Assembly (NCBI GenBank): GCA_965116885.1 | Contig: OZ220741.1 | Span: 3,158,932 to 3,222,931 of the forward strand | DNA length: 64,000 nucleotides | Origin: Candidatus Latescibacterota bacterium | GTDB lineage: Bacteria > Latescibacterota > UBA2968 | Direction: 5' to 3' | Shown: one piece after another, positions 1-64,000 of the stretch | How positions within the stretch are numbered: position 1 is the stretch's first letter | Layout: each line of letters begins with the position of its first letter | Made by a program: the position numbers and the translations under genes | Notes under the pieces: generated by a model | What the model saw: only the letters and a program-made list of their open reading frames with translations | What the model was told of the DNA's origin: nothing | Database searches by the model: none

Positions 1-677
1 GCGATCTCAATGACCGCATAGATGTCGCGAAATCCGCTACGCGCCTGAGTGTCGTGACTAAGAATGCGTGGTCGCGAGATTTGCGTGAACTCGATAAGCG
101 CGCACAGGTCTGGCTCCAGGCGAATGCACCCGCTTTTGCCAATGAAGCATCGGGTTTGAGCATTGTCTTTGCCCACTTATCTCTACGAAATATCAATAGC
201 ATGTTGCGCGGTACGATCACTGCGATGGCACTTATTTCGTTCATCCTGATCTGGATTTTCAAGAGTGTTCGGGTCGGTCTGCTCAGCTTGTTGCCCAATT
301 TTATCCCCGCAATTATGAGCTTCGGTCTGTGGGGCTATCTCGTCGGTCATGTGGGCATTGCATCTTCGGTGGTGATCGCCGTTGTTTTTGGAATTGTCGT
401 GGATGATACGATTCATTTTTTGAGCAAATATTTGAAGGCCCGGCGCGATGGCCTTCCCGCACCCGAGGCCGTGCGCTATACTTTTAACACGGTGGGCCAT
501 GCGTTATGGACGACGACCGCAGTGTTGTCAGTGGGCTTTCTGGTGTTCGCCACATCGGGATTTGAGGTTAGTTGGGCACTCGGCCTTTTGGTCACGGTTA
601 CGATTGTCTTCGCGCTTGTTGCCGACTTTTTACTTTTGCCAACTCTGCTGATTGCTATTGATCGGAGAAATTCATGA
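1..677 (+). CDS. RND-superfamily exporter (MMPL/HpnN-like), C-terminal part; gene starts upstream of window
   Basis: Frame is open to position 1 and the ORF-track start at 54 is an internal GTG. The product is hydrophobic multi-TM with a GIVVDDTIHF-type motif typical of the RND/MMPL transmembrane domain. Its stop overlaps the next gene's start. Confidence 0.6.
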   Translation, partial: DLNDRIDVAKSATRLSVVTKNAWSRDLRELDKRAQVWLQANAPAFANEASGLSIVFAHLSLRNINSMLRGTITAMALISFILIWIFKSVRVGLLSLLPNFIPAIMSFGLWGYLVGHVGIASSVVIAVVFGIVVDDTIHFLSKYLKARRDGLPAPEAVRYTFNTVGHALWTTTAVLSVGFLVFATSGFEVSWALGLLVTVTIVFALVADFLLLPTLLIAIDRRNS

Positions 678-1483
678 TACCAATACGACCAATACACCTG
701 TTTTTCGCGTTTTGTCCAATTATTTTGTTTTGTCTCGGCGTGTCATCACCCGCTCGTTCCGAAACCGCAGAGGAAACCGGGTTGAAAATCGCTCAGGATT
801 CCCAGGATCGCGAGAAGGGTTTTGGTAATTTTACAGCCCAACAAACCATGGTGTTGCGCAACAAACACGGGCAAGAGAGCCGTCGCCAACTCCGGGTAAA
901 GGTTCTCGAGGTCTCCGAAGATGGCGACAAGAGCCTGTTTGTGTTCGATGAACCGCGCGATGTCAAGGGAACGGCGTTGCTTATTCACGCGCATAGGGAA
1001 AGCGCGGACGACCAATGGCTTTATTTGCCTGCTCTGAAACGCGTCAAGCGCATTAGTTCGTCCAACCAGTCCGGCTCTTTTATGGGAAGTGAATTTGCTT
1101 ATGAGGACCTGACCCCTCAGGCTGTGGAGAAATTTACCTATCGTTACCTGCGCGACGAGGCATATAGCGATTTGACATGCACGGTCTCAGAACGCTTTCC
1201 CGTGGATAAGAAATCGGGCTATAGCCGCCAGGTGGTCTGGAGGGATAAGGACGAACTTCGCGTCTGGAAAGTGGAGTATTACGATCGCAAGAATTCACAT
1301 CTGAAGACGCTTACTCTGGAGAATTACGCGCAGTATCTGGATCGTTACTGGCGCGCTGGGGAGATGACGATGGTCAATCATTTAACCGGGAAAAGTACGG
1401 TTCTGACCTGGACGGATTTTGAGTTTCAGACAGACCTCAATGATCGTGATTTCACACAAACTGGGCTGAAACGGGTGCGTTGA
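674..1483 (+). CDS. LolA-like outer-membrane lipoprotein-sorting family protein (RND-exporter accessory)
   Basis: 269 aa with an N-terminal signal peptide and LolA-like composition. It is translationally coupled to the flanking genes (ATGA overlap at 1480-1483), and this family is frequently encoded next to MMPL-type RND exporters. Confidence 0.45.
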   Translation: MIPIRPIHLFFAFCPIILFCLGVSSPARSETAEETGLKIAQDSQDREKGFGNFTAQQTMVLRNKHGQESRRQLRVKVLEVSEDGDKSLFVFDEPRDVKGTALLIHAHRESADDQWLYLPALKRVKRISSSNQSGSFMGSEFAYEDLTPQAVEKFTYRYLRDEAYSDLTCTVSERFPVDKKSGYSRQVVWRDKDELRVWKVEYYDRKNSHLKTLTLENYAQYLDRYWRAGEMTMVNHLTGKSTVLTWTDFEFQTDLNDRDFTQTGLKRVR

Positions 1484-2751
1484 TGTTACGTCGTACCGCT
1501 CTTCATATTTTAACTTTCGACGCTGTCTGGATTTTGTCCCTGGTCTTTGCCATTAGCGCAGGTGCCGAAATTGGGATTGACCGCGATTTTTCCGGGCGCG
1601 TGAATATCGAAAGCCGATGGTTTCCCCAAGCCGGTGCCTTTTCCGGCCAGGGGGCTCATGCCATCGGTTTTTTTGTGGAACCCAAACTCTATCTTGCAGA
1701 CGCTAAGGGTCGAAGCCTCACGCTATCGCCGTTCTTTCGCTACGACAATGCGGACTCACGCCGCACCCATGCCGATCTGCGCGAAGCCTATTTTCTGATA
1801 TTCGGCGAGATCGGCGATGGTGAATGGGAGTTGCGCGTGGGTATTGACCAGGTTTTCTGGGGCGTTACGGAATCGCAACATCTGGTCGATATTGTCAATC
1901 AGATCGATCTGGTTGAACATCCAAATGGAGAGACAAAGCTGGGACAACCGATGGTGAATATCACCTATTCCAGCGATTGGGGGATAGTGGAGTTTTTTGT
2001 TTTGCCGTATCACCGGGTGCGCACGTTTCCGGGGCAATCTGGCCGCCTGCGCCTTCCGCTCGTGGTGGAAGATGAGCAGGTCGAGTACGAGAGCGAAGGG
2101 GGGGAGTGGCATCTGGATTTCGCAGCCCGGTACAGTCAAAGTTTTGGGGTTGTCGATGTTGGCCTGAGTGTGTTCAACGGTACCAGCCGGGAGCCTTTTC
2201 TAATGCCGGGTTCGGACCGTAGTGGTGCGCCGGTATTGGTTCAGCACTACGATCAGATCCGTCAGTTTGGGCTGGATGCGCAACTCACTGTTGGCTCGTG
2301 GTTGTTCAAGCTCGAGGCTATTCAGCGTGCTGGTGCTCGCAATCTGCTCGGGATAAAAGAAGATTATGTGGCTTCCGTTTTTGGCGGCGAATACGCGTTT
2401 TATTCCGTCTTTGGCTCTGCAGTTGATGTCAGCTTGCTCGGCGAATGGAATTACGATGGGCGAGGGCGAAATGCGACGCCGAGTCGCTCGCCCAATACGC
2501 TCGAAAACGACTTCTTTTTTGCTACGCGCCTCGCGTTCAACGATGTTCAGAGTACTGAAATTGTCGCCAGTATTCTGGGAGATGTAGATCGCGCGACACG
2601 CGCACTATCTATGGAATTGGATCGACGCATCTCAGATCTGTTGTCTTTAAACCTGGAGGCGATTCACCTTCTCAGTATTGATAAAGCGGATATCCACTAC
2701 GATACGCGGCGCGATAGTTTTATTGATCTGAGGCTGATTTACCATTTTTAG
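1480..2751 (+). CDS. Predicted outer-membrane beta-barrel/porin-like hypothetical protein (third gene of the RND exporter module)
   Basis: 423 aa with a signal peptide, alternating amphipathic beta-strand-like segments and an aromatic C-terminus (…IYHF). It is coupled to the upstream gene. Confidence 0.35.
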   Translation: MMLRRTALHILTFDAVWILSLVFAISAGAEIGIDRDFSGRVNIESRWFPQAGAFSGQGAHAIGFFVEPKLYLADAKGRSLTLSPFFRYDNADSRRTHADLREAYFLIFGEIGDGEWELRVGIDQVFWGVTESQHLVDIVNQIDLVEHPNGETKLGQPMVNITYSSDWGIVEFFVLPYHRVRTFPGQSGRLRLPLVVEDEQVEYESEGGEWHLDFAARYSQSFGVVDVGLSVFNGTSREPFLMPGSDRSGAPVLVQHYDQIRQFGLDAQLTVGSWLFKLEAIQRAGARNLLGIKEDYVASVFGGEYAFYSVFGSAVDVSLLGEWNYDGRGRNATPSRSPNTLENDFFFATRLAFNDVQSTEIVASILGDVDRATRALSMELDRRISDLLSLNLEAIHLLSIDKADIHYDTRRDSFIDLRLIYHF

Positions 2752-2752
2752 T

Positions 2753-2862
2753 TATTGCACAATCTCTAATTAAAAAACAACCCCACCCGGAATACCCTGG
2801 CGGGGTTGTTTGGTTGTATGAAGAAGCGATCACATTACCACAGGTGACATACCCGGTTCGCC
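2753..2862. repeat. Repeat copy A: ~110-bp element with a GC-rich hairpin (caaccccacc…ggcggggttg) flanked by an A-tract and a T-tract, so a bidirectional intrinsic terminator, plus a conserved 3' segment caccacaggtgacatacccggttcgcc
   Basis: It aligns at about 85% identity in the same orientation with 10203..10317. It sits between convergent gene ends (stop at 2751 on plus, stop at 2920 on minus). Confidence 0.6.
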
Positions 2863-2919
2863 TTGTGAACTGCACGCATACGCCGAACGAATTGGTAGTC
2901 CTTCGGTCTAAGACGCACT

Positions 2920-4347
2920 TTACGCGTGACGCTTTGACACGGTCATGGGAACGGGAGCTTTCACCATGGAAAGCAGGAAGAGAGCGCTGACCCGTTCCTT
3001 GAGCGGACCGGGAGAGACAGTATCAAGTCGCAACCGCTGGGCGGTGCTCGCCAAAAAATAAACGCAGACGCGCATGGCAAATTCCCTTCCTGTACATTGG
3101 CGGGTATCATAACCGAACGGCATGTAGGCACACGGAGGGCGCTCCGGCTGTGGGTCCTTCAGCCAGCGCTCTGGCCGAAATTCTTCGGGTTGATCCCAAT
3201 ATTGCGGGTTCCGATTGTGGGCGTCTATAACGCTCAACACCATCGTCCCTTTGGGAATACTATAGCCACCGAGATCATAATCCTGCCTTGTGACCCGGTT
3301 CAGCACAGGTGCGGGAGCCCCAAGTCGCAGAGTCTCTGACATAATGGCCCTGGTATAGGAGAGCTTATCATAATCTTCGACCATGATCTGACGATCACCC
3401 AGGACATCATCGACCTCCTCTTCCAAACGCCTGCGCACTTCGGGATAATAGGCGATGTGGCCCACCGCCTTCGTGAGCGCAATCAGCGTTGGATCGATCG
3501 GAATCGTGATGTTTTCGACCAGCAGATCGTGAACCTCAAGGTCGCTGAGAAGTCCCTCTCCATCCTCCCTGGTATTCGCATCTATCAGACGCGAAGCCAT
3601 GCTGTAGGGGGCATGGGACCCATTGCGGACTTGTTCGATGGTCTTGTAGATCAAGGCACTCAATTCCCAGAACGATTTTTTGGAACTTCTGCTCCTTGGC
3701 AGGGGGAACTTTCTAAGCAGCGATGTGCCCGGAAGAGCGCAGAGTATCATGTCCTGCTTGTATCCCTCCATCGCATCCACGACGACGCTCGGCCGGATAG
3801 CGTCGAGTGCGTTTCCGAGATTCATGCGAATAACGCAATGCGCCTGGAGATCTCTCAATTCCTTCCAGAGGTGAATCATCTGGCCAGGCTTCCAGCGTGC
3901 GTGCAGTGCCTGGATATTCTCAATGATTCGCGCTGAATGTGCCTCCAGGAACTTACGGTCCAGGAGCCCTGGCCCCATCAGTTTGAGCGACCTTTCGTAA
4001 AACGCATCATCGCTCCCGTTCAGGCCCAAAGTACATTCGACAAAAAGACTCTTCTTTTCCGGGTTCATGTAGTCTATCGGGTTGAACTTGCGAAACGCCT
4101 GTACGGGTGGACCGTCTGGATTGTCTGGATCAGGGATTTTTGCTGTTAAAACTTCGTGTATGAGATCCAGATCATACACGATGCAGTAATTCAGGACCGG
4201 CATCTTGTAGTAGCTGATGTCACCGTATTTCTCGCGAAGCTCTTTCAGAAAACGGGAAAAATCCGACATATGTTTTATCAGATTGTACAGCTTGGGTCCC
4301 CTGGGACCGGGAGGCAATTTTGGGCTTTTTTTGATTGACTTTCGCAT
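2920..4347 (-). CDS. Cytochrome P450 monooxygenase
   Basis: The heme-binding signature PFGYDTRQCTG (FxxGxRxCxG) is present with the cysteine ligand. An N-terminal proline-rich PPGPRGP hinge is present. An SD sequence GAGGAGG lies 8 nt upstream of the ATG. Confidence 0.85.
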   Translation of the reverse strand: MRKSIKKSPKLPPGPRGPKLYNLIKHMSDFSRFLKELREKYGDISYYKMPVLNYCIVYDLDLIHEVLTAKIPDPDNPDGPPVQAFRKFNPIDYMNPEKKSLFVECTLGLNGSDDAFYERSLKLMGPGLLDRKFLEAHSARIIENIQALHARWKPGQMIHLWKELRDLQAHCVIRMNLGNALDAIRPSVVVDAMEGYKQDMILCALPGTSLLRKFPLPRSRSSKKSFWELSALIYKTIEQVRNGSHAPYSMASRLIDANTREDGEGLLSDLEVHDLLVENITIPIDPTLIALTKAVGHIAYYPEVRRRLEEEVDDVLGDRQIMVEDYDKLSYTRAIMSETLRLGAPAPVLNRVTRQDYDLGGYSIPKGTMVLSVIDAHNRNPQYWDQPEEFRPERWLKDPQPERPPCAYMPFGYDTRQCTGREFAMRVCVYFLASTAQRLRLDTVSPGPLKERVSALFLLSMVKAPVPMTVSKRHA

Positions 4348-4395
4348 ACGTCAATCCTCCTCATTTAGATCTATGTCATAGCAATTCAAAAGCTA

Positions 4396-7300
4396 TTAGA
4401 TTTGTGTCGCGTTTGCGCCGGGATGCCCGTTTTTTCGTTCCGAAAAATGGAAATACACCGTGGCCAGTGCGGGCACGATCATCATCAGAATCGCCGTTGC
4501 AAAGACGATTCCAAATCCCACTGACACGCCTAACGGGATTAAAAACTGCGCCTGAATACTTTGCTCGAGGATGAGTGGCGTGAAGCCGAGGAAGGTGGTC
4601 GCCGAGGTCACAAAAATCGGGCGAAAGCGCTCTTTGGCACCATTGATGATCGCATCTTGTATTGATACTTCCTCCTTCAACCGCTCGTTGATGAAATCGA
4701 TCATCACGAGAGAATCATTCACGACGACTCCGCTGAGTCCGATGATTCCCCACATGGACGTAATGCTCAAATCAAGCCCCATGATCAGGTGGCCCAGGAT
4801 GGCGCCGACGAGCCCGAAGGGGATGACGGCCATGATGATGAGGGGTTTGGTGTAGGAACCAAGAGGAATCGCCAGCAACGCATATATCACCAGCAAAGCA
4901 AGGACCAGGCCGCGCCCGAGTGCGTCGAAGGATTCGAGTTGTTGCTGCTGCTCGCCTCCGAACGTATAGGTGAGGCCCGGGTGAATGTTCGCGAGATCAG
5001 GGAGGATCGTACTTGTGAGGATGTTGGTCACCTCCTCCCCCGTGATCACGGCAGGATCTACATCTGCAGTGACGATGACAACGCGCTGGCCGTTTTTCCG
5101 CCGAATTGACGAGGGTGAATCGCTCAAATTTACGGAAGCAACACGGCTCAGAGGCACTTCGGCTCCGGCCGGTGTACGGATCAGATAGCCCTCGACATCA
5201 GCGATTGCGTCTCGTTCCACCGCGGGAAGGCGCACGTACACACGCACATCTTCCTTGCCCCGTTGCACTCGAAGTGCTTCGTTGCCGAAGAACGCAGATC
5301 GCACCTGCCGGGCCAGTCCATCGAGCGTGAGACCGAGCGTTCGTGCTTCTGGCCGCAACTCAAGCTGGATCTCCTGAAGGCCAGCGGCATGATCCGATTG
5401 AACATCGAAGACCCCCTGGAACCCGAGGAGACTTTCCACCACCGCGTCACCGATTGAACCGAGACGATCGGGGTCCGGATGGGAAAGCTCGATCTGGACA
5501 GAAGAGCCTAAGTCGATCAGATCTGCGGAGAACGTGAGGCTGCGAGCTACTGGTACAATGCCGACCTCTTCCCGCCATGCCTGTAGAAAGTCGCCCGAGG
5601 TAATATCCCTCCGCTCAGTTGGCTGCAGCTTGAACTCCACAGCGGCGATATGGGCCTGCGGCTTCAGGCTGGGTTCCTGTGCGATGCCTCCTCCGACCAT
5701 CTGAGGTCTTGCGCCGACGGTCAAGTTCACCCCGACCACCAGCGGCTCGACATTCTCGGGCTGTCCTGCAGACAGCCGATTGATGGCCCGATGTCCCGCA
5801 GCTTCGATTTCCCTGGCCAGTCCGCCAGTCCGCTGAGCTAGCGTTCCTTCCGGCATTTCGAGGTTGGCCGTCACGATGTCGGCCTCAACAGGTTCGTTCA
5901 AGATCATTCCAATGATTCCCGCGGGGATCAGGGCGACGCAGAGAATGATCATTCCTACGCCACTTGCGATCACCACGGCAGGTTGGCCTGTAGCCAGCCG
6001 TAGTATCCGGTCCAGGGGGCCTGCCACGAAGCGCTTCAACTCCCTATCCACGCGGTATTGGATGCGAGAGAAGAAGCGATCGAAGGGGTTGTTCGGTTTC
6101 CACTCAGGACCTGGCAAGTGGGACAAGTGATTTGGCAAGATCAACAGTGATTCCATCAGGGAAATCAAGAGTACGGTGATCAAGATCACCGGAACCGGAC
6201 CCATCATACGTCCGATTGGCCCGGGTAGGAAAAGGAGAGGTGTGAAAGCAGCCACTGTCGTGAGGACTGCGAAGATCACAGGTCCCTTGATCCGTTGGGT
6301 ACCGCGGATCGCCGCGAGGACCCCTGCCGTGCCCTTCTGCCGTTCGGCATGGATATACTCGGCCACGACGATGGCGTCATCCACCACGATGCCAACTGCG
6401 AGAATGAAAGCGAATAGGGAGATCGTGTTGATGGAGACATTGAGGATCAGCATGACTGCCAACGCGCCAACAAAGGAAATGCCAATTCCGGCGGCGACCC
6501 ACAGGGCAAGCCGAATTTGTAGAAAGAGGGTTAGAGATACGAGGACAAGCATCAGCCCCAGAAAGCCGTTTTTGAGGAGCAGGTTGAGTCGGTCCTCGTA
6601 GATATCCGCGTCGTTATTCCAGATCTCTATCGTTACACCAGTGGGAAGCGAGGGGATCACGTACAGGTGCAAGTGTTCTTCTATGGCCTCCACGACATCC
6701 AGCACTTGTTCCCCTTCGGACCGGTACACCTCCACGAACGCGGCTCGCTGCCCGTTGTAGCGGGTGATCATATCTATATCCTGGAAGCCATCGCGCACTT
6801 TGGCGATGTCGCCCAGACGAACCAGCGTACCGTCATCCCGGCTCAAGACTACGATATCCTCAAAATCCTGCTGGTCATAGTTCCGGCCCGTAGTTCGGAC
6901 CCGCACTTCTGCATCCCTCGTCTCGATTCTGCCGGCTGATAGCTCAAGGGATTCGTTGCGAACTTCCCGCGAAATGTCCTCAAGGGTCAGTCTCAGAGCC
7001 TGCAGCCGGCGGAGAGGCACTTCGATCGAGATCTCGTAGTTGCGTACGCCACTCGTCTCGACATAAGAGACCTCGGAAAGGGAGGAGAATTCGTCCTCAA
7101 TTCGGTGGGCCAGTTCCTTGAGCGTGCGCTCGGATACGTCCCCGTAAAGAACCAGACGCATCACGCTCTGGCGATTAGTCATCTGTCTGATTTCTGGGCG
7201 CTCGGCCCCGATGGGAAAGGTCTGGATTCGGCTGATCGCAGACTCAATATCGTCCAGTGCACGGCTGATGTTTGTGCCGATCTTCAATTCTGCCATGACG

Positions 7301-7602
7301 GATGCGTAGCCCTCCGTCGCGATAGCCGTGACCTCTTTCACTTCTTCAAGTGTTTCGACATGTTCCTCGATCTTGAGGACAATCGACTCTTCCACTTCAT
7401 CCGGGGTGGCGCCGGGGTAGGGCACCGATATCTCGATGTGGTCGAAAGAAAGCACTGGGAACGCTTCCTGCACCAGGCTATTCATCGAGATGAGTCCCGC
7501 CACCAGTATAAAGACCATCAGAAGATTGGCGGCGACGCCGTTCCTGACCATATAAGCTATGAGACCGCGCTGTTCTTGAGCGGAAATGTCGTCCTGGCTC
7601 AC
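4396..7602 (-). CDS. RND multidrug/hydrophobic-compound efflux permease (HAE1, AcrB/AcrD/AcrF family)
   Basis: 1068 aa with 12-TM architecture, two large periplasmic loops and characteristic AcrB-family sequence throughout. Its start overlaps the MFP stop (ATGA). Confidence 0.9.
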   Translation of the reverse strand: MSQDDISAQEQRGLIAYMVRNGVAANLLMVFILVAGLISMNSLVQEAFPVLSFDHIEISVPYPGATPDEVEESIVLKIEEHVETLEEVKEVTAIATEGYASVMAELKIGTNISRALDDIESAISRIQTFPIGAERPEIRQMTNRQSVMRLVLYGDVSERTLKELAHRIEDEFSSLSEVSYVETSGVRNYEISIEVPLRRLQALRLTLEDISREVRNESLELSAGRIETRDAEVRVRTTGRNYDQQDFEDIVVLSRDDGTLVRLGDIAKVRDGFQDIDMITRYNGQRAAFVEVYRSEGEQVLDVVEAIEEHLHLYVIPSLPTGVTIEIWNNDADIYEDRLNLLLKNGFLGLMLVLVSLTLFLQIRLALWVAAGIGISFVGALAVMLILNVSINTISLFAFILAVGIVVDDAIVVAEYIHAERQKGTAGVLAAIRGTQRIKGPVIFAVLTTVAAFTPLLFLPGPIGRMMGPVPVILITVLLISLMESLLILPNHLSHLPGPEWKPNNPFDRFFSRIQYRVDRELKRFVAGPLDRILRLATGQPAVVIASGVGMIILCVALIPAGIIGMILNEPVEADIVTANLEMPEGTLAQRTGGLAREIEAAGHRAINRLSAGQPENVEPLVVGVNLTVGARPQMVGGGIAQEPSLKPQAHIAAVEFKLQPTERRDITSGDFLQAWREEVGIVPVARSLTFSADLIDLGSSVQIELSHPDPDRLGSIGDAVVESLLGFQGVFDVQSDHAAGLQEIQLELRPEARTLGLTLDGLARQVRSAFFGNEALRVQRGKEDVRVYVRLPAVERDAIADVEGYLIRTPAGAEVPLSRVASVNLSDSPSSIRRKNGQRVVIVTADVDPAVITGEEVTNILTSTILPDLANIHPGLTYTFGGEQQQQLESFDALGRGLVLALLVIYALLAIPLGSYTKPLIIMAVIPFGLVGAILGHLIMGLDLSITSMWGIIGLSGVVVNDSLVMIDFINERLKEEVSIQDAIINGAKERFRPIFVTSATTFLGFTPLILEQSIQAQFLIPLGVSVGFGIVFATAILMMIVPALATVYFHFSERKNGHPGANATQI

Positions 7603-8792
7603 GGATCTCCTCCATCCGCAATTCGCACCGACATGCCTTCCGTGGCGATCTGAATCCCACCCACGACGACAGGTTGGCCCGCTTCGAGTGCTCCGATCAC
7701 GAATACCTCATCGCCGGAACGTTGTAGGATGCGTACCGGGACTATAGTCACAGTGCTATTGCGTATCGCCCAGACTTCGTTGCCAGTCCTGAGCGCCGGG
7801 GGAGGCACTCTGTAATACCTATCTGGAGCGATTCCCTGAATTTGCACTTCCACGAACTTACCCACGAGAAGAGGCGGGACAGAACCCATGTCTGCCGCCT
7901 CGACCTGGGTCCCGCTCGTGAAAGGATCCGGAACGCGCACGATTACGTCGATGGTCCGCGTCTGTTTGTCCAGGGATGCCTCCGCCCGATCCACATAGCC
8001 TTTCCAGGCGTAGCTTCTATTACCGTATTCAGCTATGACACGAGCCTTGACCCGCCTATCTCCGTCGCCCGCTTCCAGCTTCCAAAGGTCGGGAATAAGG
8101 GCCGTATTGGCATCGGAGAGGGGAACCACCACCTCTACTGTATTGGTCGCATAAAGTCGCCCTACACTCTGACCGGCTACCACAAACTGCCCCATATCTA
8201 TCGATTCTGCCTGCACGACACCTCTGAAAGGCGCGCGGACTTTTGTGCGTGCCAAAGCCAACTCGGCATCGGCGAGCACAGCACTATCTCTCGCCACTGC
8301 GGCTCGGGCTGCCTCGAGCTGAGGCTCCCATAATGCAAGGGGATTGGCCTTGGCTATATCCGTTTGGCTGCGTCTGAATTGGGCGTACTCAGCGCGTGCG
8401 ATCTGGGCTTCTTCATTCGTCCGGAGGAGTGCGACATGCTGTGCGACCACGTTGGCGCGGGCTTGCTTTACTCTGTTGCGGTAGTCGGCGTCATTGATGC
8501 GAAAGAGAATTTGTCCCTTGCGGACTCGTCCACCGCTCTGAAAGGTAGGAGCGACCCAGATAATCTTACCGTTGATTTCGGCGGCGACATCTATCTCTGC
8601 GACGGGCCGAACCGTTCCTGCCCCGTACACAGGGATGGCACCGGTACCGGCTATTACGGGAGTTGTGACTGCGAAGGGAATTTGGGAGGGAAGAGGCCGG
8701 AGTTCTGGCTCGGGCCTTAACCAGACCATAAACCCGGCAAAAAACAGGGATATGAGGAGGATAGCACCGGCCGGGAACAAGCGTCGATTCAT
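7599..8792 (-). CDS. RND efflux periplasmic adaptor subunit (MFP/HlyD family)
   Basis: 397 aa with a single N-terminal TM anchor, a coiled-coil hairpin region and beta-barrel/lipoyl-like segments. It is translationally coupled to the RND pump. Confidence 0.8.
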   Translation of the reverse strand: MNRRLFPAGAILLISLFFAGFMVWLRPEPELRPLPSQIPFAVTTPVIAGTGAIPVYGAGTVRPVAEIDVAAEINGKIIWVAPTFQSGGRVRKGQILFRINDADYRNRVKQARANVVAQHVALLRTNEEAQIARAEYAQFRRSQTDIAKANPLALWEPQLEAARAAVARDSAVLADAELALARTKVRAPFRGVVQAESIDMGQFVVAGQSVGRLYATNTVEVVVPLSDANTALIPDLWKLEAGDGDRRVKARVIAEYGNRSYAWKGYVDRAEASLDKQTRTIDVIVRVPDPFTSGTQVEAADMGSVPPLLVGKFVEVQIQGIAPDRYYRVPPPALRTGNEVWAIRNSTVTIVPVRILQRSGDEVFVIGALEAGQPVVVGGIQIATEGMSVRIADGGDP

Positions 8793-8826
8793 CTCTTATC
8801 TCTCTTGGCTCATAGCGGTCGATGGG

Positions 8827-10005
8827 CTACCATTCTTGCGTTTCATCTTCGTCGTGGAGTGCCGTCGGTAGCTTGTATGAAATTTCATACTTGCCCAAAT
8901 TCGACGTTTTCAGGATGATGTCGAAATGGGTGAAATCATGATGGTGAAACCAGCGCAGGTATAGCTTCTGAAGTACCCGCTCTACACGGTACTTTAATCG
9001 CATAAACGGAAGTATCCGAATTCGTTTCCCAGCTGGGAACCTGAATAAATCGGCCATATAGTTGCCGATTAACTCCCGGGATACTTGATAAAACGACTCT
9101 GCTTTCGCGCCGCGCTCCCTGGGTTCAGTGAATCCCAATACGATGGGTGCACTATTGATAATGCTATTTGCCATGATGATTTCATCGTCCTCCGGCAGAG
9201 GTTCGCATAATACTCCGATCACAAACGCTCGGCAGGCCGATGCTTCGTCGTGGAACATGATTGCATCGGGTATCCCCATGACCAACCCGGCATATCTCCA
9301 GACGTGAACGTAGGCTTCGCGTTCCTTTGCATTGAAGTCGCCGCCAAGGCGTTCGACGTGCTGCATGAGACGTCCGGAGAAGGCTGCGGCCCCGAGCAAC
9401 ATATGCGCTGCACTGAGCGGCATTCCATACGTTGTCTCGTCCCATTCATCCGAGTCCTTAATCAGCCTTCTCGACTGTGCATGCACAAGGCGGATTCGAA
9501 GATTCAGTTTCCAACCATCGCCTCCGGGATACAGTCCACCAGGTATAAACTGTTCCAATAGATGCAGGTTATTTTGCTTGAGCCGGCGAACGCCGTGTCC
9601 GATGATTCGGCCCCTGATGAGAAACGACTTGCTGATTAACGTGGAAAAACCCTCTACGATGGCACCGGTTGCCAGGCCTGCCAGAATTATTTCCGGGTTG
9701 CGAAGAAATGCCTCAGTGGCTATCAGGGCAATGTCTTGATCAAACCAGTCTGGGATGACTGCCGCCTCGGCGATGAGCGTTCTCAGAGATTCGGGCGTGT
9801 TTTTCGGCAGATTTTCATGATTATTAAGTGCCGCGCTTATGATCCTGTTTATTTGTTCAGGGGGGGTACTCTCCACTAGTTCCTCAACCACCCGATCCGC
9901 CAAAGGATCCCCGACAGTCGTATGGCGGATATAGGCCTCCGCGAACTCGGGATCTCTACGCCGGGCCGCATTGTATCCATTGACATAAGATGCTGGAATT
10001 TCCAT
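8827..10005 (-). CDS. Hypothetical soluble protein; possibly a DUF2236/MpaB-like (heme oxygenase-type) protein, a low-confidence assignment
   Basis: 392 aa, no TM or signal, and first gene of the minus-strand operon, 34 bp upstream of the MFP. The family call rests only on length, composition and conserved His/Arg positions and is not verified. Confidence 0.3.
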   Translation of the reverse strand: MEIPASYVNGYNAARRRDPEFAEAYIRHTTVGDPLADRVVEELVESTPPEQINRIISAALNNHENLPKNTPESLRTLIAEAAVIPDWFDQDIALIATEAFLRNPEIILAGLATGAIVEGFSTLISKSFLIRGRIIGHGVRRLKQNNLHLLEQFIPGGLYPGGDGWKLNLRIRLVHAQSRRLIKDSDEWDETTYGMPLSAAHMLLGAAAFSGRLMQHVERLGGDFNAKEREAYVHVWRYAGLVMGIPDAIMFHDEASACRAFVIGVLCEPLPEDDEIIMANSIINSAPIVLGFTEPRERGAKAESFYQVSRELIGNYMADLFRFPAGKRIRILPFMRLKYRVERVLQKLYLRWFHHHDFTHFDIILKTSNLGKYEISYKLPTALHDEDETQEW

Positions 10006-10202
10006 TTCGATTTTTTAGTCTATCTTTCTAATGTCTTTTGGTTGTATGATTTTGGAATTTACTGCCATTAATAATTATACTCAAAATAGACGATATATAG
10101 CCCTAAAGACGATATATAAACCCAAAATATATCATTATTAGTCTAAAAGATCAATTCTAAAAAAATCAGGTCTCATTTTCCCTTATGAGAGAAGATCAAG
10201 TC
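10006..10202 (-). promoter_or_regulatory. AT-rich (about 30% GC) upstream region of the oxygenase-like/MFP/RND/P450 operon containing a tandem direct repeat agacgatatata (10088..10099 and 10107..10118, 19-bp spacing)
   Basis: Base composition contrasts sharply with the ~50% GC surroundings. The exact 12-bp direct repeats resemble tandem transcription-factor half-sites. The region lies immediately upstream of the operon's first start codon. Confidence 0.3.
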
Positions 10203-10317
10203 CTGCACAATCTACAATTACATTAAAAACACCCCCGCCCAGAATGGCCAGGCGGGGGTTTGTTTGGTTGTATAAAAGGGGCGATTACGTCACCACAGGT
10301 GACATACCCGGTTCGCC
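10203..10317. repeat. Repeat copy B: paralogous ~115-bp element with hairpin acccccgcc…ggcgggggt, A/T flanks and the same 3' segment caccacaggtgacatacccggttcgcc
   Basis: It aligns with 2753..2862 in direct orientation. Its 3' part forms the last ~11 codons (…AGEPGMSPVVT) of the minus-strand sulfatase at 10285..11604, and the hairpin with T-tract lies just downstream of that gene's stop. Confidence 0.6.
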
Positions 10318-11604
10318 CGCGTGGTATGACGCCAGGCACCAGGGGTCTCGGGTTTCTTTGCGGAAGGTGCGAACTTTTTGTCGCATGACTTCGGCGATGT
10401 CCTGAACCTCCGGGTCGTCGATGATGTTGGTGGATTCCATGGGATCATTTTCGATATCGAAAAGGGCTTCTGCATCCTGGTGCAAAAATTTTTCCGTGCG
10501 GCGTTTGCCCATTTCCAAATTTTCTCTGCGGATGGCCTGCCAGGTGGGCGAGGCCCACAGGTCACTGGGCAAAGGGGTGGTGATTTCGGGATAGAGATTG
10601 CGCACGTATTTGTATTTGCGTCCACGCAGTACCCGATAGGGGTAGTAATTGGTGACTTCGTGGAAGGTGTGGGAAAAGAAGGTTTCGTCAAATCCCTCGG
10701 GATGTGCTTCGCCGAGGATGGGGACGAGGGATTTTTCAGGTAGCCCTTCGGGAGCTTCAACGCCACACCATTCAAAGACGGTGGGGGCGATGTTGTTCCA
10801 GTTGACGAGGGCGTCGCTGACAACAGCTGCGGCATCTGGGCGCGCAATGATGAGCGGACAGTGGTGACCCGTGTCAAAAGAAGAGGCTTTGCCGCCGGGA
10901 AAGGGCATGCCGTGATCGCTCATGACGATGATCAGGGTATCCTCGGCACGACCAGCGTCTTGAAGTGCCTGCACAGCCATGCCTATGCCGGTGTCGAGGC
11001 GAGAGACGGATTGGTAGTATTCGGCAAATTCTCGTCGAACATCTGGATGGTCGGGCAAAAAGTCGGGAACGATGACTTCGTCTGGGGAGTATGTGACTTC
11101 GGGAACGCCGGGATAGGTTTGTTTGTTGCCGAAGTCACGGTGAGGATCGGAATAACCGACGTGTAGATAGAATGGCTGGTCGCTGTCAATGGTTTCAAAG
11201 AATTTTGAGATGTTGTCTGCAATACCGCGCACATTGCGCCCACCACCAGCTTCGTAGTTCCAGGGATAGACAGATTCGGGTTGGACGTGGAGTTTGCCGA
11301 CAACGCCGGTTGTGAATCCGGCGGATTGTAGGGTTTTGGGAATTGACGGCATGTTGAGTTGTGTGTGGAAGTTGTGGATGCTATGCGAGTGACCGTATTG
11401 TCCGTGCGTGTGGCTGTAGTGCCCGGTGAGCAGGTTGGCGCGGCTGGCCGCACACGATGGGGTGGTGCAAAAGGCGTGCTTAAATAAGGTGCCCCGCGCG
11501 GCAAGGGCATCTACGCTGGGCATTTTGATAATATTATTGCCATAACATCCGGCAATGGGACTCCAATCGTCGGCAATGAGTAAGAGGACGTTGCGATAGG
11601 ACAT
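10285..11604 (-). CDS. Sulfatase (alkaline-phosphatase superfamily, arylsulfatase-like) with non-canonical active-site motif
   Basis: The N-terminus begins NVLLLIADD, matching the sulfatase metal-binding start. The active-site region is FCTTPSCAASRANLLTGH, where the CxPxR position reads C-A-A-S-R. No signal peptide is present. Confidence 0.85.
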   Translation of the reverse strand: MSYRNVLLLIADDWSPIAGCYGNNIIKMPSVDALAARGTLFKHAFCTTPSCAASRANLLTGHYSHTHGQYGHSHSIHNFHTQLNMPSIPKTLQSAGFTTGVVGKLHVQPESVYPWNYEAGGGRNVRGIADNISKFFETIDSDQPFYLHVGYSDPHRDFGNKQTYPGVPEVTYSPDEVIVPDFLPDHPDVRREFAEYYQSVSRLDTGIGMAVQALQDAGRAEDTLIIVMSDHGMPFPGGKASSFDTGHHCPLIIARPDAAAVVSDALVNWNNIAPTVFEWCGVEAPEGLPEKSLVPILGEAHPEGFDETFFSHTFHEVTNYYPYRVLRGRKYKYVRNLYPEITTPLPSDLWASPTWQAIRRENLEMGKRRTEKFLHQDAEALFDIENDPMESTNIIDDPEVQDIAEVMRQKVRTFRKETRDPWCLASYHAGEPGMSPVVT

Positions 11605-11615
11605 AAGATCTCCTT

Positions 11616-12932
11616 TTAATTTCTTATTGAACTGTTGTCGCGTTTTCGCTCATCGGCTATTTGTTCGAGCATGCGATGCACGCGGTCGAGTTGTGTAGAT
11701 GTTATATTTGCCGTTTCGTAAGGATCGGAACCGATGTGAAAAAGTTCGGTTTCTTCGGGGGTTTGGCCTTCTTCGTAGATCAATTTCCAATTGCCCGTTC
11801 GCATGCCAAAGGACGATCCTCTAAAATTCCAGAAGATAGACCGTTCTTCGGGTATAGCGATGTCGCCCGTGAGCAGGGGCCAGATGTCTTGGCCATCCCA
11901 TTGGGGATCGCTGTTGGGCGTATAGTCAATGAGATTGGTCAGGGTTGGCATCCAGTCGGTTATGTGCAAGGGGTGAAAGCATTTGCCGGGTTGCAGATGA
12001 AAAGGCCAATTAATCAGGGATGGCGTGCGAATGCCGCCTTCGTAGAGTTGAGATTTTTGACCTCGCAGGGGCAAATTGCAGCCCAGGCGCGGCATGTCTT
12101 CGTGTCGGCCCGGGTATTTGTCCGTGTCGTGAAGGGGACCGGCAGGGATGGCACCGTTGTCCGATGAGAAGATGATGATGGTGTTTTCGCGCTGGCAGGT
12201 GCGGGCAAGGGTCTCGACGAGTTGACCGATGGCGTGATCCATCTGGCTGGCGTACGCGGCATAGGTTTTGAATGAGCGGTCTTTGTTGTCGTCGAGGTCG
12301 TAGCGCCGGTCTGAATAGCGGTCTATCCAGTGTTGCGGCGCTTTGATGGGGGTATGAACAGCGGTGAAAGGAACATAGCAAAACCAGGGACCTGTTTGCG
12401 CTTCGATCCACCGGGTGGCTTCCCGAGCGATGAGGTCGGTGACGTGGCCGCGTTCTTCAATGAGTTCGCCATTGCGGTGCCAGGTGACGCTGAATGGTCC
12501 CGATTTGTAGCGGTGGTTATACGGGTCAACGCCGCCGGCAAGGCTTCCATAAGCGGCATTGAAACCAAATTGGTTGGGGCCGTATTCGGGAGAAGATCCC
12601 AGATGCCATTTTCCAAAGAGGCCGGTTTCGTAGCCCGCATTGCGGAAGGAGGAGGCCAGTGTTTCATAGCCATCTGGGAGGACGGGAGCGTTGGAGGGGA
12701 CGGTGGCGTGGCGTCCAAAGCGACCGGGATGGCGGCCCGTTAGGAGACAGGTGCGAGTGGGAGTACACATGGGACAGACGTAGTGCTGGTCGAGTTCGAT
12801 TCCCGTGGCTGCGAGGCGGTCGATATTGGGCGTGCGAATGTGTGAGCCGTGATAGCTGACGTCACCCCAGCCCATGTCGTCGGCGAGGATGAAGAGAATA
12901 TTGGGTTTTTCAATTTTTCCAGATTTGGTCAT
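11616..12932 (-). CDS. Sulfatase (arylsulfatase family) with canonical CTPTR motif
   Basis: ILFILADDMGWGD and CPMCTPTRTCLLTGR signatures are present. The most likely start is the internal Met of MTKSGKIEKPNILF, which avoids overlap with the upstream VanZ-like gene. No signal peptide is present. Confidence 0.85.
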   Translation of the reverse strand: MTKSGKIEKPNILFILADDMGWGDVSYHGSHIRTPNIDRLAATGIELDQHYVCPMCTPTRTCLLTGRHPGRFGRHATVPSNAPVLPDGYETLASSFRNAGYETGLFGKWHLGSSPEYGPNQFGFNAAYGSLAGGVDPYNHRYKSGPFSVTWHRNGELIEERGHVTDLIAREATRWIEAQTGPWFCYVPFTAVHTPIKAPQHWIDRYSDRRYDLDDNKDRSFKTYAAYASQMDHAIGQLVETLARTCQRENTIIIFSSDNGAIPAGPLHDTDKYPGRHEDMPRLGCNLPLRGQKSQLYEGGIRTPSLINWPFHLQPGKCFHPLHITDWMPTLTNLIDYTPNSDPQWDGQDIWPLLTGDIAIPEERSIFWNFRGSSFGMRTGNWKLIYEEGQTPEETELFHIGSDPYETANITSTQLDRVHRMLEQIADERKRDNSSIRN

Positions 12933-12954
12933 GTCAGGTGTCCTGTTAAATATT

Positions 12955-13362
12955 CTATAAAATCCACTGTCTGATTTTACCGTTTTCTCTGTGTTTCGCA
13001 TACCACAATAGCAGGATTATAATTGCGACACCTGTGCCATCCCACACCACATCGGTCCAGACGCCAGTGCGACTGGGTACAAAGGATTGATGGTATTCGT
13101 CCAATATCGCATAGAGAATGGATATCAGGACGCTCCACAATACACAGGGGGCAAATCGGTTCTTTGTCCATAGAGATCGGAAACACAGATAGGTCAGAAT
13201 AGCATATTCTGCTATGTGGGCAAATTTGCGTACGGCATGGTGTATTCGTTCACTAAAAAAGAAAATTTTTTCTGTATTCTCGAACGATAGCAGGCCGCTT
13301 GAACCAATAAAAATTAAGAGTAGCCAGACAAACAGGGCGATGCGCCAATGCATTGTTGTCAT
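12955..13362 (-). CDS. VanZ-like family membrane protein
   Basis: The conserved VanZ motif DEYHQSFVPSRTGVWTDVVWDGTGV (DExxQ…R…D…N/D.G) is present with four TM segments. The start was chosen at MTTMHW, downstream of the preceding gene's stop. Confidence 0.55.
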   Translation of the reverse strand: MTTMHWRIALFVWLLLIFIGSSGLLSFENTEKIFFFSERIHHAVRKFAHIAEYAILTYLCFRSLWTKNRFAPCVLWSVLISILYAILDEYHQSFVPSRTGVWTDVVWDGTGVAIIILLLWYAKHRENGKIRQWIL

Positions 13363-13375
13363 GTGTTTTTCCACC

Positions 13376-14116
13376 CTATTGTGCTGTTTTGAGGGCTTGT
13401 ATCGCGTCGTCGGTGGCGTCAATGACATGGGTACCTGAGGGTACGATAAATTCAAACCATTTGTCTTTGACGTCCGGATTGATGCTCAAATTGTGAAAGG
13501 TCTGCGTGATGATCTCATTGTTTTCGGCATCAAAAAATCCAACCCGGCGCAACAGACCGTCTTCGGGATTGATGAGTAATTGTGCTTTGACAGGGGGATT
13601 AGGCAGTTGTGCGTGTAAGAGATTGACTTTGATCTTTGCTTCAAAGACTCGGTGGGGGCGTTCTTCAAATATTTCGTCTGCGGTGTAGCGAATGCTCGTC
13701 CATTCCAGACCTCTAAAGGGACGCAGGGGGTCGGCCTGGTCTGCATCGGCTTCGAGGTTGGTGATGCGATAGACGCGCCCCAGGTTCACTTTGGAGACGA
13801 TTTTTTCTTCGCGGTCATAGGTCCACATCAGGCCGCCATCCGACAGGCGTTGTGAAATAATCACTTGATCTTGTACGGTATCGAGGCGCATCAGGTTGGG
13901 GCGTTTAAAGGTTGCGCTGGCATTGAGCGTCAGTTTCTGATCCATTACGCGAATGACTGTGGTCTGTTCGGCCTTACAGGTGGCGATTTCTCTGGCATTT
14001 TTTTGAATTTCGACCATTATTTCATCGGTTTTCCCATCTCCTGTTGACATTTTGTTTTCATTTTCCGCGCTGACCTGAGCTGTGAGGATCAGCATTGCGA
14101 CCACCCAGCGTTTCAT
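13376..14116 (-). CDS. Secreted LolA-like/DUF4292-like periplasmic protein (hypothetical)
   Basis: The signal peptide MKRWVVAMLILTAQVSA is followed by a ~225-aa soluble domain with LolA-like beta-rich composition. Confidence 0.35.
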   Translation of the reverse strand: MKRWVVAMLILTAQVSAENENKMSTGDGKTDEIMVEIQKNAREIATCKAEQTTVIRVMDQKLTLNASATFKRPNLMRLDTVQDQVIISQRLSDGGLMWTYDREEKIVSKVNLGRVYRITNLEADADQADPLRPFRGLEWTSIRYTADEIFEERPHRVFEAKIKVNLLHAQLPNPPVKAQLLINPEDGLLRRVGFFDAENNEIITQTFHNLSINPDVKDKWFEFIVPSGTHVIDATDDAIQALKTAQ

Positions 14117-14119
14117 AAC

Positions 14120-14725
14120 TTGCTCCTTATGAGAAATTTTATTCTTCGCGCTCGCAAAGGCCCGACCACACCAGATTTTTCGCTGGATGATCTGCGCCGA
14201 GTTGGACGATTGGAGATTGTGGCGCATTGTTTGGCTAACGCGCTTTTTTATTCTCAAAATATACGAACCAATACTACTGTACACCTCGTTTTTGATGGAC
14301 CTTCGGATCCGCCGAAAACCGTGCGTTTTGAAAGCGATCAGTTACCCTATTTGGGTGGATTTGATGAACGTACTTTAGCAGGGGTTGTACAAAAAGCACT
14401 ATCTGTTGGCAAGGGTTTGTCATTGGGCGAAGAGCGACAGGTTGATAACGGTCTTTTTGTGGCAAAAAAGGGATTTGAACGCGTTGTGCAAGATCACACG
14501 GAATCGCTCTATGTGCTCGAGCGCAGAGGTGTTGACATCCGTAAGGTGACATTTCCCCAGGATGTGACGTTTGTTTTTTCAGACCATCTCACAATGCCCA
14601 AAAAAACGGCTAAATATTTGCGCCGCCTCGGTGCTAAACCAATTTGCGTGGGGCCCCAGATGCTGTTTGCTTCTCAGTGTATTGTGTTGCTACACAATGA
14701 ATTGGACCGGCAAGATGTCTGGTGA
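14120..14725 (+). CDS. trmY: TrmY-like SPOUT methyltransferase (tRNA pseudouridine-54 N1-methyltransferase family, DUF358/COG1901)
   Basis: The N-terminal signature FILRARKGPTTPDF…GRLEIVAHCLANALFYSQNIR matches the TrmY/DUF358 family. The likely true start is the ATG of MRNFIL, 9 nt inside the ORF. Confidence 0.5.
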   Translation: MLLMRNFILRARKGPTTPDFSLDDLRRVGRLEIVAHCLANALFYSQNIRTNTTVHLVFDGPSDPPKTVRFESDQLPYLGGFDERTLAGVVQKALSVGKGLSLGEERQVDNGLFVAKKGFERVVQDHTESLYVLERRGVDIRKVTFPQDVTFVFSDHLTMPKKTAKYLRRLGAKPICVGPQMLFASQCIVLLHNELDRQDVW

Positions 14726-14734
14726 AGTGGTTTA

Positions 14735-15229
14735 CTAAAAGAGTTTGAATGTCGCGCCAATGTGTCCGGAGAATCCACTGATGACATCGTTTTGATCTTC
14801 GACAAATTTAATCCTGGCAAATAGCCCGAGTTTTTCACCTATTGGAAATTTGTATCCCAATTCCCCACCTATAAAACGTTCAGAAGCACCATCGGATAGT
14901 ACAAAACCAATACTCGGTCCAAAAAACAGCTTGTGGGTTTCAAAGTCGCGCATGCCAATCGCATAATTGAGGCTCGTGCCCAGGGTGTGCATCATAGGGC
15001 TGGCAAAACTTATGTCGTAAAACGGCGCGAATATGAATGATCCAGGCAGGTTGACATGGACAGAGGTGTGCAGGGCAATCCCGCCAGCTGAATCAAATCG
15101 CGGGCGAATACTGTCGTTCCACATAAAACCTCCACCCAGGTTTACGCCGTCGATAAATGCCGCATCGGCAGTGCCCATATTAGAAGACAACACGCATAGC
15201 GCAAGACAAAAACTTTTTAGAATCTTCAT
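14735..15229 (-). CDS. Small outer-membrane beta-barrel protein (OmpW/opacity-type fold, hypothetical)
   Basis: Signal peptide MKILKSFCLALCVLSSNMGTADA is present. Glycine/aromatic-rich alternating strands run to a C-terminal aromatic (…ATFKLF). Confidence 0.5.
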   Translation of the reverse strand: MKILKSFCLALCVLSSNMGTADAAFIDGVNLGGGFMWNDSIRPRFDSAGGIALHTSVHVNLPGSFIFAPFYDISFASPMMHTLGTSLNYAIGMRDFETHKLFFGPSIGFVLSDGASERFIGGELGYKFPIGEKLGLFARIKFVEDQNDVISGFSGHIGATFKLF

Positions 15230-15257
15230 AAAACCTCCTTTAAAGTTTGATTCCCGA

Positions 15258-16322
15258 TCACACGTATCGCTCGTCCAATGCCGCGACCACATCTTTTACG
15301 CGCTGAGAGCCATCGCGGGGTACAATAAGCAGGGCATCGCCCGTATCGACTACGATTAAATCCTCGACATCGACCAGCGCGATTATTTTGTCCTTGCCGC
15401 CATAAACGGTTGTGTTTTTCGCATTGAGCAATAGCACATCGCCCTGTAGTAAATTGCCATTTTCATCTACGGGCAAGACATCAGTCAAAGCGCCCCACGC
15501 TCCAATATCGCTCCAATCGATATCTGCTTGCAGGGTCGCAATATCTGACGCACGTTCGATAATCGCATGATCAATGGCGATGTTTTTCATTTGCGGATAG
15601 ACCTCGGTAATGACATCTGTTTCTCGTCCCTCTTTAACTGCGGTGCCAATTTTTTCGAGCATGGCATACATCTCGGGTTCAAATTTTGCAAAAAGATCCA
15701 GCATCGTTCTGGCTTTCCACACAAACATATTGCTATTCCACAGATATTGACCGCTCTCCAGATATGTTTTTGCAGTCGCTACATCGGGTTTTTCTTTAAA
15801 TGACTCTACGGCATAAACCGGCTCGTTGTTTACCCTGGCAATCACATTGCCTTTTTGTATATATCCAAAGCCCGTGTCTGCGCGCGTTGGTTTTACACCG
15901 AGTACAAACAGGGTATCTGGGCGACCCTCCAGCGCGTCTGCTGCTACTTTGAGCAACCGACAAAATTCCTCTGGTTTGCCAATGTGGTGATCAGAACCCA
16001 AACTCGCAATTGTACATCCGGGAAAACGGGCTTCCAACAAAGCGCATTCAAGCCCCACCGCAGGCCCTGTGTTGCGAAGTGTTGGTTCTAAAATTGTATT
16101 TTCAGGAGGTAATTCGGGCAATTGTTCTCGAACGCTATGCAATAGTTTTACGCCCGTGGATACAAAAAGATCATCCATTTTTGCCAGCGAATTGAGGCGA
16201 TTTACCGCCTCTTGCAACATCGTGTGTTCACCTGTTAAAGCGTGAAATTGTTTGGGCCTGTTTTGGCGACTCAAAGGCCATAGCCGCGTGCCAACACCAC
16301 CCGCGCGAATTACAAATTTCAT
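15258..16322 (-). CDS. Mannose-1-phosphate guanylyltransferase (GDP-mannose pyrophosphorylase) family nucleotidyltransferase
   Basis: The N-terminal nucleotidyltransferase motif FVIRAGGVGTRLWPLS is present, and a left-handed beta-helix-like C-terminal region with an overall length of 354 aa fits this family. Confidence 0.75.
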   Translation of the reverse strand: MKFVIRAGGVGTRLWPLSRQNRPKQFHALTGEHTMLQEAVNRLNSLAKMDDLFVSTGVKLLHSVREQLPELPPENTILEPTLRNTGPAVGLECALLEARFPGCTIASLGSDHHIGKPEEFCRLLKVAADALEGRPDTLFVLGVKPTRADTGFGYIQKGNVIARVNNEPVYAVESFKEKPDVATAKTYLESGQYLWNSNMFVWKARTMLDLFAKFEPEMYAMLEKIGTAVKEGRETDVITEVYPQMKNIAIDHAIIERASDIATLQADIDWSDIGAWGALTDVLPVDENGNLLQGDVLLLNAKNTTVYGGKDKIIALVDVEDLIVVDTGDALLIVPRDGSQRVKDVVAALDERYV

Positions 16323-16468
16323 GTCCTATATCCAGATATTACTAAACAAAAAGTAATGTCTCTTGCCAGAGGGCACAACCGAAACCTTGCAGCAAAGGCC
16401 GTCTTTTTATATCTTTACCCAAATACGCGTGAAATATCCCCAGGGGGATTGCTCCCCCACAACAGGAG

Positions 16469-17527
16469 TTGACTGTTATGGCACTGACTGCCACTACTTT
16501 GGAAGAGACCTATCAACAGATGGCCGAACGATTAGAGGGCATTGTGCCCGATATCGAATTGCGCTACAAAGCCGAATTGGCTTACGAAATTAATAAGCTT
16601 AAAAAAGAGCGCGGAGCCATTATCCTCGGGCATAATTACATGGAGCCGGCACTTTATCACTCTGTGCCAGATGTCGTGGGCGATTCGCTCGAGTTATCGC
16701 GTAAAGCCGCAGAAACCGACGCCGATCCCATTGTTTTTTGCGGCGTGCGTTTTATGGCCGAGACCGCAAAAATTCTCAATCCCGACAAAACCGTACTCTT
16801 GCCTGCGCGCGTTGCGGGCTGTTCGCTGGCTGCGAGCATTACTGCAGAAGACGTTCGCAATTTGCGCGGACAATATCCGGGCGTTCCCATTGTCACGTAT
16901 ATCAACACCTATGCCGATGTCAAAGCGGAATGCGATATTTGCTGCACATCGGGCAATGCTCACAAGGTTGTTGAATCGCTCAATTCGGATACCGTTATCT
17001 TTTTGCCCGACGAATACTTAGCCGCCAATGTGGCGCAAGAGACCGACAAACGCATTATTTTTCCCACAGTAACGGGATTTGCCGATCCCAAACCCGGTCT
17101 TGAATACGAAATGATCGGCTGGCATGGTCGGTGCGAAGTACACGAGCAATTTACCGTTCAGGATATTGAAAATGTGCGCGTGCAGTTTCCAGATGTCGTT
17201 GTTCTCTCCCATCCGGAATGCAGTCCTGAAGTGGTCGCTGCGTCCGATTTTTCGGGCAGTACCTCTCGCATGGTCGATTATGTTCGCGACATGGATGCCG
17301 AGCGTTATTTGCTGCTTACAGAATGCAGCATGGGCGACAACATCGCTGCGGAAAACCCGGATAAGGAAATGGTAGGCCTGTGCAGCATTCGCTGTCCACA
17401 TATGAACGAAATTACACTTGAAGACACGCTCAATGCACTTGAGTTTAACGAGCAAATTATCGAAGTGCCCGAAGATATCCGCGTGCGCGCATTAAAGGCT
17501 GTGGAACGCATGCTGGAAATTGTATGA
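16469..17527 (+). CDS. nadA: Quinolinate synthase NadA
   Basis: NadA motifs are present: VRFMAETAKIL, the Fe-S ligating cysteines …CSLA… and the TYINT/CTSGNA regions. The likely start is the ATG at 16478 (MALTATT), with GGAG 9 nt upstream. Confidence 0.85.
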   Translation: MTVMALTATTLEETYQQMAERLEGIVPDIELRYKAELAYEINKLKKERGAIILGHNYMEPALYHSVPDVVGDSLELSRKAAETDADPIVFCGVRFMAETAKILNPDKTVLLPARVAGCSLAASITAEDVRNLRGQYPGVPIVTYINTYADVKAECDICCTSGNAHKVVESLNSDTVIFLPDEYLAANVAQETDKRIIFPTVTGFADPKPGLEYEMIGWHGRCEVHEQFTVQDIENVRVQFPDVVVLSHPECSPEVVAASDFSGSTSRMVDYVRDMDAERYLLLTECSMGDNIAAENPDKEMVGLCSIRCPHMNEITLEDTLNALEFNEQIIEVPEDIRVRALKAVERMLEIV

Positions 17528-17556
17528 TCGTTTAAAAAATAAAGTTATGCGATACC

Positions 17557-17585
17557 AAAGGCCCGATACATCTCGGGCCTTTTGC
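17557..17585. terminator. Intrinsic terminator hairpin aggcccga-tacatc-tcgggcct followed by a T-run, between convergent nadA and the amidohydrolase gene
   Basis: An 8-bp GC stem and a TTTTG tail sit between the two stop codons. Confidence 0.4.
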
Positions 17586-17633
17586 GTTTCGATATTGCGT
17601 ATCAGACCTGTGTGTTTTTGGTCAACGCCAATC

Positions 17634-18965
17634 TCACTCACCATCATACACTTCTGTTTGGAACAGGTTATTTTGAAAATCGAGGTACTGCTCTTTTGTC
17701 ATCTCTGGCTTGTGATTTGCAAGGACGGCTTTTGCTTCTGCCGCGTGGTCGTATAGTAGATCCACTGCCATCATTGCCAGTGACTTTGCTGGCTCTACAT
17801 ATCCCATCTCTTTATCGGAAATATGCCATTCGACGCTGTGTCCTGGTCCCGTAGCACCCGACATATAGGGATGAATCGCGGGCATAATGCAGGATATATC
17901 GCCCATATCTGTTGAGCCGGTTCTGTGACCCACTGTACGAAATTCATCTTTTCCAAAACGCGCTCTGGCATTTTTTCCATAGAGTGCCTGCAAATCCGCA
18001 TTGTTTTTTAATGGCATATATCCCGGTAGCGTTTCTATTTCTACTGTTGCGCCAAGTGCTATTGCACCGGCTCGAAGTGCGCGATCTACTTTCATACTGG
18101 CATCGAGAATGGCTTCTGCTGTGCGTCCCCGAACATAAGTTTCCATACAAACTTCGTCGGGTATAACGTTGACCAAATCTCCGCCTTTGGTGATGATGGG
18201 GTGTACCCGAACTGTATCGTGGTCCTGGAATGTTTCACGCTGTGCATTGATGGCACTCAGAGCAATTTGAGCGGCATTTAGAGCATTGATGCCCCGGTGA
18301 GGTGCGCCTCCCGCGTGTGCGGCTTTGCCCACAAACCGAATCATCTTTGCCACAAATCCATTAGATGAGGCGGAGGCCGCGGCTTTGGTCAATGAATCAT
18401 CACTATGTGTATGAATCATAACTGCCATATCGACATCGTCAAAATGCCCGTGCTTGATCAATTCGGGTTTGCCACCCAAAAAGCTCAGTTTACCAGATTT
18501 TACCAGATTCAGACGGTATTCAACCTCTACAAATTCTTCTGCTGGCACGGCAAAAAAGACGACTCGGCCCGCCAAATCGTCAATCACGCGCGCATCCACC
18601 ATGCCCATCATTGCTCCCATCAATCCCGCAATCTGTGCATTGTGACCACAAGCATGTGCGGCACCCGTATCGGGATTGGCATTGGGATGACCGGAGACCA
18701 CGAGCGAGTCGAGTTCGCCAATCAGTGCAACGGTTGGGCCAGGTTCAGTTCCCTGCAACACGCCCTTTACACCTGTAATCGCCAACTCGGTTTCATATGG
18801 CACACCAAACTCATCCATTGTTTGCGATACCAGCTTTGCTGTCTCAAATTCCTTAAATCCCAACTCGGGATTCACCATAATGTGATCGCCAATGCGACAA
18901 ATTTGATCTCGACGTCGATCTATGGCTTCACAAACGCGTTTCTTGAGTTCGGTTTTTATAGACAT
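17634..18965 (-). CDS. M20-family amidohydrolase/peptidase (M20D aminoacylase/hippurate hydrolase-like)
   Basis: The metal-binding signature AHACGHNAQIAGLMGA and the dimerisation-domain architecture fit this family at 443 aa. It lies 18 bp downstream of mraY on the same strand. Confidence 0.7.
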   Translation of the reverse strand: MSIKTELKKRVCEAIDRRRDQICRIGDHIMVNPELGFKEFETAKLVSQTMDEFGVPYETELAITGVKGVLQGTEPGPTVALIGELDSLVVSGHPNANPDTGAAHACGHNAQIAGLMGAMMGMVDARVIDDLAGRVVFFAVPAEEFVEVEYRLNLVKSGKLSFLGGKPELIKHGHFDDVDMAVMIHTHSDDSLTKAAASASSNGFVAKMIRFVGKAAHAGGAPHRGINALNAAQIALSAINAQRETFQDHDTVRVHPIITKGGDLVNVIPDEVCMETYVRGRTAEAILDASMKVDRALRAGAIALGATVEIETLPGYMPLKNNADLQALYGKNARARFGKDEFRTVGHRTGSTDMGDISCIMPAIHPYMSGATGPGHSVEWHISDKEMGYVEPAKSLAMMAVDLLYDHAAEAKAVLANHKPEMTKEQYLDFQNNLFQTEVYDGE

Positions 18966-18983
18966 GTTTTCCTCCGTTTACTT

Positions 18984-20027
18984 CTACCTGATTTTTAGTA
19001 ATAATATCAGCAAGAGAGGCGTTACAATGGCTTGTAAGAGCGTAAATCTGACCAGTACCTGTGTATTGGACCAGCCCCATTTTTGACGGACGTGATCGTG
19101 CAGGGGATAACGCACCTGTTTGAAAATGCCGATTTTTAAAAAGCGCAACAAAGCGACTTTCAGAAGGCCTGTTGCGCCATTGACCAGCACCACCCCGGCA
19201 ACTACGATAATCAAAAACGGATTGCCACACGCCAGGACCAGCATACCGAGTAATAAGCCCAGAGGACGAGATCCGGCATCGCCCATTAACACGGCACTTG
19301 GATTGGCATTGTGCCACAAGTAGCCCACCAAACACCCCGTCATGACAAAAGCCATCACGGCCCAATTCGCGCCCTCTTTGTAGTGTGGCACAAGCAGGTA
19401 TTGGGCGATATCCCGATGTCCTACAATGCCGTATAGTGCACCACCTAAAAAAATAAAGGCCAGCATGCACAAACTGCCCGATAGGCCATCCACGCCGTCT
19501 GTGCAATTTGTAGCGTTAATCGTCATCCACAACAAGCACGTAGCAATAGGGATATAAATCCAGGGTGGGACAATAACCGGTGTTTTAATGAGCGGCAGCC
19601 ACACTTCAACTGATGCCATCTGGCACACTACCATCGCACCCAAAATGGAGATGATCAGATCGAATAACCCCATGCGGTATTCACTCCACTCATAGCGGTC
19701 ATCGAGAAATCCCACCAGCATCGCCAAAAACAGGCACCCCAATGCGGCCAGATAGCGCGTTCCAAGCGGCACAAATAAAAATCCGACGACAATAAAAATA
19801 GAAATAAAAATAATACCTGCCCCTACGGGTTTGCCCTTATTTTGGGCGGCGCCAACAGCATGCGCTCGCCCCTGATCGCGCGGTAATCGGTGCCACAATT
19901 TGGGCAAAATTCTCCAGGTGAACACGCAGGCGAGCGCGGTACCTGCACCAACTAAAAATAAATGAGAAGTAAAGAGGCGAAATGGCCCATAGACGTTCAA
20001 AAGTTGCTCCCCCAGCCAGTAGAGCAC
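18984..20027 (-). CDS. mraY: Phospho-N-acetylmuramoyl-pentapeptide transferase MraY
   Basis: The N-terminus MLYWLGEQLLNVYGPFRLFT parallels E. coli MraY. The DD motif VGFLDDRYEW, the NATNCTDGVDGLSGSL loop and the PLHDHVRQKWGW His-motif are present across 10 TM segments. Confidence 0.8.
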   Translation of the reverse strand: MLYWLGEQLLNVYGPFRLFTSHLFLVGAGTALACVFTWRILPKLWHRLPRDQGRAHAVGAAQNKGKPVGAGIIFISIFIVVGFLFVPLGTRYLAALGCLFLAMLVGFLDDRYEWSEYRMGLFDLIISILGAMVVCQMASVEVWLPLIKTPVIVPPWIYIPIATCLLWMTINATNCTDGVDGLSGSLCMLAFIFLGGALYGIVGHRDIAQYLLVPHYKEGANWAVMAFVMTGCLVGYLWHNANPSAVLMGDAGSRPLGLLLGMLVLACGNPFLIIVVAGVVLVNGATGLLKVALLRFLKIGIFKQVRYPLHDHVRQKWGWSNTQVLVRFTLLQAIVTPLLLILLLKIR

Positions 20028-20144
20028 AGCACAATCTCCCGTGTGATATGATTTGAAAAACGAAACAAATCAAGACCAATGTAAGGTCTCTATGATTAAA
20101 GGGCAAGTCTGAACTCATAGCTGGTTCCATTTGAAAGAAAAACC

Positions 20145-20400
20145 TTGACGCGAAAACAGAGACTTTCTATTTTGTGTACTATGAACGCATTGATCAAAAA
20201 CCCGGTTATTTTTTCAAATCCAAACACAATTTTGGCCGGGGATGCGTTTGTCCATACTGCCCAGCATCATACCCATCATGCTACGTCTGCGACTTTTTGC
20301 ATGATATGCTCGGCGGTGGATATGTCATAACAGTTTGTCCAATGAAATGAACAAGCCCGCTGTCGAGAGACAGTGGGCTTTTTTTTTTAGGAGAATGACA
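20145..20400 (+). promoter_or_regulatory. Putative hisI leader/attenuator: promoter, His-rich leader ORF, intrinsic terminator abutting the hisI RBS
   Basis: The promoter reads TTGACG (20145..20150), a 17-bp spacer and TATTTT. The leader ORF to the TAA at 20328 contains VHTAQHHTHHATS, with 5 His codons (all CAT) in 9 positions at 20253..20279. A 10-bp hairpin gcccgctgtc-gaga-gacagtgggc (20355..20378) is followed by 10 Ts (20379..20388), then AGGAG (20389..20393) and the hisI ATG at 20401. Confidence 0.35.
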
Positions 20401-20829
20401 ATGTCTATTAATCGTCAACTCGAAGAAGGCACAGAACTTCATCTCGATTTTGAAAAGCTACGCAAGGTTGCACAAACCGACCATTCCGTCATTCCCGTTG
20501 CTGTACAGGATGTGGATAGCAAAGCCGTTCTCTTGATCGGCTATGTCAACGAACGGGCACTTGATTACGCGCTTGAACACCGCGTGGCAACATTCTGGAG
20601 TACTTCGCGCAATGAACTCTGGATCAAAGGGGCTACGTCTGGCGATATGCTCGAACTGGTCGATGTGCGTATCAACTGCGAGCAAAATTCACTGCTTTAT
20701 CTCGTGCGCCTCAAAGGCGATGGATCGTGTCATACGAAAGAAAATGGTCGAGCGCGTTACGGCTGTTATTACCGCAGTATCGATAATGGAAAATTGACAT
20801 TTGTAAATCCCAAAACCATACCGGAGTAA
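20401..20829 (+). CDS. hisI: Phosphoribosyl-AMP cyclohydrolase HisI
   Basis: The conserved core IPVAVQD…LLIGYVNERAL…FWSTSRNELWIKGATSGD…CEQNSLLYLV…CHT is present. An SD AGGAG lies 7 nt upstream. Confidence 0.85.
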   Translation: MSINRQLEEGTELHLDFEKLRKVAQTDHSVIPVAVQDVDSKAVLLIGYVNERALDYALEHRVATFWSTSRNELWIKGATSGDMLELVDVRINCEQNSLLYLVRLKGDGSCHTKENGRARYGCYYRSIDNGKLTFVNPKTIPE

Positions 20830-20835
20830 TGAGTC

Positions 20836-21336
20836 ATGTCATCAGAGGTCGTTACCCGAATCCGTTCAGATCAATGGCGGATACTCAGGGATGTGCGCCT
20901 CCGCGCACTTGAAGATGCGCCTTACGCTTTTAGTACAACGCTATCAGAAGGCGAAAAAAGAACTAATAGAGACTGGCAGGATATGGCGAGGGACCATGCT
21001 ACTCTGTCGGATCGCGCCTATTTTATAGCTTATGTGGGGGATAATCCCTGTGGCATGGCGGGGTGTTATCGCAGAGCATCAAACGTAGTAATGCTCACCG
21101 CGATGTGGGTCGCGCCCGAATTTCGGGGGAAAAATATCGGTGAGCAGATTGTGTGCGCGGTCATAGAATGGGCACGAGAGGGTGGGGCCACCACGCTTGA
21201 AGCCTGGGTCAGCGAAAATAATCCAGCGCGTTTTTTTTATCAAAAAATCGGATTTGAAGAGACCAGTTTAACCGAACCGCTTCGCTCAGATTCCAAAATT
21301 CAGATCATTTTGATCAGGCGCGATATTGTACCCTGA
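20836..21336 (+). CDS. GNAT-family N-acetyltransferase
   Basis: The acetyl-CoA binding motif region MWVAPEFRGKNIGEQIV is present and the 166-aa length fits a GNAT fold. Confidence 0.7.
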   Translation: MSSEVVTRIRSDQWRILRDVRLRALEDAPYAFSTTLSEGEKRTNRDWQDMARDHATLSDRAYFIAYVGDNPCGMAGCYRRASNVVMLTAMWVAPEFRGKNIGEQIVCAVIEWAREGGATTLEAWVSENNPARFFYQKIGFEETSLTEPLRSDSKIQIILIRRDIVP

Positions 21337-21454
21337 AATCCGGGTTGATTCGCAATCTTCTCAATACTATATTGCTCACATGAGAAATGGTGTACAAATG
21401 CGACAGCAATTCATTCGGACAAATCAGAGCACCCGACGACAGGAGGGAGAAAAC

Positions 21455-22429
21455 GTGGGTTATGATCTCAAAGTTTTTTCGGGCAATACCAATCGGCCAT
21501 TGGCAGAAGATATTTGCAATATTCTCGACACTCGGCTTGCCGAAGCCACTGTGACTCGTTTTTCTGGTGGTGAAACACATGTGCAAATTGATGAAAACGT
21601 GCGCGGCTGTGATGTTTTTATTGTGCAACCTCTTTGTGCAAATGAAGAAGAAGGCATCTCGCCCAATGACGCCTTGATGGAACTTCTCATCTTGATTGAT
21701 GCTGCGCGACGCGCCTCTGCGCGACGCGTCACAGCGGTTGTGCCCTATTATGGCTATGCACGGCAGGATCGCAAAGACCGTCCCCGCGTGCCTATCACGG
21801 CCAAACTGGTCGCCAATATGATTTATACCGCTGGAGCGCGGCGAGTTCTAACTCTGGACCTGCACGCCAATCAGATCCAGGGTTTTTTTGACATACCCGT
21901 TGATCACCTCTACTCCATTAACATTTTAGGCGAATACTTCAGGCTAAAAAATTTCAAAGATCTCGTTGTTATGGCACCCGATGTCGGCGGTATAAAAATG
22001 GCGCGCGCTTATGCCGAATTGCTCGGTGCGCCGTTGGCTATTGTAGATAAACGCCGCTGGAGTGGTCAAAAAACCGAGGTTCTGAACGTCATTGGTGAGG
22101 TGAAAGACAAAAATATCGTCATTGTTGACGATATTATCTCTACGGGTAGTTCCCTAATCGAAGCCGCCTCTGCACTCAAAGACAAAGGCGCGCGCGATAT
22201 ATGCGCTACCATCGTCCACCCGGTGCTGGCAGATCCCGCTGTTGAGCGCGTGGAGAATTCCATTCTTACAGAGCTTGTTGTTTCCAATTCTATTCCCGTG
22301 CCCAAACGCGCCCAAAATGGGAAAATCAAAATTCTGTCAGTTGCCCCTATTCTCGCCGAATCCATCCGCCGCATCAACAATGATGAATCCGTCAGCAATC
22401 TCTTTGCGAATGCGAGGGTTGAGGGATGA
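21455..22429 (+). CDS. prs: Ribose-phosphate pyrophosphokinase (PRPP synthetase)
   Basis: The core LKVFSGNTNRPLAEDIC…DVFIVQ… and the PRPP-binding loop VIVDDIISTGSS are present. The start was chosen at the GTG after AGGGAG, and the ORF-track start 21326 is an upstream extension. Confidence 0.85.
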   Translation: MGYDLKVFSGNTNRPLAEDICNILDTRLAEATVTRFSGGETHVQIDENVRGCDVFIVQPLCANEEEGISPNDALMELLILIDAARRASARRVTAVVPYYGYARQDRKDRPRVPITAKLVANMIYTAGARRVLTLDLHANQIQGFFDIPVDHLYSINILGEYFRLKNFKDLVVMAPDVGGIKMARAYAELLGAPLAIVDKRRWSGQKTEVLNVIGEVKDKNIVIVDDIISTGSSLIEAASALKDKGARDICATIVHPVLADPAVERVENSILTELVVSNSIPVPKRAQNGKIKILSVAPILAESIRRINNDESVSNLFANARVEG

Positions 22430-22461
22430 AATGCGCGAGACGTAAAGGGTTTGATTTATAA

Positions 22462-22500
22462 AATAAAAACCGACCTCATTATCAGGTCGGTTTTTATTTT
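22462..22500. terminator. Bidirectional intrinsic terminator: ccgacct-cattatc-aggtcgg followed by tttttatttt and preceded by aaataaaaa
   Basis: A perfect 7-bp stem with A and T tracts on either side lies between convergent prs and the OMP gene. Confidence 0.6.
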
Positions 22501-22533
22501 GTAAAGCGTTACAGTTCTGCACTGAAAACGGCG

Positions 22534-23070
22534 TCACGGTTTGCCGATGTTAAAGCCAATCCCCACGGCTGTGCGCAGGGCACTTGCGTCTTCTTCCTCG
22601 CCGATGACCCAGCGAACCTCAAATAAAATCTCCATTCTGCGGTCCAATAATTGTTTTTCCATGCCGACCATAATAAAGTGAAGCGCAACCTGATATTCAT
22701 TTTGAAATTCGTTGATGATCAGCCTTTCGCGCCGCACCCGGTTCACTCCCAATCCACCGCCCATATACGCATATGCAGTTCCCGATTTATGCGGCCACAA
22801 GTACTTTAGAAAAGCCCCACCGCCTCTCGCCTGAATCTCTGTGCCGTCGAGGTCGGATCCGCTTCCTGTCTCAGCTCCTACCTCGAGGCGAAGATTGGGC
22901 GAAAATACAGTTGCAATATCTGCTTGAAGTACAAAGAAATGCCGCGTGTCGTTTGCCTGTACAACGTCTAAACCAACCTTAGTAGCCAGATTGTAGAGCT
23001 TAAAACCGGCCTGGGCACTTGTTGTAAAAAAAATTAAAACTAAAAGTCCGACACCAGCAAAAACCCTCAT
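22534..23070 (-). CDS. Small outer-membrane beta-barrel protein (hypothetical porin-like)
   Basis: Signal peptide MRVFAGVGLLVLIFFTTSAQA is present with alternating hydrophobic strands. It is the last gene of a TPR/DUF971/OMP minus-strand unit. Confidence 0.4.
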   Translation of the reverse strand: MRVFAGVGLLVLIFFTTSAQAGFKLYNLATKVGLDVVQANDTRHFFVLQADIATVFSPNLRLEVGAETGSGSDLDGTEIQARGGGAFLKYLWPHKSGTAYAYMGGGLGVNRVRRERLIINEFQNEYQVALHFIMVGMEKQLLDRRMEILFEVRWVIGEEEDASALRTAVGIGFNIGKP

Positions 23071-23088
23071 AATAATCTCCTCACAGCA

Positions 23089-23400
23089 CTACGACGCCAG
23101 TGCTAATTTTTTGAGATAAGAATAGGTATAAATTCCCGTATCGTGTCCATCTGTCCACCGAATTTGGATGGCATAATTTCCGACTGGAATGACATCCGAC
23201 AGATCTGCCGATGGCGTTTGATCCGCAGTAATCATCTGCAATTGCTCGTCTTGCTTTGCCCGCAGGTCCCCACACAATGCACACGGGCAGGCTTTTCGCA
23301 CATCGGATAATCTCACGCGCAAAATCTCATCGTCTGCCCAATCCATTTCGAGCCATCCCGCTGCGCGATCAACGCGGATACGTTTGGGTTTTTCTGCCAC
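23089..23400 (-). CDS. DUF971 family protein (gamma-butyrobetaine hydroxylase-like N-terminal domain)
   Basis: The family signature CPCALCGD…VGNYAIQIRWTDGHDTGIYTYSYL is present. Confidence 0.6.
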   Translation of the reverse strand: MAEKPKRIRVDRAAGWLEMDWADDEILRVRLSDVRKACPCALCGDLRAKQDEQLQMITADQTPSADLSDVIPVGNYAIQIRWTDGHDTGIYTYSYLKKLALAS

Positions 23401-23410
23401 AACCAGCCCC

Positions 23411-24103
23411 CTAACGCTTCAATTGATGCCTTAATCCCAATTCCTGAAGCAAAATACCGTATTGCTCGCGCAGATTGTTTTGCAGAGCAAAGGCGCGGTT
23501 ATAGGCGATTGCGGCATCTTCAAAAAACCCCTGAGCTGTCAGCGCGCGCCCCATTAAAATGTAATTGAGCGCGTAATGGGGCCTGCGTTCTGCGGTCTCA
23601 CTGGCCATGTCGAGTGCCCGCTCTAATTGGCCCTTTTTCAGGTAAATCCAGCCCAAACCCTGATAGGCTGCGATGACATCGGGATTCAGGGCAAGCCCCT
23701 GCTGATAATATTGCTCTGATAGAATTATATCGCCTATTCGCTGATATAAATATCCAAGCGTGACGAGAGCGCTTGCGTCAGTCGAGTCCTGGACGGTCAA
23801 TAGCTGGCAGGCGTCAATTGCGCGATCAAAATCTTTCATTCGCAAATAAGACGATATGAGAAGGCGCAATGCTTGTGTGTGTACAGGATTTTGTTCTAAA
23901 ATATCGCGCAAGACGACAGTAGCAGCACCGGGATTGCCAGCTTCCAGAGAATCGACAACACTTTTCAATGTGGGGTCGAGAATTACAGCCATCGAATCAT
24001 CCGAAACCACGACCATCGATTCACTGCTTTCAAACATCTCTTGGGCATTGGAATTCTCTGCACCCAAAAGCATAACAACGATTATTCCCAGTCGCAGTAT
24101 CAT
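23411..24103 (-). CDS. Secreted tetratricopeptide-repeat (TPR) protein
   Basis: A signal peptide is followed by multiple TPR-like helical repeats (…ALVTLGYLYQRIGD…AYQGLGWIYLKKGQ…). Confidence 0.6.
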   Translation of the reverse strand: MILRLGIIVVMLLGAENSNAQEMFESSESMVVVSDDSMAVILDPTLKSVVDSLEAGNPGAATVVLRDILEQNPVHTQALRLLISSYLRMKDFDRAIDACQLLTVQDSTDASALVTLGYLYQRIGDIILSEQYYQQGLALNPDVIAAYQGLGWIYLKKGQLERALDMASETAERRPHYALNYILMGRALTAQGFFEDAAIAYNRAFALQNNLREQYGILLQELGLRHQLKR

Positions 24104-24591
24104 ATACTTTCCTGACAGTACCTAAAAATCGCGTAACGCTTTAGATATGCCCACTCAGCAGAGTCGGGAGGCGATGTACAACTGGTCGTTAGACCAGTTC
24201 AAAGGATTTCCCTCCTACGATACACCTGTTGGAGCGGCATCCTTGCCGCGATCAATTTTCCTCTATAGATACAAGGGACGTCCAGTGTAGGGCCATTGAA
24301 CGGATGACTTTGGCAAATTCAGTCGAGTTGTCGCAGTTGTATCCCAAACAATGGGATCGATTATGGGATATTCAGTAGAGGTATGTGGCAAAATATTGTT
24401 TGTGCGATATAAGCGCAGACTTTGGCGTATAGAAAGGCCCGGCTCGTAAATTTCAATGGCCGGGCGATTGCACCACATCACAAGAACAAGGTCGGGGTCG
24501 ATCTCGATTCGCTGACAAATCAATTTGAGTATCAAGTAAACACTCGCCATAAATTTGGTCATAGAAGGCTTTCTATTTGTGGCCTTGGTCA

Positions 24592-25434
24592 CTAACCGCT
24601 CTTGCTGCCAAACGCGGCGACAAAGAGGAGAAAGTCTGGAAATTCAACTGTGCCGTTTCCATCCAGATCCATACGGGCATCAAAACCGTCATCAGATGAA
24701 GACTTGCCAAATTGCGCGACAAAGAGGAGAAAATCTGTAAAATCAACTTCGCCACTGCTATCAAAATCACCAGTTAGCGTAGTCGGTGGTGGCGGTGGTG
24801 GCGGTGGCGGCGGTGTTCCCGTATCTGTTGCTTTCGCAAAAGTAATTACGATCCTGATTGGATCATCTGGCGGTACATGCTGAGAAAGTGCGCTCATAGC
24901 CAGAGGTCTTACAGCTTCGGATAATGACTGCAGTAATTCATCTAAGAGAAGCGGGCGTATGATCTTTAGTGAATCCGTCGTGGCTGTGTACGTATAATTG
25001 AGCGGATCTTCATTTTCGCGTGTTATGGTGAGTGCATGGGTATCAGACGCGACCGTGTAATTGCCTGTGTATTGGCTCGTATCGAGTACAGCGACCGTAA
25101 GCGGAACCAATAACACCGCAGAGATATTGGTCGCTGTCCTGTAGTCAGATTTAACACTGCCATCTGAACCAAAAGTTATTGTGCCGTTGGTCTCGCCTTC
25201 AACGGTAAGAGGCGATACGGCCTGCACGAGCCCGGCCGGGACATAAGCGTTCAGCCCGACCTTCTCAGCTACCCAGGAGCCGACGATCTCGCCACCTTGC
25301 GGCGTGGGAGTTTCTGGTATCAATCCCGCATTCGCCTGTCCAAAAGTTATGAACGCCGTTATAAGTAGAGCGCAGTTTCTCAATACCTTAAACTGCCATT
25401 TTTTGACCGCGACGCCAAAATTTGATCCGTTCAT
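24592..25434 (-). CDS. Secreted protein with C-terminal dockerin-type domain and poly-proline linker
   Basis: A signal peptide precedes a beta-rich domain, a PPPPPPPPPPP linker, and two Ca-binding dockerin repeats GDFDSSGEVDFTDFLLFVAQFG and DLDGNGTVEFPDFLLFVAAFG. These are encoded by a ~40-bp nucleotide direct repeat at about 24600..24760. Confidence 0.6.
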   Translation of the reverse strand: MNGSNFGVAVKKWQFKVLRNCALLITAFITFGQANAGLIPETPTPQGGEIVGSWVAEKVGLNAYVPAGLVQAVSPLTVEGETNGTITFGSDGSVKSDYRTATNISAVLLVPLTVAVLDTSQYTGNYTVASDTHALTITRENEDPLNYTYTATTDSLKIIRPLLLDELLQSLSEAVRPLAMSALSQHVPPDDPIRIVITFAKATDTGTPPPPPPPPPPTTLTGDFDSSGEVDFTDFLLFVAQFGKSSSDDGFDARMDLDGNGTVEFPDFLLFVAAFGSKSG

Positions 25435-25597
25435 ATTCCCTCCTCCAGTGTTCATTTGTTTCTTCTAAAACACACGATCACTTTTCAATTTACGCAATTC
25501 GCGTGTCCTCTGCAATACTTAAACGCTTGTTGTCAAATCTTTCATCGCGTGCTATTTTGAAGTATCCCGTAAAATGATACTTGCGAAAGGAGCGCGT

Positions 25598-26542
25598 ATG
25601 CAATATCGAGTTCTCGTCGATGTCGATCTTCCCGATGAAATTCCAGAGATGATGAATAATCGCTGTGAACTTCACATTTTGGCACACGGCGATGTTTCAG
25701 ATGAAAAATTCGCGTCTGCACAAGGGCTGCTCACCTATGGACACCCGATTATCGGCGGTGATTTTATGGATCGCATGCCCAATTTGAAAATTATCAGCAA
25801 TTTTGGAGTTGGCGTAGATCACATTGACCTGTTAGCAGCCAAACAGCGCGGGATTCCAGTGGGGAATACGCCCAATATGCTCGATGGCGCGACAGCCGAT
25901 ATGACTTTTGCAATGCTTATGGCTGCGGCTCGCAATATCGTTATTGGGGATCGCTTTGCTCGCAGTGCGGCGTTTACGCACTACGATCCACGCATTTTGA
26001 TCGGACACGAAATTCACGGTACAACATTGGGTATTGTTGGCATGGGGAATATCGGCAAGGAGGTCGCGCGGCGGTCTCGGGGATTTGACATGGATGTGCT
26101 CTATCACAACCGAAAACCAGATCCCAAAGCCGAGGCCGAGTTGGGTGCGACTTATGTATCTCTCAACGATTTGCTCGAACAATCGGATTTTGTCACTTTG
26201 AATGTGCCTCTGACTGAGGAAACGCGAAATATGATTGGTCGAGATCAACTCAGGCGAATGAAGAGAACCGCCATACTGGTCAATCTGGCGCGCGGAGGTG
26301 TTATCGATCACGATGCACTCGTAGAAGCGCTTGAGAATAATTGGATCGCGGTTGCCGCGCTCGATGTGACCGAGCCAGAACCCCTTCCTCGCGATCATCC
26401 CCTCCTGTCTCTGGATAATGTGGTTATAGTTCCCCACCTGGGCAGTGCCACACGCCAGACGCGCATAGCAATGGCTCAGCGCACAGTAGATAATCTTATA
26501 GCTGGACTCACGGATCAACCATTGATCACTTATGTGGTGTGA
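25598..26542 (+). CDS. D-isomer-specific 2-hydroxyacid dehydrogenase (glyoxylate/hydroxypyruvate reductase-like)
   Basis: The Rossmann motif GIVGMGNIGKEVARR and the catalytic R/E/H region are present. An SD AAGGAG lies 5 nt upstream of the ATG at 25598. Confidence 0.8.
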   Translation: MQYRVLVDVDLPDEIPEMMNNRCELHILAHGDVSDEKFASAQGLLTYGHPIIGGDFMDRMPNLKIISNFGVGVDHIDLLAAKQRGIPVGNTPNMLDGATADMTFAMLMAAARNIVIGDRFARSAAFTHYDPRILIGHEIHGTTLGIVGMGNIGKEVARRSRGFDMDVLYHNRKPDPKAEAELGATYVSLNDLLEQSDFVTLNVPLTEETRNMIGRDQLRRMKRTAILVNLARGGVIDHDALVEALENNWIAVAALDVTEPEPLPRDHPLLSLDNVVIVPHLGSATRQTRIAMAQRTVDNLIAGLTDQPLITYVV

Positions 26543-26550
26543 GATAGGTG

Positions 26551-27900
26551 CTAAGCGCATTCAGCGCACATTTTGTCGCATCGTCGTCTCAGTCGGTTGA
26601 GTTGATCTGAGGATCTGGGATCTCTCGCGAGATTAAAGGATTCGTGGGGGTCCTTGCGGAGATCGTAGAGTTCCTCATAGACGGGCTGTTGCTCGTAGTA
26701 GCGAATGTATTTCCAGCGTTTTGTGCGTATGCCTTCGCTCTTGGGGATGTCGGCACGATGGAACCGGTGTTCGCAGAAGAACGCTTTTCGCCAGTCAACT
26801 TTCTCGTCGCGCAACAATGGAACAAGAGATTTGCCCTGCATTTTGTCCGAGGCGTCCAGATTCGCCAGTTCGAGGATGGTTGGTGCGATATCGATGTTTA
26901 GTGCTAATTCTTCGCGGATGAGACTCCGGTTGTCCTCGGCATCTCTTGGATCGAAGACAATAAGGGGAATGCGGATCGACTGTTCGTTCAACTGCCAGCA
27001 GTCGCTGAGTCCGCGATCTCCATAGTACATCCCATGGTCAGATGCGAAGATTACGACTGTGTTGTCGGATAATGACAGTTGATCCATCGCCTCGAGAATC
27101 CTGCCGATGTTCCGATCCACACCGCTCACCATTCGGTACAGCCCTCGCATGTTTCTCTGATAGTCCTCAGATGTCGAATAGCGCTTTTGCCATCGTGCGC
27201 GACTTTCCGTTTCGCGAAGAAATTTTGGCAACTGTCGGAAAAAGTCGGGATGGGCGTTGAATGGCTCTGGTATTTGCGTCTCTGTGTAGAGGGGATTTTC
27301 TGTAGCGGGCCAAATGTAGTAGCGCGGATCATTGTCCTGCGCGTGCGGCGCGTTGAAACTGATGGAGAGACAAAATGGCTGGCCGGGATAATCTGATTGA
27401 TGTGTGCGTAGGAAGTCGATCGTTTTGTCCCCTGTAATGTCGGTCAGGTGGCGCACACTGCCATCGGGCTGTCTGATTTCATACCCTTCTTCAGTCCAGT
27501 GTTCGTAGTTTTCGAATACGTCAAACATCTTTTCCACTGTATCCTCGTCCTGCAGAGAAGGGGCGATTCCGTTGGTGGCAATGCCGAATTTGCCGATTAG
27601 CCCTGTGCGATAACCCGCCATTTTAAGAGTAGCAGGGTAGGAGATGTCGGTGTATGCGCTTTGAAGGGGTGGTGTGAGGAAGGTGAATCGGTGGCGTTTT
27701 TCATAGGTGCCCGTGAGATAGCTGGCCCGGCTTGCGGCGCAGATTGGACTTGTGCAGAATGCGTTTTCGAACCGCACACCGCTTGCGGCAAGCCGATCTA
27801 TGTTTGGGGTTTTGATGATTGGATTGCCAGCGCAGCCGAGCAGGTCATTGCGCTGGTTGTCGGTCAGGAGGAAGAGGATGTTCGGAGGAGGTGCCCTCAC
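26551..27900 (-). CDS. Sulfatase (arylsulfatase-like) with non-canonical C-A-A-S-R active-site motif
   Basis: ILFLLTDNQRND is followed by FCTSPICAASRASYLTG. There is no signal peptide. The start overlaps the stop of the upstream Gfo/Idh/MocA gene. Confidence 0.85.
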   Translation of the reverse strand: MRAPPPNILFLLTDNQRNDLLGCAGNPIIKTPNIDRLAASGVRFENAFCTSPICAASRASYLTGTYEKRHRFTFLTPPLQSAYTDISYPATLKMAGYRTGLIGKFGIATNGIAPSLQDEDTVEKMFDVFENYEHWTEEGYEIRQPDGSVRHLTDITGDKTIDFLRTHQSDYPGQPFCLSISFNAPHAQDNDPRYYIWPATENPLYTETQIPEPFNAHPDFFRQLPKFLRETESRARWQKRYSTSEDYQRNMRGLYRMVSGVDRNIGRILEAMDQLSLSDNTVVIFASDHGMYYGDRGLSDCWQLNEQSIRIPLIVFDPRDAEDNRSLIREELALNIDIAPTILELANLDASDKMQGKSLVPLLRDEKVDWRKAFFCEHRFHRADIPKSEGIRTKRWKYIRYYEQQPVYEELYDLRKDPHESFNLARDPRSSDQLNRLRRRCDKMCAECA

Positions 27901-28967
27901 ATCTCACTCAATTCAATGCGTTGACCGGTGTCATTTGACCTGTATGCCGCTTCAATGATCCTGGCGACTTTTAAGGCGTCTTCTCCAGAGGTTGGGGCCG
28001 TACCTTTACCGGCAGTAGATCGAATAAAGTCATCTAAAAAAGCGATTCCATAAGCCCCGCCATAAGCATCGACTTCGGGTAGCGTGTAATCAAAGGTTCG
28101 CTGAGATGCCGTGTGCCAGCCTTCTGCAACGCTTTCGAGATACAATTCTGAGGGACCGCCCGAGGGCGTCCAGAACACGCGGCCCTCGTGACCGCGAAAT
28201 CCCATATACGTATCGTAATTCGGCCCCATATAACCCGCGCCACTTATTGATAGTTGATAACCGGCTTGCATGCTGCCCAGCGCGCCATTGGAAAACCGAA
28301 AGGATAGAGACGCCACATCTTCTACATCGATGTCTTCGCCGCTGAGTGTATCGACAACGGCAGAAACGGAGACGATGTCCGCATCCATGACATAGCACAG
28401 CAGGTCGATATAATGACACCCCAGCCACGACAAAATGCCGCCGCCAGAAATCGACCGATCAAATAGCCAGTGTTTGGGGTTGCGAAATTTTACCTGTGAT
28501 GTGACCATCCGGGACTCACAAGATGTCACCTGACCTATTGCACCGCCTTGCACGAGTCTTCGCGCTTCACAAGCGGTGGGGTGATAGCGATTCTGATACA
28601 TAACGCCCAGTTGTACGCCCGCTTTTGCGGCGCCATCCACGACCCGAGAAACAGTGGCAACCGAAGCACCGATGGGTTTTTCACTGATGACGTGAATGCC
28701 CTGCTCGAACAAGCGGAGACAAAGGTCGGGATTCTGGTCGTTTTGGGCGCAGGCTACACCAAAGGCTATATTTTTAGTGCCTAAAAGTACGCTGAGATCG
28801 GAATAAGTACCTGCGACTTTATCTGTTGAATTAAAGCTGTTCAGAGCCGAGGGGTCGGTGTCATACAGAATAATTTCATCTACCAGTGTAGAAGCCTGCA
28901 AGGTCTTGAAATGGGCTTCTGAATGGGGATGTGTCAGGCCAAATAAGCCAGCGCGAACGGGTTGCAT
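27897..28967 (-). CDS. Gfo/Idh/MocA family NAD(P)-dependent oxidoreductase
   Basis: The N-terminal Rossmann fold GLFGLTHPHSEAH… and the C-terminal Gfo/Idh/MocA alpha/beta domain are present. The start was chosen at MQPVRAG, with an AGAGGA SD. Confidence 0.8.
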   Translation of the reverse strand: MQPVRAGLFGLTHPHSEAHFKTLQASTLVDEIILYDTDPSALNSFNSTDKVAGTYSDLSVLLGTKNIAFGVACAQNDQNPDLCLRLFEQGIHVISEKPIGASVATVSRVVDGAAKAGVQLGVMYQNRYHPTACEARRLVQGGAIGQVTSCESRMVTSQVKFRNPKHWLFDRSISGGGILSWLGCHYIDLLCYVMDADIVSVSAVVDTLSGEDIDVEDVASLSFRFSNGALGSMQAGYQLSISGAGYMGPNYDTYMGFRGHEGRVFWTPSGGPSELYLESVAEGWHTASQRTFDYTLPEVDAYGGAYGIAFLDDFIRSTAGKGTAPTSGEDALKVARIIEAAYRSNDTGQRIELSEM

Positions 28968-28978
28968 TAGATTATCCT

Positions 28979-29788
28979 CTATAAATATGGCAGTACTTCG
29001 CGCTTGAGCGCGTTGAGATATGTCCATTCTTCACCGGGGTCCTGGAAGATCAATGTGTAATATCCCGAGAAATTGGCTTTGCGCGTCAAGTCCAGACAGG
29101 TGAGGAATTGGTCTCGCAACATGATCCCATCTTCGTAATCCGCTTTGGTATGGATCGTATCTGCGAATGGCAAAACTTTTGTGAGGTCGCCCAGCTTGTG
29201 TTCCCCTTTGAAGTTGCCAAAATCAGTACACAGTCCGATTTTTCCCTCGCATTTGTCCAAAATATCCAGCAGAGGAGCCGCGCGCTGGGTCAGCCGTTTG
29301 AAATTCTCGGTCATGACACGTATGCCACAATCGCGCGCATAGTCCGACAATTGCAGGAGATTTTGCGCGCTGAGTGCTATGGATTCCGGATCTGGATCTG
29401 CTTCGCCGGCGATTACGCGCACATTCGCTGCGCCACAGGCAGATGCGATGTCGATCCATCTTCGAATTTCTGCCAAATCCTTTTCCCTCTGTTCGGGATC
29501 GGGATGTGTAATATCCCAGGCGTCGATCAAGATGCTGTAAAGCGATACGCCGTGTCTGTCCAGTTCTGAGCGCAGGTCTGCTATAAATGCATCATCTGTT
29601 GTGGGAAAATGAAAATGGCAGATTTCCAAATGTCCAATGCCATGCGATGCTATTTCGCGGGGAACATTGAGTAGCTGTATGCGTCCCCCATGGCCATTTC
29701 GGTTCACAAATCCATCGGGCGTGCGATCGTACCACGCCTTGCCCAATGCGCGGTGTAAACTCCAGGTGGAAATAGATAATTCTGGCAT
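28979..29788 (-). CDS. Xylose-isomerase-like TIM-barrel protein (sugar phosphate isomerase/epimerase family)
   Basis: The 269-aa length and AP-endonuclease-2/xylose-isomerase-like TIM-barrel signature regions (…HLEICHFHFP…, …GLCTDFGNF…) fit this family. Confidence 0.75.
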   Translation of the reverse strand: MPELSISTWSLHRALGKAWYDRTPDGFVNRNGHGGRIQLLNVPREIASHGIGHLEICHFHFPTTDDAFIADLRSELDRHGVSLYSILIDAWDITHPDPEQREKDLAEIRRWIDIASACGAANVRVIAGEADPDPESIALSAQNLLQLSDYARDCGIRVMTENFKRLTQRAAPLLDILDKCEGKIGLCTDFGNFKGEHKLGDLTKVLPFADTIHTKADYEDGIMLRDQFLTCLDLTRKANFSGYYTLIFQDPGEEWTYLNALKREVLPYL

Positions 29789-29835
29789 GTTGTAATCTCC
29801 AGTGGTCAGTCGAGAAGAAGGCAGGTTTTCACATT

Positions 29836-30894
29836 TTACGTCTTGCAGCCCACTTTTTCAGCCAACTGGCAGATCGCCTGTGCGGCTTCGTCAACATCGG
29901 ATTTGGAGATGCCGATGTGTGGGATCAATCTTATCAGGTGTGTGCCGATGACGCTTACGCGTATGCCGTATTCGGCGAGCAATTGGTCGCCAAAATCGCT
30001 CGCGGGAATGCCCAATTGAGTCACGTCAAAGCGCACCATATTGGTTTCTACGCCTTCGACATCGATCCCAATTCCGGGTGCTTTTGCAATGCCTTTTGCC
30101 AGGCGTTTTGCATTGGCGTGATCTTCTGCCATTCGTTCGACGTTGTGTTCTAATGCGTAAATACCCGCAGCGGCAATGATGCCGGCCTGTCGCATGGCGC
30201 CTCCGATACGCTGTTTCCACTGCCAGGCATTGAGAATAAAATCCGAAGGTCCCGCCAGCACAGCTCCCACTGGCGCGCCCAGGCCCTTGCTCAGATCTAT
30301 CCACAGGGTGTCAAAAGACTCGGCGTACGCTTTTGGTGCAATGCCAGTTGCAACTGTTGCATTCAGGAGCCGTGCGCCATCCATGTGCGTTAGAGCACCT
30401 TTTTCATGCGCCATATCGCACACTGCGCGTATGTGTTCGAGGGGCCATATACGTCCCCCTGGCATATTTGTGGTTTGTTCGGCACAGACGAGGCGGAAGG
30501 GCGGTCTGTATCGCGTTGACGGCACCATAACCTCTGCCATTTGCTCGGGTGTAAACATGCCATTTTTCCCATCGATGGGATACAGCGTTGCGCGAGCGAG
30601 CACCGCTGCCCCGCCTGCTTCTGATATGAGCGGGTGTGCAGTGCGATCCACTAAAATGAGATCTCCTGCGCGGCAGTGAACCGCATAAGAAATCTGGTTG
30701 CACATGGTTCCCGATGGCAAAAAAAGAGCCGCCTCTTTGCCCAGCATCTCGGCGACCATATCCTGTAGGGCGTTCACCGACGGGTCTTCGCCCTTTTGCT
30801 CATCACCCACTTCTGCCCGACACATAAACTCGCGCATCGCTTGCGTTGGCACGGTGGATGTATCGCTGTAAAGATCAATTTTAATGTCAGTCAT
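29836..30894 (-). CDS. Low-specificity L-threonine aldolase family PLP enzyme
   Basis: The beta-eliminating-lyase/threonine aldolase fold is indicated by the SGTMCNQ region and the PLP-lysine region …LSKGLGAPVGAV…. Confidence 0.7.
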   Translation of the reverse strand: MTDIKIDLYSDTSTVPTQAMREFMCRAEVGDEQKGEDPSVNALQDMVAEMLGKEAALFLPSGTMCNQISYAVHCRAGDLILVDRTAHPLISEAGGAAVLARATLYPIDGKNGMFTPEQMAEVMVPSTRYRPPFRLVCAEQTTNMPGGRIWPLEHIRAVCDMAHEKGALTHMDGARLLNATVATGIAPKAYAESFDTLWIDLSKGLGAPVGAVLAGPSDFILNAWQWKQRIGGAMRQAGIIAAAGIYALEHNVERMAEDHANAKRLAKGIAKAPGIGIDVEGVETNMVRFDVTQLGIPASDFGDQLLAEYGIRVSVIGTHLIRLIPHIGISKSDVDEAAQAICQLAEKVGCKT

Positions 30895-31872
30895 TTATCT
30901 GCTTTCTCCTGGGCCAGATTTGAAAAGATTCAGAAACCGATCTTCGTAAAATGGATAGAGGTTCCAACGGTCGAGTTCGGCTTTGAGTTCATTGGCTTTT
31001 TTGTGAAACTGGTCTGTTTTTTTCACTTCGCTAAACATCTTTTCAATGCGTTTCATAACGGACTGCGGCACTTTATCTTCTTCGATTTTTCCGCCTGGAA
31101 ATTCGTTTTCTGGAATATCGTCCATGTGGGAAAATGTCTTTTGGATCTGCATCTCAATATCTTCCATTGTGCCTTGCATCTTTTCGGCAGCATCGTCAAT
31201 TTCCGACATATCGACTGAAAAATTTAACAAATCTGCCAAAGTCAGCACAATTTCTTTTGAAGCTTTGGGATTGGGAATGGGGGCAGCATATTGCGGCATC
31301 GTTCCCAAAAAACAGGCCGCATTGAGTTCGCGTTTTTTGGCAAAGCCCAGCAACAGGCCATTAAGTCCCGAAACCATCCCTTCTTTCAATATCTCCACTC
31401 CGTGAGATGATAGCAAATCTCGAAATTCAGAGTTGTTCGCCACCCCCAGCACATGTGCGTCTTCTTTGTGGCTGGCCTGGGTGAGATAGGCCGCGCCTGT
31501 GAGGACCGTATCGATGCCTACCCGTTGCCCTACATCCAGGACTTTGTCCAGCAATTCATCGCCGGGTGCTCCGCCTATTTGCGCCTCGCTTTGAAAAATA
31601 ATCAAATCGTGTTCTTCCACTGCATAAAATATATGAGCAGGTGGATTGGGAAAGGTCGCGATCCCGTCTTCTACAATCATAGTTTCGGGCGGGAAGTGAG
31701 ATTGCATGTCTATTTCAGCGAATGCGAAGGCATCGAGTTTGCGCCGGATATAGTCAATGGCACCAATGCCAACGCTACCCATACCAGGCCACCCTGCAAG
31801 CAATACTGATGCCCGAAAAGAACGGGGCAATTCTTTCAATACGTTTAGTTTCATTTTCTGACCTTTCCACAA
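30895..31872 (-). CDS. PAC2-family (proteasome-assembly-chaperone-2-like, COG1938) protein
   Basis: The N-terminal LLAGWPGMGSVGIGAIDYI motif is typical of the PAC2 family. An acidic/lysine-rich C-terminal tail is also present. Confidence 0.45.
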   Translation of the reverse strand: MWKGQKMKLNVLKELPRSFRASVLLAGWPGMGSVGIGAIDYIRRKLDAFAFAEIDMQSHFPPETMIVEDGIATFPNPPAHIFYAVEEHDLIIFQSEAQIGGAPGDELLDKVLDVGQRVGIDTVLTGAAYLTQASHKEDAHVLGVANNSEFRDLLSSHGVEILKEGMVSGLNGLLLGFAKKRELNAACFLGTMPQYAAPIPNPKASKEIVLTLADLLNFSVDMSEIDDAAEKMQGTMEDIEMQIQKTFSHMDDIPENEFPGGKIEEDKVPQSVMKRIEKMFSEVKKTDQFHKKANELKAELDRWNLYPFYEDRFLNLFKSGPGESR

Positions 31873-31925
31873 GGAACAAAGTGTTTTAGAAATAATATCA
31901 AATTACAGGCTTGAACACAACTATA

Positions 31926-33017
31926 TCAATGCCCAGAATCCCATTTCTCAAGCGGATGAGAACGATCGGCGTTTGGAAAAATAACGCGTTGTCCAGAAAT
32001 TTGAGATGCGTACGCCCCGTGAATCATTTCCAGTGCCCAACGCGCATCTCGATCACTGGAAATGGGTGCGCGATCGCGTTCTATGGCGTCAATCAGGTCG
32101 ATAATGGCGCGATAATTTCCCGTCTCCTGCAAGTGATCACCTGCAAGGTCGAGCGCTCGCCACGTATGACCACCTCTCCAGGGGGACCACAGGCCATCTT
32201 CGTAAATGGATATTGCTTCCGCGCCTCCGCTTATGGCTATTCTCCCAGATTCTCCGACGAGTACCAGGCCATAGCCCTGTCCGTTTCCCGCCTGGTTGGC
32301 CCGCGAGACAAATGATCCATCCACGCCATTGGAAAAAGAAAACAGACTGACCACGCCATCGCCCGCAATTGCGCCAATTGGCTCTGTGGCTTCCCGCACA
32401 TCCTCGGGTGCGATTTCACGGTCACCGACGGTTACGCGCGCCGTCATCCACAGGGGATCGCCACCCAAAAAGCGCATCATGTTGAAGAGATGTGTTCCCA
32501 ATACCAGCATGTCTTCGCCGCCTCCCCGATGGTCTTGTTTTCCATACGCATGCATGGATAGGAGTTTTCCTATTCGATTCTCCCGTATTAAATCGCGCAC
32601 TTGATGTACTTGTCTGAGGTAAACTCCCTGATGCGCTACGGCAATTTTGCGGTTGTGTTGTTCGGCAGCAGCTACAATGCGGTCTGCGGACGCGAGGTCA
32701 CCTGCAAGTGGTTTTTCTGCATAGACATGGCACCCAGATTCGATACACGCTACGATCATTTCCTCGTGACAATCGACCCACCGGGGGCACACGCTAACGA
32801 TATCGAGGTCTTCTTTTTTTAGCATGTCGCGATAGTCCGCATACCCTCGCTGGGCTCCGGCATCTACAATTGCCTTTTCTCGTCCAGCTGCGTCTGGATC
32901 GGATACGGCGATCATATCCACGCAGTCGATTTTTTGATAGGGCACATGCAGGCCATGTCCAAAATTGCCCTGCCCGGTCCGACCGATAGCACCGGCGCGA
33001 TAGCGTTTTGCTGGCAT
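31926..33017 (-). CDS. Gfo/Idh/MocA family oxidoreductase
   Basis: The N-terminal Rossmann fold (AGAIGRTGQGNFG) and C-terminal Gfo/Idh/MocA domain are present. Confidence 0.8.
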   Translation of the reverse strand: MPAKRYRAGAIGRTGQGNFGHGLHVPYQKIDCVDMIAVSDPDAAGREKAIVDAGAQRGYADYRDMLKKEDLDIVSVCPRWVDCHEEMIVACIESGCHVYAEKPLAGDLASADRIVAAAEQHNRKIAVAHQGVYLRQVHQVRDLIRENRIGKLLSMHAYGKQDHRGGGEDMLVLGTHLFNMMRFLGGDPLWMTARVTVGDREIAPEDVREATEPIGAIAGDGVVSLFSFSNGVDGSFVSRANQAGNGQGYGLVLVGESGRIAISGGAEAISIYEDGLWSPWRGGHTWRALDLAGDHLQETGNYRAIIDLIDAIERDRAPISSDRDARWALEMIHGAYASQISGQRVIFPNADRSHPLEKWDSGH

Positions 33018-33028
33018 TATGACTCCTT

Positions 33029-34081
33029 TTAGGGTAAAAACACGACACCCAGTGCAGCGTTGGGATTCTGGATGAGTTCTTCACATGCTTCGGGTGCGTC
33101 ATCTAATGCAACCCGATGGGTGATGAGGGGGGCTACTTTTAAGTGTCCGGTATCCATGAAGCGTAAGCATTCCTCCAGGTTTCGCTTCGTTGTCCACTGC
33201 ATAAAAACGGGGGGATAATCCGCACCGTGTTCCCATTCTTCGTCGTGATAGCCCGGTCCCGTGCGTGCGGCACTGCGGACATCCAGATTGCCCAGCGCGG
33301 ATGCAAAGCCGTGTTCTATCCGGGCACCGCCCACAATGACAATGCGCCCCATAAGGTGCGTGTCGGGTGCTTTTTTGATCATTTTGCTAAGCGTGATAAA
33401 AGCCGGCGTGCCATCGCCACCAAAGGCAATTACACCACCATCAATCCCATATCCGCGTGCAAAAGTCTGCGATACTTCTACCGGGTCTTCCTCTGTGATA
33501 TTGACCTCGCGCAGTAAGCCACAGGTTGCGGCTTTTTTAAGACGCATGGGCAATTGGTCCAGGCCCATTACATAACATCCCGAAATGCGCGCCCACTGGC
33601 AGGTGAATTGTCCCACAAGTCCCAGGCCTGCCACGGCAATGTGTTCACTGAGTTGAAATGCGCCGCGCCGCACGGCATTTAAGGCGGTTGCGACCAGATG
33701 AATAGACGAGGCGTCTTCATCGCTGACGCCATCGGGAATGGGTACTGCCATATTGCGCGGTACACAGGCATGGGTCGCATGTTGGGCATATCCGCCCCCC
33801 ATACAGGCTACGCGCGTTCCAAGCGGTATGTCTTCACATCCCGCGCCTTGCGCCACGACCACGCCGGCATTGGAATACCCAAACGGGCGAGGTGCGGCAT
33901 CCGATGGGTTTTCTCGCCGCCTTTTCACCCCACCCAACTCCGTACCAGGGCTGACCATGCTCGCCGTGACTTCTATTTGAACCTGGCCTGGCTTTGGGGC
34001 TGCAATGGGTTCTTCGATGATCGAAATTCCGCCTTGACCGTCAATTGCCGCTACTTTTCGCATTGCCATTCGTGTCCTCAC
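33029..34081 (-). CDS. MDR-superfamily (alcohol-dehydrogenase-like) oxidoreductase lacking the classical catalytic-zinc Cys motif
   Basis: A GroES-like N-domain and a Rossmann C-domain (VAGLGLVGQ) are present, but the GxCGSD.H motif is replaced by SMVSPGTELGG. Confidence 0.7.
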   Translation of the reverse strand: MRTRMAMRKVAAIDGQGGISIIEEPIAAPKPGQVQIEVTASMVSPGTELGGVKRRRENPSDAAPRPFGYSNAGVVVAQGAGCEDIPLGTRVACMGGGYAQHATHACVPRNMAVPIPDGVSDEDASSIHLVATALNAVRRGAFQLSEHIAVAGLGLVGQFTCQWARISGCYVMGLDQLPMRLKKAATCGLLREVNITEEDPVEVSQTFARGYGIDGGVIAFGGDGTPAFITLSKMIKKAPDTHLMGRIVIVGGARIEHGFASALGNLDVRSAARTGPGYHDEEWEHGADYPPVFMQWTTKRNLEECLRFMDTGHLKVAPLITHRVALDDAPEACEELIQNPNAALGVVFLP

Positions 34082-34869
34082 ATTGCCACAATTTGTTTCA
34101 TGCGTTTTGCCATCTCAATTTGTATGTCTCGATCGCCACCTACTTCGTGGATGACATATCGGTCATAGCCAATATCCCGCAATCCTTTCATGACTTCTGC
34201 CCAATCTGTATCTCCATCCATCAGGGGGACAAAATCGCGTTGCTGACGAACAAAGTCCTTAAAATGTACCCGTTTAATGCGGTGTTGAAGCCCGCGAATC
34301 CAGTGCTCTGGATAGCCGTAAAACATCATATTGGCTGTATCGAGATAAATGCCGACCCAATCGTTGCCCACGGCATCGACAAACTCGCGCGCTTCTTTCG
34401 GGTTGAGTAAGAACTTATTCCACACATTCTCTATGCCAACTGCAACGCCTTTTTCCTCGGCATAAGGGACGATTTCTTTCATCGAGACCAGAAAATCATC
34501 CCAGGCGTCTTCATAGGTGCCATCAACCGGGAGCTGGCCCGGATGGAGTAAGACCGCGTCGGTTTCGACCAGATGCGCCACATCAATGGCGCGGCGCAAG
34601 CTCTTCATGCCAGCTTCGCGCTCTGCCGGATCGCGGCTGAGAAAATTGCCCCGATTATCATATCTGGCAATCGCACTGCTGATTTCAATGCCCGCGTTGT
34701 CACACCGCGTTTTGACACCGCGGACCTCGTCGTCACTCATATCTACATTAGGATCGCCTTCTGGTGAAAATACCAGTTCGAGTGCTTCGTAACCCGCATC
34801 GCGGCACAATTGCAATGTTTCATCCAGTGTCAGCTTTCCCAGGATAATTTGTGTCACTCCTATTTTCAT
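34078..34869 (-). CDS. Xylose-isomerase-like TIM-barrel protein (sugar phosphate isomerase/epimerase family)
   Basis: 263 aa with a TIM-barrel signature. Its stop overlaps the start of the MDR gene. Confidence 0.75.
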   Translation of the reverse strand: MKIGVTQIILGKLTLDETLQLCRDAGYEALELVFSPEGDPNVDMSDDEVRGVKTRCDNAGIEISSAIARYDNRGNFLSRDPAEREAGMKSLRRAIDVAHLVETDAVLLHPGQLPVDGTYEDAWDDFLVSMKEIVPYAEEKGVAVGIENVWNKFLLNPKEAREFVDAVGNDWVGIYLDTANMMFYGYPEHWIRGLQHRIKRVHFKDFVRQQRDFVPLMDGDTDWAEVMKGLRDIGYDRYVIHEVGGDRDIQIEMAKRMKQIVAM

Positions 34870-34881
34870 CGCGTGTCTCCA

Positions 34882-36561
34882 CTAGATTGGGTTGTGTGTT
34901 TCGGGGGTATTTGCGCCTCTGTTTTGCAACTCTTCGGCGATTTCTTCCATCAGAACAGCCAGTTCAAGGACATTTTCGCTCGTGACTGAGCCAAGAAATA
35001 CACCTGTGTCTCCATCTGTGATTGGGATTACGGACAACGAATGATCCGTCATGCGCTTGAGCACGTCTTCAATTGGCTCATCGGGCTGAGCCTGCGGCAA
35101 ATCTGTGCGCAACACAGTGCCCAGGCTCAGGTTTGCCCGCAAACGCGAGGACATTGCCTGCAGGCGGGGAAGCGAGACGATCCCTACAACCTCGCCGCGA
35201 TCAACCACGAGATAATCCCGTTGATTTGGCACGGGCCAATCATTAATAAAATCCTCTGCCGAGAGCGTAGAATTGGGATATGTGCGCGTGCTGTCCATGA
35301 CGTGGTTGACGGTAATATCCTGCATTGCGCGGCGGGCAAAAGAAAGCGGTACAGATTTCGGTAGCTTAGGTTGGTGCGTTTTCTTGGCTTTGTTGATCGC
35401 CAAGTTGATTGCTTGCGGCATCAGCATAATATAGCCGAACATCATGAGCACGAATAGCGAAAAGACATCCTTGCCGATTACGCCGTTCTCGAAGAGGACG
35501 AGGAGGAGGGCGATTTCCGCCACGCCCTTTGCCATCAATCCCGTGGCCTGGGCAAAGGGATTGTCCAGACGCGCCATATAGGTACCGATAACGGCACCGG
35601 CGAATTTGCCCAGAGACGGGAACACGACCAACGTCGCGATGGTCGCGATTGGCAAGGTCAGAAAAGAAAGATCCAGGTGCAAACCGGCCGAAGCGAAAAA
35701 GAGCGGGACAAACAAGCCCTCTGCCGCGCTTCGCAAACCGGGCAGGACGTCTTCGTGGACCTGACGGGGCATACTCGACAGGGCCGTGCCGAAAAGCAGC
35801 GCTCCAATGGAGCCGTGCAGGTGGAGATGTTCGGCACCCACTACCATTAAGAAAAGGCTGCCGATCAGCAGCCCAAACGACAGTTCGGGTACATTTAAGA
35901 CCTTCTGCAAGAAGACAATCGCATGGGGCAGTAGTCGCGCCGATATGAACCAGGCCACCACTGCAAAACTCGTCATTTGTATCAGCAGCAAGAGCACGCT
36001 GGCAACACTCAGTTCGTATTCGTGCGTGCCAATTTCGCTGATGGAGAACCCGACCACGAGGAGGGCGATCAATTCGGCGATGATGACTGTGGTGAATATC
36101 TCGAGGCCGATAGGTTCTTTGAAATGTCCTTTGTCGGCGAACACCTTTGCCACAAGCCCCAGGCTGGACAGCGAGAGAATGCCAGCCAGTGCCAGTGCCT
36201 CTGTGAAATTGAGGTTGAGGGCAAAGCTGATGTTGAATAGGTTTGATGTGAACACCAAAGCGACGATGAGTGAGATGAGCACCGACACGGTGGCCGCGAC
36301 AAAGAACCGTCCGCGAATCGTTGCCACAAAACTGGGGATGTCGATTTCATCGAGGCCGACTAAAAAGAAGAAGACGAAGATGCCGATGCCCAAGAACGTC
36401 TGGAGTTCTGGCGTTGGTTCGACGATATTTGTGATGGGGCCGAGCAAGGTGCCCGTGATTGTATAGGCGACGATTGAATTTAAGCCAAAACGGTTAAACA
36501 GACCCTCGAAAATTTTGCATACGACAATGAGCAGGCCAAGGGGTAGCAGGGCGTCAATCAT
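34882..36561 (-). CDS. Cation:proton antiporter (CPA family) with C-terminal tandem CBS domains
   Basis: About 12 TM segments (…GLDEIDIP…) are followed by two CBS-like segments (…TVNHVMDSTRTYP…VVDRGEVVGIVS… and …SVIPITDGDTGVFLGSVTSENV…). Confidence 0.75.
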   Translation of the reverse strand: MIDALLPLGLLIVVCKIFEGLFNRFGLNSIVAYTITGTLLGPITNIVEPTPELQTFLGIGIFVFFFLVGLDEIDIPSFVATIRGRFFVAATVSVLISLIVALVFTSNLFNISFALNLNFTEALALAGILSLSSLGLVAKVFADKGHFKEPIGLEIFTTVIIAELIALLVVGFSISEIGTHEYELSVASVLLLLIQMTSFAVVAWFISARLLPHAIVFLQKVLNVPELSFGLLIGSLFLMVVGAEHLHLHGSIGALLFGTALSSMPRQVHEDVLPGLRSAAEGLFVPLFFASAGLHLDLSFLTLPIATIATLVVFPSLGKFAGAVIGTYMARLDNPFAQATGLMAKGVAEIALLLVLFENGVIGKDVFSLFVLMMFGYIMLMPQAINLAINKAKKTHQPKLPKSVPLSFARRAMQDITVNHVMDSTRTYPNSTLSAEDFINDWPVPNQRDYLVVDRGEVVGIVSLPRLQAMSSRLRANLSLGTVLRTDLPQAQPDEPIEDVLKRMTDHSLSVIPITDGDTGVFLGSVTSENVLELAVLMEEIAEELQNRGANTPETHNPI

Positions 36562-36698
36562 AGGCAGGGTCTCATCAATTGTTGGAGATTTAACCAGTCA
36601 AGGTGGGATGAATTATACTCGTATTTGATATGAAAAATAAATCGCCTATTAAAAAAAGCAAGCCTTTCTCGCGCCCTTGCCCAGCGTTTATATAATGC

Positions 36699-36727
36699 TT
36701 GACAAGGTACATTTTTTTCGCTATCAC
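36699..36727 (+). promoter_or_regulatory. Candidate sigma70-type promoter for the SBP gene: TTGACA, 17-bp spacer, TATCAC
   Basis: A perfect -35 at 36699..36704 is followed 17 bp later by a -10-like hexamer at 36722..36727, about 65 bp upstream of the ATG at 36794. A perfect TATAAT also occurs at 36691..36696. Confidence 0.3.
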
Positions 36728-36793
36728 ATCGTCTTGTTCACGCTGTTCGCAAACCGCCATCACATACAACACAGTATCTCTGGAGATTGCGCT

Positions 36794-38104
36794 ATGAAGC
36801 ATATATGTATTCTATTTGGCCTGATATTTCTCGTTGTGGGCTGTAAACCCGCTGAGTCGCCGACACCTGTGGAGCGCTCTATCACAATATGGTGGGCGCA
36901 GTGGGATCCCGCGGATGGGCTTCAGGAATTGGGCAATAAATTCGAACAGGAAACGGGTATTGCCGTTAAGGTCCACCAGATTCCCTGGCCGTCTTATCAG
37001 GATCAGGTCTTTCTCAATTTTGGCAATAATAAAACGGATTTTGACATTGTGATTGGCGATAGTCAGTGGATTGGACGAGGCGCGACGCGCGGTCTTTACG
37101 TCGATCTGACCGACTGGTTGCCCACGGCAATTGATATAGACAAAATTCATCCCCGCGCCGCGCGTTATTTGTGTGAGTATCCGCCCGGTGGTGGCAAATT
37201 TTATGCTGCCCCATGCGAGACCGATGCCGTCGGATTTGTCTATCGCAAGGATTGGTTTGAAGACCCTGCTGAGCAAGCGGCATTTAAAGAAAAATACGGG
37301 CGGGATCTGACGATTCCCGACAATTGGGATGAATTCCGCGATCTGGCTGAATTTTTCCATCGTCCCGATCAGAAACAATACGGCTGCGCTTTGCTCACAG
37401 GCCGAGGGTATGATTCGATGACGATGGGTTTTCAGATGTTTATGTGGGGTTTTGGAGGCTCGTGGGGTGAGTTTGGCGAGTTTGCGGTGGATGGGTATGT
37501 CAATAAACCGGAAGTGGCAGAAGCCCTTGCGTATCTGAAAGAGTTGCTACAATACGGTCCCAATGGCGCGACAAATTTCGACTATGGCAAAACCTTCGAG
37601 GCATTTATCAATGGTTCGACGGCTATGAGCATGAATTATTTCGCCTTTTATCCCGGTATTGTGAAACAGATGGGGGACAAGGCGGGGTTTTTTATGGTGC
37701 CCAAAGCTGGCGACAAGCGCGTGGTGAGTCTGGGGGGGCAGGGGTTCAGTATTTCGACCAAAACATCCGCAGAGCAACAAGAACTGGCCAAGCAATTCAT
37801 CGCGTGGTTCTTGCAAACGGATATTCAAAAAGAATGGATTACCAAAGATGCCGGATTTACCGCCAATACGGATATTCTCAATAGCGAAGAATTTCGAAAC
37901 GCATCTCCGTACAACCGCGCTTTTGCAGAGTCGCTCGATTATCTTCAGGATTTTTGGAATGCGCCTGTCTATAACGAGTTGCTCGCGGTTTCACAGCGCT
38001 ATTTGGGCGAAGCGATTGACGGGGTTACGCCAGCGCAGGAAGCCCTTGACAAAATCGCTGCCGAACACGAGCAGATTTTCAAAGATGCCGGTTTGTTGAA
38101 GTAA
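36794..38104 (+). CDS. ABC-transporter sugar-binding lipoprotein (extracellular solute-binding protein family 1)
   Basis: The lipoprotein signal MKHICILFGLIFLVVGCK is followed by a family-1 SBP fold (…FGNNKTDFDIVIGDSQWIG…). No permease or ATPase genes are adjacent. Confidence 0.75.
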   Translation: MKHICILFGLIFLVVGCKPAESPTPVERSITIWWAQWDPADGLQELGNKFEQETGIAVKVHQIPWPSYQDQVFLNFGNNKTDFDIVIGDSQWIGRGATRGLYVDLTDWLPTAIDIDKIHPRAARYLCEYPPGGGKFYAAPCETDAVGFVYRKDWFEDPAEQAAFKEKYGRDLTIPDNWDEFRDLAEFFHRPDQKQYGCALLTGRGYDSMTMGFQMFMWGFGGSWGEFGEFAVDGYVNKPEVAEALAYLKELLQYGPNGATNFDYGKTFEAFINGSTAMSMNYFAFYPGIVKQMGDKAGFFMVPKAGDKRVVSLGGQGFSISTKTSAEQQELAKQFIAWFLQTDIQKEWITKDAGFTANTDILNSEEFRNASPYNRAFAESLDYLQDFWNAPVYNELLAVSQRYLGEAIDGVTPAQEALDKIAAEHEQIFKDAGLLK

Positions 38105-38133
38105 TCATAACTCAAAAAGGAAAGTACAATTCT

Positions 38134-39168
38134 ATGTCCTCTTTCAAAACGCCTGAAGACATCAAGGTGGGTGTTATCGGCTACGGCGGCGCATTCAATA
38201 TGGGCCGTCAGCATCTCACATTTATGAAAAAGGCGGGTATGACGCCTGTTGCGGTTGCAGAACTCGACGAAAAGCGCTTGAAAGTCGCGCGCGAAGAATT
38301 TCCCGGTATTGAGACCTATACTTCTGTGTCTGCTATGCTGGACAAATCCGGTGTCAATCTCGTTGTGATCATCACCCCACACAATACCCATGCCGAACTG
38401 GCATTGCAATGCCTGCGCGCAGGGCGCCATGTCATCAGCGAAAAACCGCTGGCGATCACGACTGAGGAATGCGATGCGATGATCCGTGAAGCCGCAAAGC
38501 AAAACCTGCTTCTTTCTACTTATCACAATCGCCATTGGGATGGGTGTATCCTGAATGCCCTTGAACAAATTCACTCGCGCAAGGTTATTGGCGAGGTCTA
38601 TCGCATTGAAGCCCATATGGGTGGATATAATCGACCGGGCGACTGGTGGCGCAGTAGCAAGAGCATTTCTGGGGGTATCCTCTACGATTGGGGTGTTCAT
38701 CTGCTCGAATACTCGCTTCAGATTCTGCAATCTGATATTGTGGAGGTCACCGGGTTCGCGCACACCGGTTTCTGGGCTGATGAGACCCCCTGGCAGGCGG
38801 ATACCAATGAAGACGAGGCCACGGCTATTGTGCGTTTCAAAAACGGGACATGGATCAATCTCACGATGTCGAGTATCGCATCTGCACCCCGCAAGGGCTG
38901 GCTCGAGATTACCGGTACGGCCGGTACTTATATTTTTGATGGTGGGACGTACGAAATTTTGCAGATGAAAGATGGGGAAAAGGTTGTCTCCTCTGGTAAG
39001 AATCCCGGTCACCAATACGATAAATACTACGATAATATTGCCGCGCATCTCTCGACGGGTGAAGACCTGATTATCACGCCCGAATGGTCTCGCCGCCCTA
39101 TTCACATCCTGGACCTTGCCTGCAAAAGCGCGGCGATGGGACAAACGCTCCGGGCGAAGTACGCATGA
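38134..39168 (+). CDS. Gfo/Idh/MocA family oxidoreductase
   Basis: VGVIGYGGAFNMGRQH Rossmann motif, EKP motif and the C-terminal domain are present. It lies 29 bp downstream of the SBP gene. Confidence 0.8.
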   Translation: MSSFKTPEDIKVGVIGYGGAFNMGRQHLTFMKKAGMTPVAVAELDEKRLKVAREEFPGIETYTSVSAMLDKSGVNLVVIITPHNTHAELALQCLRAGRHVISEKPLAITTEECDAMIREAAKQNLLLSTYHNRHWDGCILNALEQIHSRKVIGEVYRIEAHMGGYNRPGDWWRSSKSISGGILYDWGVHLLEYSLQILQSDIVEVTGFAHTGFWADETPWQADTNEDEATAIVRFKNGTWINLTMSSIASAPRKGWLEITGTAGTYIFDGGTYEILQMKDGEKVVSSGKNPGHQYDKYYDNIAAHLSTGEDLIITPEWSRRPIHILDLACKSAAMGQTLRAKYA

Positions 39169-39228
39169 TATGTGCAGCCTGATCTGTAGATAGACCCGAC
39201 TTTTTTAGTTTGGAAGAAAGGCGCCAAA

Positions 39229-39477
39229 ATGGATAAGACGTTTTCTTATTTAGAGATGCTGTCGCGAGAAACGGATAAGTCCGAGTCTGAGGTAATGACC
39301 ATAGCGTTTCAGAAGGGGGTTCAGCAAATGTGGCGGGAACGCATCTTGGGACGCTATTTGCAAAAACAGATCACTCGCGATGAGGCCATAGAAACCGTGG
39401 GTGTGGATTGGGTGGAATTAGCAGAGCGCCAGCACGAGGCGATGATGGAGGATATCGCGTGGGCCTTGGAAAAGTAG
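39229..39477 (+). CDS. UPF0175-family antitoxin (type II TA)
   Basis: This 82-aa helical protein is encoded immediately upstream of, and overlapping, a DUF3368 PIN-like gene, which is the canonical UPF0175/DUF3368 pairing. Confidence 0.5.
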   Translation: MDKTFSYLEMLSRETDKSESEVMTIAFQKGVQQMWRERILGRYLQKQITRDEAIETVGVDWVELAERQHEAMMEDIAWALEK

Positions 39478-39959
39478 AACGTGCTGTTGCTGATGCGGGT
39501 CCTCTGATTCACCTTTACGAGGTGGGGCATACCAATCTACTAAACTTATTTGATATGCTTTACATACCTGATGCTGTGTGGGCAGAAAGTGTTGGCAAAA
39601 GCAGAATTCCTCCCCTATCTCTCGCTAATGTACAACGTCACACTGTTGCAGGTATCGATATCGAGCACTTTGTGCAGAAGCATTCGCTGAGCAATTTACA
39701 TGCAGGTGAGCGAGAAAGCCTTTTTCTTTGCCAACAGTTAGCGGTTCCCCTTCTACTGACAGACGACCTGGCCGTTCGGGATGCGGCCAAGCGATTACAA
39801 ATACGTCCCGTAGGCTCATTAGGCATTGTCGTCAGAGGATATAGAGAAGGCCATCTGACACGTTCTGAAGCTGAGCAAACCCTCGTGGCACTACATGAGG
39901 AGAGTAGCTTGTTCGTGACCCAAACCATCGTGGAGATTGCCATCGGGCAGTTGGTCTAA
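39459..39959 (+). CDS. DUF3368-family PIN-like toxin (type II TA)
   Basis: The start was chosen at the GTG overlapping the antitoxin by 19 nt. PIN-like acidic residues lie in DAGPLIHL, ESLFL and LLTDD. Confidence 0.5.
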   Translation: MGLGKVERAVADAGPLIHLYEVGHTNLLNLFDMLYIPDAVWAESVGKSRIPPLSLANVQRHTVAGIDIEHFVQKHSLSNLHAGERESLFLCQQLAVPLLLTDDLAVRDAAKRLQIRPVGSLGIVVRGYREGHLTRSEAEQTLVALHEESSLFVTQTIVEIAIGQLV

Positions 39960-40070
39960 TTGATTCGATATGGTCAATCAAGCCAATCCGTAGAGTATAT
40001 TGTAAATCGCGAAAAAATAAAAACGGCCCATGTTTCTCAACACAGGCCGATTTCGTTTTTTATTACTGGA

Positions 40071-40793
40071 CTAAATGCCCATCCGCTTTGGGAATACTGT
40101 TACCCCCCAATTCACATACCGATCTCGTTCCTCAGGTGTCTCGGCGCTCATACCTACTTTTACAGGTGTGTCTTTTACCTGGTCGAGTACGTGTTTTACG
40201 CAGTCTTCCACCGTTCGATATGGAAATTGGGGGTGCGCCTCAATGCTGAACAGCAGATCGTTTGGTCCAAAGTTCAATACATCCACCCCTGGCTTAGCTA
40301 ACTGCGCGGCGTTGATTACGGCTTCGACAGATTCAATTTGAATTGCCAGCCATCCGTACGCATTCCACCAGGGAGCGTATTCCAACCGGTCTGGCCGCTC
40401 GTCCAGTCCAACCCGATGTACGCCACCCCAACTGCGCTTGCCCATTTGGGGATAATAAAAGGCGTTCACGGCTTCATCTACAATCGACTCACTTTCTACT
40501 TCAGGCACCATAATTCCCGAAGGTCCCAAATCGAGATAATTGCCGATCAGATAGGCGTGGCGGGTGTGCTTAATCCGGATCTGAACGGGTAAATTCAATT
40601 CCCGGGCCATTATGCAGAAAGCTACCAGTTGGGCTTCGTTAAAAGGCCCGTGTTGTGCATCTACATTTAGATAGTCACATTCGTGTTTTGACAGAATATC
40701 TGTTAGCTCACCTTTTTCAATATCCATTGGCACGCCAATAGAGTTTACAATTTCACCATTCCGAATCCGCTGTTTTAGAGTTTGTTTCGACAT
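40071..40793 (-). CDS. HpcH/HpaI-family aldolase (2-keto-3-deoxy sugar-acid aldolase-like)
   Basis: 240 aa with a TIM-barrel class II aldolase signature (…DYLNVDAQHGPF…, …GIMVPEVES…). Confidence 0.7.
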   Translation of the reverse strand: MSKQTLKQRIRNGEIVNSIGVPMDIEKGELTDILSKHECDYLNVDAQHGPFNEAQLVAFCIMARELNLPVQIRIKHTRHAYLIGNYLDLGPSGIMVPEVESESIVDEAVNAFYYPQMGKRSWGGVHRVGLDERPDRLEYAPWWNAYGWLAIQIESVEAVINAAQLAKPGVDVLNFGPNDLLFSIEAHPQFPYRTVEDCVKHVLDQVKDTPVKVGMSAETPEERDRYVNWGVTVFPKRMGI

Positions 40794-40807
40794 GACACAC
40801 CTCGCGT

Positions 40808-41911
40808 TTAGTCCAGGTTGTAGAGTTCCCGGGCATTCTCTCCCATAATTTGTTTTTTAACGTCTTGATCCGATACATGGCTCAGTGCCTGGTCGGGCGA
40901 ATCAAAGTCCCAGTGCGGATAATCGGTCGCAAACATCAGTTTATTGTCCATGTCCATGTGCGCCAGCATCTGCTCGAAATACGCCGGGTCTGAAGGTTCT
41001 TCTACGGGCTGTGTGGTCAGATAGAAATGATCCCGGATATATTCTGAGGGCAGGCGCTTTAAATAGGGCACTTCCATCTTGAGTTTTCGGTACCAGTTGT
41101 CCATTCGCCACATCAAAGGTGCGACCCATCCGAAACCGCCTTCGATTAGAACGATTTTTAAGCCGGGAAATTGCTCAAAAACGCCTTCGTACACATAGCT
41201 CGTTACCTGTGCCTGAAACGCCATGGGCATCCCCCCGTGGTCCTGAATATAATGCGCCGCCTTGCCCGCGCCCGTAATCGGGCCAATACCCGTGCCACCA
41301 AAGTGAATGCCGATGGGGAGGTCGTAGTCAACGGCTGCCTCGTAAATTTTCCAGTATTTACGGCGGCCCAGTGGCTCCATTGTGCGGGCCATGAACATCA
41401 GTTGTACAAATCCCGGGTGATCGCCCAGGCGTTCAATTTCAGCGACGGCGAGATCGGCGTCTTCATACGCGACAGTTAGGGATGCGCGCAATCGCTCATC
41501 TTTTTCCAGCCATTCTGCTATTTGCCATTCATTAACCGCTTGTGCAATCGCCGCTCCGTATTCCAGGTTTTGCTGTCCTCCAGCAGGCGATAGCGGGTTC
41601 AATATGCCGTAGTCCATTTCCCAGGTGTCCAGCAATTGTTCCTGCATAAAGCCCAGATGCGACCCAGGGGGTCCTTCGGGGGGGAATGCATCGTTTCGCG
41701 CTGCAAAGGGCACAGCTCTCGGACAATTGGACCCGGATCGTCTGCGCCCTGCAATGCTCAAATGATAATCCTTCCAGGCACTGGGCATATAATCTACCCA
41801 GACCTCAGTGGCGGGGGATTGGTATCCATCTACATTGTGAATATCGCAATCGATTACCGATAGCTTTTCTCTTTTTTTGATCTCTGGCTTTTCTAAAAGC
41901 GTCATTGCCAT
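40808..41911 (-). CDS. Amidohydrolase-2 family (COG2159/ACMSD-like) metal-dependent hydrolase, possible sugar lactonase
   Basis: The metal-binding HxH is represented by VIDCDIHN. The FATDYPHWDF C-terminal motif is typical of Amidohydro_2. Confidence 0.7.
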   Translation of the reverse strand: MAMTLLEKPEIKKREKLSVIDCDIHNVDGYQSPATEVWVDYMPSAWKDYHLSIAGRRRSGSNCPRAVPFAARNDAFPPEGPPGSHLGFMQEQLLDTWEMDYGILNPLSPAGGQQNLEYGAAIAQAVNEWQIAEWLEKDERLRASLTVAYEDADLAVAEIERLGDHPGFVQLMFMARTMEPLGRRKYWKIYEAAVDYDLPIGIHFGGTGIGPITGAGKAAHYIQDHGGMPMAFQAQVTSYVYEGVFEQFPGLKIVLIEGGFGWVAPLMWRMDNWYRKLKMEVPYLKRLPSEYIRDHFYLTTQPVEEPSDPAYFEQMLAHMDMDNKLMFATDYPHWDFDSPDQALSHVSDQDVKKQIMGENARELYNLD

Positions 41912-41923
41912 AGCGATATCTCC

Positions 41924-42991
41924 TCACAATTTGTAAAACGCGCGTGCATTTTCTCTCAAAATTTTTTCCAGTAGCGAATCGGACAGCCCTTTTGGAATGG
42001 CGTCATCCGGCCCGTCAAAATGCCAGTGCGGATAATCGGTCGAAAACATCAGTATTTCATCCGAGTCCAGTTGTCCAATCATTTGCAACAGGTGTTCGGA
42101 GTTTATGGGCGCGTCCATTGGTTGTAGTGTCATCCGAATGTGTTCTCGCACGTAGTCCGATGGCGGTCGCACGACCCAGGGGGTGTCTCGGCGCAGACCT
42201 TTCCACTCTTTGTCCATGCGCCACATCCAGGCAGGCATCCAGACAAATCCACTTTCGATTAACACCACCCGCAATTCGGGAAATCGCGCAAACGCACCTT
42301 CTGAGATCAGGCTCAGGACTTGTGCCTGAAAAATCTGCGCCATATCGGCACATTCTTCAATATAGGTCGAAGGCCAGCCCACGGGTGTGGGGGGAAGCGA
42401 TGAAGCGCCGCCAAAATGAATGCCAATTGCCAGGTCGTGCTTTACTGCTGCCGCGTACATCGGATTGTATTCGCTTTTTCCATATAGAGAATAGGAGCGA
42501 ACAGGGAGTATTACCTGGACGAAGCCGGGATGATCGCCAAAGCGTTCAATTTCTCGCGCGGCGAGGATGGGATTCTGGCTGGGTACGACCAATGAAGCGC
42601 GGAGACGCGCGTCTTTCTCCAGCCAGTGATCGATCTGCCACTGGTTGACCGCTGTTGCAAGCGATGCTGCGAGGTCTTCGTTGTGTACGCTTTGCACCCA
42701 GTAGCCACAGGTCAAAATCCCCACTTCTACATTCCATGGGTCGAGTACCTGTTTTTGCGTTAGTTCCAGATTGGAACCCGGGGGACCATTTGCGGGTCGA
42801 GTACCTTTCCGCGCAGATGTGGGTGCGCCACCCGGATAATCATTCGCGCCGGGACCCCGAAAATGGGATTCGCGAATATACGCGACCCAGTGGTCTTCCA
42901 GATATGGGACAAGGGTTTCCAGAGAGGCAAACGCATTGTGAATGTCGCAATCGATAACGGGGCGGCCGAGCCCTGTAAAATCAGCGGTCAT
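41924..42991 (-). CDS. Amidohydrolase-2 family metal-dependent hydrolase (tandem paralogue)
   Basis: The same VIDCDIHN and FSTDYPHWHF motifs are present. It is a tandem paralogue of the previous gene. Confidence 0.7.
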   Translation of the reverse strand: MTADFTGLGRPVIDCDIHNAFASLETLVPYLEDHWVAYIRESHFRGPGANDYPGGAPTSARKGTRPANGPPGSNLELTQKQVLDPWNVEVGILTCGYWVQSVHNEDLAASLATAVNQWQIDHWLEKDARLRASLVVPSQNPILAAREIERFGDHPGFVQVILPVRSYSLYGKSEYNPMYAAAVKHDLAIGIHFGGASSLPPTPVGWPSTYIEECADMAQIFQAQVLSLISEGAFARFPELRVVLIESGFVWMPAWMWRMDKEWKGLRRDTPWVVRPPSDYVREHIRMTLQPMDAPINSEHLLQMIGQLDSDEILMFSTDYPHWHFDGPDDAIPKGLSDSLLEKILRENARAFYKL

Positions 42992-43012
42992 ATTTTTCTC
43001 TTCGGGATGTGA

Positions 43013-44683
43013 TCATTGCGAGACGCCGCCGTGTGCGTCAAAAAAATCGAAAATAGACGGTAGGGCTGTGTACCATATCGTGTTGTGCGTATCGTCGGGA
43101 TATTCGGTATAGGTGAAATTTGTCATATACTTTGCCAGCAGTTTTGCGGTGCGTCGCGCGGGTTCTGCCAGTGCGACCATGTCCTTTGCGCCTTGTGAAA
43201 ATAGCACGGGTAGATCGGCATGCGGTTTGACGTGTCTCGATCTTACCCATCGTCCGCTGGCCGCGATTGGCGCGATGGCGGCGAATTTTTCGGCATGTCT
43301 CAATCCCAAAATCCAGGTACCGCCTCCGCCCATCGAATGTCCGGTGAGGTACACGCGCTCTGGATCGATATTGTAGATGGATAATACGCGATCCAACACA
43401 TCCATGACATCTTGCCCGCCAATTCCGCGATACCCTGTAAAAGGCCCGCGTCCACTCGGCGCGACAAGTAAATATCCGCGTTCTTGTGATAGACGCTTAC
43501 ACAGGTTCTCCGTTTCGCCTCTTCTGCGCCGGTCCAACCAGGTGTTTTCGCTGCCAGAAGCGCCGTGAAGACCAATGATCAGCGGCCATGATTGATCCGG
43601 TGTATAGCCCTCTGGCACAAATATGCGATAGGGTACGAGTTGGCTGTCAACTGCTGAGCGATACGCGAGGTGAAAGTCGCCAGTGCTTTTCTTCAGGGGG
43701 TCTTTTCCCGCCAAAAGTGCCGAAGATAGGGTTTCGGCGAGATCGATGTCTGCCGGTATGTTAATCGCGCCGCGCCAGGTCAATCCTCTGCCACCACCGC
43801 GGTATTTCATGACCATAGGTTGCGCTGTTCGCCTGAGATCTCCCACGTATTTGGCGCGCATTTCCTCGAGGTGCGCGACGATATATTCGATTGTTTCAAC
43901 GGCTACCCGCTGGGTCGTACCAAGGGAAGCGATATTCTCACTCTGCAAGGTTTTTAGCCGCGTTTGCAAAATTTTCAGGCGTGAAGACATTGTGTCTGTA
44001 TGCAAAAAAGCCCGCGTGACTCTCAGCAGAAGTTTGCCCGCTGGATCGCGCAATTCATAGCGCACGCCTGCGCGTCCTTCGGGCAAACCCGCTGTTGATA
44101 AGGCGCTATCGAAAGCGCGGACAGACGAAATTGGTAATGTGTGCTCGTCAACTACGCCCTTCGTTCCTCGTAGCGATAGCCGCGCCGTATATTCGCCTGA
44201 AAGCGGCTGTCCCAGGGTAAAGAGGGGTTTCAGTTGTACGTGAAGTGTGTCGTCTGTGTTCGTGATGGTGCGATTTAATACCAGGTTGTAGCTTGCAGCG
44301 AGTTCTGTACCTTCGCCAGAGCTACTGTCTCGCGTCATTGCCATAAAGCGTATAAACAGGCGATAGGCGCGATAGTTGTCTTTTTTTTCAAAAGCAGCAA
44401 AAGCTGAATCAGATAGTGTCTGGAGGTTGGGCGGTACGCCCTCATCTGTTTCTTTCAGGCGGTTCAATGTAGAACGCGTGACCACTGTAAATGCGCGGGC
44501 ATCTTCCCAGGCGATATCGCCGAGTTGCTCGCCTTCGAGTGTGGTGATAGAGGGCTGGGCATGGCCTCTTACACAGGTTCCTATTATACAAATGACACAT
44601 ATCGAGGCGTATTTAAAAAGAAGATGTGGGAAAGAGATGGGCATAAGTATCGCCTTTTTCTGAGTCAATAAATCATTTGACAA
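43013..44683 (-). CDS. Alpha/beta-hydrolase esterase with N-terminal extension and signal/anchor
   Basis: The nucleophile elbow GHSMGG and the oxyanion region IGLHGASG are present. An N-terminal hydrophobic segment precedes a ~300-aa domain of unknown function. Confidence 0.7.
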   Translation of the reverse strand: MSNDLLTQKKAILMPISFPHLLFKYASICVICIIGTCVRGHAQPSITTLEGEQLGDIAWEDARAFTVVTRSTLNRLKETDEGVPPNLQTLSDSAFAAFEKKDNYRAYRLFIRFMAMTRDSSSGEGTELAASYNLVLNRTITNTDDTLHVQLKPLFTLGQPLSGEYTARLSLRGTKGVVDEHTLPISSVRAFDSALSTAGLPEGRAGVRYELRDPAGKLLLRVTRAFLHTDTMSSRLKILQTRLKTLQSENIASLGTTQRVAVETIEYIVAHLEEMRAKYVGDLRRTAQPMVMKYRGGGRGLTWRGAINIPADIDLAETLSSALLAGKDPLKKSTGDFHLAYRSAVDSQLVPYRIFVPEGYTPDQSWPLIIGLHGASGSENTWLDRRRRGETENLCKRLSQERGYLLVAPSGRGPFTGYRGIGGQDVMDVLDRVLSIYNIDPERVYLTGHSMGGGGTWILGLRHAEKFAAIAPIAASGRWVRSRHVKPHADLPVLFSQGAKDMVALAEPARRTAKLLAKYMTNFTYTEYPDDTHNTIWYTALPSIFDFFDAHGGVSQ

Positions 44684-44795
44684 AATAAGTTGCTATTGGG
44701 AAAAATGCAAGGCTAAGGAACAATTCCGACTTGTGCGATACGGAATCCCACTTTATCATGGTCTCTACTATTGCCAATCTTATGCAAAGGAGAAA

Positions 44796-46331
44796 ATAAT
44801 GACTTCTACTGTTCGCAAATCCATTGTCGCCCTGTTGTTATTGCTTCCATATCCCATTCTCGCAGATGTTTCTATGCCCGCGATTTTTTCAGATAATATG
44901 GTGTTGCAGCAGCAAACTGCAATATCCGTGTGGGGAAATGCCAGTGCGAATGAGGAGATTGCTATTGAGTTAGATACCCAGCGCGTGACGATCACAGCAG
45001 ATGCGGGGGGTACGTGGCAGATTCACCTGAATCCTATGGAAGCGGGAGGCCCATATCAGCTCACCGTGCGCGGCGAGAATGTCGTCACTTTTAACAATGT
45101 GATGGTGGGGGAGGTCTGGGTCTGCTCGGGGCAATCCAATATGGCCTGGTTTGTCAGGCGTTCTCAAAATGCGGAGGAGGAGATCAAAGCGGCAGATTAT
45201 CCCAATATCAGGCTTTTTACGGTCAAACGCAGTGCCGCGCAAAGGCCCACGCAAGATGTTGAGGGCACCTGGAGCGTTTGCGATACGAGTAGTGTCGGCA
45301 ATTTTTCTGCGGTGGCCTATTATTTTGGACGCCGCCTGCACAAATCTTTGAATGTGCCCATTGGTCTTATCAATACATCCTGGGGTGGTACACCGGCTGA
45401 GGCCTGGACGTCATTGCCCGCGCTTCAAGTTATACCGGAGTATGCGCCGCTGGGCAAGCGCTGGGCTGAATACATCGCCGCTTATCCAGAAGCACGGGAG
45501 GAATACCAGGCCAAGCTCGCCGTATGGCAGGCAAATACCGATAGCTTGCGCGCTTTGGGGCAACGCCGTCCGCGAAGACCGTGGCGAAATCCGAATAGTC
45601 CCCATCGCCCGTCTGTGCTCTACAATGGGATGATCGCACCTCTCGTTCCATATCCCATTCGCGGTGCGATCTGGTATCAGGGGGAATCAAATGCTGGCCG
45701 GGCATATCAATATCGCGCGTTGTTTCCAGCGATGATTCAGGACTGGCGTTCGAGTTGGGGGCAGGGCGCATTTCCATTTTTCTTTGTACAGCTTGCCAAT
45801 TTTAGACCAGTAAAGGAAGATCCCGAGGAGAGTGCCTGGGCTGAATTGCGCGAGGCGCAATTGATGACGCTTTCATTGCCGAATACAGGTATGGCTGTGG
45901 CGATTGATATTGGTGAGGCAGACGATATTCACCCGAAAAATAAACAGGATGTTGGCTTGCGTCTGGCTCTGGGTGCAGAAGCTATGGTCTATGGTATGGA
46001 TCAACCGCATTCTGGTCCTATTTATCGGTCTATGGCGGTTGAAGAAGACAAAATTCGCCTGAAATTTGATCACGCGTATGATGGCTTAAAAGCAAAGGGC
46101 GACATGCTCAAGGGTTTTGCGATTGCCGGTCAAGATCGCAAATTCGTTTGGGCAGAGGCAAAGATTGATGGCAACGATGTGCTGGTCTGGAGCAAAGATA
46201 TTCAGCAACCCGTTGCAGTCAGATACGCATGGGCAGATAATCCAATTTGCAATTTGTACAATGGTGCAGATTTGCCGGCATCGCCATTTCGCACGGATGA
46301 CTGGCGCGGTATCACCGCTGACCGGCAGTAG
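44796..46331 (+). CDS. Sialate O-acetylesterase-like (SASA/SGNH) carbohydrate esterase
   Basis: The signal peptide MTSTVRKSIVALLLLLPYPILA and the catalytic GQSNM motif (VWVCSGQSNMAW) are present. The start was chosen at the ATG with an AAGGAG SD. Confidence 0.7.
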   Translation: MMTSTVRKSIVALLLLLPYPILADVSMPAIFSDNMVLQQQTAISVWGNASANEEIAIELDTQRVTITADAGGTWQIHLNPMEAGGPYQLTVRGENVVTFNNVMVGEVWVCSGQSNMAWFVRRSQNAEEEIKAADYPNIRLFTVKRSAAQRPTQDVEGTWSVCDTSSVGNFSAVAYYFGRRLHKSLNVPIGLINTSWGGTPAEAWTSLPALQVIPEYAPLGKRWAEYIAAYPEAREEYQAKLAVWQANTDSLRALGQRRPRRPWRNPNSPHRPSVLYNGMIAPLVPYPIRGAIWYQGESNAGRAYQYRALFPAMIQDWRSSWGQGAFPFFFVQLANFRPVKEDPEESAWAELREAQLMTLSLPNTGMAVAIDIGEADDIHPKNKQDVGLRLALGAEAMVYGMDQPHSGPIYRSMAVEEDKIRLKFDHAYDGLKAKGDMLKGFAIAGQDRKFVWAEAKIDGNDVLVWSKDIQQPVAVRYAWADNPICNLYNGADLPASPFRTDDWRGITADRQ

Positions 46332-46355
46332 GTTCAACCTCTACAGGAGATTCCA

Positions 46356-47390
46356 ATGTCCGCTATGAAAGCAGCACTTTACAAAGGTATCCGCGAAATA
46401 GAATGGGAAGATGTCGAATACACCCCTCCGGCACCGGGGTATATCACTCTTCAAACGAGAAGTTCTGGTATCTGTGGTAGCGATTTGCACAATTATTTTG
46501 GCGAGTGGAAACCCTCGCTCGAACGCGCCGCGGGGCACGAGTTGTGTGGCACGGTTGCCGAAGTTGGCGAAGGCGTTACGGGTATCGAGGTAGGGGATCT
46601 CGTTACTGCCGAATGTTTCTCGCATTGCGGTACATGCCACTACTGCGTTACAGGTCGCTACAACCACTGCGCCAATCGCAAGTGGTTTTCGGGCGAATCT
46701 CATGGTGGCTTTGCAGAATACACAACTGCACACAAAAATAGTGTCTTCAAATTGCCCGATATGACTTTTGAACAGGGTGCGCTTGTAGAACCCCTCGCTG
46801 TCGCGCATCGCGCACTCGCGCAGGCAAAAGCGTCTTATCAGGATCGGGTGGCCGTGATCGGTGGGGGAACAATTGGTCAACTTTGCCTGGCGGTTGCCAA
46901 AGCTATTGGAGTGCGCGAAACGCTTATCACCACCAAATATTCGCAGCAGGCCGACCTCGCACGCGACCTCGGTGCGGATCACGTCGTCGATATTACGACG
47001 ACCGATGTGAAGGATGTGGTTAAAGACCTCACCGATGGCATGGGGTATGACGCCGTTATCGAAACTGTGGGTACCGCGCAGAATTTCGATGATTCCATCG
47101 CGATATCGCGCCGCCATGCCATGATCGTTCTCGTGGCCGGTTATTTCAAGCCCCTCGAGGTTGACTTGCGCTCAATTGTCTGGTCCGAAGTCAATATCAC
47201 TGGTTCCAATTGCTACGGTTTTAGTGGCATGCGTACTGATTTTGATGTCGCGATTGATCTCATTACTTCTGGGCGCGTGCAAGCTACGAAACTCGTCACC
47301 CATCGCTATCCCTTTGCCGATATCGCCGAAGCTTTTCACACCGCCGCTGATAAAAAATCCGGCTGTGTCAAAGTTCATCTCGTGAGATAA
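46356..47390 (+). CDS. Zinc-dependent MDR alcohol/polyol dehydrogenase (sorbitol/threonine dehydrogenase-like)
   Basis: The catalytic Zn motif GICGSDLH, the structural Zn cysteines CHYCVTGRYNHC and the Rossmann motif VIGGGTIGQ are present. Confidence 0.8.
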   Translation: MSAMKAALYKGIREIEWEDVEYTPPAPGYITLQTRSSGICGSDLHNYFGEWKPSLERAAGHELCGTVAEVGEGVTGIEVGDLVTAECFSHCGTCHYCVTGRYNHCANRKWFSGESHGGFAEYTTAHKNSVFKLPDMTFEQGALVEPLAVAHRALAQAKASYQDRVAVIGGGTIGQLCLAVAKAIGVRETLITTKYSQQADLARDLGADHVVDITTTDVKDVVKDLTDGMGYDAVIETVGTAQNFDDSIAISRRHAMIVLVAGYFKPLEVDLRSIVWSEVNITGSNCYGFSGMRTDFDVAIDLITSGRVQATKLVTHRYPFADIAEAFHTAADKKSGCVKVHLVR

Positions 47391-47395
47391 AACCC

Positions 47396-48598
47396 ATGGG
47401 CATTCGTCTCGGTATTGTTGGCGTGGGGGCATTTGCACAGGGTTTTATCCCCCTGTTCAATGCACATCCAGATGTGGATCAGGTCGTGCTGTGCGATCTG
47501 GATGCTGAAAAACGCCAGAGTAATGCCGAAAAACACGGGATCGTGCAGACGTCGCCTTCTCTCGATGATCTGTGTGATACCGATGTTGATGCTATCGCGC
47601 TTTTTACCCAGAACTGGTTGCACGGGCCGCAGGCAGCGCAAGCACTTCGCGCGGGGAAACACGTCTATTCAGCCGTGCCACCGGGCATGGCACTCGATGA
47701 ACTTCGCGCTATTGTCGAAGCTGTGCGGGAAACGGGTAATATCTATATGCTCGGTGAAACGAGTTACTACTATCCGGCAGTTATCTACTGTCGGCAGCGA
47801 TTTCGCGAGGGCGCGTTTGGCGATGTTGTGTACGCCGAAGCCGAGTATTATCACGACTGGGATCACGGTCTGTACGCTGTTGCAAAGTGGCGCGGCGGAG
47901 AAAATTGGCGCGAAACCGCTGGTGTGCCGCCCATGTTTTATCCCACCCATTCGACGAGTCAGATTCTCTCTATCACGAGCGCGCGTATGACCCATGTTTC
48001 ATGCCAGGGCTTTACAGATCGCCACGAAGATGGAATCTACGCATCAAATAAGTGGCATAATCCGTTCAGCAATGAATCTGCGCTGTTCAAGCTGTCCGAT
48101 GGCAGCACCGCGCGCATCAATGAATTTCGACGTGTTGGTCATCCGGGGGCGGTGCGTATGACGATGTTTGGCACACAGGGCAGCTTTGAACACAATGCCT
48201 CGGGTGCGGTCTGGCTCACAAAAGATCGGTCTGAACGCGAATCTCTCGACGCGCAACTCACCTGCCGAGTAGCGGCAAGGCGCGTTGAGGGCGATATGGA
48301 TAAGGTTACCGCAGACGATGGGACGCATCACTCTGTCGCGCCCATTCATCCGGCTCACCGTTTGCCCGATGCATTTAGAGGTTTGTCCAATGGTCACAAT
48401 GGGTCACATCAGTTTCTGGTTGACGATTTTGTTCGCGCCTGTGTCTCGGGCAAGACGCCGCCGAACAATATTTACGAAGCTGCGCGCTATATGATCCCCG
48501 GCCTCATTGCCCACGAATCGGCCCTCAAGGACGGTGAATTGCTCGAGATTCCCGATTTGGGCGATCCGCCCACAGATAATCGTCTGGAACTCGATTGA
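47396..48598 (+). CDS. Gfo/Idh/MocA family oxidoreductase
   Basis: The Rossmann motif LGIVGVGAFAQG and C-terminal Gfo/Idh/MocA domain are present. It lies 5 bp after the MDR gene. Confidence 0.8.
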   Translation: MGIRLGIVGVGAFAQGFIPLFNAHPDVDQVVLCDLDAEKRQSNAEKHGIVQTSPSLDDLCDTDVDAIALFTQNWLHGPQAAQALRAGKHVYSAVPPGMALDELRAIVEAVRETGNIYMLGETSYYYPAVIYCRQRFREGAFGDVVYAEAEYYHDWDHGLYAVAKWRGGENWRETAGVPPMFYPTHSTSQILSITSARMTHVSCQGFTDRHEDGIYASNKWHNPFSNESALFKLSDGSTARINEFRRVGHPGAVRMTMFGTQGSFEHNASGAVWLTKDRSERESLDAQLTCRVAARRVEGDMDKVTADDGTHHSVAPIHPAHRLPDAFRGLSNGHNGSHQFLVDDFVRACVSGKTPPNNIYEAARYMIPGLIAHESALKDGELLEIPDLGDPPTDNRLELD

Positions 48599-48638
48599 TC
48601 AGTTGTGGGGAGAGTAGAATTCATCCATAAACAGGGAG

Positions 48639-49382
48639 TTGGCCATGTCTTATTTTTCTAATGAAGAAAAAGCCTTTTTTAAAAAAAATGGCTATGTTGT
48701 CAAACCCGACCTGATTGCTCCAGAGCTACTCAAAAATGCGCGGGATGCCGTGTGGGAATATATCGAGGCGGATCGCGATGATCCTCAGACATGGATCAAT
48801 GCGGGGCCAAAAGGCAATCTGCCGTGTAGCGACCATCCCGCAGTCGCGGCTATGAGGACAGACACACCGCTTTACGACATGGCCGAAGAACTCGCGGGTA
48901 AGGGACGTCTTCGCCCGCCTGGCAATGGGCTATGTAAGATGATCTATCCTTGTGGTCATACAGATTGGCAGCCTCCGAGAGGGCATCTGGATGGGTATCT
49001 TATCGAAGGTGTGGCGGATACTTTCACCGTTGCCGTTACCATTAATATCGGCGATGTTTTACCCCGCGGCGGTGGTTTTACCACATGGGCGGGGGCACAT
49101 CTCAAGGTTGCCCGATACTTTCAGGGGCATGCGCTGACTAATTTGAGTGGTCTCAAAGTGCCCGGTTTTTTACATCCCGATACGCGCTATGAACACGCCG
49201 CACCTGCGGGTACGGTTTGCTTTTGGCACCACTATATGTTGCACACGGCCAGTATGAATTGTCGGACAGATATCCGCATGGCGATTGTCAATCGCTTTGC
49301 TTTCAAGAATCTGAGCGATATCCTGTTCGATCTGCCCTTCGATCTGTGGGATCACTGGGAAGGCTTGCGCGATATCAACTGA
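48639..49382 (+). CDS. Phytanoyl-CoA dioxygenase (PhyH)-family Fe(II)/2-oxoglutarate oxygenase
   Basis: The HxD (GHLDGY) and distal His/Arg (WHHYMLHT…R) arrangement is consistent with a PhyH-type double-stranded beta-helix fold. Confidence 0.55.
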   Translation: MAMSYFSNEEKAFFKKNGYVVKPDLIAPELLKNARDAVWEYIEADRDDPQTWINAGPKGNLPCSDHPAVAAMRTDTPLYDMAEELAGKGRLRPPGNGLCKMIYPCGHTDWQPPRGHLDGYLIEGVADTFTVAVTINIGDVLPRGGGFTTWAGAHLKVARYFQGHALTNLSGLKVPGFLHPDTRYEHAAPAGTVCFWHHYMLHTASMNCRTDIRMAIVNRFAFKNLSDILFDLPFDLWDHWEGLRDIN

Positions 49383-49393
49383 AAGGATGCCGT

Positions 49394-50365
49394 ATGGCAC
49401 GAATGAAACGACTTGAAAAGCTCGATGGCTTCGCCAATGTGCAGATGGTCGAAGTCGAACGGCCAGAACCCGGTCCCGATCAGATGCTGATTGAGGTCAA
49501 GCGCAGCTTGATCAGCAGGGGGTCGGAGCTATTTTGGCGATACGTCCGGGAAGAGGCGGTAAGTCCTGAAATGATGGGGTATTCCGACGCGGGTGAGGTC
49601 GTGGGCGTGGGGGCTAATATCCAGGATTTCGCAGTGGGACAGCGCGTCATGGCGAATACCCCGCACGCTCAGTACGTCATTGCCGGCGAAACGGAAAGAT
49701 CCCGGCGCGCTTTCCTCCTTCCAGACGAACTCAGCTATGAGACCGCGACCTTTCTCCCACTCGCGACCAGTTCTGTGATGTGGATGCGCACTTCGCCAAT
49801 AGAACCCGGGCAGACCGTTGTCGTGCTCGGTCAGGGGATTGTAGGTGCGCTGTGCGCTCAGATCGTCTGGGAACGCGATCCCGGACGTGTGATCGTCGTC
49901 GATGCACAGCCTCTCCGATGCGATATCGCGCGGAAACTGGGGCACGAGAATGTGATCGATGTCTCCCAGACCGACTCTGTGGCAGCAGTCAAGGAACTCA
50001 CAGATGGCAAGGGTGCCGACCTCGTCGTCGAGTGCGTCGGTGGCTACGCTGGCATCCAGTCCTTCGAACAAGCTCAGAAGATGCTCGCACCCAGGGGAAC
50101 GATTCACCTCATCGCGAAGTATCAAGGTGCGCCATTGCCCCTGGTAGGGGACGCGTTCATGAACAAGCAGATCATCGCGGGCATCCGCATCGACACACCG
50201 AGAGAGGCGTGTATGCAGGATGCAGCCCAGATGCTAATCGACGGACGGGTCAAAGTCGCCGAACTGATTACCCACAGACTCCCCTGGGAACAAACTCCGG
50301 ATGCGTATCACCTGCTCTATCACAAGCCGGACGAAGCACTCGGCGTTATTCTGGAGTGGGATTGA
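49394..50365 (+). CDS. MDR-superfamily oxidoreductase (non-classical, no catalytic-Zn Cys)
   Basis: A GroES-like N-domain and Rossmann C-domain (VVVLGQGIVG) are present. The start was chosen at the ATG with an AAAGGA SD, and the ORF-track start 49217 is an upstream extension that overlaps the PhyH gene. Confidence 0.7.
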   Translation: MARMKRLEKLDGFANVQMVEVERPEPGPDQMLIEVKRSLISRGSELFWRYVREEAVSPEMMGYSDAGEVVGVGANIQDFAVGQRVMANTPHAQYVIAGETERSRRAFLLPDELSYETATFLPLATSSVMWMRTSPIEPGQTVVVLGQGIVGALCAQIVWERDPGRVIVVDAQPLRCDIARKLGHENVIDVSQTDSVAAVKELTDGKGADLVVECVGGYAGIQSFEQAQKMLAPRGTIHLIAKYQGAPLPLVGDAFMNKQIIAGIRIDTPREACMQDAAQMLIDGRVKVAELITHRLPWEQTPDAYHLLYHKPDEALGVILEWD

Positions 50366-50392
50366 TCTGATTTTGAGCAGGGAGGAGACACT

Positions 50393-51589
50393 ATGAAGAA
50401 ACTTCGATTGGCTGTTGTGGGGTGCGGTGCTTATGAAAGTTCCCGCGCCCGCGGATATATCGCGACGATGGTCAAGCTGACCGATCTCTACGATTTGTGC
50501 GCGATCTGCGATCATAGCGAGCAGTCGTTACAGGTTGTTGGCGAGCGTTTTGGCGTTGATGCGCGATATACCGATTTTGAATCTATGCTCGATCGGGAAA
50601 AGCCAGATGTGGTTTTTATTCTCGTTCCCACAGATGGACAGGCGGTTATGGCTTTGACGGCTATTGAGCGCGGTTGTCATATTATCACGGAGATTCCGTA
50701 TGCCCACACGCTGGCAATTGGCGATGCAATTGATCGGGCGTGCCGGGATAGAGGGGTTGTTTGGGAGGTCGCTGAAAATGTCTGGCTCTGGCCCCAGGAA
50801 CAATTAAAACAAAAGATCGTTAGAGAAGGGTTGCTTGGGAAACTGACGCATGCGCGTCTGTGGTACACCTCTGGTAGCTATCACGGGATCAACGGGGTCA
50901 GGATGATTCTCGACAAGGCCGCGACCCGTGCCCTGGGCTATGCACAATCGGTAGAGGTGTTGCCATATAGCAATTATGGCGGGGTGGAGGAAACGAGCCG
51001 ATGGTGGGAGAGTGCTGTTGTCGAGTTTGAAGATGATGTGGTCTGTCTATACGAAATGTCGCCTGCCGGTGCGCGTGGCAATTTCTGGGATGTCGAAGGG
51101 GTGGAAGGGCATCTTTCGGGCCATGAGTTGGTGCTTTATGGCGGCGGTGAACGCGCATCTTATCCGATTCGGGAGGTGTTTGAGGAGATTGACGGCGAGC
51201 AGGTTCTCTCGGCCGTTCGCGTGGATACCGATCCACCGGTTGTCTGGGAGAATCCATTCAAGTACCAGAAGGTTTCCCATACGGACGATGTGGCTAAAGC
51301 CGCGATTCTCGATAGCCTTCACAGGGCAGTGACAGAGGGAGCAGAACCGCAGTACAGTCCCGCAAATGCACGCAGGGATCTGGAGATCTGGATTGCGATT
51401 CGCGAGAGTGCGAATAGGGGGAGTGTCTGGATCGACCTTCCGCTGACAGAAGAGACGGATCTCGAGCGACGATTTGAAGCCGAATTTGTTCGGCAGTACG
51501 GCGGTCATCCCATTACAGATCGCAAGCGTCTGCTGAATGCGCCTTTCCAGCGTCTCAGTCCACTGTGGACCGTGGCCGGTTGGTTGTGA
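50393..51589 (+). CDS. Gfo/Idh/MocA family oxidoreductase
   Basis: The Rossmann motif LAVVGCGAYESS and the C-terminal Gfo/Idh/MocA domain are present. Confidence 0.8.
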   Translation: MKKLRLAVVGCGAYESSRARGYIATMVKLTDLYDLCAICDHSEQSLQVVGERFGVDARYTDFESMLDREKPDVVFILVPTDGQAVMALTAIERGCHIITEIPYAHTLAIGDAIDRACRDRGVVWEVAENVWLWPQEQLKQKIVREGLLGKLTHARLWYTSGSYHGINGVRMILDKAATRALGYAQSVEVLPYSNYGGVEETSRWWESAVVEFEDDVVCLYEMSPAGARGNFWDVEGVEGHLSGHELVLYGGGERASYPIREVFEEIDGEQVLSAVRVDTDPPVVWENPFKYQKVSHTDDVAKAAILDSLHRAVTEGAEPQYSPANARRDLEIWIAIRESANRGSVWIDLPLTEETDLERRFEAEFVRQYGGHPITDRKRLLNAPFQRLSPLWTVAGWL

Positions 51590-51614
51590 TGCAAATTACT
51601 CAGATCGGAGAGAT

Positions 51615-52283
51615 ATGATGCGTTTTTTAGTGGCATTTTTGTCGATGATTATTGTTTCAGTTCAAACCGTGCAGGCGCAACCGGCGGATGTCAAAAGTCA
51701 TGTTACGGCGCTTAAAGGCAAGACGTTCTGGATTAAGATTGATTTTGTAGAGGTAAATGACGGGATTCGAGGTATTGATGCGGCAAATGTTTTTGAGAAT
51801 GGGGAAGTTTCATACCGCGCCACAATAGGCGGTTTTCGCCAGTCTCAATCTCAGTCTGCAGAGGATTTTGCCGAAGAAGCTCGGAATATCATTATAAGAG
51901 ATGAGCTTGCAGGGTGGAGTGTGCGGGTGATCCAACGAGGTGCGAAAGTTCAAATCCGAAAAGCCGAGGCAAGGGAGAAAGAAGTTTATATTGAACTCGA
52001 CAGACTGTCAGGTGCTCGCCATGCCGTTCGGCTCAAGGTCAATAGAGATAAATACACGATTCCCGAAGTTGAACGTCTTTTCAATGTCGCTTTTGCTACA
52101 AGCGAAGCGGAGTTAGAAGGTGCAGAGGAGACCGTTTTGCTCAAAATGAATATGTCTATTGAAGAAGTGATCGCCCTGAAAGGCAAACCCAAAACGCGCG
52201 TTGACCTCGGCTCCAAAATCGTTCTCACTTACGACGACTTGAAGTTGATATTCAAAGATGGGAAGTTGGTTGATGCGGAGTAA
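51615..52283 (+). CDS. Secreted hypothetical protein
   Basis: The signal peptide MMRFLVAFLSMIIVSVQTVQA is present, with a GGAGAG SD and no recognisable family. Confidence 0.4.
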   Translation: MMRFLVAFLSMIIVSVQTVQAQPADVKSHVTALKGKTFWIKIDFVEVNDGIRGIDAANVFENGEVSYRATIGGFRQSQSQSAEDFAEEARNIIIRDELAGWSVRVIQRGAKVQIRKAEAREKEVYIELDRLSGARHAVRLKVNRDKYTIPEVERLFNVAFATSEAELEGAEETVLLKMNMSIEEVIALKGKPKTRVDLGSKIVLTYDDLKLIFKDGKLVDAE

Positions 52284-52865
52284 AGCATATAATGAAGGAG
52301 CTTATAGAAATTAATATTTCTAAACCACCATCTCCTACGAATCACTCGCAACTCGTCCAGCTATGCTATCCCGTACAGTCCCTCCAGATCCCCACCCTAT
52401 ACCCAATGTCCTTGATGTCTTCGGATCCAGAGACAATGTGATTCGAGAGCACTTTCAGCGCGTTCTCAGTCTCTCTGCGCCAGCGATTCGGAAGTCAAAA
52501 CCGCGGGAACGTCTACTCTTCACATTGCCGGTCGAAACCGGGCTTTGGATGCGAGATTCACCAGCTAATGTGGGGCTTGTATTTTGTGGCTGTTTACGGC
52601 TCTCTTTATTTAATAGTCATCTATGACAAAAATTTATAGGCGCGATATTGCCCTGTGTGCTCAGTTTCCTTATATTGATTTGGTCTATAACAAAGTTGAA
52701 GCCCTGTGACTATCACGATTCATACGATAGAAGACCTCATTTGTATTCGGGGCGATAATTCTGAGTGGCCTGATGTGCCGCGCCCTATCTCCTCGTGCGA
52801 AATGATTGGGAAGCCGCGTGCTATGAACTCGCACTCAAGAAGGTAAATTAGAGAAAGGTTGTGAC

Positions 52866-53093
52866 GTGAAAAATCAAGAAATTACAATTTGCGTAACGCC
52901 AGAGGCTGCTCGCGTTTATCAGTCTGCATCGGTACAAGATCGGCAAAAATTAAATGTTTTGTTAAGTCTGCAATTGAGTGGTTTGAGAAAAAAGTCACGT
53001 CCAATTGAAGATATTATGCGCGAAGCCAGCGAAGAAGCGCGAAAAAATGGTTTGACGCCTGAAATATTGAAAGAACTGCTTAATGAATCATAA
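52866..53093 (+). CDS. Putative VapB-like antitoxin (type II TA)
   Basis: This 75-aa protein overlaps the start of a PIN-domain gene by 11 nt. Confidence 0.5.
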   Translation: MKNQEITICVTPEAARVYQSASVQDRQKLNVLLSLQLSGLRKKSRPIEDIMREASEEARKNGLTPEILKELLNES

Positions 53094-53505
53094 ATCGCGC
53101 TATGTATTCGATACGAATGTCATTGTTAGTGCTCTTCTTTTTGCCCAATCAACATCTGGTCGTTCATTAAAAATTGCGCTGAATCAAGGTGTGTTACTTC
53201 TTTCAGAGGCAGTCGCCGAAGAATTGGAAGAGGTGCTCCGAAGGGATCGTTTTGATCGCTATGTGAAAAGAGAAACACGCAAAGAATTTCTTCAATCGCT
53301 CATTCAAAGCGCAACATTTATTGAAATAATAGCGCACATAGAGATTTGTCGAGACCCCAAAGACGACCAGTATTTGGAACTGGCAGTCAATGGTAAAGCG
53401 GACTGTATTGTCAGCGGGGATGCAGATCTCATTGTTCTAAGTCCTTTTCGAGGAATTGACATATTGCCACCTCATGAATTTCTAATGACGCTCGGTTCCA
53501 AGTAG
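53083..53505 (+). CDS. vapC: PIN-domain toxin (VapC-like, TIGR00305-type)
   Basis: The four PIN acidic motifs are present: YVFDTNV, …EAVAEEL…, DPKDDQYLELA and SGDADL. Confidence 0.7.
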   Translation: MNHKSRYVFDTNVIVSALLFAQSTSGRSLKIALNQGVLLLSEAVAEELEEVLRRDRFDRYVKRETRKEFLQSLIQSATFIEIIAHIEICRDPKDDQYLELAVNGKADCIVSGDADLIVLSPFRGIDILPPHEFLMTLGSK

Positions 53506-53584
53506 AGTCCCTACCTCACATCTCCTGTTTCAACGCTGGCAATATGGGCAGGCGGGCACTTCGCTTTGTGCCGGAGAGAAACCA

Positions 53585-53905
53585 ATGAAGCTAAAATATG
53601 CGGTGGTCTATGAACGCACGCCGAACAACTACTCAGCCTATTCGCCTGATTTGCCGGGCTGCATAAGCACTGGAGAAACCTGGGAGGAGATTCAGGAAAA
53701 TATTCGGGAGGCGGTCACCTTTCACATCGAGAGTCTGATGGAATACGGCGACCCGGTTCCCCAACCGCAGATGTCTATTGAGGAATCAATGGCTTTCCAT
53801 TGCAAAGCCCTCAAAGAGTACAAGGATCCGATTCCTCAACTGGAGACCACAGTAGGCATAGCCGAGGTTGAAGTCAAACCATCACAGGCGGCAAGAGCAA
53901 GTTAA
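53585..53905 (+). CDS. HicB-like (UPF0150) antitoxin-family protein, orphan (no adjacent HicA)
   Basis: The N-terminal YSAYSPDLPGCISTGETWEEIQENIREAVTFHIESL matches the HicB RNase-H-like fold. An internal duplication MEYGDPVPQP / KEYKDPIPQL is present and no DNA-binding domain is evident. Confidence 0.5.
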   Translation: MKLKYAVVYERTPNNYSAYSPDLPGCISTGETWEEIQENIREAVTFHIESLMEYGDPVPQPQMSIEESMAFHCKALKEYKDPIPQLETTVGIAEVEVKPSQAARAS

Positions 53906-54002
53906 TATAAACAGACTGGATTCCAGTTAGCGCCGGAGTGACGGCGTGCTATGTGTGCGGCAGGTTCAATAAGTACGATGTTTATATCTTTCCTATCTAA
54001 TC

Positions 54003-54785
54003 CTATACATTTTCCAGCACATCTCTCATCGCTTTTCCCTCTTCGCGGAACCATTGCATTAAGATGCTCACGTCGGTTCCCACGCAAAAGTGTTTCACGC
54101 CCATGTCCAGATATCGCTTCGCGCCTTTGGCATCTCCGAGTTCTGCCCGGGGCGCGATGCCCATTTTAAGCGATGTTTCGATCACGTATTTTTCGGCTTC
54201 TTGTACTTTTTCCCTATCATAGCCCGTGCTCAGAGAATAATCCCCTGGCCCGAACTGTATCATATCCAGGCCCGGCACGGAAAGCAGTGCTTCCAGGTTT
54301 TCGACGGCTTCCTTCTTTTCGATCATGATCGCAATAACTGAATCGCGACACGACTGAATAAATTCAGCCCCTCCTGTGTCCATACCAAACCGCACGTACC
54401 GGCGCATATTCACCCCGTGATGTCCACCATCCTCTGGCGTGTCGGGTCGCACGGTTTCCACACACGCCTTCACATCTTCTACTGTGCGCACGTCGGCGAA
54501 TAAAATATTCTGAATGCCCGCACCTATGGCGCGGTTTGCAATATGTCCACGTGGGTCTTCCTCGACCTTGATCATTGCCGACATATCGTCGAATAGATCG
54601 ATAGCCCGACCGATATTGTCCATGGTGTGTAAATCATAAGGGGCGTATTCGGATACGTATTCGATATAATCAAACTGTCCCGAATATCCCACCATTTCAA
54701 ATACCGATGGCCACGGGCTGTGTACGTGGGTTCCCAGGCTGGGTTGATCGGCATTGAGCAGTTCTCTCAGCTTATTTCGGCGCAT
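54003..54785 (-). CDS. HpcH/HpaI-family aldolase (4-hydroxy-2-oxo-acid aldolase-like)
   Basis: 260 aa with class II aldolase TIM-barrel motifs (…SPWPSVFEMVGYSGQFDYIEY…, …MIQFGPGDYS…). Confidence 0.7.
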   Translation of the reverse strand: MRRNKLRELLNADQPSLGTHVHSPWPSVFEMVGYSGQFDYIEYVSEYAPYDLHTMDNIGRAIDLFDDMSAMIKVEEDPRGHIANRAIGAGIQNILFADVRTVEDVKACVETVRPDTPEDGGHHGVNMRRYVRFGMDTGGAEFIQSCRDSVIAIMIEKKEAVENLEALLSVPGLDMIQFGPGDYSLSTGYDREKVQEAEKYVIETSLKMGIAPRAELGDAKGAKRYLDMGVKHFCVGTDVSILMQWFREEGKAMRDVLENV

Positions 54786-54995
54786 GGTTCCTCCTTGAAG
54801 GTGTTATGATAGGGCGTCTTATTTCCTATGAATACGCAAAAACAGCGAGAAAATCCAGTGAACTTCTCTGCGCGCATCCAGACCTCGACAATTTTGGGTT
54901 GCCTCTTGAACAAGATGAAGATATACTATTAGTAAGATTTATATAAATTTATTTTTGTGAAAAATATTCGAGATAAATCATTGAAAAACAGCATT

Positions 54996-55024
54996 TTGTT
55001 ATTTCGATTGCTGGGGTATAGAAT
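54996..55024 (+). promoter_or_regulatory. Candidate promoter for the DUF1800 operon: TTGTTA, 17-bp spacer, TAGAAT
   Basis: The -35-like hexamer at 54996..55001 is separated by a 17-bp spacer from the -10-like hexamer at 55019..55024. This lies within a 275-bp AT-rich divergent intergenic region, 37 bp upstream of the ATG at 55061, which has a GGGGGA RBS. Confidence 0.3.
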
Positions 55025-55060
55025 CACAATTAACGAGGTATTTCAGCAAAGGGGGAAACA

Positions 55061-56449
55061 ATGTCGAATACCGATATTGCGTTAATGGCCCACCTGATGC
55101 GTCGCGCCGGGTTTGGGGCCACGAGAACAGAACTGGAGGACTATGTCGAAAAGGGCTACGAAAACGTCGTGGAGGACCTGATCGAGCCGGAGCGCTGCGA
55201 TCCGGTTGATGAGGATATTTTGCACCGTTATTTTGGCAGCTTTGAGGCGGGTTACGTCGAGAAATGGATGTATCGAATGATCCGTAGCAAGCGCCCGCTC
55301 GAAGAAAAAATGGCTCTTTTCTGGCATCACGTATTCGCCACCGGGGTGGGGAAAAATCAGCACCTTCTCGCCTCTGCTCGCCAGATCGATACTTTTCGTC
55401 GTGTGGGTCTTTCAAATATGCGAGAAATTTTGATCGAACTGTCCAAAGATCCGGCCATGATCTTCTGGCTGGACAATAACGAAAATCGCAAGGGTGAGCC
55501 TAATGAGAATTACGGCAGGGAGCTGTTGGAACTCTTCTCAATGGGCGTTGGCAATTACACAGAAGACGATATTAAGAATTGTGCCCGCGCCTTTACGGGA
55601 TGGACATTCGCACAGCCGCCGCCCCTGTATCCGCAAGGCTTTTACGATGCGAAATTCGTTTTCATTGAGGAAGACCACGATGATGAGGAAAAGACGTTCT
55701 TGGGGCATACGGGCAATTTCAATGGCGACGATATCATCGACATTATAGTCGAACAGCCTGCCTGCGCCAAATTCATATCCAGGCATCTCTATAACTTTTT
55801 TGTCACGGACGAGCCGCAGGTTCCATCCTGGCATGTGACTCCGCCGCAGGATCCCGAAGCGATTGAAATTCTGTCAAATGCTTTTATGGAGTCGAAAGGC
55901 AATATGCGCCACATCCTGAGAACGCTCTTTAACTCTGACTTCTTCAAAGACGCGCGAGGGAAAAAGGTGAAAAGTCCTACCGAACTCGTTACGGGCATTC
56001 TAAAACTGATCGGCACCTATCAGCGTCCCGATCCGGGTATGGGAAGATATTCGGGTGCTACCACGTTAATGGGGCAGAAATTGCTGGATCCTCCGACTGT
56101 GGAAGGCTGGCACACCGGCAGGGAATGGATTGATGGCGGCACGCTGACCGAGCGCGTGAATTTCGCCGTTCGCGAGGTAAGCGATGCGTCCAGGCCGGGC
56201 ATACGTGGAATCATCGATCGGCTCAAAGCCGAGGGGCGGGCACTCGCTCCTGATGAGTTCGTGGAAAAATGTCTGGATCTCGCAGGTCCTATGACCGTGA
56301 GTGATACGACCCGCGAATCTTTGAGCAAATTTGCGGAAGCAGGTGGCGATCTCGATCTATCTGCGGACAACGGATCTGGGGAGAGCACAGATCGCGTGAT
56401 ACAGATGCTGCAACTCATTGTCGCTTCGAGAGAATATCAATTTGCGTAG
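55061..56449 (+). CDS. DUF1800 family protein
   Basis: The N-terminal HLMRRAGFGAT…ELE motif and WLDNNENRKG / NENYGRELLELFSMG regions are characteristic of DUF1800. No signal peptide is present. Confidence 0.7.
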   Translation: MSNTDIALMAHLMRRAGFGATRTELEDYVEKGYENVVEDLIEPERCDPVDEDILHRYFGSFEAGYVEKWMYRMIRSKRPLEEKMALFWHHVFATGVGKNQHLLASARQIDTFRRVGLSNMREILIELSKDPAMIFWLDNNENRKGEPNENYGRELLELFSMGVGNYTEDDIKNCARAFTGWTFAQPPPLYPQGFYDAKFVFIEEDHDDEEKTFLGHTGNFNGDDIIDIIVEQPACAKFISRHLYNFFVTDEPQVPSWHVTPPQDPEAIEILSNAFMESKGNMRHILRTLFNSDFFKDARGKKVKSPTELVTGILKLIGTYQRPDPGMGRYSGATTLMGQKLLDPPTVEGWHTGREWIDGGTLTERVNFAVREVSDASRPGIRGIIDRLKAEGRALAPDEFVEKCLDLAGPMTVSDTTRESLSKFAEAGGDLDLSADNGSGESTDRVIQMLQLIVASREYQFA

Positions 56450-56470
56450 CGTTCTGAAAGGAGGAATAAA

Positions 56471-57607
56471 ATGGCTTATAGAGATCGGATCCTCGTCATT
56501 GTTGAGTTGAAGGGCGGCAATGACTTCATGAATACGATTATCCCTTATACCAACGGCATATACCACGATTGCCGGCCCATTGTGGGGCTTCGGCAGGATG
56601 AGGTTTTGCCGATGAACGACACGCTGGCCTGGCATCCCAATACGGTGCCTCTGAAGGAGATGTTTGAGCAGGGTGATGTGGCGATTGTGCAGGGTATCGG
56701 GTATCCCGATTCGAGCCGGTCGCATTTCAGGGCTATGGATGTCTGGCATACCTGTGAACCCATAGATATCGGCACTGAAGGCTGGCTGGGCAGAGTGGTT
56801 CGGGATCTGGATCCGAAGGGGGAGAATGTCTTGACGGGCATTAACTTTGGAAAAGGACTTTCCAGAGCGCTGGCTGTTTCTGGCGTTCCCGTGACATCTG
56901 TTGACGATCTCGACAATTACGGATTGATGACCAGCATCAAAGAAGACCCAAAGCGAATGCAGGCTATTGAGATATTCAAGACTATGTACGAACCCGCGAT
57001 TGGTACAGGTGTGGTGATGGATTATCTTTCGCAGACGGGCCTGGATGTCATCAGAGGTTCCGATGAGCTGAAGAAGGCTCCGGCGATGTATCAGTCCGAT
57101 ATGGAGTACGGAAGCAATTCGATTGCGAAGGCACTGAGAGATGTCGCGCGCGTTCACCTTGCCGGTCTCGGCACAAGGATCTTTTACACGCAGCACGGGG
57201 GCTATGACCACCATGCAAATGAAATGCCGTCACATCCCAAGTTGCTGACGGAGTTGTCGGAAGCAATCCGCGATTTTTTCCAGGATTTGCGAAACCACAA
57301 TGCCTCACAAGAGATTGTCATGCTCGTTTTTTCTGAGTTTGGGCGGCGTATGAGGGATAATGCCAGTGGCACTGACCACGGTACAGGTGGCGGTGCATTT
57401 ATCATCGGTGATGGTGTGAATGGCGGGTTATACGCAGAATATCCCTCTCTTGACCCATCTCGATGGGCCAATGGCGAAGACCTTGAGCATACAATTGACT
57501 TCCGCGGCATATACGCAACGCTCCTGGAGCAATGGATGGGAATGGATGCCACTCCGATTGTGGATGGGACATTTGAACAGATCCAGCCTTTCAAAGAGGC
57601 CGTGTGA
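56471..57607 (+). CDS. DUF1501 family protein (alkaline-phosphatase/sulfatase-like fold)
   Basis: The hallmark motifs RILVIVELKGGNDFMNT, SRSHF, DVWHT and FSEFGRR…GTDHG are present. It begins directly with the mature domain, with no Tat/Sec signal, 21 bp after the DUF1800 stop. Confidence 0.75.
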   Translation: MAYRDRILVIVELKGGNDFMNTIIPYTNGIYHDCRPIVGLRQDEVLPMNDTLAWHPNTVPLKEMFEQGDVAIVQGIGYPDSSRSHFRAMDVWHTCEPIDIGTEGWLGRVVRDLDPKGENVLTGINFGKGLSRALAVSGVPVTSVDDLDNYGLMTSIKEDPKRMQAIEIFKTMYEPAIGTGVVMDYLSQTGLDVIRGSDELKKAPAMYQSDMEYGSNSIAKALRDVARVHLAGLGTRIFYTQHGGYDHHANEMPSHPKLLTELSEAIRDFFQDLRNHNASQEIVMLVFSEFGRRMRDNASGTDHGTGGGAFIIGDGVNGGLYAEYPSLDPSRWANGEDLEHTIDFRGIYATLLEQWMGMDATPIVDGTFEQIQPFKEAV

Positions 57608-57627
57608 TAATGAAAGGGAGGTGAATC

Positions 57628-58623
57628 ATGGGCAGACCTTATGGCCTGTTGCGGGCAGGGTTTCCATTTTACAAGACTTTGGGTATGAGGCGGCTGACGA
57701 ATTTTCCGATCGATATTGCTCTGGGCGAGGAAGGCTGTCTCTACATATTGTGTCGGAACAGAGATGCATCGACGATCAGGAAGTACCATATCGATGACAA
57801 AGACCTGGGTACCGTTGGCCGTGGGCTTACGTGGGCGGTTTCAATTATTGCCGATAGCGAGGAGAATCTCTATGTCTCCGACGAGGCCGTGCATTGTATT
57901 TTGTCTTTCGACAAAGATGGCAAAGAGTTGGGGAAATGGGGTGAGTACGGCGATGGCGATGGACAACTGAACGGTCCGGCGGGTATCGCCTTCGATGCAG
58001 AAGAGAATATCTATGTTGCTGACAGCCTGAACCACAGAGTCCAGAAGTTTACCAAAGATGGTGAATTTATCTCAAAGTGGGGGAAGTTTGGCGATGGGGA
58101 GGGCGAGTTTAACATGCCCTGGGGGCTTACAGTGGATGAACTGGGCGATGTTTATGTCGCAGATTGGCGGAATGACAGAATTCAGAAGTTCACTGGTGAT
58201 GGAGAGTTTATCTTCGCGTTCGGGAAGTCGGGTAGCGGAAATGGGGATCTAAATAGGCCGACCGGTGTGGCCGTAGATGAGCATGGCGATATTTATGTTT
58301 CGGACTCGGGAAATGACCGGGTACAATTGTTCAATTCCGAGTCGAGGTACGTGCAGAAATTCCTGGGGGATGCAACCCTGTCAACGGTCGCAATTGAATA
58401 TATGATGACAAATGCCGGTCCAAATCGCCTGAGGGATATGGCAGACCTCGAGCCGCAAAAGTACTTTCGACGTCCGGGAGGGGTGGCTGTCAATGGAGAT
58501 GGACTGATGTTTGTAGCGGACAATGGCTCCTATCGGGTGCAGGTCTATCAGAAGCAGGCTGTCCCGCTTACGGAAGAGCAATTTTCCGCGCCGAGACGTT
58601 CGCCTACACTTCACCAGGAATAG
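57628..58623 (+). CDS. NHL-repeat beta-propeller protein
   Basis: At least five NHL repeats are present (…GDGDGQLNGPAGIAFDAEENIYVADSLNHRVQKF…, …GEFNMPWGLTVDELGDVYVADWRNDRIQKF…). No signal peptide is present. Confidence 0.75.
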   Translation: MGRPYGLLRAGFPFYKTLGMRRLTNFPIDIALGEEGCLYILCRNRDASTIRKYHIDDKDLGTVGRGLTWAVSIIADSEENLYVSDEAVHCILSFDKDGKELGKWGEYGDGDGQLNGPAGIAFDAEENIYVADSLNHRVQKFTKDGEFISKWGKFGDGEGEFNMPWGLTVDELGDVYVADWRNDRIQKFTGDGEFIFAFGKSGSGNGDLNRPTGVAVDEHGDIYVSDSGNDRVQLFNSESRYVQKFLGDATLSTVAIEYMMTNAGPNRLRDMADLEPQKYFRRPGGVAVNGDGLMFVADNGSYRVQVYQKQAVPLTEEQFSAPRRSPTLHQE

Positions 58624-58692
58624 GTTGAACGCGTCGAATACAGAGGCCCTCATTTTTCGCTGGGGGCTATTTTTTATGACTTCTTACCCTGT

Positions 58693-60669
58693 GTGCAAAC
58701 AATGAGCAATCCTTTACAAGCACACCTGTTATCTTCGAGAGAGCGAGAGCCATCGGTGCGCCCGGGCGCTATTGGCCTGGGGGTAGTGCTCACATTTTGC
58801 ATCAACGGTTTCGACCCTATTTCCCGCTACTTGATCCACTCTTCCTCGTTCACACACAGCCAAATGCCCTTTGCCTTGCTGGTGGGGATTCTGCTCCTGG
58901 GCTATCTCTACAATCCCCTCGTTCGAAGGCGATTTCCCCACCTCGCTTTGACGCGGCGGGATATGGCTGCCGTGCTCGCTATTGGGTTTCTCGGCACAAC
59001 AGTGCCCACCCTCGCCCAGCGATTTGTAGCCGTGATCTCGGCTCCGGATTACTACGCTTCTCCGGAAAATGAATGGCCCACCTACACGCTGCCCAACCTG
59101 CAGCGCTGGTTGTTCCCCAGCAATGCCGGAGATGGCGTTGGAATGTTCTATCGCGGGCTGGTTCCCGGTGTGCCTTTGCCCTGGGAGATATGGGTTGGTC
59201 CGATCTTCTGGTGGTTCAGTCTGCTCATTGCGATCATGCTGGCCTGTTTTTGTCTCTCAGTCATTTTGAGAAAACAGTGGTCGGAAAGCGAGCGTCTGGC
59301 ATTTCCCTTTGTCGAGCTTTCGCTGATGCTGGTAGAGAATCCCGGTCCCAGACGAAACCTGCCTCAATTTTTCGGCCTGCCCCTTTTCTGGATCGGGTTT
59401 GCGATTCCGGCAATTATGCTTTTTTGGAATACAGCAGGCCACTTCTTTCCGGGCCTTCCCACATTCGCGTTTCTCAATATTAGAACACTGCTCCCCATCG
59501 GACGGGGATTTATGCCTTTCTTTCTCCAGTTCGATTTCTACGTCATTTGTTTCGCGTATTTCACCACCCTGGAAATTCTCTTGTCGATGTGGCTTTTCCA
59601 CATTTTGGGCATGTTGCAGGCAGGCATTTCCAACCGTATCGGGTTTGGTCCAAGAGGCTATGGTTCGGGGGTGATCTCTCAGAACAATTACGGCCTGATG
59701 GTTTTTGTGCTGTGGAGCCTCTGGATCGCACGCGGTCACATCCGCGATGTCTGGCGCAAAGCAATTGGAAAAGGCCGCGAGGTAGATGATTCGAGTGAAC
59801 TGCTCTCCTATCGCACAGCAACCTTCGGTTTCGTCCTTGCCAGCCTTTTCATCTTTTTTTGGCTCTGCAAAACCCGGATGAATCCGGGGGTGGCCGTGGC
59901 ATTTATGTTTTTTAGCCTGATTCTCTATTTGGGGATGGCCAAGATCGTGGCGCTCAGCGGATTGGTGTCTTTACGGGGTTCGGGACCTACCGGACCCGTT
60001 AAGGGATTGATCGGTATCTGGAATATGGATGATACGACGATTGCGGCTCTGAACCAGATGGGCACGCTTTACGGCAATGCAAAGGGATTTGCGATGCCAG
60101 GTGCGGTGAATGCCGCCAGGGCTGGCGACCACACCGATCCTCAAAGACGCCGATTGGGAGGGGCAATTCTCATTGGCGGAATTCTATCAATTTTCGCCTT
60201 TGTGATTACTACCCTTATTCTGGGTTATTACGGGCCGGGAGCTGAGAATTTTGGAGATTACAGTTATACGCGAGGCAGCCGGGCCTTTTTTAATTATACT
60301 GTTTCGGATATCAAAGGGCGTCCAGATGCTGAAAGGCAGTGGTGGGACCTGGGCTTCGGAACCTTCGGAGCAGCGATGACTCTGCTGCTGATTTTTCTGA
60401 ACCAGCGGTTTTCCTGGTGGCCTCTGCACCCGGTGGGATTCACCGTTTCCCTCCAGTATCCCACCCGCGCGTCCTTTTTTTCGGTATTTATCGCCTGGCT
60501 GATGAAAATAATTGTTCTCAAAGTCGGCGGTATTGAGCTTTTTAACCGCTCTCGTGTTTTTATTTTTGGCGTCCTCATGGGCTATACGCTGGGTGTTCTG
60601 GTTTCTTTTGTTCTGGATATTTTCTTTTTTTTGGGGCAAGGCCACCGCATGCACACACCGCCGCTGTAA
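58693..60669 (+). CDS. Large polytopic integral membrane protein of unknown function (about 14 TM)
   Basis: 658 aa with many hydrophobic segments rich in aromatics (WWFSLLIAIML…, FWIGFAIPAIMLFW…). It lies 69 bp downstream of the NHL gene and is followed by a terminator. Confidence 0.6.
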   Translation: MQTMSNPLQAHLLSSREREPSVRPGAIGLGVVLTFCINGFDPISRYLIHSSSFTHSQMPFALLVGILLLGYLYNPLVRRRFPHLALTRRDMAAVLAIGFLGTTVPTLAQRFVAVISAPDYYASPENEWPTYTLPNLQRWLFPSNAGDGVGMFYRGLVPGVPLPWEIWVGPIFWWFSLLIAIMLACFCLSVILRKQWSESERLAFPFVELSLMLVENPGPRRNLPQFFGLPLFWIGFAIPAIMLFWNTAGHFFPGLPTFAFLNIRTLLPIGRGFMPFFLQFDFYVICFAYFTTLEILLSMWLFHILGMLQAGISNRIGFGPRGYGSGVISQNNYGLMVFVLWSLWIARGHIRDVWRKAIGKGREVDDSSELLSYRTATFGFVLASLFIFFWLCKTRMNPGVAVAFMFFSLILYLGMAKIVALSGLVSLRGSGPTGPVKGLIGIWNMDDTTIAALNQMGTLYGNAKGFAMPGAVNAARAGDHTDPQRRRLGGAILIGGILSIFAFVITTLILGYYGPGAENFGDYSYTRGSRAFFNYTVSDIKGRPDAERQWWDLGFGTFGAAMTLLLIFLNQRFSWWPLHPVGFTVSLQYPTRASFFSVFIAWLMKIIVLKVGGIELFNRSRVFIFGVLMGYTLGVLVSFVLDIFFFLGQGHRMHTPPL

Positions 60670-60682
60670 TAAGTAGAGCCAT

Positions 60683-60726
60683 AAAAAAAGCGGAGAAATC
60701 CAGTAGATTTCTCCGCTCTCTTTTTA
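60683..60726. terminator. Bidirectional intrinsic terminator: gcggagaaat-ccagtag-atttctccgc flanked by aaaaaaa and tctcttttt
   Basis: A perfect 10-bp stem with A and T tracts lies between the convergent membrane-protein gene and cox subunit IV. Confidence 0.6.
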
Positions 60727-60738
60727 TCTGTGATATTG

Positions 60739-61055
60739 TTACTGCAAATAGTGGCTCGCCGGCATGCCCAACCAGCCGCGACTGACGTAATCTGCCATTG
60801 CAAAGGCAAATAGGATCAGCAAGAACAGGATGCCTGCACCTGCGAGCAACCAGGTCAATCGGCTGGCGTATTTGACGTGCATAAAAAACAGAATCACAAT
60901 CGTGGCTTTTGTGCAGGCGATACCCAGTGCTACCACGTCATTAAACATGCCCAATTCTTGATAAGCCACCCAAACCGTTAGCGCGGTTAAAAACATCAAG
61001 GAGGCAAATACCGCCAGATAAATGCGTACAGTCGGGCCGTGGTGATCATCAGCCA
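60739..61055 (-). CDS. Cytochrome c oxidase subunit IV (caa3-type, small 3-TM subunit)
   Basis: This 105-aa hydrophobic protein begins MADDHHGPTVRIYLAVFASLMFLTAL. It sits immediately after subunit III in the cox operon, and the ORF-track start 61131 is an upstream extension. Confidence 0.5.
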
Positions 61056-61727
61056 TCAGTGTCCTCCCTGTAAGCCGAGAAGATAGAGCAGTGGAAATAG
61101 GAAGATCCAGACAATATCGACAAAGTGCCAATACAGACCAAATATTTCAATAGGGGCGTTGTATTCAGCCGTGTACGTCCCCTGTGCAGTTTTAACAAAT
61201 ACCCAGATCAACAGGCCAATACCAATAATCATATGCAGGGCATGCATTCCGGTCATTCCGAAATACAGAGAATAGAAGAGAGCCAGTTGGGGCGAGTTTT
61301 CACCGTGCGGATGCCAGGCCAGGCCGGGGACCAAACCGTACTCGATTTTTGCGGAGTATTCAAAATATTTGACCACCAAAAAGGTAAGCCCTAAGATTCC
61401 GGTCAGAGTCAGATAGACCAGTATCCCTCTTTTATTGCCTTCATGCGACTTGTGTACAGCCATCGCCATTGTCAGGCTGCTGACAATCAATACTATGGTA
61501 TTAAATGCTCCCAGAGGAATATCCAGGTGACTACTGCCTTCAAAAAATGCCTCGGGATAATAGGAACGGTAGATCAGATACGTCGCAAAAAAGCCGCCGA
61601 AAAACAAAATTTCTGTGATCAGAAAGCTCCACATGCCAATGACAGCGGATTCTTTCTGTTGCGGCATATCCTCGAACTGGTGAGCCAGTCCGTGCGGGTG
61701 ATCGTGATGTAGTGCGTGATCGGCCAT
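61056..61727 (-). CDS. coxC: Cytochrome c oxidase subunit III
   Basis: Conserved subunit III helices are present (…GMWSFLITEILFFGGFF…, YWHFVD). Confidence 0.85.
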   Translation of the reverse strand: MADHALHHDHPHGLAHQFEDMPQQKESAVIGMWSFLITEILFFGGFFATYLIYRSYYPEAFFEGSSHLDIPLGAFNTIVLIVSSLTMAMAVHKSHEGNKRGILVYLTLTGILGLTFLVVKYFEYSAKIEYGLVPGLAWHPHGENSPQLALFYSLYFGMTGMHALHMIIGIGLLIWVFVKTAQGTYTAEYNAPIEIFGLYWHFVDIVWIFLFPLLYLLGLQGGH

Positions 61728-63358
61728 TAGTGCTCCTCAATTGGTCCGTACTCATAGGCTTCTTCTGTCACGAGAGGCGTTTCTTCAAAATTAAATGTGG
61801 GCGGTGGGGAAGTCGTTTCCCACTCCAGGCCTTTGGCGCCCCAGGGGTTATCAGGTGCTTTTGGTCCCTTAAAAATTGACCATGTCAAATACGCGCCGGG
61901 AACCAGATACCCCAGAGCCAGAATTGACGCGCCCAGAGACGATGCCACATTCAAGACCTGAAATTCGTCGGGATAGACGTGATAACGCCTCGGCATGCCC
62001 ATATACCCCAGAATGAACTGTGGGAAAAACGTCAGATTAAAACCGAGAAATACCAGCAGGGCCGAAACGCGGCCCCAAATATCGGGAAACATTTTACCCG
62101 TAATTTTCGGCCACCAGAAGTGCATGCCCCCCAGATATCCCATCACCTGGCCGCCAACCATAATATAATGGAAGTGCGCGACCACAAAATACGTGTCGTG
62201 CAGGTGAATGTCCAGGCCCATACTCGACAAAAACAGTCCGGTTAAACCACCAACCAAAAACAAACCGAGATACCCATATACGTAAAACATTGAGGTATCA
62301 TATACAATTGACCCTTTGTATAAGGTCGCTGTCCAGTTGAATGTTTTGATCGCAGAGGGCACTGCTACGAGAAATGTGATGATGGAGAACACCATGCCGG
62401 CATACGTCGATTGGCTGCTCACAAACATGTGGTGTCCCCATACCAGGAAGCCCAAAATTGCAATGGCTACACTTGAGAACGCGACAAATTCATATCCAAA
62501 GACGCGCTTGCGCGCAACAGCAGCCACCATTTCGCTCATCACGCCCATTGAAGGCAAGATCATGATATAAACGGCTGGATGCGAATAGAACCAGAACAAA
62601 TGCTGGAACAAAACGGGATCGCCACCGAGGTTCGGATCGAAAAACCCAAATCCAAATCCGCGTTCGAGCATGAGCAGCACCAGCGTAATTGCGATAACGG
62701 GTGTGCCCAATAACATAATCAAACTGGTGGCATAATGCGACCAGACAAACAGCGGCAGGCGGAACCAGGTCATCCCTGGCGCGCGCATGGTGTGGATCGT
62801 CACCACAAAGTTGAGTCCCGTCAGAATGGACGAGAAACCCGCCATAAAAGCGGCCATAGCGGCCAGAATCACATTTGAGTTTGAATAAGTGCTACTATAC
62901 GGCGTATAAAAAGTCCAACCCGTATCAACGCCGCCACCGACTACGGCAATTGTTCCCAAAATCCCCGCAACGACATAAACATACCAACTCAAGAGATTGA
63001 TGCGCGGAAAAGCCAGATCTTTTGCGCCGACCATTATGGGGACTAAAAAGTTGCCAATGGTTGCGGGAATGGACGGCACCAGAAAGAAAAAGACCATGAT
63101 GATGCCGTGCATTGAGAAAACTTTGTTATAAGTATCCGAAGACATCAAATCGCCTTCGGGGGTCATCAGTTCAAAGCGAACCAGACTGGCAAATAACCCG
63201 CCCAGAGCGAAAAAGATAGAAATTGAAATAATGTACAAAACGGCAATGCGCTTGTGGTCCCTGGTTAACAGCCAGGACTTCAAGCCATAACCGTTATTCA
63301 GATAATTGACGCTCGGCGCATCTTCAGACGCTTGAACATCTTGCTCGGTGATTGCCAT
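61727..63358 (-). CDS. coxA: Cytochrome c oxidase subunit I (heme-copper oxidase catalytic subunit)
   Basis: The conserved [14 protein letters not shown] and the HHMF… His ligands are present in a 543-aa, 12-TM protein. Confidence 0.9.
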
Positions 63359-63364
63359 GACGCA

Positions 63365-64000
63365 TCACTCCATACTCGTGAGTTCGGGGGCTTTCAGCGA
63401 TTTGATATAGGCGATTAACTGAATGATTCCTTCTTCGCTGATCTGACCTTTGAAAGTTGGCATAATGGGTTTGTATCCGGCCATGATCTTGGCGGAAGGG
63501 TTCAGAATCGATTCCCGAATATAGGCTTCGTCAACCAATGCAGTACCGCCGCCTTCCAGAGCCACTGTTTTTCCAAAGAGACCCGCCAGAGATGGACCGC
63601 GTCCTGTCCCGTCCGTCTTGTGGCAGGTATGACAGGCGTATTGTTCAAATAATCTTTCTCCGGCCACTTCCATTGGCTCATTCGCAGTCCCACCAGTCAA
63701 CCAGGCCTCGTAATCTTGAGGCTCCAGAACGTGTACTGTACCAATCATACGCGAATGCTCGGTGCCGCAAAATTCGGCGCAAAACAGATGATACGAACCG
63801 ACCTGCGTCGCTTTAAACCACAAATTGGTATATCGCCCGGGCACCACATCCTTTTTGACGCGGAATGCGGGAATATAAAAGCTGTGCAACACATCTTCTG
63901 ATGTCATGGTCAAGCGCACCGATTCACCCAGTGGCACGTGTAATTCGTTAATCTCTTTTTTCCCTTCAGGATGTTGCAATTTCCACATCCACTGTTTGCC
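63365..64000 (-). CDS. coxB: Cytochrome c oxidase subunit II with fused C-terminal cytochrome c domain (caa3-type); N-terminus beyond window end
   Basis: The CuA site [13 protein letters not shown] and the heme-c motif CHTCH are present. The ORF is still open at the window edge. Confidence 0.85.

Follow-up and report, generated by a model that had tools for sequence, protein, structure and literature searches.

Background

In a stretch of 64,000 nucleotides from a Candidatus Latescibacterota bacterium (the window), two direct repeats of about 110 bp bracket an operon for an oxygenase, an efflux system and a cytochrome P450, and the second repeat reaches into the 3' end of a sulfatase gene. 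The locus raises the question of whether these repeats are the scars of an insertion and, if so, which copy belonged to the host chromosome and by what kind of recombination the operon arrived. The first-pass annotation of this DNA had proposed an att-like insertion that duplicated its target, with a dispersed REP-like terminator family or a 3'-UTR small RNA as the alternatives. We report that one strain gained the 7.4-kb operon in a recent insertion at the end of this sulfatase gene. Within the species the site is polymorphic for the insert, so resident and imported DNA can be separated to the nucleotide.

Structure of the repeats and gene content of the locus

The window sequence and its alignment confirm that two copies, here called A and B, are present in the same orientation. 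Their bounds were taken from alignments with the lone copy of empty-site genomes, and each repeat ends where homology to the empty site ends. The features of the locus are as follows.

1480-2751, plus strand: DUF1302-family gene, left flank of the insertion site (Pfam)
2756-2862 (107 nt), unstranded: copy A, resident spacer with the displaced sulfatase 3' end (alignment to the empty-site single copy)
2775-2811, unstranded: bidirectional terminator hairpin of copy A (folds and sequence)
2837-2862, identical to 10292-10317, unstranded: 26-bp block ACCACAGGTGACATACCCGGTTCGCC, the longest identity between A and B
2839-10302, unstranded: whole span of donor-type DNA, as judged against the conspecific empty sites (mismatch map against contig L025)
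2864-2897, plus strand: 34-nt fragment of an AhpC/TSA peroxiredoxin gene, adjoining copy A at the left edge of the insert
2920-4347, minus strand: cytochrome P450, last gene of the inserted operon (Pfam PF00067, E 3.9e-55)
4396-7602, minus strand: AcrB-type RND efflux permease (Pfam PF00873, E 1.3e-158)
7599-8792, minus strand: membrane-fusion (HlyD-type) adaptor (Pfam PF13437 and PF16576)
8827-10005, minus strand: MpaB/Lcp-like oxygenase, first gene of the inserted operon (Pfam PF09995)
10006-10203, minus strand: predicted AT-rich promoter region of the inserted operon (sequence; kept in L008 and L009)
10204-10317 (114 nt), unstranded: copy B, imported and diverged version of the spacer (alignment to the empty-site single copy)
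10231-10259, unstranded: terminator hairpin of copy B (terminator scan and folds)
10285-11604, minus strand: sulfatase, whose 3' end is the insertion target (Pfam)

Copies A and B are about 85% identical over aligned positions, with three small indels that total 7 nt. The orientation and identity given by the first-pass annotation for repeats at 2753..2862 and 10203..10317 hold, but its start of copy A at 2753 lies 3 nt too far left. No other copy occurs in the 64-kb window, where ACCACAGGTGACATACCCGGTTCGCC, with up to three mismatches allowed, has 2 matches against 0 expected (100 shuffles). The repeated unit is the entire spacer on which the DUF1302 and sulfatase genes converge, and it contains a bidirectional terminator hairpin together with the last 10 sulfatase codons and the stop. 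Both hairpins are GC-rich, with an A-tract before and a T-tract after, and fold on either strand as had been described; for copy B the terminator scan gave a stem of 12 pairs (9 GC) with a T-run behind it. Copy B overlaps the sulfatase gene by 33 nt, which encode GEPGMSPVVT and the stop. It does supply the gene end, as claimed, but with 10 residues rather than 11, the Ala codon lying outside the repeat. The minus strand of copy A still reads GEPGMSPVVM-stop, a sulfatase pseudo-end, and homology between the copies stops exactly at 2862, where the sulfatase would continue, in agreement with the earlier reading.

Four genes occupy 2920-10005. None of them encodes an integrase or any other recombinase by Pfam, which bears out the earlier statement that the bracketed segment lacks an integrase. 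No integrase, transposase or excisionase was found among ORFs of at least 100 aa across the 64-kb window, no remnants of mobility genes were found in the insert, and no terminal inverted repeats were present in the sequence at its ends. A transposon or insertion sequence with target-site duplication was rejected, given that there is neither a transposase nor a terminal inverted repeat and that copy B is not resident sequence. A AGACGATATATA motif occurs twice in the promoter region, at 10088-10099 and at 10107-10118, and the region also has sigma-70-like hexamers. To the left, the DUF1302 gene is the last of a resident operon, MpaB-MMPL-LolA-like-DUF1302, and the inserted MpaB/Lcp-like oxygenase is a paralogue, 40% identical by BLASTP, of the MpaB that heads this operon in relatives. 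The insert has a GC content of 54% (51% for the window) and unremarkable codon usage; a foreign origin by composition was dropped as too weakly indicated by these values. An origin of the insert from a plasmid was also dropped, the plasmid similarity being confined to generic resemblance of the RND gene.

Empty sites in related genomes

Five related contigs (L025, L026, L001, L006 and L007) have a single copy of the spacer and no insert, and two others (L008 and L009) are filled at the same sulfatase 3' end. L025 and L026, the two conspecific empty contigs sampled, were obtained from separate samples; their identity to the window is 99.2% over positions 1-2862 and 99.4% over 10204-20207, and their DUF1302 protein, P0171, is 100% identical to that of the window. 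In L001, L006 and L007, which belong to other species, homology extends up to 2862 precisely and picks up again at 10203-10222. These three include two complete chromosomes, of 5.6 Mb and 6.2 Mb. The empty sites establish an insertion of the segment at the 3' end of the sulfatase, as first proposed, with the repeats as its left and right junctions.

The sulfatase of the window is identical to that of L025 at 435 of 438 residues, with only one difference outside the tail, which changed from MEPGVM-stop before the insertion to MSPVVT-stop after it. The protein is intact save three tail residues. An exact database look-up of its sequence returned no match because this tail is unique to the filled allele. 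Several more distant candidates were set aside. The 75% protein identity of the L001 sulfatase, which could be taken for deep divergence, is due to a double frameshift in that contig. The loci of remoter sulfatase relatives (L002-L005 and L019-L024) are unrelated, and remoter P450 relatives (L010 and L016-L018) share the operon but not the flanks. A scan of JGI metagenomes with the P450 protein as query gave matches to the heme motif only.

The genome-wide distribution of the repeat bears directly on the two alternatives named in the first-pass annotation. A degenerate pattern of the terminator module had 2 matches among 185,579 species genomes, one per genome, and both are empty sites of this locus in the complete chromosomes of relatives. 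A dispersed REP-like terminator family or a 3'-UTR small RNA, with copies unrelated to any insertion, would account for the strong terminator hairpin in each copy, but we give it almost no credence. The pattern occurs once per complete chromosome in the two relatives and at this locus only, the window holds just the two copies, viral contigs gave no match, and region 2600-10450 matched no Rfam family at E values up to 1. Moreover, one copy includes the displaced end of a gene, and the empty sites explain both copies.

Resident and imported copies and the position of the exchange

Of the 107 positions of copy A, 103 agree with the conspecific empty site; the other four are 2839, 2840, 2846 and 2847. 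Copy B differs from the resident copy in 25 columns, all within 10214-10302, and is the outlier among all spacer alleles compared, the imported and resident spacers being roughly 20% diverged. From 10303 onward the sulfatase is resident-type, with the next mismatch to L025 at 10712, and the flanks of the donor-type segment differ from L025 at 0.3-0.6%. Copy A is shown by these comparisons to be the resident spacer and copy B to have been imported with the insert. The earlier claim that the element duplicated its target needs correcting, as this was no simple duplication: the insert brought copy B with it, as an orthologous spacer already diverged from the resident one. On sequence grounds, one resident and one imported copy match the logic of attP and attB, to which the first-pass annotation had alluded, and not that of a staggered-cut duplication.

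The exchange maps to the 26-bp identical block. Within it, GGCGAACCGGGTATG, which encodes GEPGM, is the sole coding-constrained and well-conserved part of the shared segment. To the left of the exchange copy A is resident-type and copy B donor-type, which is what a conservative reciprocal exchange would give, but both are donor-type at four sites beside the exchange point, which under such an exchange would call for an additional conversion step or a resident allele outside the sample. These four non-resident bases (2839/40/46/47 in A and 10294/95/301/302 in B) span 9 nt. L025, L001 and L007 have the other state at all of them, and L006 matches the window at the first two. The window copies read GTGAC, against GTTCC in all five empty-site cores and GCCAGG in four of the five. 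Given an L025-like recipient, the longest unbroken identity between resident and imported DNA is 15 nt, CATACCCGGTTCGCC, which is below the usual minimal length for efficient pairing by RecA and so speaks against a homologous exchange.

Since the four bases are common to both copies, information appears to have been transferred non-reciprocally. Heteroduplex repair or gene conversion during homologous recombination should produce such transfer; a conservative exchange whose overlap is 2-8 bp should not. The shared bases could instead reflect unsampled resident polymorphism or a later short gene conversion.

Occupied sites in another species-level lineage

The same insert is present at this locus in L008 and L009, which represent a second species-level lineage. 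Their P450 protein is 96% identical to that of the window, and at third codon positions they are 91-93% identical to the window across the insert, compared with 77-86% in the flanking genes. That the insert is less diverged than its flanks indicates that the filled allele has moved between the two species-level lineages. Copy B of L008 and L009 has the same ACAATTACATT variant as copy B of the window. Relatives with the operon here but without the repeats would, according to the first-pass annotation, refute the insertion model. L008 and L009 approach this case only in part: the sulfatase pseudo-end is missing from their copy A, but the terminator part is still repeated, and the model is not overturned by them. 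An automated direct-repeat search of both contigs reported none because their two copies, one with a flipped hairpin and the other without the pseudo-end, are too diverged.

These contigs also bear on the polarity of the change. If the filled state were ancestral, the window would preserve an old structure and the empty sites would have arisen by deletion between the repeats. Direct repeats of ~110 bp can mediate precise deletion, and the filled allele is present in two lineages. However, five of five empty sites have the A-type spacer and none has the B-type segment, whereas a deletion between A and B would leave a product carrying CACAGGTGAC. Together with the outlying position of copy B among the spacer alleles and the lower between-lineage divergence of the insert than of the flanks, this makes an ancestral filled state highly unlikely.

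A peroxiredoxin gene fragment at the insert edge

The 34-nt AhpC fragment next to copy A matches L025 positions 5146-5179 at 30 of 34 nt and L006 positions 965-999 at 29 of 34, and 0 of 500 shuffles reach its score. In both L025 and L006 the AhpC gene lies 6 kb upstream within this same locus. The identity of the fragment, 85-88%, is of an interspecies level, and this, with the orthologous spacer, suggests that the donor DNA was assembled at this locus in a relative.

Such assembly could have involved a tandem duplication in the donor lineage of the segment that begins at nucleotide 72 of AhpC and closes with the sulfatase 3' end, or a circle of this segment that integrated again. The redundant second copy of the operon would later have been replaced by the P450 operon, and the repeats would be the ends of the two duplicated units. 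The joint at 2862|2863 connects the sulfatase 3' end to the interior of AhpC, in the orientation found in the locus, and is exactly the novel joint that a duplication or circle would create. On the other side, leftward homology of copy B into the 3' end of DUF1302 is not significant (67-124 of 1000 shuffles reach its score), the interior genes are inverted and distant from the resident operon (the MpaB paralogues being 40% identical), and a genome with the intermediate structure was not found. We hold this history to be rather unlikely. It complements a homology-driven insertion, and neither would exclude the other.

Proposed mechanism of acquisition

The repeats are the junctions of a recent 7.4-kb insertion, and on balance we lean towards its having been made by general homologous recombination (Campbell-type), from a related genome with the same locus. 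Homology-driven acquisition is favored because no integrase is present in the insert or the 64-kb window, four non-resident bases are shared by both copies and a piece of AhpC lies at the edge of the insert. We infer from the sequence that the general homologous-recombination machinery and heteroduplex repair, rather than a site-specific integrase, were probably responsible.

The starting site was a DUF1302 gene and a convergent sulfatase gene separated by a 78-nt spacer with a bidirectional terminator. The donor, a related Latescibacterota genome having the same locus (none was found among the relatives compared), would have contributed the operon for the MpaB-like oxygenase, membrane-fusion protein, RND permease and P450, along with its own orthologous spacer and the final 33 nt of its sulfatase coding sequence. 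Presumably circularized, the donor DNA would have recombined at the 3' end of the sulfatase, within the conserved block that encodes GEPGM; transfer of an allele already duplicated would be an equivalent route. Copy A stayed beside the DUF1302 operon on the plus strand and now also terminates the inserted P450 operon on the minus strand, and copy B became the new last codon, stop and terminator of the sulfatase. Because the incoming DNA carries its own target terminator and gene end, both neighboring units and the new operon are left terminated.

Exchange in a short block at the 3' end of a gene, with a surrogate gene end and terminator borne by the element, is a classic integrase signature, and the locus has these traits. 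Site-specific integration is a real but lesser possibility: a non-autonomous CIME-like or trans-mobilized element would have used a tyrosine or serine recombinase encoded elsewhere or lost, with an attP carrying the surrogate sulfatase 3' end and terminator and an attB core in the sulfatase 3' end. It would explain why the exchange lies within a short identical block, why the imported copy rebuilds the end of the ORF, its stop and its terminator, and why the displaced resident end persists beside the insert. The same insert, less diverged than its flanks, at the same site in a second species-level lineage is also in keeping with it. A CIME (cis-mobilizable element) by definition keeps attL and attR and has lost the genes for integration and transfer (PMC5704250). 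Against this, the recombinase is absent from the insert and the 64-kb window, and there are no mobility-gene remnants. A single-point reciprocal exchange predicts hybrids, but both copies are donor-state at the four positions over 9 nt. Homology between imported and resident DNA spans the full 107-nt spacer, beyond any core, and the edge of the insert is a piece of a neighboring chromosomal gene instead of an element-specific arm. No other cargo was seen at the site in any relative in this small sample, and there was no match in viral contigs or plasmids.

More tentatively, the operon may travel between Latescibacterota species recurrently, either as an integrase-free cassette, whose orthologous copy of a chromosomal terminator and gene end would serve as a portable homology address, or through an unlinked recombinase acting in trans on the 15-26-bp GEPGM-coding core. 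We find such recurrence doubtful. If it holds, the operon would be a recurrently mobile unit rather than the product of a one-off recombination, and with a portable homology address every new host would receive it at this sulfatase 3' end.

Comparison with known systems

As a kind of genomic islet the insertion is ordinary and the phenomenon otherwise well known; what is unusual is the precision with which it can be mapped. It provides a base-resolved example of an uncultured Candidatus Latescibacterota gaining a metabolic and efflux operon. The locus also carries a caution for annotation: att-like repeats at the 3' end of a gene are not in themselves a sign that an integrase drove the element.

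The locus resembles genomic islands and integrative elements at the 3' ends of tRNA or protein-coding genes in its direct repeats, which correspond to their attL and attR, its 3'-end target, the surrogate gene end that keeps the ORF, the single-copy empty site in relatives and an exchange within a short identical block. It differs from them in having no integrase or other mobility gene, in repeating an entire orthologous spacer (107-114 nt, ~80% identical to the resident) instead of a core with unrelated arms, and in junctions that do not appear to be reciprocal hybrids. With CIMEs it shares an att-like bracket around the cargo and the absence of recombination and transfer genes. Unlike them, the insert has no decayed ICE or IME remnants and carries just one four-gene operon, for metabolism and efflux, and no cognate ICE or IME sharing its site specificity was seen in the small sample of relatives.

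A parallel to the favored homologous route is the Campbell-type single crossover of suicide plasmids, in which the duplicated unit is the shared homology, one copy is resident and one imported, conversion occurs beside the exchange point and a dedicated recombinase is unnecessary. The present case would differ in being natural and in joining sequences that are ~20% diverged, with very short blocks of identity. Flexible genomic islets, which related strains exchange by homologous recombination in conserved flanks, offer a further likeness: the insert is present or absent within a species (with flanks >99% identical), and a second species-level lineage has it at this locus too, with a history that differs from that of the flanks. 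The endpoints of such islets lie far out in the flanking genes, whereas here they fall at most ~25 nt from the insert, inside the repeat.

Organization of the repeats and the bracketed segment

Two direct repeats, designated copy A and copy B, were identified by reading the sequence and aligning the two regions, and their limits were taken from the ends of homology to single-copy relatives. The copies share ~85% identity over aligned positions, with three small indels. The longest block without a difference measures 26 nt (2837-2862 and 10292-10317); the window contains it twice, where 0 occurrences are expected. The remaining repeat motifs occur in the window at copies A and B only. Each copy carries a GC-rich hairpin bounded by A and T runs that folds on both strands. 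The sequence, the alignment and the folds thus bear out the first-pass annotation's description of two direct repeats with terminator hairpins. A minus-strand sulfatase gene (10285-11604) runs into copy B with its final 10 codons and stop codon. The minus strand of copy A reads GEPGMSPVVM-stop, attached to no gene, and its homology stops exactly at 2862.

Features at the insert, with genes assigned by Pfam
54-677, plus: MMPL transporter, tail (left flank)
674-1483, plus: LolA-like gene (left flank)
1480-2751, plus: DUF1302 gene (left flank)
2756-2862: copy A, 107 nt
2920-4347, minus: P450 (between repeats)
4396-7602, minus: AcrB-type RND pump (between repeats)
7599-8792, minus: membrane-fusion protein (between repeats)
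8827-10005, minus: MpaB/Lcp-like oxygenase (between repeats)
10006-10203: promoter region of the inserted operon, with sigma-70-like hexamers and two AGACGATATATA motifs
10204-10317: copy B, 114 nt
Right flank, minus: two sulfatase genes

The other genes of the window are concerned with housekeeping and carbohydrate metabolism. Coding-strand GC skew is strongly negative in the sulfatase genes (10285-13001 and 26551-27900; -0.21, -0.21 and -0.14), whereas it is near 0 or positive in nearly all other genes of the window.

Empty sites in other species and within the species

A degenerate pattern of the terminator module, leaving out the sulfatase part, was scanned over GTDB with one genome per species. 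It matched a single position in each of two complete Candidatus Latescibacterota MAG chromosomes (5.56 and 6.23 Mb) and nowhere else, and had no match in viral contigs. A dispersed repeat family was therefore rejected, and with it the REP-like terminator family raised earlier as an alternative. Rfam returned no match at E up to 1; a known structured RNA was rejected on this basis, which also speaks against the proposed 3'-UTR small RNA. A plasmid search matched only generic RND genes.

The two matching loci (L006 and L007), together with an ENA contig (L001), carry MpaB, MMPL, LolA-like and DUF1302 genes, a single spacer copy and a convergent sulfatase. BLASTN aligned the window to all three at 89-91% identity from position 1 to exactly 2862, and the match restarts at 10203-10222 with 91-92% identity; both window copies therefore align to one single spacer. 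The sulfatase ORF of L001 (10001-11320, P0029) is 93% identical to that of the window in DNA, yet 75% in protein, with ~100 mid residues out of frame, reflecting a pseudogene or else an assembly error that shifted the frame twice.

The decisive comparison is with conspecific empty sites. A database protein, P0171, is 100% identical to the window's DUF1302 protein; the two contigs that encode it, L025 and L026, derive from different samples and each have an empty site. These contigs are 99.2% identical to the window over 1-2862 and 99.4% over 10204-20207, so the insertion is polymorphic within one species, present in some genomes and absent from others. With single-copy empty sites at all five loci, the insertion model of the first-pass annotation proved essentially right. 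To the left of the position where the window starts, L025 (3558-4803) and L026 (4048-4803) carry an IS630-like gene pair (HTH_23 and DDE_3) between an EVE-domain gene and AhpC; the pair is missing at the same position in L001, a second polymorphism of the neighbourhood.

Resident and imported copies

An insertion took place, and one repeat copy was resident while the other was imported. When mismatches were mapped against the conspecific empty site, copy A matched the resident spacer save at 2839, 2840, 2846 and 2847, and at these four positions its bases are identical to those of copy B. Between copy B and the resident spacer, 25 columns differ, all within 10214-10302, and the next difference lies only at 10712. 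Donor-type DNA therefore extends over 2839-10302; the resident end was displaced and is now copy A, and copy B came with the insert. The B-type spacer is marked by TGCACAATCTACAATTACATTAAAAAC. The resident state, GCCAGGTTCC, is taken as ancestral because it is common to L025, L001 and L007; in L006 the first pair is CA, as in the window. Apart from its tail, where MEPGVM-stop has become MSPVVT-stop, the sulfatase shares 99% identity with the L025 protein.

The first 34 nt of the insert beside copy A (2864-2897) are 85-88% identical to the interior of an AhpC/TSA gene, a score reached by 0 of 500 shuffles. In L025 and L006 this gene sits a short way upstream of the resident MpaB operon, with the same orientation, and in the window the fragment directly abuts the displaced sulfatase end. 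The imported spacer and AhpC fragment are interspecies-diverged versions of this neighbourhood, so the donor was a related genome possessing the locus as well. A tandem duplication or circle of the AhpC-to-sulfatase segment would create such a joint between a sulfatase end and an AhpC interior; no further remnant of such a duplication was found.

Proposed mechanism of insertion

The exchange lies wholly within the 26-bp block at the 3' end of the sulfatase gene. From the junction structure, we infer single-crossover (Campbell-type) integration of DNA bearing a homologous segment; the hypothetical circle junction would be a B-type spacer ending in CATACCCGGTTCGCC joined to TTGTGAACTGCACG. Two crossovers hugging the insert and moving an already duplicated allele would leave the same structure.

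We favour general homologous recombination because both junctions show the donor state at four sites over 9 nt, a non-reciprocal pattern expected of heteroduplex repair; because the shared segment is an orthologue of the whole spacer; because the donor DNA is a relative's variant of the locus; and because the exchange sits in the segment's only coding-constrained block (GEPGM, conserved across homologues). The gene-conversion argument rests on CACAGGTGAC being a non-resident allele. The longest identity between resident and imported sequence is, however, only 15 nt, which counts against general recombination. This limit, together with an architecture of the integrase type (a 3' end target, a surrogate gene end, a short identical block and the same site in two lineages), keeps a trans-acting or lost recombinase, as in a CIME (defined as in PMC5704250), a serious rival. 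Against such a recombinase, no integrase, recombinase or transposase was matched among ORFs of at least 100 aa in the whole 64-kb window, which extends the lack of an integrase already reported for the bracketed segment, and we found no evidence for a dedicated integration system here. The repeat-flanked insert is a well-resolved case of a known phenomenon and not a new kind of element.

In the contig of the closest database relative of the sulfatase (L005, 1935-2660; 89% identical), what follows the gene is not the terminator spacer but a stretch of long tandem repeats, then an assembly gap and a PhyH gene, and the last four codons of the gene also differ. The sulfatase 3' end is a rearrangement breakpoint there too.

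Filled relatives

Two related contigs, L008 and L009, encode a 96% identical P450 and carry the same four-gene insert between DUF1302 and sulfatase. The ACAATTACATT variant is found in their copy B as well as in that of the window. Their insert is 95% identical to that of the window, against 90% for the left flank and 93% for the right flank; at third codon positions the insert matches at 91-93% and the flanking genes at 77-86%. The insert is less diverged than its flanks, and its common ancestor is therefore younger than that of the host genomes. This pattern of divergence indicates that the filled allele moved between species-level lineages.

In copy A of both contigs the terminator is kept, and 22 unalignable nt replace 73 nt of the window (the displaced sulfatase end and the next 29 nt), which we read as a small deletion in functionless DNA. 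The copy B hairpin (L008 2290-2330, L009 1240-1275) gives better matches to all other alleles when reverse-complemented (e.g. a score of 31 versus 20 against L007), and the stem-loop appears to have been flipped end to end in place.

Predicted consequences and the inserted operon

Judging from the anatomy of the locus, before insertion one predicted bidirectional terminator would have served both the DUF1302 operon and the convergent sulfatase. After insertion, copy A would terminate the DUF1302 operon and the new P450 operon, and copy B would terminate the sulfatase and insulate the promoter region of the inserted operon. In that region AGACGATATATA occurs twice, exactly, at 10088-10099 and 10107-10118, 19 nt apart. 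The pair is kept in L008 and L009 with one variant base, is absent upstream of a distant operon relative (L010), and may be an operator.

More distant versions of the operon are found in other bacteria (L010, L017 and L018 among them), where gene order is shuffled and the flanks are unrelated; the MpaB, RND and P450 set is therefore a conserved functional module, and its recurrence suggests an uncharacterised role in oxidation and export. Within 1-10005 the inserted operon (MpaB-like oxygenase, membrane-fusion protein, RND pump and P450) adjoins a resident operon of parallel make-up (MpaB-like oxygenase, MMPL transporter, LolA-like and DUF1302), the two MpaB proteins being only 40% identical.

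Elsewhere in the window, a PIN-domain gene, whose GC content of 42% is the window minimum, adjoins a HicB-like antitoxin gene (53083-53905), and the pair is probably a small toxin-antitoxin islet. Two neighbouring Amidohydro_2 genes (40808-42991) are tandem paralogues, and DNA repeats that are 75-76% identical recur there at intervals of 1113 nt.

Follow-up and report, generated by a model that had tools for sequence, protein, structure and literature searches.

Our analysis of this locus addressed the question of why a predicted haem oxygenase, an RND-type pump and a cytochrome P450 should be encoded together, and what such a combination might act upon. The window, i.e. the whole 64-kb stretch of DNA that was analysed, contains four intact ORFs between positions 2920 and 10005, all on the minus strand. 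Their families were assigned by Pfam and NCBIfam and, with the flanking features, they are:

10204..10317, minus strand: direct repeat copy A, the upstream boundary of the unit, with the last ~30 nt of a sulfatase ORF, a terminator hairpin and a U run
10006..10203, minus strand: AT-rich leader/promoter region, ~29% GC, with sigma-70-like hexamers and a tandem 19-nt repeat
8827..10005, minus strand: predicted haem oxygenase of the MpaB/Lcp family (DUF2236), 392 aa, MPAB_Lcp_cat PF09995
7599..8792, minus strand: RND periplasmic adaptor (membrane-fusion protein), 397 aa, TIGR01730, with an N-terminal hydrophobic anchor
4396..7602, minus strand: HAE1/AcrB-type RND permease, 1068 aa, GTG start, ACR_tran PF00873
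2920..4347, minus strand: cytochrome P450, soluble, 475 aa, PF00067
2756..2862, minus strand: direct repeat copy B, the downstream boundary of the unit, with a terminator-like hairpin and a U run
54..2751, plus strand: tail of a second operon, convergent to the unit (MMPL/HAE3 C-terminus, LolA-like, DUF1302-like)
54-677, plus strand: C-terminus of an MMPL/HAE3-type RND permease (MMPL)
674-1483, plus strand: LolA-like periplasmic protein (LolA_like, 206 bits, plus DUF1329)
1480-2751, plus strand: DUF1302-like outer-membrane protein (DUF1302, 31 bits vs a cut-off of 23)

The original prediction of four co-directional, closely spaced genes agrees with the sequence in almost every detail. The coordinates are as claimed, the MpaB and adaptor genes are separated by 34 nt, and the 48-nt gap between the RND and P450 genes contains a GAGGAGG Shine-Dalgarno sequence (4362-4356), 8 nt before the ATG. 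Only the adaptor/RND overlap had been misread: its four nucleotides are GTGA rather than ATGA, because the RND gene starts with GTG. The paralogous repeats said to flank the unit are present as two direct copies (about 2756-2862 and 10204-10317) of ~110 nt that are ~88% identical; these are the only two in the window, where none is expected by chance, and an Rfam scan of the window matched them to no known RNA family. Both copies end in a GC-rich hairpin and a U run. In copy A, the upstream sulfatase ORF stops within the repeat (at 10285), and the intrinsic terminator hairpin (10259-10231) has a 12-bp stem with 9 GC pairs (fold -46 kcal/mol, z -3.4); copy B begins ~58 nt past the P450 stop codon (2920) and its hairpin of 12 pairs is followed by UUUUUU. 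The upstream region is indeed AT-rich, with 28.6% GC at 10006-10215 compared to 50.9% for the window. It contains a sigma-70-like -35 (TTGATC) and -10 (TATATT) pair with an upstream TG at 10154-10126, in a region where promoter-like sites overall occur at chance frequency, as well as a 19-nt sequence repeated directly in tandem (10088-10125), possibly an operator. Because the four genes lie between terminators, behind an AT-rich leader containing promoter-like hexamers, and have short or overlapping internal junctions, we infer from the layout that they are co-transcribed as a single unit. All four are under purifying selection relative to a 95%-identical sister strain (dN/dS 0.09-0.28, with MpaB at 0.09); the values for the LolA-like and DUF1302 genes were discarded, since their lengths differ between the strains and an ungapped estimate is meaningless. 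The GC and GC3 content of the unit lies within the range of other genes in the window and thus gives no compositional sign of recent transfer, an observation that we consider neutral.

The 392-aa product of the first gene had been proposed to be a DUF2236/MpaB-type oxygenase, and Pfam, sequence and fold comparisons all support its homology to this family. It matches PF09995 with 55.8 bits (cut-off 23; E 8.9e-15), phmmer aligns it with LcpK30 (5O1L/5O1M) at E 8e-12 (about 1e-11), and a profile-profile comparison with Lcp by hhalign gave a probability of 98.3%. A Foldseek search of the PDB with its AlphaFold2 model (pLDDT 88.8, pTM 0.89) returned 5O1L/5O1M as the top match (TM 0.66-0.70, probability 1.0), followed by the alkene-cleaving t-anethole oxygenase 8S1J. 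His175, which is aligned with LcpK30 His198 by both phmmer and hhalign and is invariant in 36 MpaB homologues, is presumed to be the proximal haem ligand. In LcpK30, His198 has this role and is 100% conserved in DUF2236, and Arg164 and Thr168 of Lcp are conserved near the distal haem face (PMC6311187). By ungapped spacing from the histidine, two invariant residues of MpaB, Arg141 and Asn145, both in the invariant motif GVRRLKQN (138-145), fall at the positions of Arg164 and Thr168, respectively, in a stretch that phmmer and hhalign gap differently; Pro160, Gly162, Arg172 and Val174 also match Lcp in this ungapped register. The distal ligand (Lys167) and the catalytic base (Glu148) of Lcp are not kept in the MpaB alignments: the invariant Gln144 lies, by spacing, at the position of Lys167, and Ser125 or Ser127 is aligned with Glu148. 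Because Lys167 and Glu148 and, by spacing, probably also Thr168 are not conserved, the chemistry of MpaB may differ from rubber cleavage. Its N-terminus (MEIPASYVNGYNAARRRDPEFAEAY) has no hydrophobic h-region of a Tat or Sec signal, as read from the sequence rather than by a predictor, and the consensus of its homologues is likewise signal-less; MpaB is thus predicted to be cytoplasmic, unlike the secreted Lcp. This branch of the family is large: over 120 clusters (90% identity) share 57-64% identity with the protein studied here.

The product of the last gene matches PF00067 with 188 bits and its model (pLDDT 89) has the P450 fold, with the haem ligand Cys418 in FGYDTRQCTG and an ExxR motif (E338/R341) that are all invariant in its orthologues. 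It begins with MRKSIKKSPKLPPGPRGPKL and has no hydrophobic anchor, as had been claimed. The N-terminal PPGP hinge, which had been called eukaryote-like, is in fact general in this bacterial P450 clan in the form LPPGP, and P12, P13 and G14 are invariant in the orthologues. The unusual feature lies in the I-helix, where Asp285-Pro286 takes the place of the canonical (D/E)-Thr pair, in alignment with the Glu-Thr of CYP170A1 (GSET) and Glu308-Thr309 of CYP3A4. Asp285 is invariant and Pro286 nearly invariant among the orthologues, and the threonine has been lost in all P450s close to MpaB or RND orthologues (about 55 cluster-associated P450s); it is kept in the soil and Streptomyces relatives recovered by the same search. 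Standard proton-relay activation of O2 is therefore probably not used by these enzymes, and we found no description of Asp-Pro P450s in open-access papers and bioRxiv. The nearest characterised relatives are the sesquiterpene oxidases CYP170A1 and pentalenene oxygenase, and the carotenoid hydroxylase CYP97A3. In the comparison to named CYPs (40% identity rule), the best solved and NCBIfam relatives fall far below 40%, and only nine database clusters are more than 45% identical, all of them unnamed metagenomic proteins. A profile scan of GTDB species genomes yielded no orthologue above 34% identity, so this P450 clade is known from metagenome assemblies only; the hits of that scan carried MpaB and RND orthologues. 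No P450 redox partner is encoded near the unit.

Is the association of these genes particular to one strain? Twenty-six dereplicated MpaB genes at least 50% identical to this one were taken as relatives and their neighbours counted within 8 kb, using tblastn maps and precomputed Pfam contexts, since longest-ORF maps are misleading in GC-rich contigs, where long antisense ORFs occur. A P450 gene was found near 23 of the 26, an orthologous RND gene near 20, an adaptor gene near 15 and an outer-membrane factor (OEP) gene near 11; the P450 count is inflated because many loci were found via the P450, but the linkage also holds at loci ascertained via MpaB. The P450-RND linkage on which the original prediction depended is thus kept, with the P450 gene usually directly downstream of the RND gene; in most relatives the two either lie 0-76 nt apart or overlap (by 4 nt in L101). 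The four families stay together even where gene order and strand have changed, in contigs that carry different phylum labels, and the pump proteins are specific orthologues (55-80% identity) rather than generic paralogues. At 55-70% protein identity, the cluster occurs across Latescibacterota-like, Acidobacteriota, Gemmatimonadota, Gammaproteobacteria-labelled and planctomycete-like contigs, and its bearers are uncultured marine bacteria from several phyla. In some relatives, as many as five diversified P450 genes stand in tandem. Genes for glutathione S-transferase (GST) and sulfotransferase are found in 6/26 and 5/26 relatives, respectively, and are easier to reconcile with detoxification than with biosynthesis. 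Open-access papers and bioRxiv yielded no account of an MpaB-RND-P450 cluster. Known families are brought together here, probably in a Latescibacterota genome, in a combination that is new and uncharacterised.

The pump itself is of a recognisable type. The adaptor matches TIGR01730 (147.6 bits, cut-off 94.9), and ACR_tran covers residues 15-1046 of the 1068-aa permease (530 bits), which has the TM4-like motif GIVVDDAIVV with the Asp-Asp pair of the proton relay. Its nearest solved relatives are MdtB, MexB and AcrB (E 1e-54 to 1e-66); against the RND_permease_2 subfamily model it scores 444 bits vs a cut-off of 1250, and it is far below the cut-off of every named multidrug equivalog. The reported lack of a TolC-like gene is correct for the unit, and tblastn found no OEP/TolC-like gene in the entire 64-kb window; the sister strain also lacks one. 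This absence does not, however, define the system: in the closest differently arranged relative (L003), an OEP gene lies exactly between those of MpaB and the adaptor, and the presence of OEP genes in the clusters of 11/26 relatives identifies the missing gene as a lineage-specific loss rather than a design feature. A monoderm host was also considered as an explanation and rejected. At NCBI, the label Dehalococcoidia is attached, probably through mis-binning, to a 4.5-kb contig whose RND is near-identical and falls in the same 90%-identity cluster; the COX1 encoded in the window is 83% identical to Candidatus Latescibacteria proteins, and LolA-like and DUF1302 envelope proteins are encoded there.

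What might the substrate be? The suggestion of a hydrophobic, isoprenoid-type compound gains independent support from the surroundings of the cluster. Genes of the squalene/phytoene-synthase family (SQS_PSY) adjoin it in 10/26 relatives, often within 100 bp of MpaB, and ispH is adjacent in one relative (L005). In the majority of relatives, the SQS_PSY genes converge on the cluster and are not transcribed together with it. Neither an SQS_PSY gene nor any other isoprenoid-synthesis gene occurs in this 64-kb window, so an endogenous precursor is only assumed for this genome. Further support comes from the convergent operon at 54..2751, which resembles AmeABCD, the apolar monoterpene efflux system of Castellaniella defragrans (PMC6394551). 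In the sister contig (L086), this operon consists of a second MpaB gene, a full MMPL gene (760 aa), and the LolA-like and DUF1302 genes, with no further gene. The second MpaB paralogue, which is 44% identical to the first, leads the operon in the sister strain, at a position that would be just beyond the start of the window. The HAE3/MMPL permease has sterol-sensing-domain similarity. The import-coupled tailoring that had been put forward alongside export finds nothing in our evidence to support it.

We tentatively favour, at a little under an even chance, the idea that the unit is the core of a pathway that cleaves, oxidises and exports a lipophilic isoprenoid, most likely squalene-like or polyprenyl, and produced either by the cell or within its community. 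For chemistry, substrate and direction of flux we propose the following. In the cytoplasm, a haem b enzyme of the MpaB/Lcp type would cleave the isoprenoid chain with O2 at a trisubstituted C=C bond, yielding aldehyde and ketone fragments; C=C cleavage is what Lcp, fungal MpaB' and t-anethole oxygenase, the characterised members of the fold in our comparison, catalyse, and the 392-aa protein is also predicted to bind haem b. The soluble P450 would next oxidise or rearrange the substrate or a fragment, probably bypassing the usual proton relay in the absence of the I-helix threonine. From the inner membrane or periplasm, the adaptor and the AcrB-type permease would then pick up the amphiphilic product and release it from the cell via an outer-membrane channel encoded elsewhere in the genome. 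A more daring version, which we regard as improbable, draws on CYP74, a P450 that acts on lipoxygenase products. MpaB and the Thr-less P450 might form a two-enzyme cascade undescribed in bacteria, in which the dioxygenase would make a hydroperoxide, dioxetane or epoxide and the P450 would resolve or rearrange it, without activating O2 itself. The substrate of the cascade would be a squalene-like hydrocarbon from the divergent SQS_PSY, and its products a new class of secreted 'apo-squalenoid' metabolites, exported by a dedicated RND pump and horizontally shared among marine host-associated bacteria.

The same gene set could also serve defence against exogenous lipophilic terpenoids from an animal host or neighbouring microbes, with the P450 and MpaB as phase I, the GST and sulfotransferase of the relatives as phase II, and the RND pump as phase III, much as AmeABCD protects Castellaniella from monoterpenes. 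This is possible, if on balance doubtful. A pump of the HAE1 multidrug type, the diversified tandem P450s, the conjugating enzymes and the adjacent AmeABCD-like operon would all be expected of such a system, as would the lack of a nearby synthase gene in 16/26 relatives, including this window; the sharing of the cluster between phyla and the bracketing direct repeats fit a habitat-driven, mobile trait. The direct SQS_PSY-MpaB adjacency in the other ten relatives is, however, left unexplained by pure detoxification, the unit encodes no TetR/MarR-type regulator as is typical of inducible efflux, and neither aldehyde dehydrogenase nor beta-oxidation genes, which would allow catabolic follow-up, recur near the relatives' clusters.

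A role in the envelope appears less likely again, and we would be surprised by it: an isoprenoid of the cell's own membranes (hopanoid, carotenoid or polyprenol type) would be altered by the two oxygenases and carried by the RND proteins to the outer membrane rather than out of the cell, in the way that HpnN handles hopanoids. The presence of two RND-superfamily transporters, each led by an MpaB and one of them an HAE3/MMPL protein that resembles sterol-sensing domains and is partnered by LolA-like and DUF1302 proteins, is consistent with this proposal, as are the SQS_PSY and ispH genes of relatives and the dispensability of the outer-membrane factor gene in several lineages. Nevertheless, an AcrB/HAE1 permease with a classical adaptor, and an OEP in 11/26 relatives, is an architecture for expulsion across the outer membrane, and C=C cleavage would destroy a structural lipid rather than tailor it. 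Lastly, an ordinary multidrug efflux operon could simply lie beside two unrelated oxygenase genes. Many RND operons, acrAB for example, have no outer-membrane gene linked to them, and the tie between the four genes was drawn from sequence comparison; but the persistence of the four families through rearrangement in differently labelled phyla, the tight RND-P450 junctions and the specific orthology of the pump proteins already disfavour this explanation, which we consider very improbable.

The characterised MpaB/Lcp members found by our searches are limited to rubber oxygenases and one fungal prenyl-chain cleavage step, whereas the locus belongs to a large, well-conserved bacterial branch in fixed partnership with RND transporters and non-canonical P450s. 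In sponge-associated genomes, terpene clusters are reported to be both the commonest biosynthetic class and the one least understood (PMC11832590), and the unit offers a concrete, testable candidate pathway for this class. If these P450s do function without the conserved threonine, they would be of mechanistic interest. For annotation purposes, the four-gene unit and the convergent, MpaB-led operon beside it should be considered jointly.

Each part of the unit has known counterparts. The pump resembles the HAE1 tripartite systems AcrAB-TolC, MexAB-OprM and MdtABC in having a full-length permease with the TM4 Asp-Asp pair and a translationally coupled adaptor; relatives of the unit carry the OEP that this operon and window lack, and, unlike in those pumps, the RND here is always associated with MpaB and P450 genes. 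For the P450, the best sequence and fold matches (TM 0.73-0.82) are CYP170A1 (albaflavenone monooxygenase), pentalenene oxygenase, CYP184A1 and CYP97A3, class E 'eukaryote-like' enzymes that act on terpenoids or lipids and share the Cys-ligand loop, ExxR and overall fold at no more than about 25-30% identity; where the canonical I-helix reads (A/G)G-x-(E/D)-T, the P450 of the unit has I-x-I-D-P, with Pro286 at the Thr site. AmeABCD (PMC6394551), a terpenoid-linked RND set in a terpene-metabolism locus, shares its HAE3/MMPL permease, LolA/DUF1329-like protein and DUF1302 protein with the left flank of the window, a likeness that concerns the neighbour operon rather than the four-gene unit itself. 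An AmeC-like fourth component (COG4447 periplasmic protein) is absent from the L086 operon, and an MpaB oxygenase heads the operon here, whereas the Castellaniella island is anaerobic and catabolic, and has neither P450 nor MpaB. MpaB belongs to the same Pfam family (PF09995) as LcpK30 of Streptomyces sp. K30 and, in its model, shares the globin-like all-helical fold with N- and C-terminal helical extensions, at an identity of only about 17-25%; by ungapped spacing, an invariant Arg lies 34 residues ahead of the proximal His, as it does in Lcp. Like Lcp, fungal MpaB' and t-anethole oxygenase, the latter a more distant fold match, are haem b-dependent C=C-cleaving oxygenases. Lcp is secreted and acts on extracellular polyisoprene, and the lcp gene is accompanied by oxiAB; the protein studied here has no signal peptide, the rubber/polyisoprene context is absent from its locus, and its genomic partners are instead an efflux pump and a P450.

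Our analysis showed that 2920-10005 is occupied by four genes, as originally predicted, all on the minus strand and encoding an MpaB/Lcp-family (DUF2236, PF09995) haem oxygenase (hereafter MpaB), the adaptor and permease of an RND pump, and a cytochrome P450.

Features of the four-gene unit and its borders
8827-10005, minus strand, MpaB, 392 aa (Pfam MPAB_Lcp_cat, 55.8 bits against a cut-off of 23)
7599-8792, minus strand, RND adaptor, 397 aa (NCBIfam TIGR01730, 147.6 bits against a cut-off of 94.9)
4396-7602, minus strand, RND permease, 1068 aa (Pfam ACR_tran over its full length, 530 bits)
2920-4347, minus strand, P450, 475 aa (Pfam p450, 188 bits)
~10204-10317, direct repeat copy A, taking in the 3'-most ~30 nt of a sulfatase ORF that lies upstream of the unit, plus the terminator of that ORF
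~2756-2862, direct repeat copy B, beginning ~58 nt past the P450 stop codon
54-2751, plus strand, tail of a convergent operon seen in full in the sister-strain contig L086 (9757-15408)

The junctions read from the sequence are a 34-nt gap between MpaB and the adaptor, a 4-nt overlap between the adaptor and the permease, and a 48-nt gap ahead of the P450 gene, in which GAGGAGG stands 8 nt from the ATG. The original prediction had the gaps, the overlap and the GAGGAGG right but not the letters of the overlap, which are GTGA rather than ATGA because the permease starts with GTG. The flanking repeats and AT-rich upstream region that it described are also present: the repeat copies are ~110 nt each and ~88% identical, with no third copy in the window, and the leader (10006-10215) has a GC content of 28.6% against 50.9% window-wide. 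Since each copy closes with a GC-rich hairpin and a stretch of U residues after it, the unit is a ~7.45-kb cassette consisting of terminator, AT-rich leader, four genes and terminator. All four genes are under purifying selection (dN/dS 0.09-0.28, measured against one 95%-identical sister strain). Sigma-70-like hexamers in the leader at 10154-10126 suggest a candidate promoter, and a suggestion is all they offer because matches to such hexamers are no more frequent than chance across the whole region. Just downstream of them lies a tandem 19-nt direct repeat (10088-10125; AGACGATATATAGCCCTAA and AGACGATATATAAACCCAA on the plus strand), which may serve as an operator for an unlinked regulator. 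The inclusion of the last ~30 nt of the sulfatase ORF in the bracketing repeats resembles an insertion or recombination footprint at a gene 3' end; no integrase or transposase gene was found between the two copies. The sulfatase is intact in the window (439 aa, 10285-11604) and reduced to a 106-aa Sulfatase_C remnant in the sister strain (L086 1944-2264), so the region immediately upstream of the cassette is variable between close strains.

The suspicion that the 392-aa protein might be an MpaB/DUF2236-type oxygenase was well founded. It matches the rubber oxygenase LcpK30 (5O1L/5O1M) at E 1e-11, and its AlphaFold2 model (pLDDT 88.8) matches Lcp with a TM-score of 0.66-0.70 over ~370 columns; t-anethole oxygenase, by its name likewise a C=C-cleaving enzyme, ranks next by fold. 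His175, which does not vary among 36 homologues, aligns with His198, the proximal ligand of Lcp. The invariant Arg141, 34 residues before it, would correspond to Arg164 by Lcp spacing, in a stretch that phmmer and hhalign gap differently. In the same ungapped register Pro160, Gly162, Arg172 and Val174 also match Lcp, Lys167 and Thr168 would be replaced by Gln144 and Asn145, and Lcp Glu148 is not conserved. As MpaB has no signal peptide, on sequence we place it among the cytoplasmic proteins of the MpaB/Lcp superfamily and do not class it as a rubber oxygenase. The family-defining residues and reaction of Lcp/DUF2236 proteins have been described (PMC6311187), as has the reaction of MpaB' (PMC6900556).

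The P450 begins with MRKSIKKSPKLPPGPRGP and has no hydrophobic anchor. The PPGP motif that the original prediction singled out is indeed there, but it is common throughout the P450's clan and hence not distinctive. Only nine database clusters, all metagenomic, are more than 45% identical to the protein. Among characterised P450s, CYP170A1 and pentalenene oxygenase come closest to it in sequence, and CYP184A1, CYP97A3, P450 BM3 and CYP3A in fold. Both the Cys loop and ExxR are preserved. The I-helix, judged from alignment, is non-canonical: both profile alignments place Asp285-Pro286 on the acid-alcohol pair of CYP170A1 (GSET) and CYP3A4 (Glu308-Thr309), and among orthologues Asp285 is invariant and Pro286 nearly so. 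Among 116 P450s in the fetched loci, all those near an MpaB or RND orthologue show D-P, D-x-P, E-P-P or G-P at this position; AGHETT is kept in soil Acidobacteriota and Streptomyces relatives from the same search. P450s known to have lost the threonine, such as CYP74, CYP152 and P450eryF, do without the usual O2 activation. Arrays of 2-5 threonine-less paralogues occur in other loci (L008, L010, L013, L014, L025, L032 and others), where each P450 is often trailed by a small SRPBCC/Polyketide_cyc2 gene, and in some cases neither an MpaB nor an RND gene is encoded within 10 kb of the array.

The linkage of P450 and pump in the window is retained in relatives. The contexts of P450 orthologues 46-58% identical to that of the window all hold MpaB, adaptor, RND and P450, and a tblastn map of 80 genome loci recovered the same gene set in MAGs labelled Vicinamibacterales, Thermoanaerobaculia, Holophagales, Candidatus Multivorans, Gemmatimonadota and Longimicrobiales, with MpaB 56-62% and RND 55-70% identical to ours and one to five P450s alongside. 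Sampling through MpaB, which avoids P450 ascertainment bias, gave the same neighbours. Among 26 groups of MpaB proteins at least 50% identical to that of the window (dereplicated at 90%), a P450 lies within 8 kb in 23 and an orthologous RND gene in 20; within the same distance are an adaptor (15 groups), a TolC-type outer-membrane factor (OEP; 11), a squalene/phytoene-synthase family gene (SQS_PSY; 10), a GST (6), a sulfotransferase (5) and an SRPBCC gene (3). In most cases the P450 is the next gene after RND and has the same orientation, with a gap of 0-76 nt or, in one locus (L101), a 4-nt overlap. Several TIR/ThsB-domain genes (Thoeris-like defence) adjoin the MpaB-P450 cluster in L103 (15985-21212) and L104 (13418-18645); a contig with this arrangement is labelled Gammaproteobacteria.

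The absence of a TolC-like gene from the unit, already remarked upon, extends to the entire 64-kb window. In the closest differently arranged relative (L003; RND 80% and MpaB 69% identical) the genes run MpaB, OEP, adaptor, RND, P450, the OEP occupying the exact place of our 34-nt gap. The 95%-identical sister strain likewise has no OEP gene in its cluster, nor, within the available sequence, do L088 (a short contig), L090/L091 and L105/L106. The pump is thus of the ordinary tripartite type, its linked outer-membrane gene having been lost in this lineage, and it is presumably served by an unlinked factor, as TolC serves AcrAB. We considered a single-membrane host as the cause, since a 4.5-kb contig (MCY4653726.1) whose RND and P450 fall in the window's own 90%-identity clusters is deposited as Dehalococcoidia. 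That public entry has probably been mis-binned, because the housekeeping genes of the window indicate Latescibacterota: its COX1 (61727-63358) is 83% identical to proteins named Candidatus Latescibacteria at NCBI and ~73% to Acidobacteriota proteins, and copies 95-99% identical to it exist on other contigs. Latescibacterota possess an outer membrane, with which the LolA-like and DUF1302 genes of the window agree, and the single-membrane explanation was rejected.

It is quite possible, and we tentatively propose, that the unit is the core of a pathway that cleaves, oxidises and exports a squalene-like or polyprenyl lipid. MpaB would use O2 to cut a C=C bond of the lipid, further oxidation or rearrangement of the substrate or fragment would fall to the atypical P450, and the amphiphilic product would leave through the RND pump. 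The SQS_PSY genes in relatives, often less than 100 bp from MpaB, belong to a divergent subfamily (L005 12703-14810, L105 11242-13286 and 16343-17392, L101 1554-2465, and others) represented by as many as three paralogues at one locus, mutually 58-75% identical. They score far under every NCBIfam equivalog cut-off (squalene, phytoene, HpnC/HpnD), their nearest matches being eukaryote-type squalene synthases (E 1e-16). IspH adjoins the cluster in L005; no SQS_PSY gene is found in the 64-kb window. The SQS_PSY adjacency in relatives is left unexplained by the main rival, which we consider somewhat unlikely: the detoxification of exogenous terpenoids, in which the P450 and MpaB would act in phase I, the GST and sulfotransferase of relatives in phase II and the pump in phase III. 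Detoxification does account for the P450 arrays, the conjugation genes and the numerous clusters that lack a synthase. That the unit moves an envelope lipid to the outer membrane is improbable; such a role would fit the HAE3 permease of the neighbouring operon, but not an AcrB and OEP architecture. Chance adjacency of pump and oxygenase genes is very improbable, being contradicted by a linkage conserved through rearrangements.

All parts of the unit belong to known families, and their fixed combination is undescribed in the open literature searched, coverage of which was incomplete; the same coverage likewise yielded nothing on the large branch of cytoplasmic MpaB proteins or on the clade of P450s that lack the threonine. 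Isolate labels of several related MAGs resemble, we presume, published sponge-microbiome sets. In sponge-associated MAGs, terpene clusters are reported to outnumber every other uncharacterised biosynthetic class (PMC11832590), and the SQS_PSY-carrying relatives would probably belong among them. We take the host for a marine member of the Latescibacterota. Sulfatases, GFO/IDH/MocA oxidoreductases and DUF1800/DUF1501 pairs are plentiful in the window. Outside the cassette, the genes at 26551-29027, 40808-51589 and 55061-57607 (sulfatases, GFO/IDH/MocA, a sialate-O-acetylesterase-like gene, an amidohydrolase and a DUF1800/DUF1501 pair) form a repertoire that looks suited to sulfated-glycan degradation.

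Four independent kinds of evidence favour an isoprenoid substrate: the chemistry of the oxygenase family, the presence of SQS_PSY and IspH genes beside the cluster in relatives, the identity of the closest P450 relatives, and the convergent operon at the left flank. In the sister strain this operon encodes, in order, MpaB2 (a paralogue 44% identical to MpaB), a 760-aa MMPL/HAE3 permease with sterol-sensing-domain similarity, inside whose gene the window starts, a LolA-like protein and a DUF1302 protein. MpaB2-type genes adjoin AmeD-like permeases in another locus (L098) too. The operon led by MpaB2 is similar to AmeABCD, which mediates the efflux of apolar monoterpenes in Castellaniella (PMC6394551).

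Follow-up and report, generated by a model that had tools for sequence, protein, structure and literature searches.

A probable histidine-responsive leader-peptide attenuator upstream of a hisI-like gene in Candidatus Latescibacterota

Leader-peptide attenuators of histidine genes have been described in more than one bacterial phylum. In the enterobacterial hisL leader (RF00514), a short ORF containing His codons is combined with the alternative RNA pairings 1:2, 2:3 and 3:4 and with a terminator placed before the first structural gene (PMC3896937, PMC9413887). This leader has 16–18 codons, seven of which are His codons in a row, and it controls the full his operon. Outside Proteobacteria, bacilli have His-leader attenuators in front of hisZ and a hisS paralog (PMC2965389), and such attenuators, non-homologous to RF00514, are also described from three lineages of Firmicutes (the B. 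cereus group, Peptostreptococcaceae and Erysipelotrichales; PMC9413887). The same three-state logic, in which the ribosome is stalled, terminating or missing, is found in the trpL leader of E. coli, as outlined in a report (PMC4007540) that also describes, in D. deserti, leader peptides whose AUG coincides with the mRNA's 5′ end or lies 1 nt away from it and which precede genes for amino-acid biosynthesis or tRNA synthetases; no His example was noted among these leaderless leader peptides. Furthermore, a survey of Actinobacteria listed no RNA element for his genes (PMC1262725), and our literature search found no account of a His-leader attenuator in Latescibacterota.

The leader described here lies in a Candidatus Latescibacterota bacterium (assembly GCA_965116885.1), in a window of 64,000 nt, that is, the whole stretch of DNA analysed (contig OZ220741.1, positions 3,158,932–3,222,931 of the forward strand). 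It shares with hisL the His-codon ORF, the three alternative pairings and the position of the terminator, and both leaders presumably sense the charging of tRNA-His through ribosome stalling. However, the two have no similarity in sequence or structure: the window leader is 49 codons long and has no Shine-Dalgarno sequence, in the leaders of Latescibacterota the His codons number 4–6 and have Thr, Ala, Gln or Arg codons between them, and what these leaders control is hisI only, accompanied by hisG or prs in relatives. RF00514 gave no match at its gathering threshold, nor did it when E values as high as 10 were allowed. At gathering thresholds, a search with Rfam of the whole window and seven related loci returned nothing but one tRNA, and the matches at E up to 10 were only sub-threshold, terminator-driven ones to MicC, trpB and the Thr, Leu and Trp leaders. 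With the Firmicutes leaders, the window leader has in common an independent origin outside Proteobacteria, a similar complement of His codons (3–5 in Firmicutes) and the fact of being known from comparative genomics only (PMC9413887, PMC2965389), while it belongs to another phylum and its sequence is different. The preliminary description of this locus knew of no precedent outside Proteobacteria, a view that the reports on bacilli and other Firmicutes overturn. In comparison with trpL, the amino acid is a different one and the leader stop codon is found just 3′ of region 2 rather than between regions 1 and 2; in comparison with D. deserti, where the starts were mapped experimentally (PMC4007540), the leaderless start in the window is deduced from the promoter-to-ATG spacing only. 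The window element is thus a new, phylum-specific family of a known type of switch, its Firmicutes counterparts having been compared by description.

The leader is preceded by a gene for a family 4 glycosyltransferase (18984–20027, minus strand) that is transcribed divergently, and for this reason the terminator described below is not that of the glycosyltransferase. All the features that follow are on the plus strand. A consensus scan located a sigma-70-like promoter, TTGACG-17-TATTTT, at 20145–20173 (9/12 matches), and the ATG found 7 nt 3′ of its –10 hexamer opens the leader ORF (20181–20330), which consists of 49 codons followed by TAA at 20328–20330 and encodes the peptide MNALIKNPVIFSNPNTILAGDAFVHTAQHHTHHATSATFCMICSAVDMS. 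Within it, the stretch H-T-A-Q-H-H-T-H-H (20253–20279) contains five CAT codons among nine, starting at 20253, 20265, 20268, 20274 and 20277. This cluster lies in region 1 (20250–20282), the 5′ strand of the predicted anti-antiterminator; it is followed by region 2 (20299–20321), whose core CUCGGCGGUGG at 20309–20319 can be the partner of either region 1 or region 3. The terminator is a hairpin of 12 bp (seven of them G-C) with the loop GAGA at 20353–20380; region 3 comprises its 5′ arm (20353–20364) and the loop, and region 4 its 3′ arm (20369–20380). The segment CCGCUGUCGAG (20357–20367), shared by the 5′ arm and the loop, doubles as the 3′ strand of the antiterminator. The T10 tract (20379–20388) abuts the Shine-Dalgarno sequence AGGAG at 20389, which, together with the ATG at 20401 (20389–20403), now serves the hisI-like gene (20401–20829). 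The promoter, the 49-aa ORF with its five CAT codons and the T10 tract reaching the hisI Shine-Dalgarno sequence had all been pointed out before, and we find each of them at the same coordinates; the hairpin, previously given as 10 bp at 20355–20378, is the G+C-rich part of the longer stem. The same scan found no promoter-like site on the plus strand in 20174–20400.

The His cluster by itself is unusual, not unique: when all six frames of the 64-kb window were translated, five or more His were counted in 12 of 97,288 stop-free 9-codon windows, which fall in few loci. What puts the cluster beyond chance is its position before hisI, with a promoter on one side and a terminator on the other, together with the fact that the whole unit is kept in 35 other genomes. 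The leader RNA is also strongly structured, since 20176–20400 folds at –78.1 kcal/mol (z = –6.05 against 200 shuffles).

These parts lead us to consider it likely, with good confidence, that the leader is a histidine-responsive transcription attenuator of the ribosome-mediated (leader-peptide) kind, whose readout is the charging of tRNA-His. Transcription would start shortly 3′ of the –10 hexamer, either on the AUG at 20181 or no more than about 3 nt away from it, and a ribosome would translate the 49-codon leader coupled to RNA polymerase as the latter proceeds. When His-tRNA is scarce, the ribosome would stall at 20253–20279 and cover region 1, leaving region 2 (20309–20319) free to take 20357–20367 as soon as this is made; no terminator would form, and the polymerase would enter hisI, the GNAT acetyltransferase gene that follows and probably prs. 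When His-tRNA is plentiful, the ribosome would get as far as the stop codon, which at 20328 is 7 nt beyond region 2, and would mask region 2, so that regions 3 and 4 would form the terminator and transcription would end in the T10 tract. If the leader is not translated at all, the pairing of regions 1 and 2 would lead to termination too.

The pairings required by this scheme are thermodynamically feasible. The antiterminator 2:3 (20309–20319 with 20357–20367) has 11 bp and –20.3 kcal/mol, which places it in the 0.5% tail of genomic segments, the 1:2 duplex has –27.6 kcal/mol (1% tail of genomic segments), and the terminator 3:4 has about –20 to –23 kcal/mol. Moreover, ACUGCC at 20256–20261 belongs to the His cluster and is the predicted partner of GGCGGU in region 2, so the regulatory codons overlap the sequestering strand. 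Folding of the full-length leader with a masked ribosome footprint gave the terminator in every case and did not tell the states apart, and a crude count of the pairs made to the terminator 5′ arm did not discriminate between them either. Full-length equilibrium folding being unable to separate the states, the folding of nascent transcripts was used. With the RNA masked to 20282 or 20291, to mimic a ribosome halted at the His codons, the antiterminator is the minimum-energy structure of transcripts ending at 20368–20374; when nothing is masked, 1:2 takes its place. In the complete transcript with the His region masked, the terminator fold is favoured (–30.8 vs. –22.1 kcal/mol); since the terminator is the thermodynamic optimum once its 3′ arm has been made, read-through would have to be kinetic, as in classical attenuators. 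The preliminary description had proposed a His-codon attenuator and had suggested looking for an antiterminator pairing incompatible with the terminator; the 2:3 helix is such a pairing, and together with the conservation of the ORF it supports the proposal.

This conservation was traced from the HisI-like protein, which has matches at 78–94% identity in 35 metagenome-assembled genomes (MAGs), nearly all labelled Candidatus Latescibacterota, with three labelled Gemmatimonadota and one “uncultured bacterium.” Searches with nhmmer, in which the query was at first the leader DNA and then a profile built from it, found the unit of promoter, ORF and terminator in all of the 35 related loci, on the hisI strand and always upstream of hisI, so that the His-rich ORF is indeed present in front of hisI in relatives, as the preliminary description had asked to verify; with the same two queries, the unit was absent from 45 hisI loci of other phyla. 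A protein search with the 49-aa peptide retrieved two database proteins only and added no diversity. A metagenome search with the pattern TCGGCGGTGN{22,52}GCCCGCTGTCG returned 120 stretches, none of which fitted the leader profile, and they were discarded as chance matches.

In 34 aligned homologs, the –35 element TTGAC and the –10 element TCTATnTT are invariant or nearly so, and the promoter hexamers are kept throughout the related loci with the sole exception of L033. Every homolog keeps a start codon, which is ATG (GTG in L003), with varying spacing after the –10 element: in 31 homologs it lies 6–10 nt 3′ of the –10 hexamer and has no Shine-Dalgarno sequence, while the three most distant members (L025, L030 and L033) carry a Shine-Dalgarno-like AGGA 7–8 nt before the ATG, in a 5′ UTR about 33 nt long. 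The leaderless start suggested in the preliminary description is therefore plausible, and it seems reasonable that in the window the leader is probably translated from a leaderless or near-leaderless start; this would make it a probable leader peptide of a leaderless mRNA whose relatives use a Shine-Dalgarno sequence instead. The reading frame survives indels of +6 and –9 nt, giving peptides of 46–56 aa in the 36 sequences, most of which end with CSAVD. The His motif of the relatives is HTA[HQ][HR]HTHH, replaced by HTAHHMHHH or HTTTHHTHH in distant members, and the number of His is 4–6 in nearly all homologs, falling to two in L017. Downstream, the terminator has 98% of its alignment cells paired (34 sequences), and all homologs have a tract rich in T after the hairpin.

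The alternative pairings are conserved as well. All 36 homologs are predicted to be able to form 2:3, at –14.9 to –22.2 kcal/mol, and the 1:2 pairing is likewise possible in each of them; the antiterminator cells are paired in 98.1% of the cases, compared with 41–79% when the partner strand is slid (34 sequences). Where the homolog's frame was read correctly, region 2 ends between –3 and +10 nt before the leader stop, so near to it that a terminating ribosome would mask region 2. RNAalifold recovers in the consensus the core of 1:2, UACCGCC:GGCGGUG, whose variation is limited to C-G vs. U-G, and a small internal hairpin with 12 switches from U-A to C-G. In the antiterminator, both strands are nearly invariant and none of the pairs is changed on both sides (34 sequences); this is what one would expect of a strand that has to serve two partners, yet invariance is no proof of pairing. 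When region 2 and region 3 were swapped across lineages, cognate duplexes averaged –18.0 and non-cognate ones –16.5 kcal/mol, a weak signal. In L030, by inspection, a C-to-U change in the terminator 5′ arm is compensated by a G-to-A change in the 3′ arm and leaves a G-U pair with region 2. L025 and L033 have different terminator loops, and in both loci the loop is matched by complementary bases 5′ of region 2. A further helix near the 5′ end (20183–20208 with 20233–20249) is paired in 63–71% of the alignment with uncompensated changes, and it was left out of the mechanism.

The conservation of the ORF is not uniform along its length. Measured as the identity to the majority base at codon positions 1/2/3 across homologs, it is 0.71/0.74/0.69 in codons 2–22, an N-terminus with no coding signature, and 0.92/0.91/0.68 in codons 25–33, the His cluster, in which the meaning of the codons is selected and the third base is free; in codons 43–46 (TGC TCG GCG GTG), which belong to region 2, it rises to 0.97–1.0 at every position, the mark of selection at the level of RNA. 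Three such regimes fit a regulatory leader, unlike a peptide that works as a protein, and the 36-sequence alignment, with its three signatures of selection along one short ORF, offers a clean worked example.

Some of these data could also be read in other ways. The ORF might be an independent small gene with its own terminator, encoding a functional His-rich peptide, for example a metal-binding or precursor one; hisI would then depend on steady leakage past the terminator or on a promoter that escaped recognition, and histidine would not be sensed. The length of the ORF (46–56 aa, long for a leader), its conserved frame, the conserved terminal CSAVD, the two database entries that label it a protein and the precedent of the trans-acting leader peptide peTrpL (PMC7298713) would all agree with such a gene. 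It is nevertheless hard to reconcile with an N-terminal half that lacks conservation of the coding type and with C-terminal codons that are invariant at synonymous sites, which indicates selection on RNA and not on amino acids; in addition, the ORF is never found apart from hisI operons, and the 12 nt between the end of the T tract and the ATG of hisI, like the whole interval searched upstream, leave hisI without a promoter-like site of its own. We regard the small gene as very unlikely. We give even less credit to an RNA that senses histidine, tRNA-His or another signal as a riboswitch, a T-box or a protein-bound element with no translation involved, in which the His codons would be incidental to the structure of the RNA. 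The marked folding energy, the GGUGGA of region 2, which recalls the T-box UGGN, and the common use of T-boxes to control His genes in other phyla (PMC3896937, PMC9413887) speak for it; against it, no Rfam family matched at gathering thresholds, no T-box or known riboswitch appeared at E up to 10 (for RF00230, within 19900–20500), and His is kept through synonymous changes between CAT and CAC, as expected from the meaning of a codon rather than from pairing. The conserved start codon, the frame maintained through indels and the conserved placing of the stop relative to region 2 would all be needless if the leader were not translated.

A closer variant accepts ribosome-mediated attenuation and changes only the signal, which would be a general stress of translation or the shortage of several amino acids (His with Thr and Ala). 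Thr and Ala codons are in fact conserved among the His codons (HTAxHHTHH), and the regulated genes include prs and those for a methyltransferase, a GNAT acetyltransferase and a PhzF-like protein. Nonetheless, the conserved ACC GCC codons are accounted for by their pairing with GGCGGU of region 2, His alone is far above expectation and alone is always kept in number (4–6 in nearly all homologs), and the recurrent cargo consists of hisI, hisG and tRNA-His; we therefore judge this broader signal to be quite unlikely. As for the histidine-responsive attenuator, 49 codons are many for a leader peptide, and the two His codons of L017 count against it, as do the terminator fold favoured in the complete transcript and the lack of a Shine-Dalgarno sequence; the doubt that we retain comes, among other points, from the missing covariation of the antiterminator and from a leaderless start that is no more than probable. 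The mechanism proposed is the classical one, and the understanding of how attenuation works is unchanged; the novelty is that leader-peptide attenuation would extend to Latescibacterota, a phylum with no cultured model, adding support to the repeated, independent origin of His-leader attenuators. For genome annotation, ORFs of about 49 codons before hisI would be better described as regulatory than as hypothetical proteins.

The gene under the control of this leader is not a solitary hisI, as had been stated in the preliminary description. A GNAT acetyltransferase gene (20836–21336; PF00583) begins 6 nt 3′ of hisI, and after a gap of about 115 nt it is followed by prs, for ribose-phosphate diphosphokinase (21452–22429; NF002320, 430 bits). 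Annotation covered the window's first 33 kb and brought up no further his gene; the neighbours there include sulfatase and P450 genes. In the clade of the window, the order after the leader is hisI, GNAT and prs, and both the GNAT gene directly after hisI and prs after the GNAT gene are conserved; the GNAT gene is probably co-transcribed with hisI, and prs is possibly the distal gene of the operon. In a second clade, the order is SAM-methyltransferase, hisI and hisG, whereas in L030 and L033 a PhzF-like gene is followed by hisI and prs, with a tRNA-His(GTG) gene before hisI in L033 and hisG between hisI and prs in L030 only. In L006 and L007, a prs paralog comes directly after the leader. The hisG of the relatives is recognised by PF01634/TIGR00070, and the presence of hisG, prs, its paralog and tRNA-His downstream, as judged from gene content, ties the leader to the supply of histidine.

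The same comparison suggests how the present arrangement arose. In about 20 loci, hisI is separated from the leader by a methyltransferase gene. The beginning of this gene in L012 (positions 2211–2248) is matched by the window sequence 20365–20403, the T tract of the window being one T longer; from codon 2 on, the window reads hisI. The hisI of the window has thus inherited the Shine-Dalgarno sequence and the ATG of a SAM-methyltransferase gene that was deleted from start codon to start codon. Only because of this deletion does the terminator abut the hisI Shine-Dalgarno sequence: the placement noted in the preliminary description is correct, and it is a derived state. Other, independent losses of the methyltransferase are seen as junctions in L014 and L017, as an in-frame fusion in L013 and as internal deletions in L003 and L022. 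On this evidence, the gene was lost in at least three or four different ways, and the link between leader and hisI was kept each time.

The hisI product, 142 aa long, contains a PRA-CH domain (PF01502; E 1.1e-21, 76.9 bits where the cut-off is 27) and is homologous to the solved HisI structures 1zps, 7bgm and 6j22; it does not reach the NCBIfam cut-off for the HisI equivalog (92.8 vs. 126 bits). It belongs to a subtype in which NCEQN takes the place of the motif DCDxD of the solved enzymes, whose Asp residues bind Mg2+. The window protein carries NCEQN, as do the 79 relatives, spread over many phyla, that have a readable motif, L052 being outside this count for its disrupted frame, and the NCEQN protein retains the aligned C, CH and C residues. 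Since the hisI-like gene adjoins hisG both in Latescibacterota and in Caldilineaceae and other Chloroflexia, that is, in two phyla, we infer that the NCEQN protein would be a working enzyme of the histidine pathway.

A wider and more speculative reading, which we consider rather unlikely, is that the His leader marks a hitherto unrecognised His-starvation regulon built around the distinct NCEQN subtype of PRA-CH and a PRPP-synthetase paralog, a core that would have acquired non-homologous attenuators independently in at least two lineages. If this were true, PRPP supply, HisG and HisI would form a separately regulated module in several uncultivated marine phyla, and the NCEQN enzyme and its accessory genes could act beyond the textbook pathway. 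Among the loci compared, the core is variably joined by hisG, tRNA-His, the SAM-methyltransferase gene, the PhzF-like gene or a truncated MetRS-like gene. The second of these lineages would be marked by a putative family of His leaders, non-homologous to the one described here, in L050, L076 and L077, which in L050 occurs in tandem.

Among the related hisI loci from other MAGs (L001-L080), 35 carry the leader family of the window, and its members are of two kinds as regards the start of the ORF. In the three most distant leaders (L025, L030 and L033) the ORF is preceded by a 5' UTR of roughly 33 nt that contains AGGA, a Shine-Dalgarno-like element, whereas in the 32 others the ATG lies 6-10 nt downstream of the –10 hexamer. 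This difference in the sequences suggests that one leader family may have switched between Shine-Dalgarno-led and leaderless initiation.

Other marine MAGs also have His-rich leader ORFs upstream of their hisI clusters; these ORFs are accompanied by promoters and terminators and are non-homologous to the window leader family. L050 bears a tandem pair (825-1215), each ORF having its own terminator, of which the first is MNNRTHHSGAVHMHHHHVMPAAWFAFDGV and the second contains KHHYHFHCHAMPRAW; a single His-rich leader ORF is located in L076 (2468-2690), about 120 nt upstream of hisI, and a similar ORF containing MHTHTHHTMTT is present in the Gemmatimonadetes locus L077 (about 1140-1290).

The genes downstream of the leaders vary from locus to locus. 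In L033, a tRNA-His gene with anticodon GTG (2882-2956) sits on the same strand, downstream of the His leader and between a PhzF-like gene and hisI, and, because of this location, this tRNA may itself be controlled by the very attenuator that would read its state. L050 (1243-2535) and L077 (about 1794-2940) carry, between the His leader and hisI-prs, a truncated methionyl-tRNA-synthetase-like gene of 430 aa, which covers the first roughly 420 positions of the MetG models, scores below their cut-offs and is a passenger of the predicted His-regulated operon. Immediately downstream of the His leader, L006 (2005-2979) and L007 (1249-2223) have a second PRPP-synthetase paralog of 315 aa (NF002320 at 365 bits), the prs that follows the GNAT gene being present as well.

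In about 20 relatives, leader and hisI are separated by a SAM-methyltransferase gene (about 240 aa, PF13649). In the window this gene is gone, the deletion running precisely from the methyltransferase ATG to the ATG of hisI (20379-20403, compared with 2225-2248 and 2985-3010 of L012); deletions of independent origin are seen elsewhere, namely those of L014 and L017, that of L013, which resulted in an in-frame fusion, and those of L003 and L022, where remnants of the gene persist.

In the product of the hisI-like gene (20401-20829) and in 79 relatives, which span many phyla and include Akkermansia (L059), the acidic DCDxD of the solved HisI enzymes (1zps, 7bgm and 6j22) is replaced by NCEQN; the count refers to the relatives with a readable motif and leaves out L052 for its disrupted frame. 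These HisI-like proteins have 5-6 extra residues ahead of the last Cys, and that of the window scores below the NCBIfam HisI cut-off. Judged by sequence, they look like a distinct PRA-CH subfamily. The hisI frame of L052 (3001-3427), from a long-read MAG, is broken, by a frameshift or else through an error in the assembly.

Near the His-leader locus, the window also contains three sulfatase genes (PF00884; 10285-13001 and 26551-27900) and several GFO/IDH/MocA oxidoreductase genes, and a cytochrome P450 gene is found at 2920-4347, a gene set that, we presume, would fit a lifestyle based on the degradation of sulfated polysaccharides.
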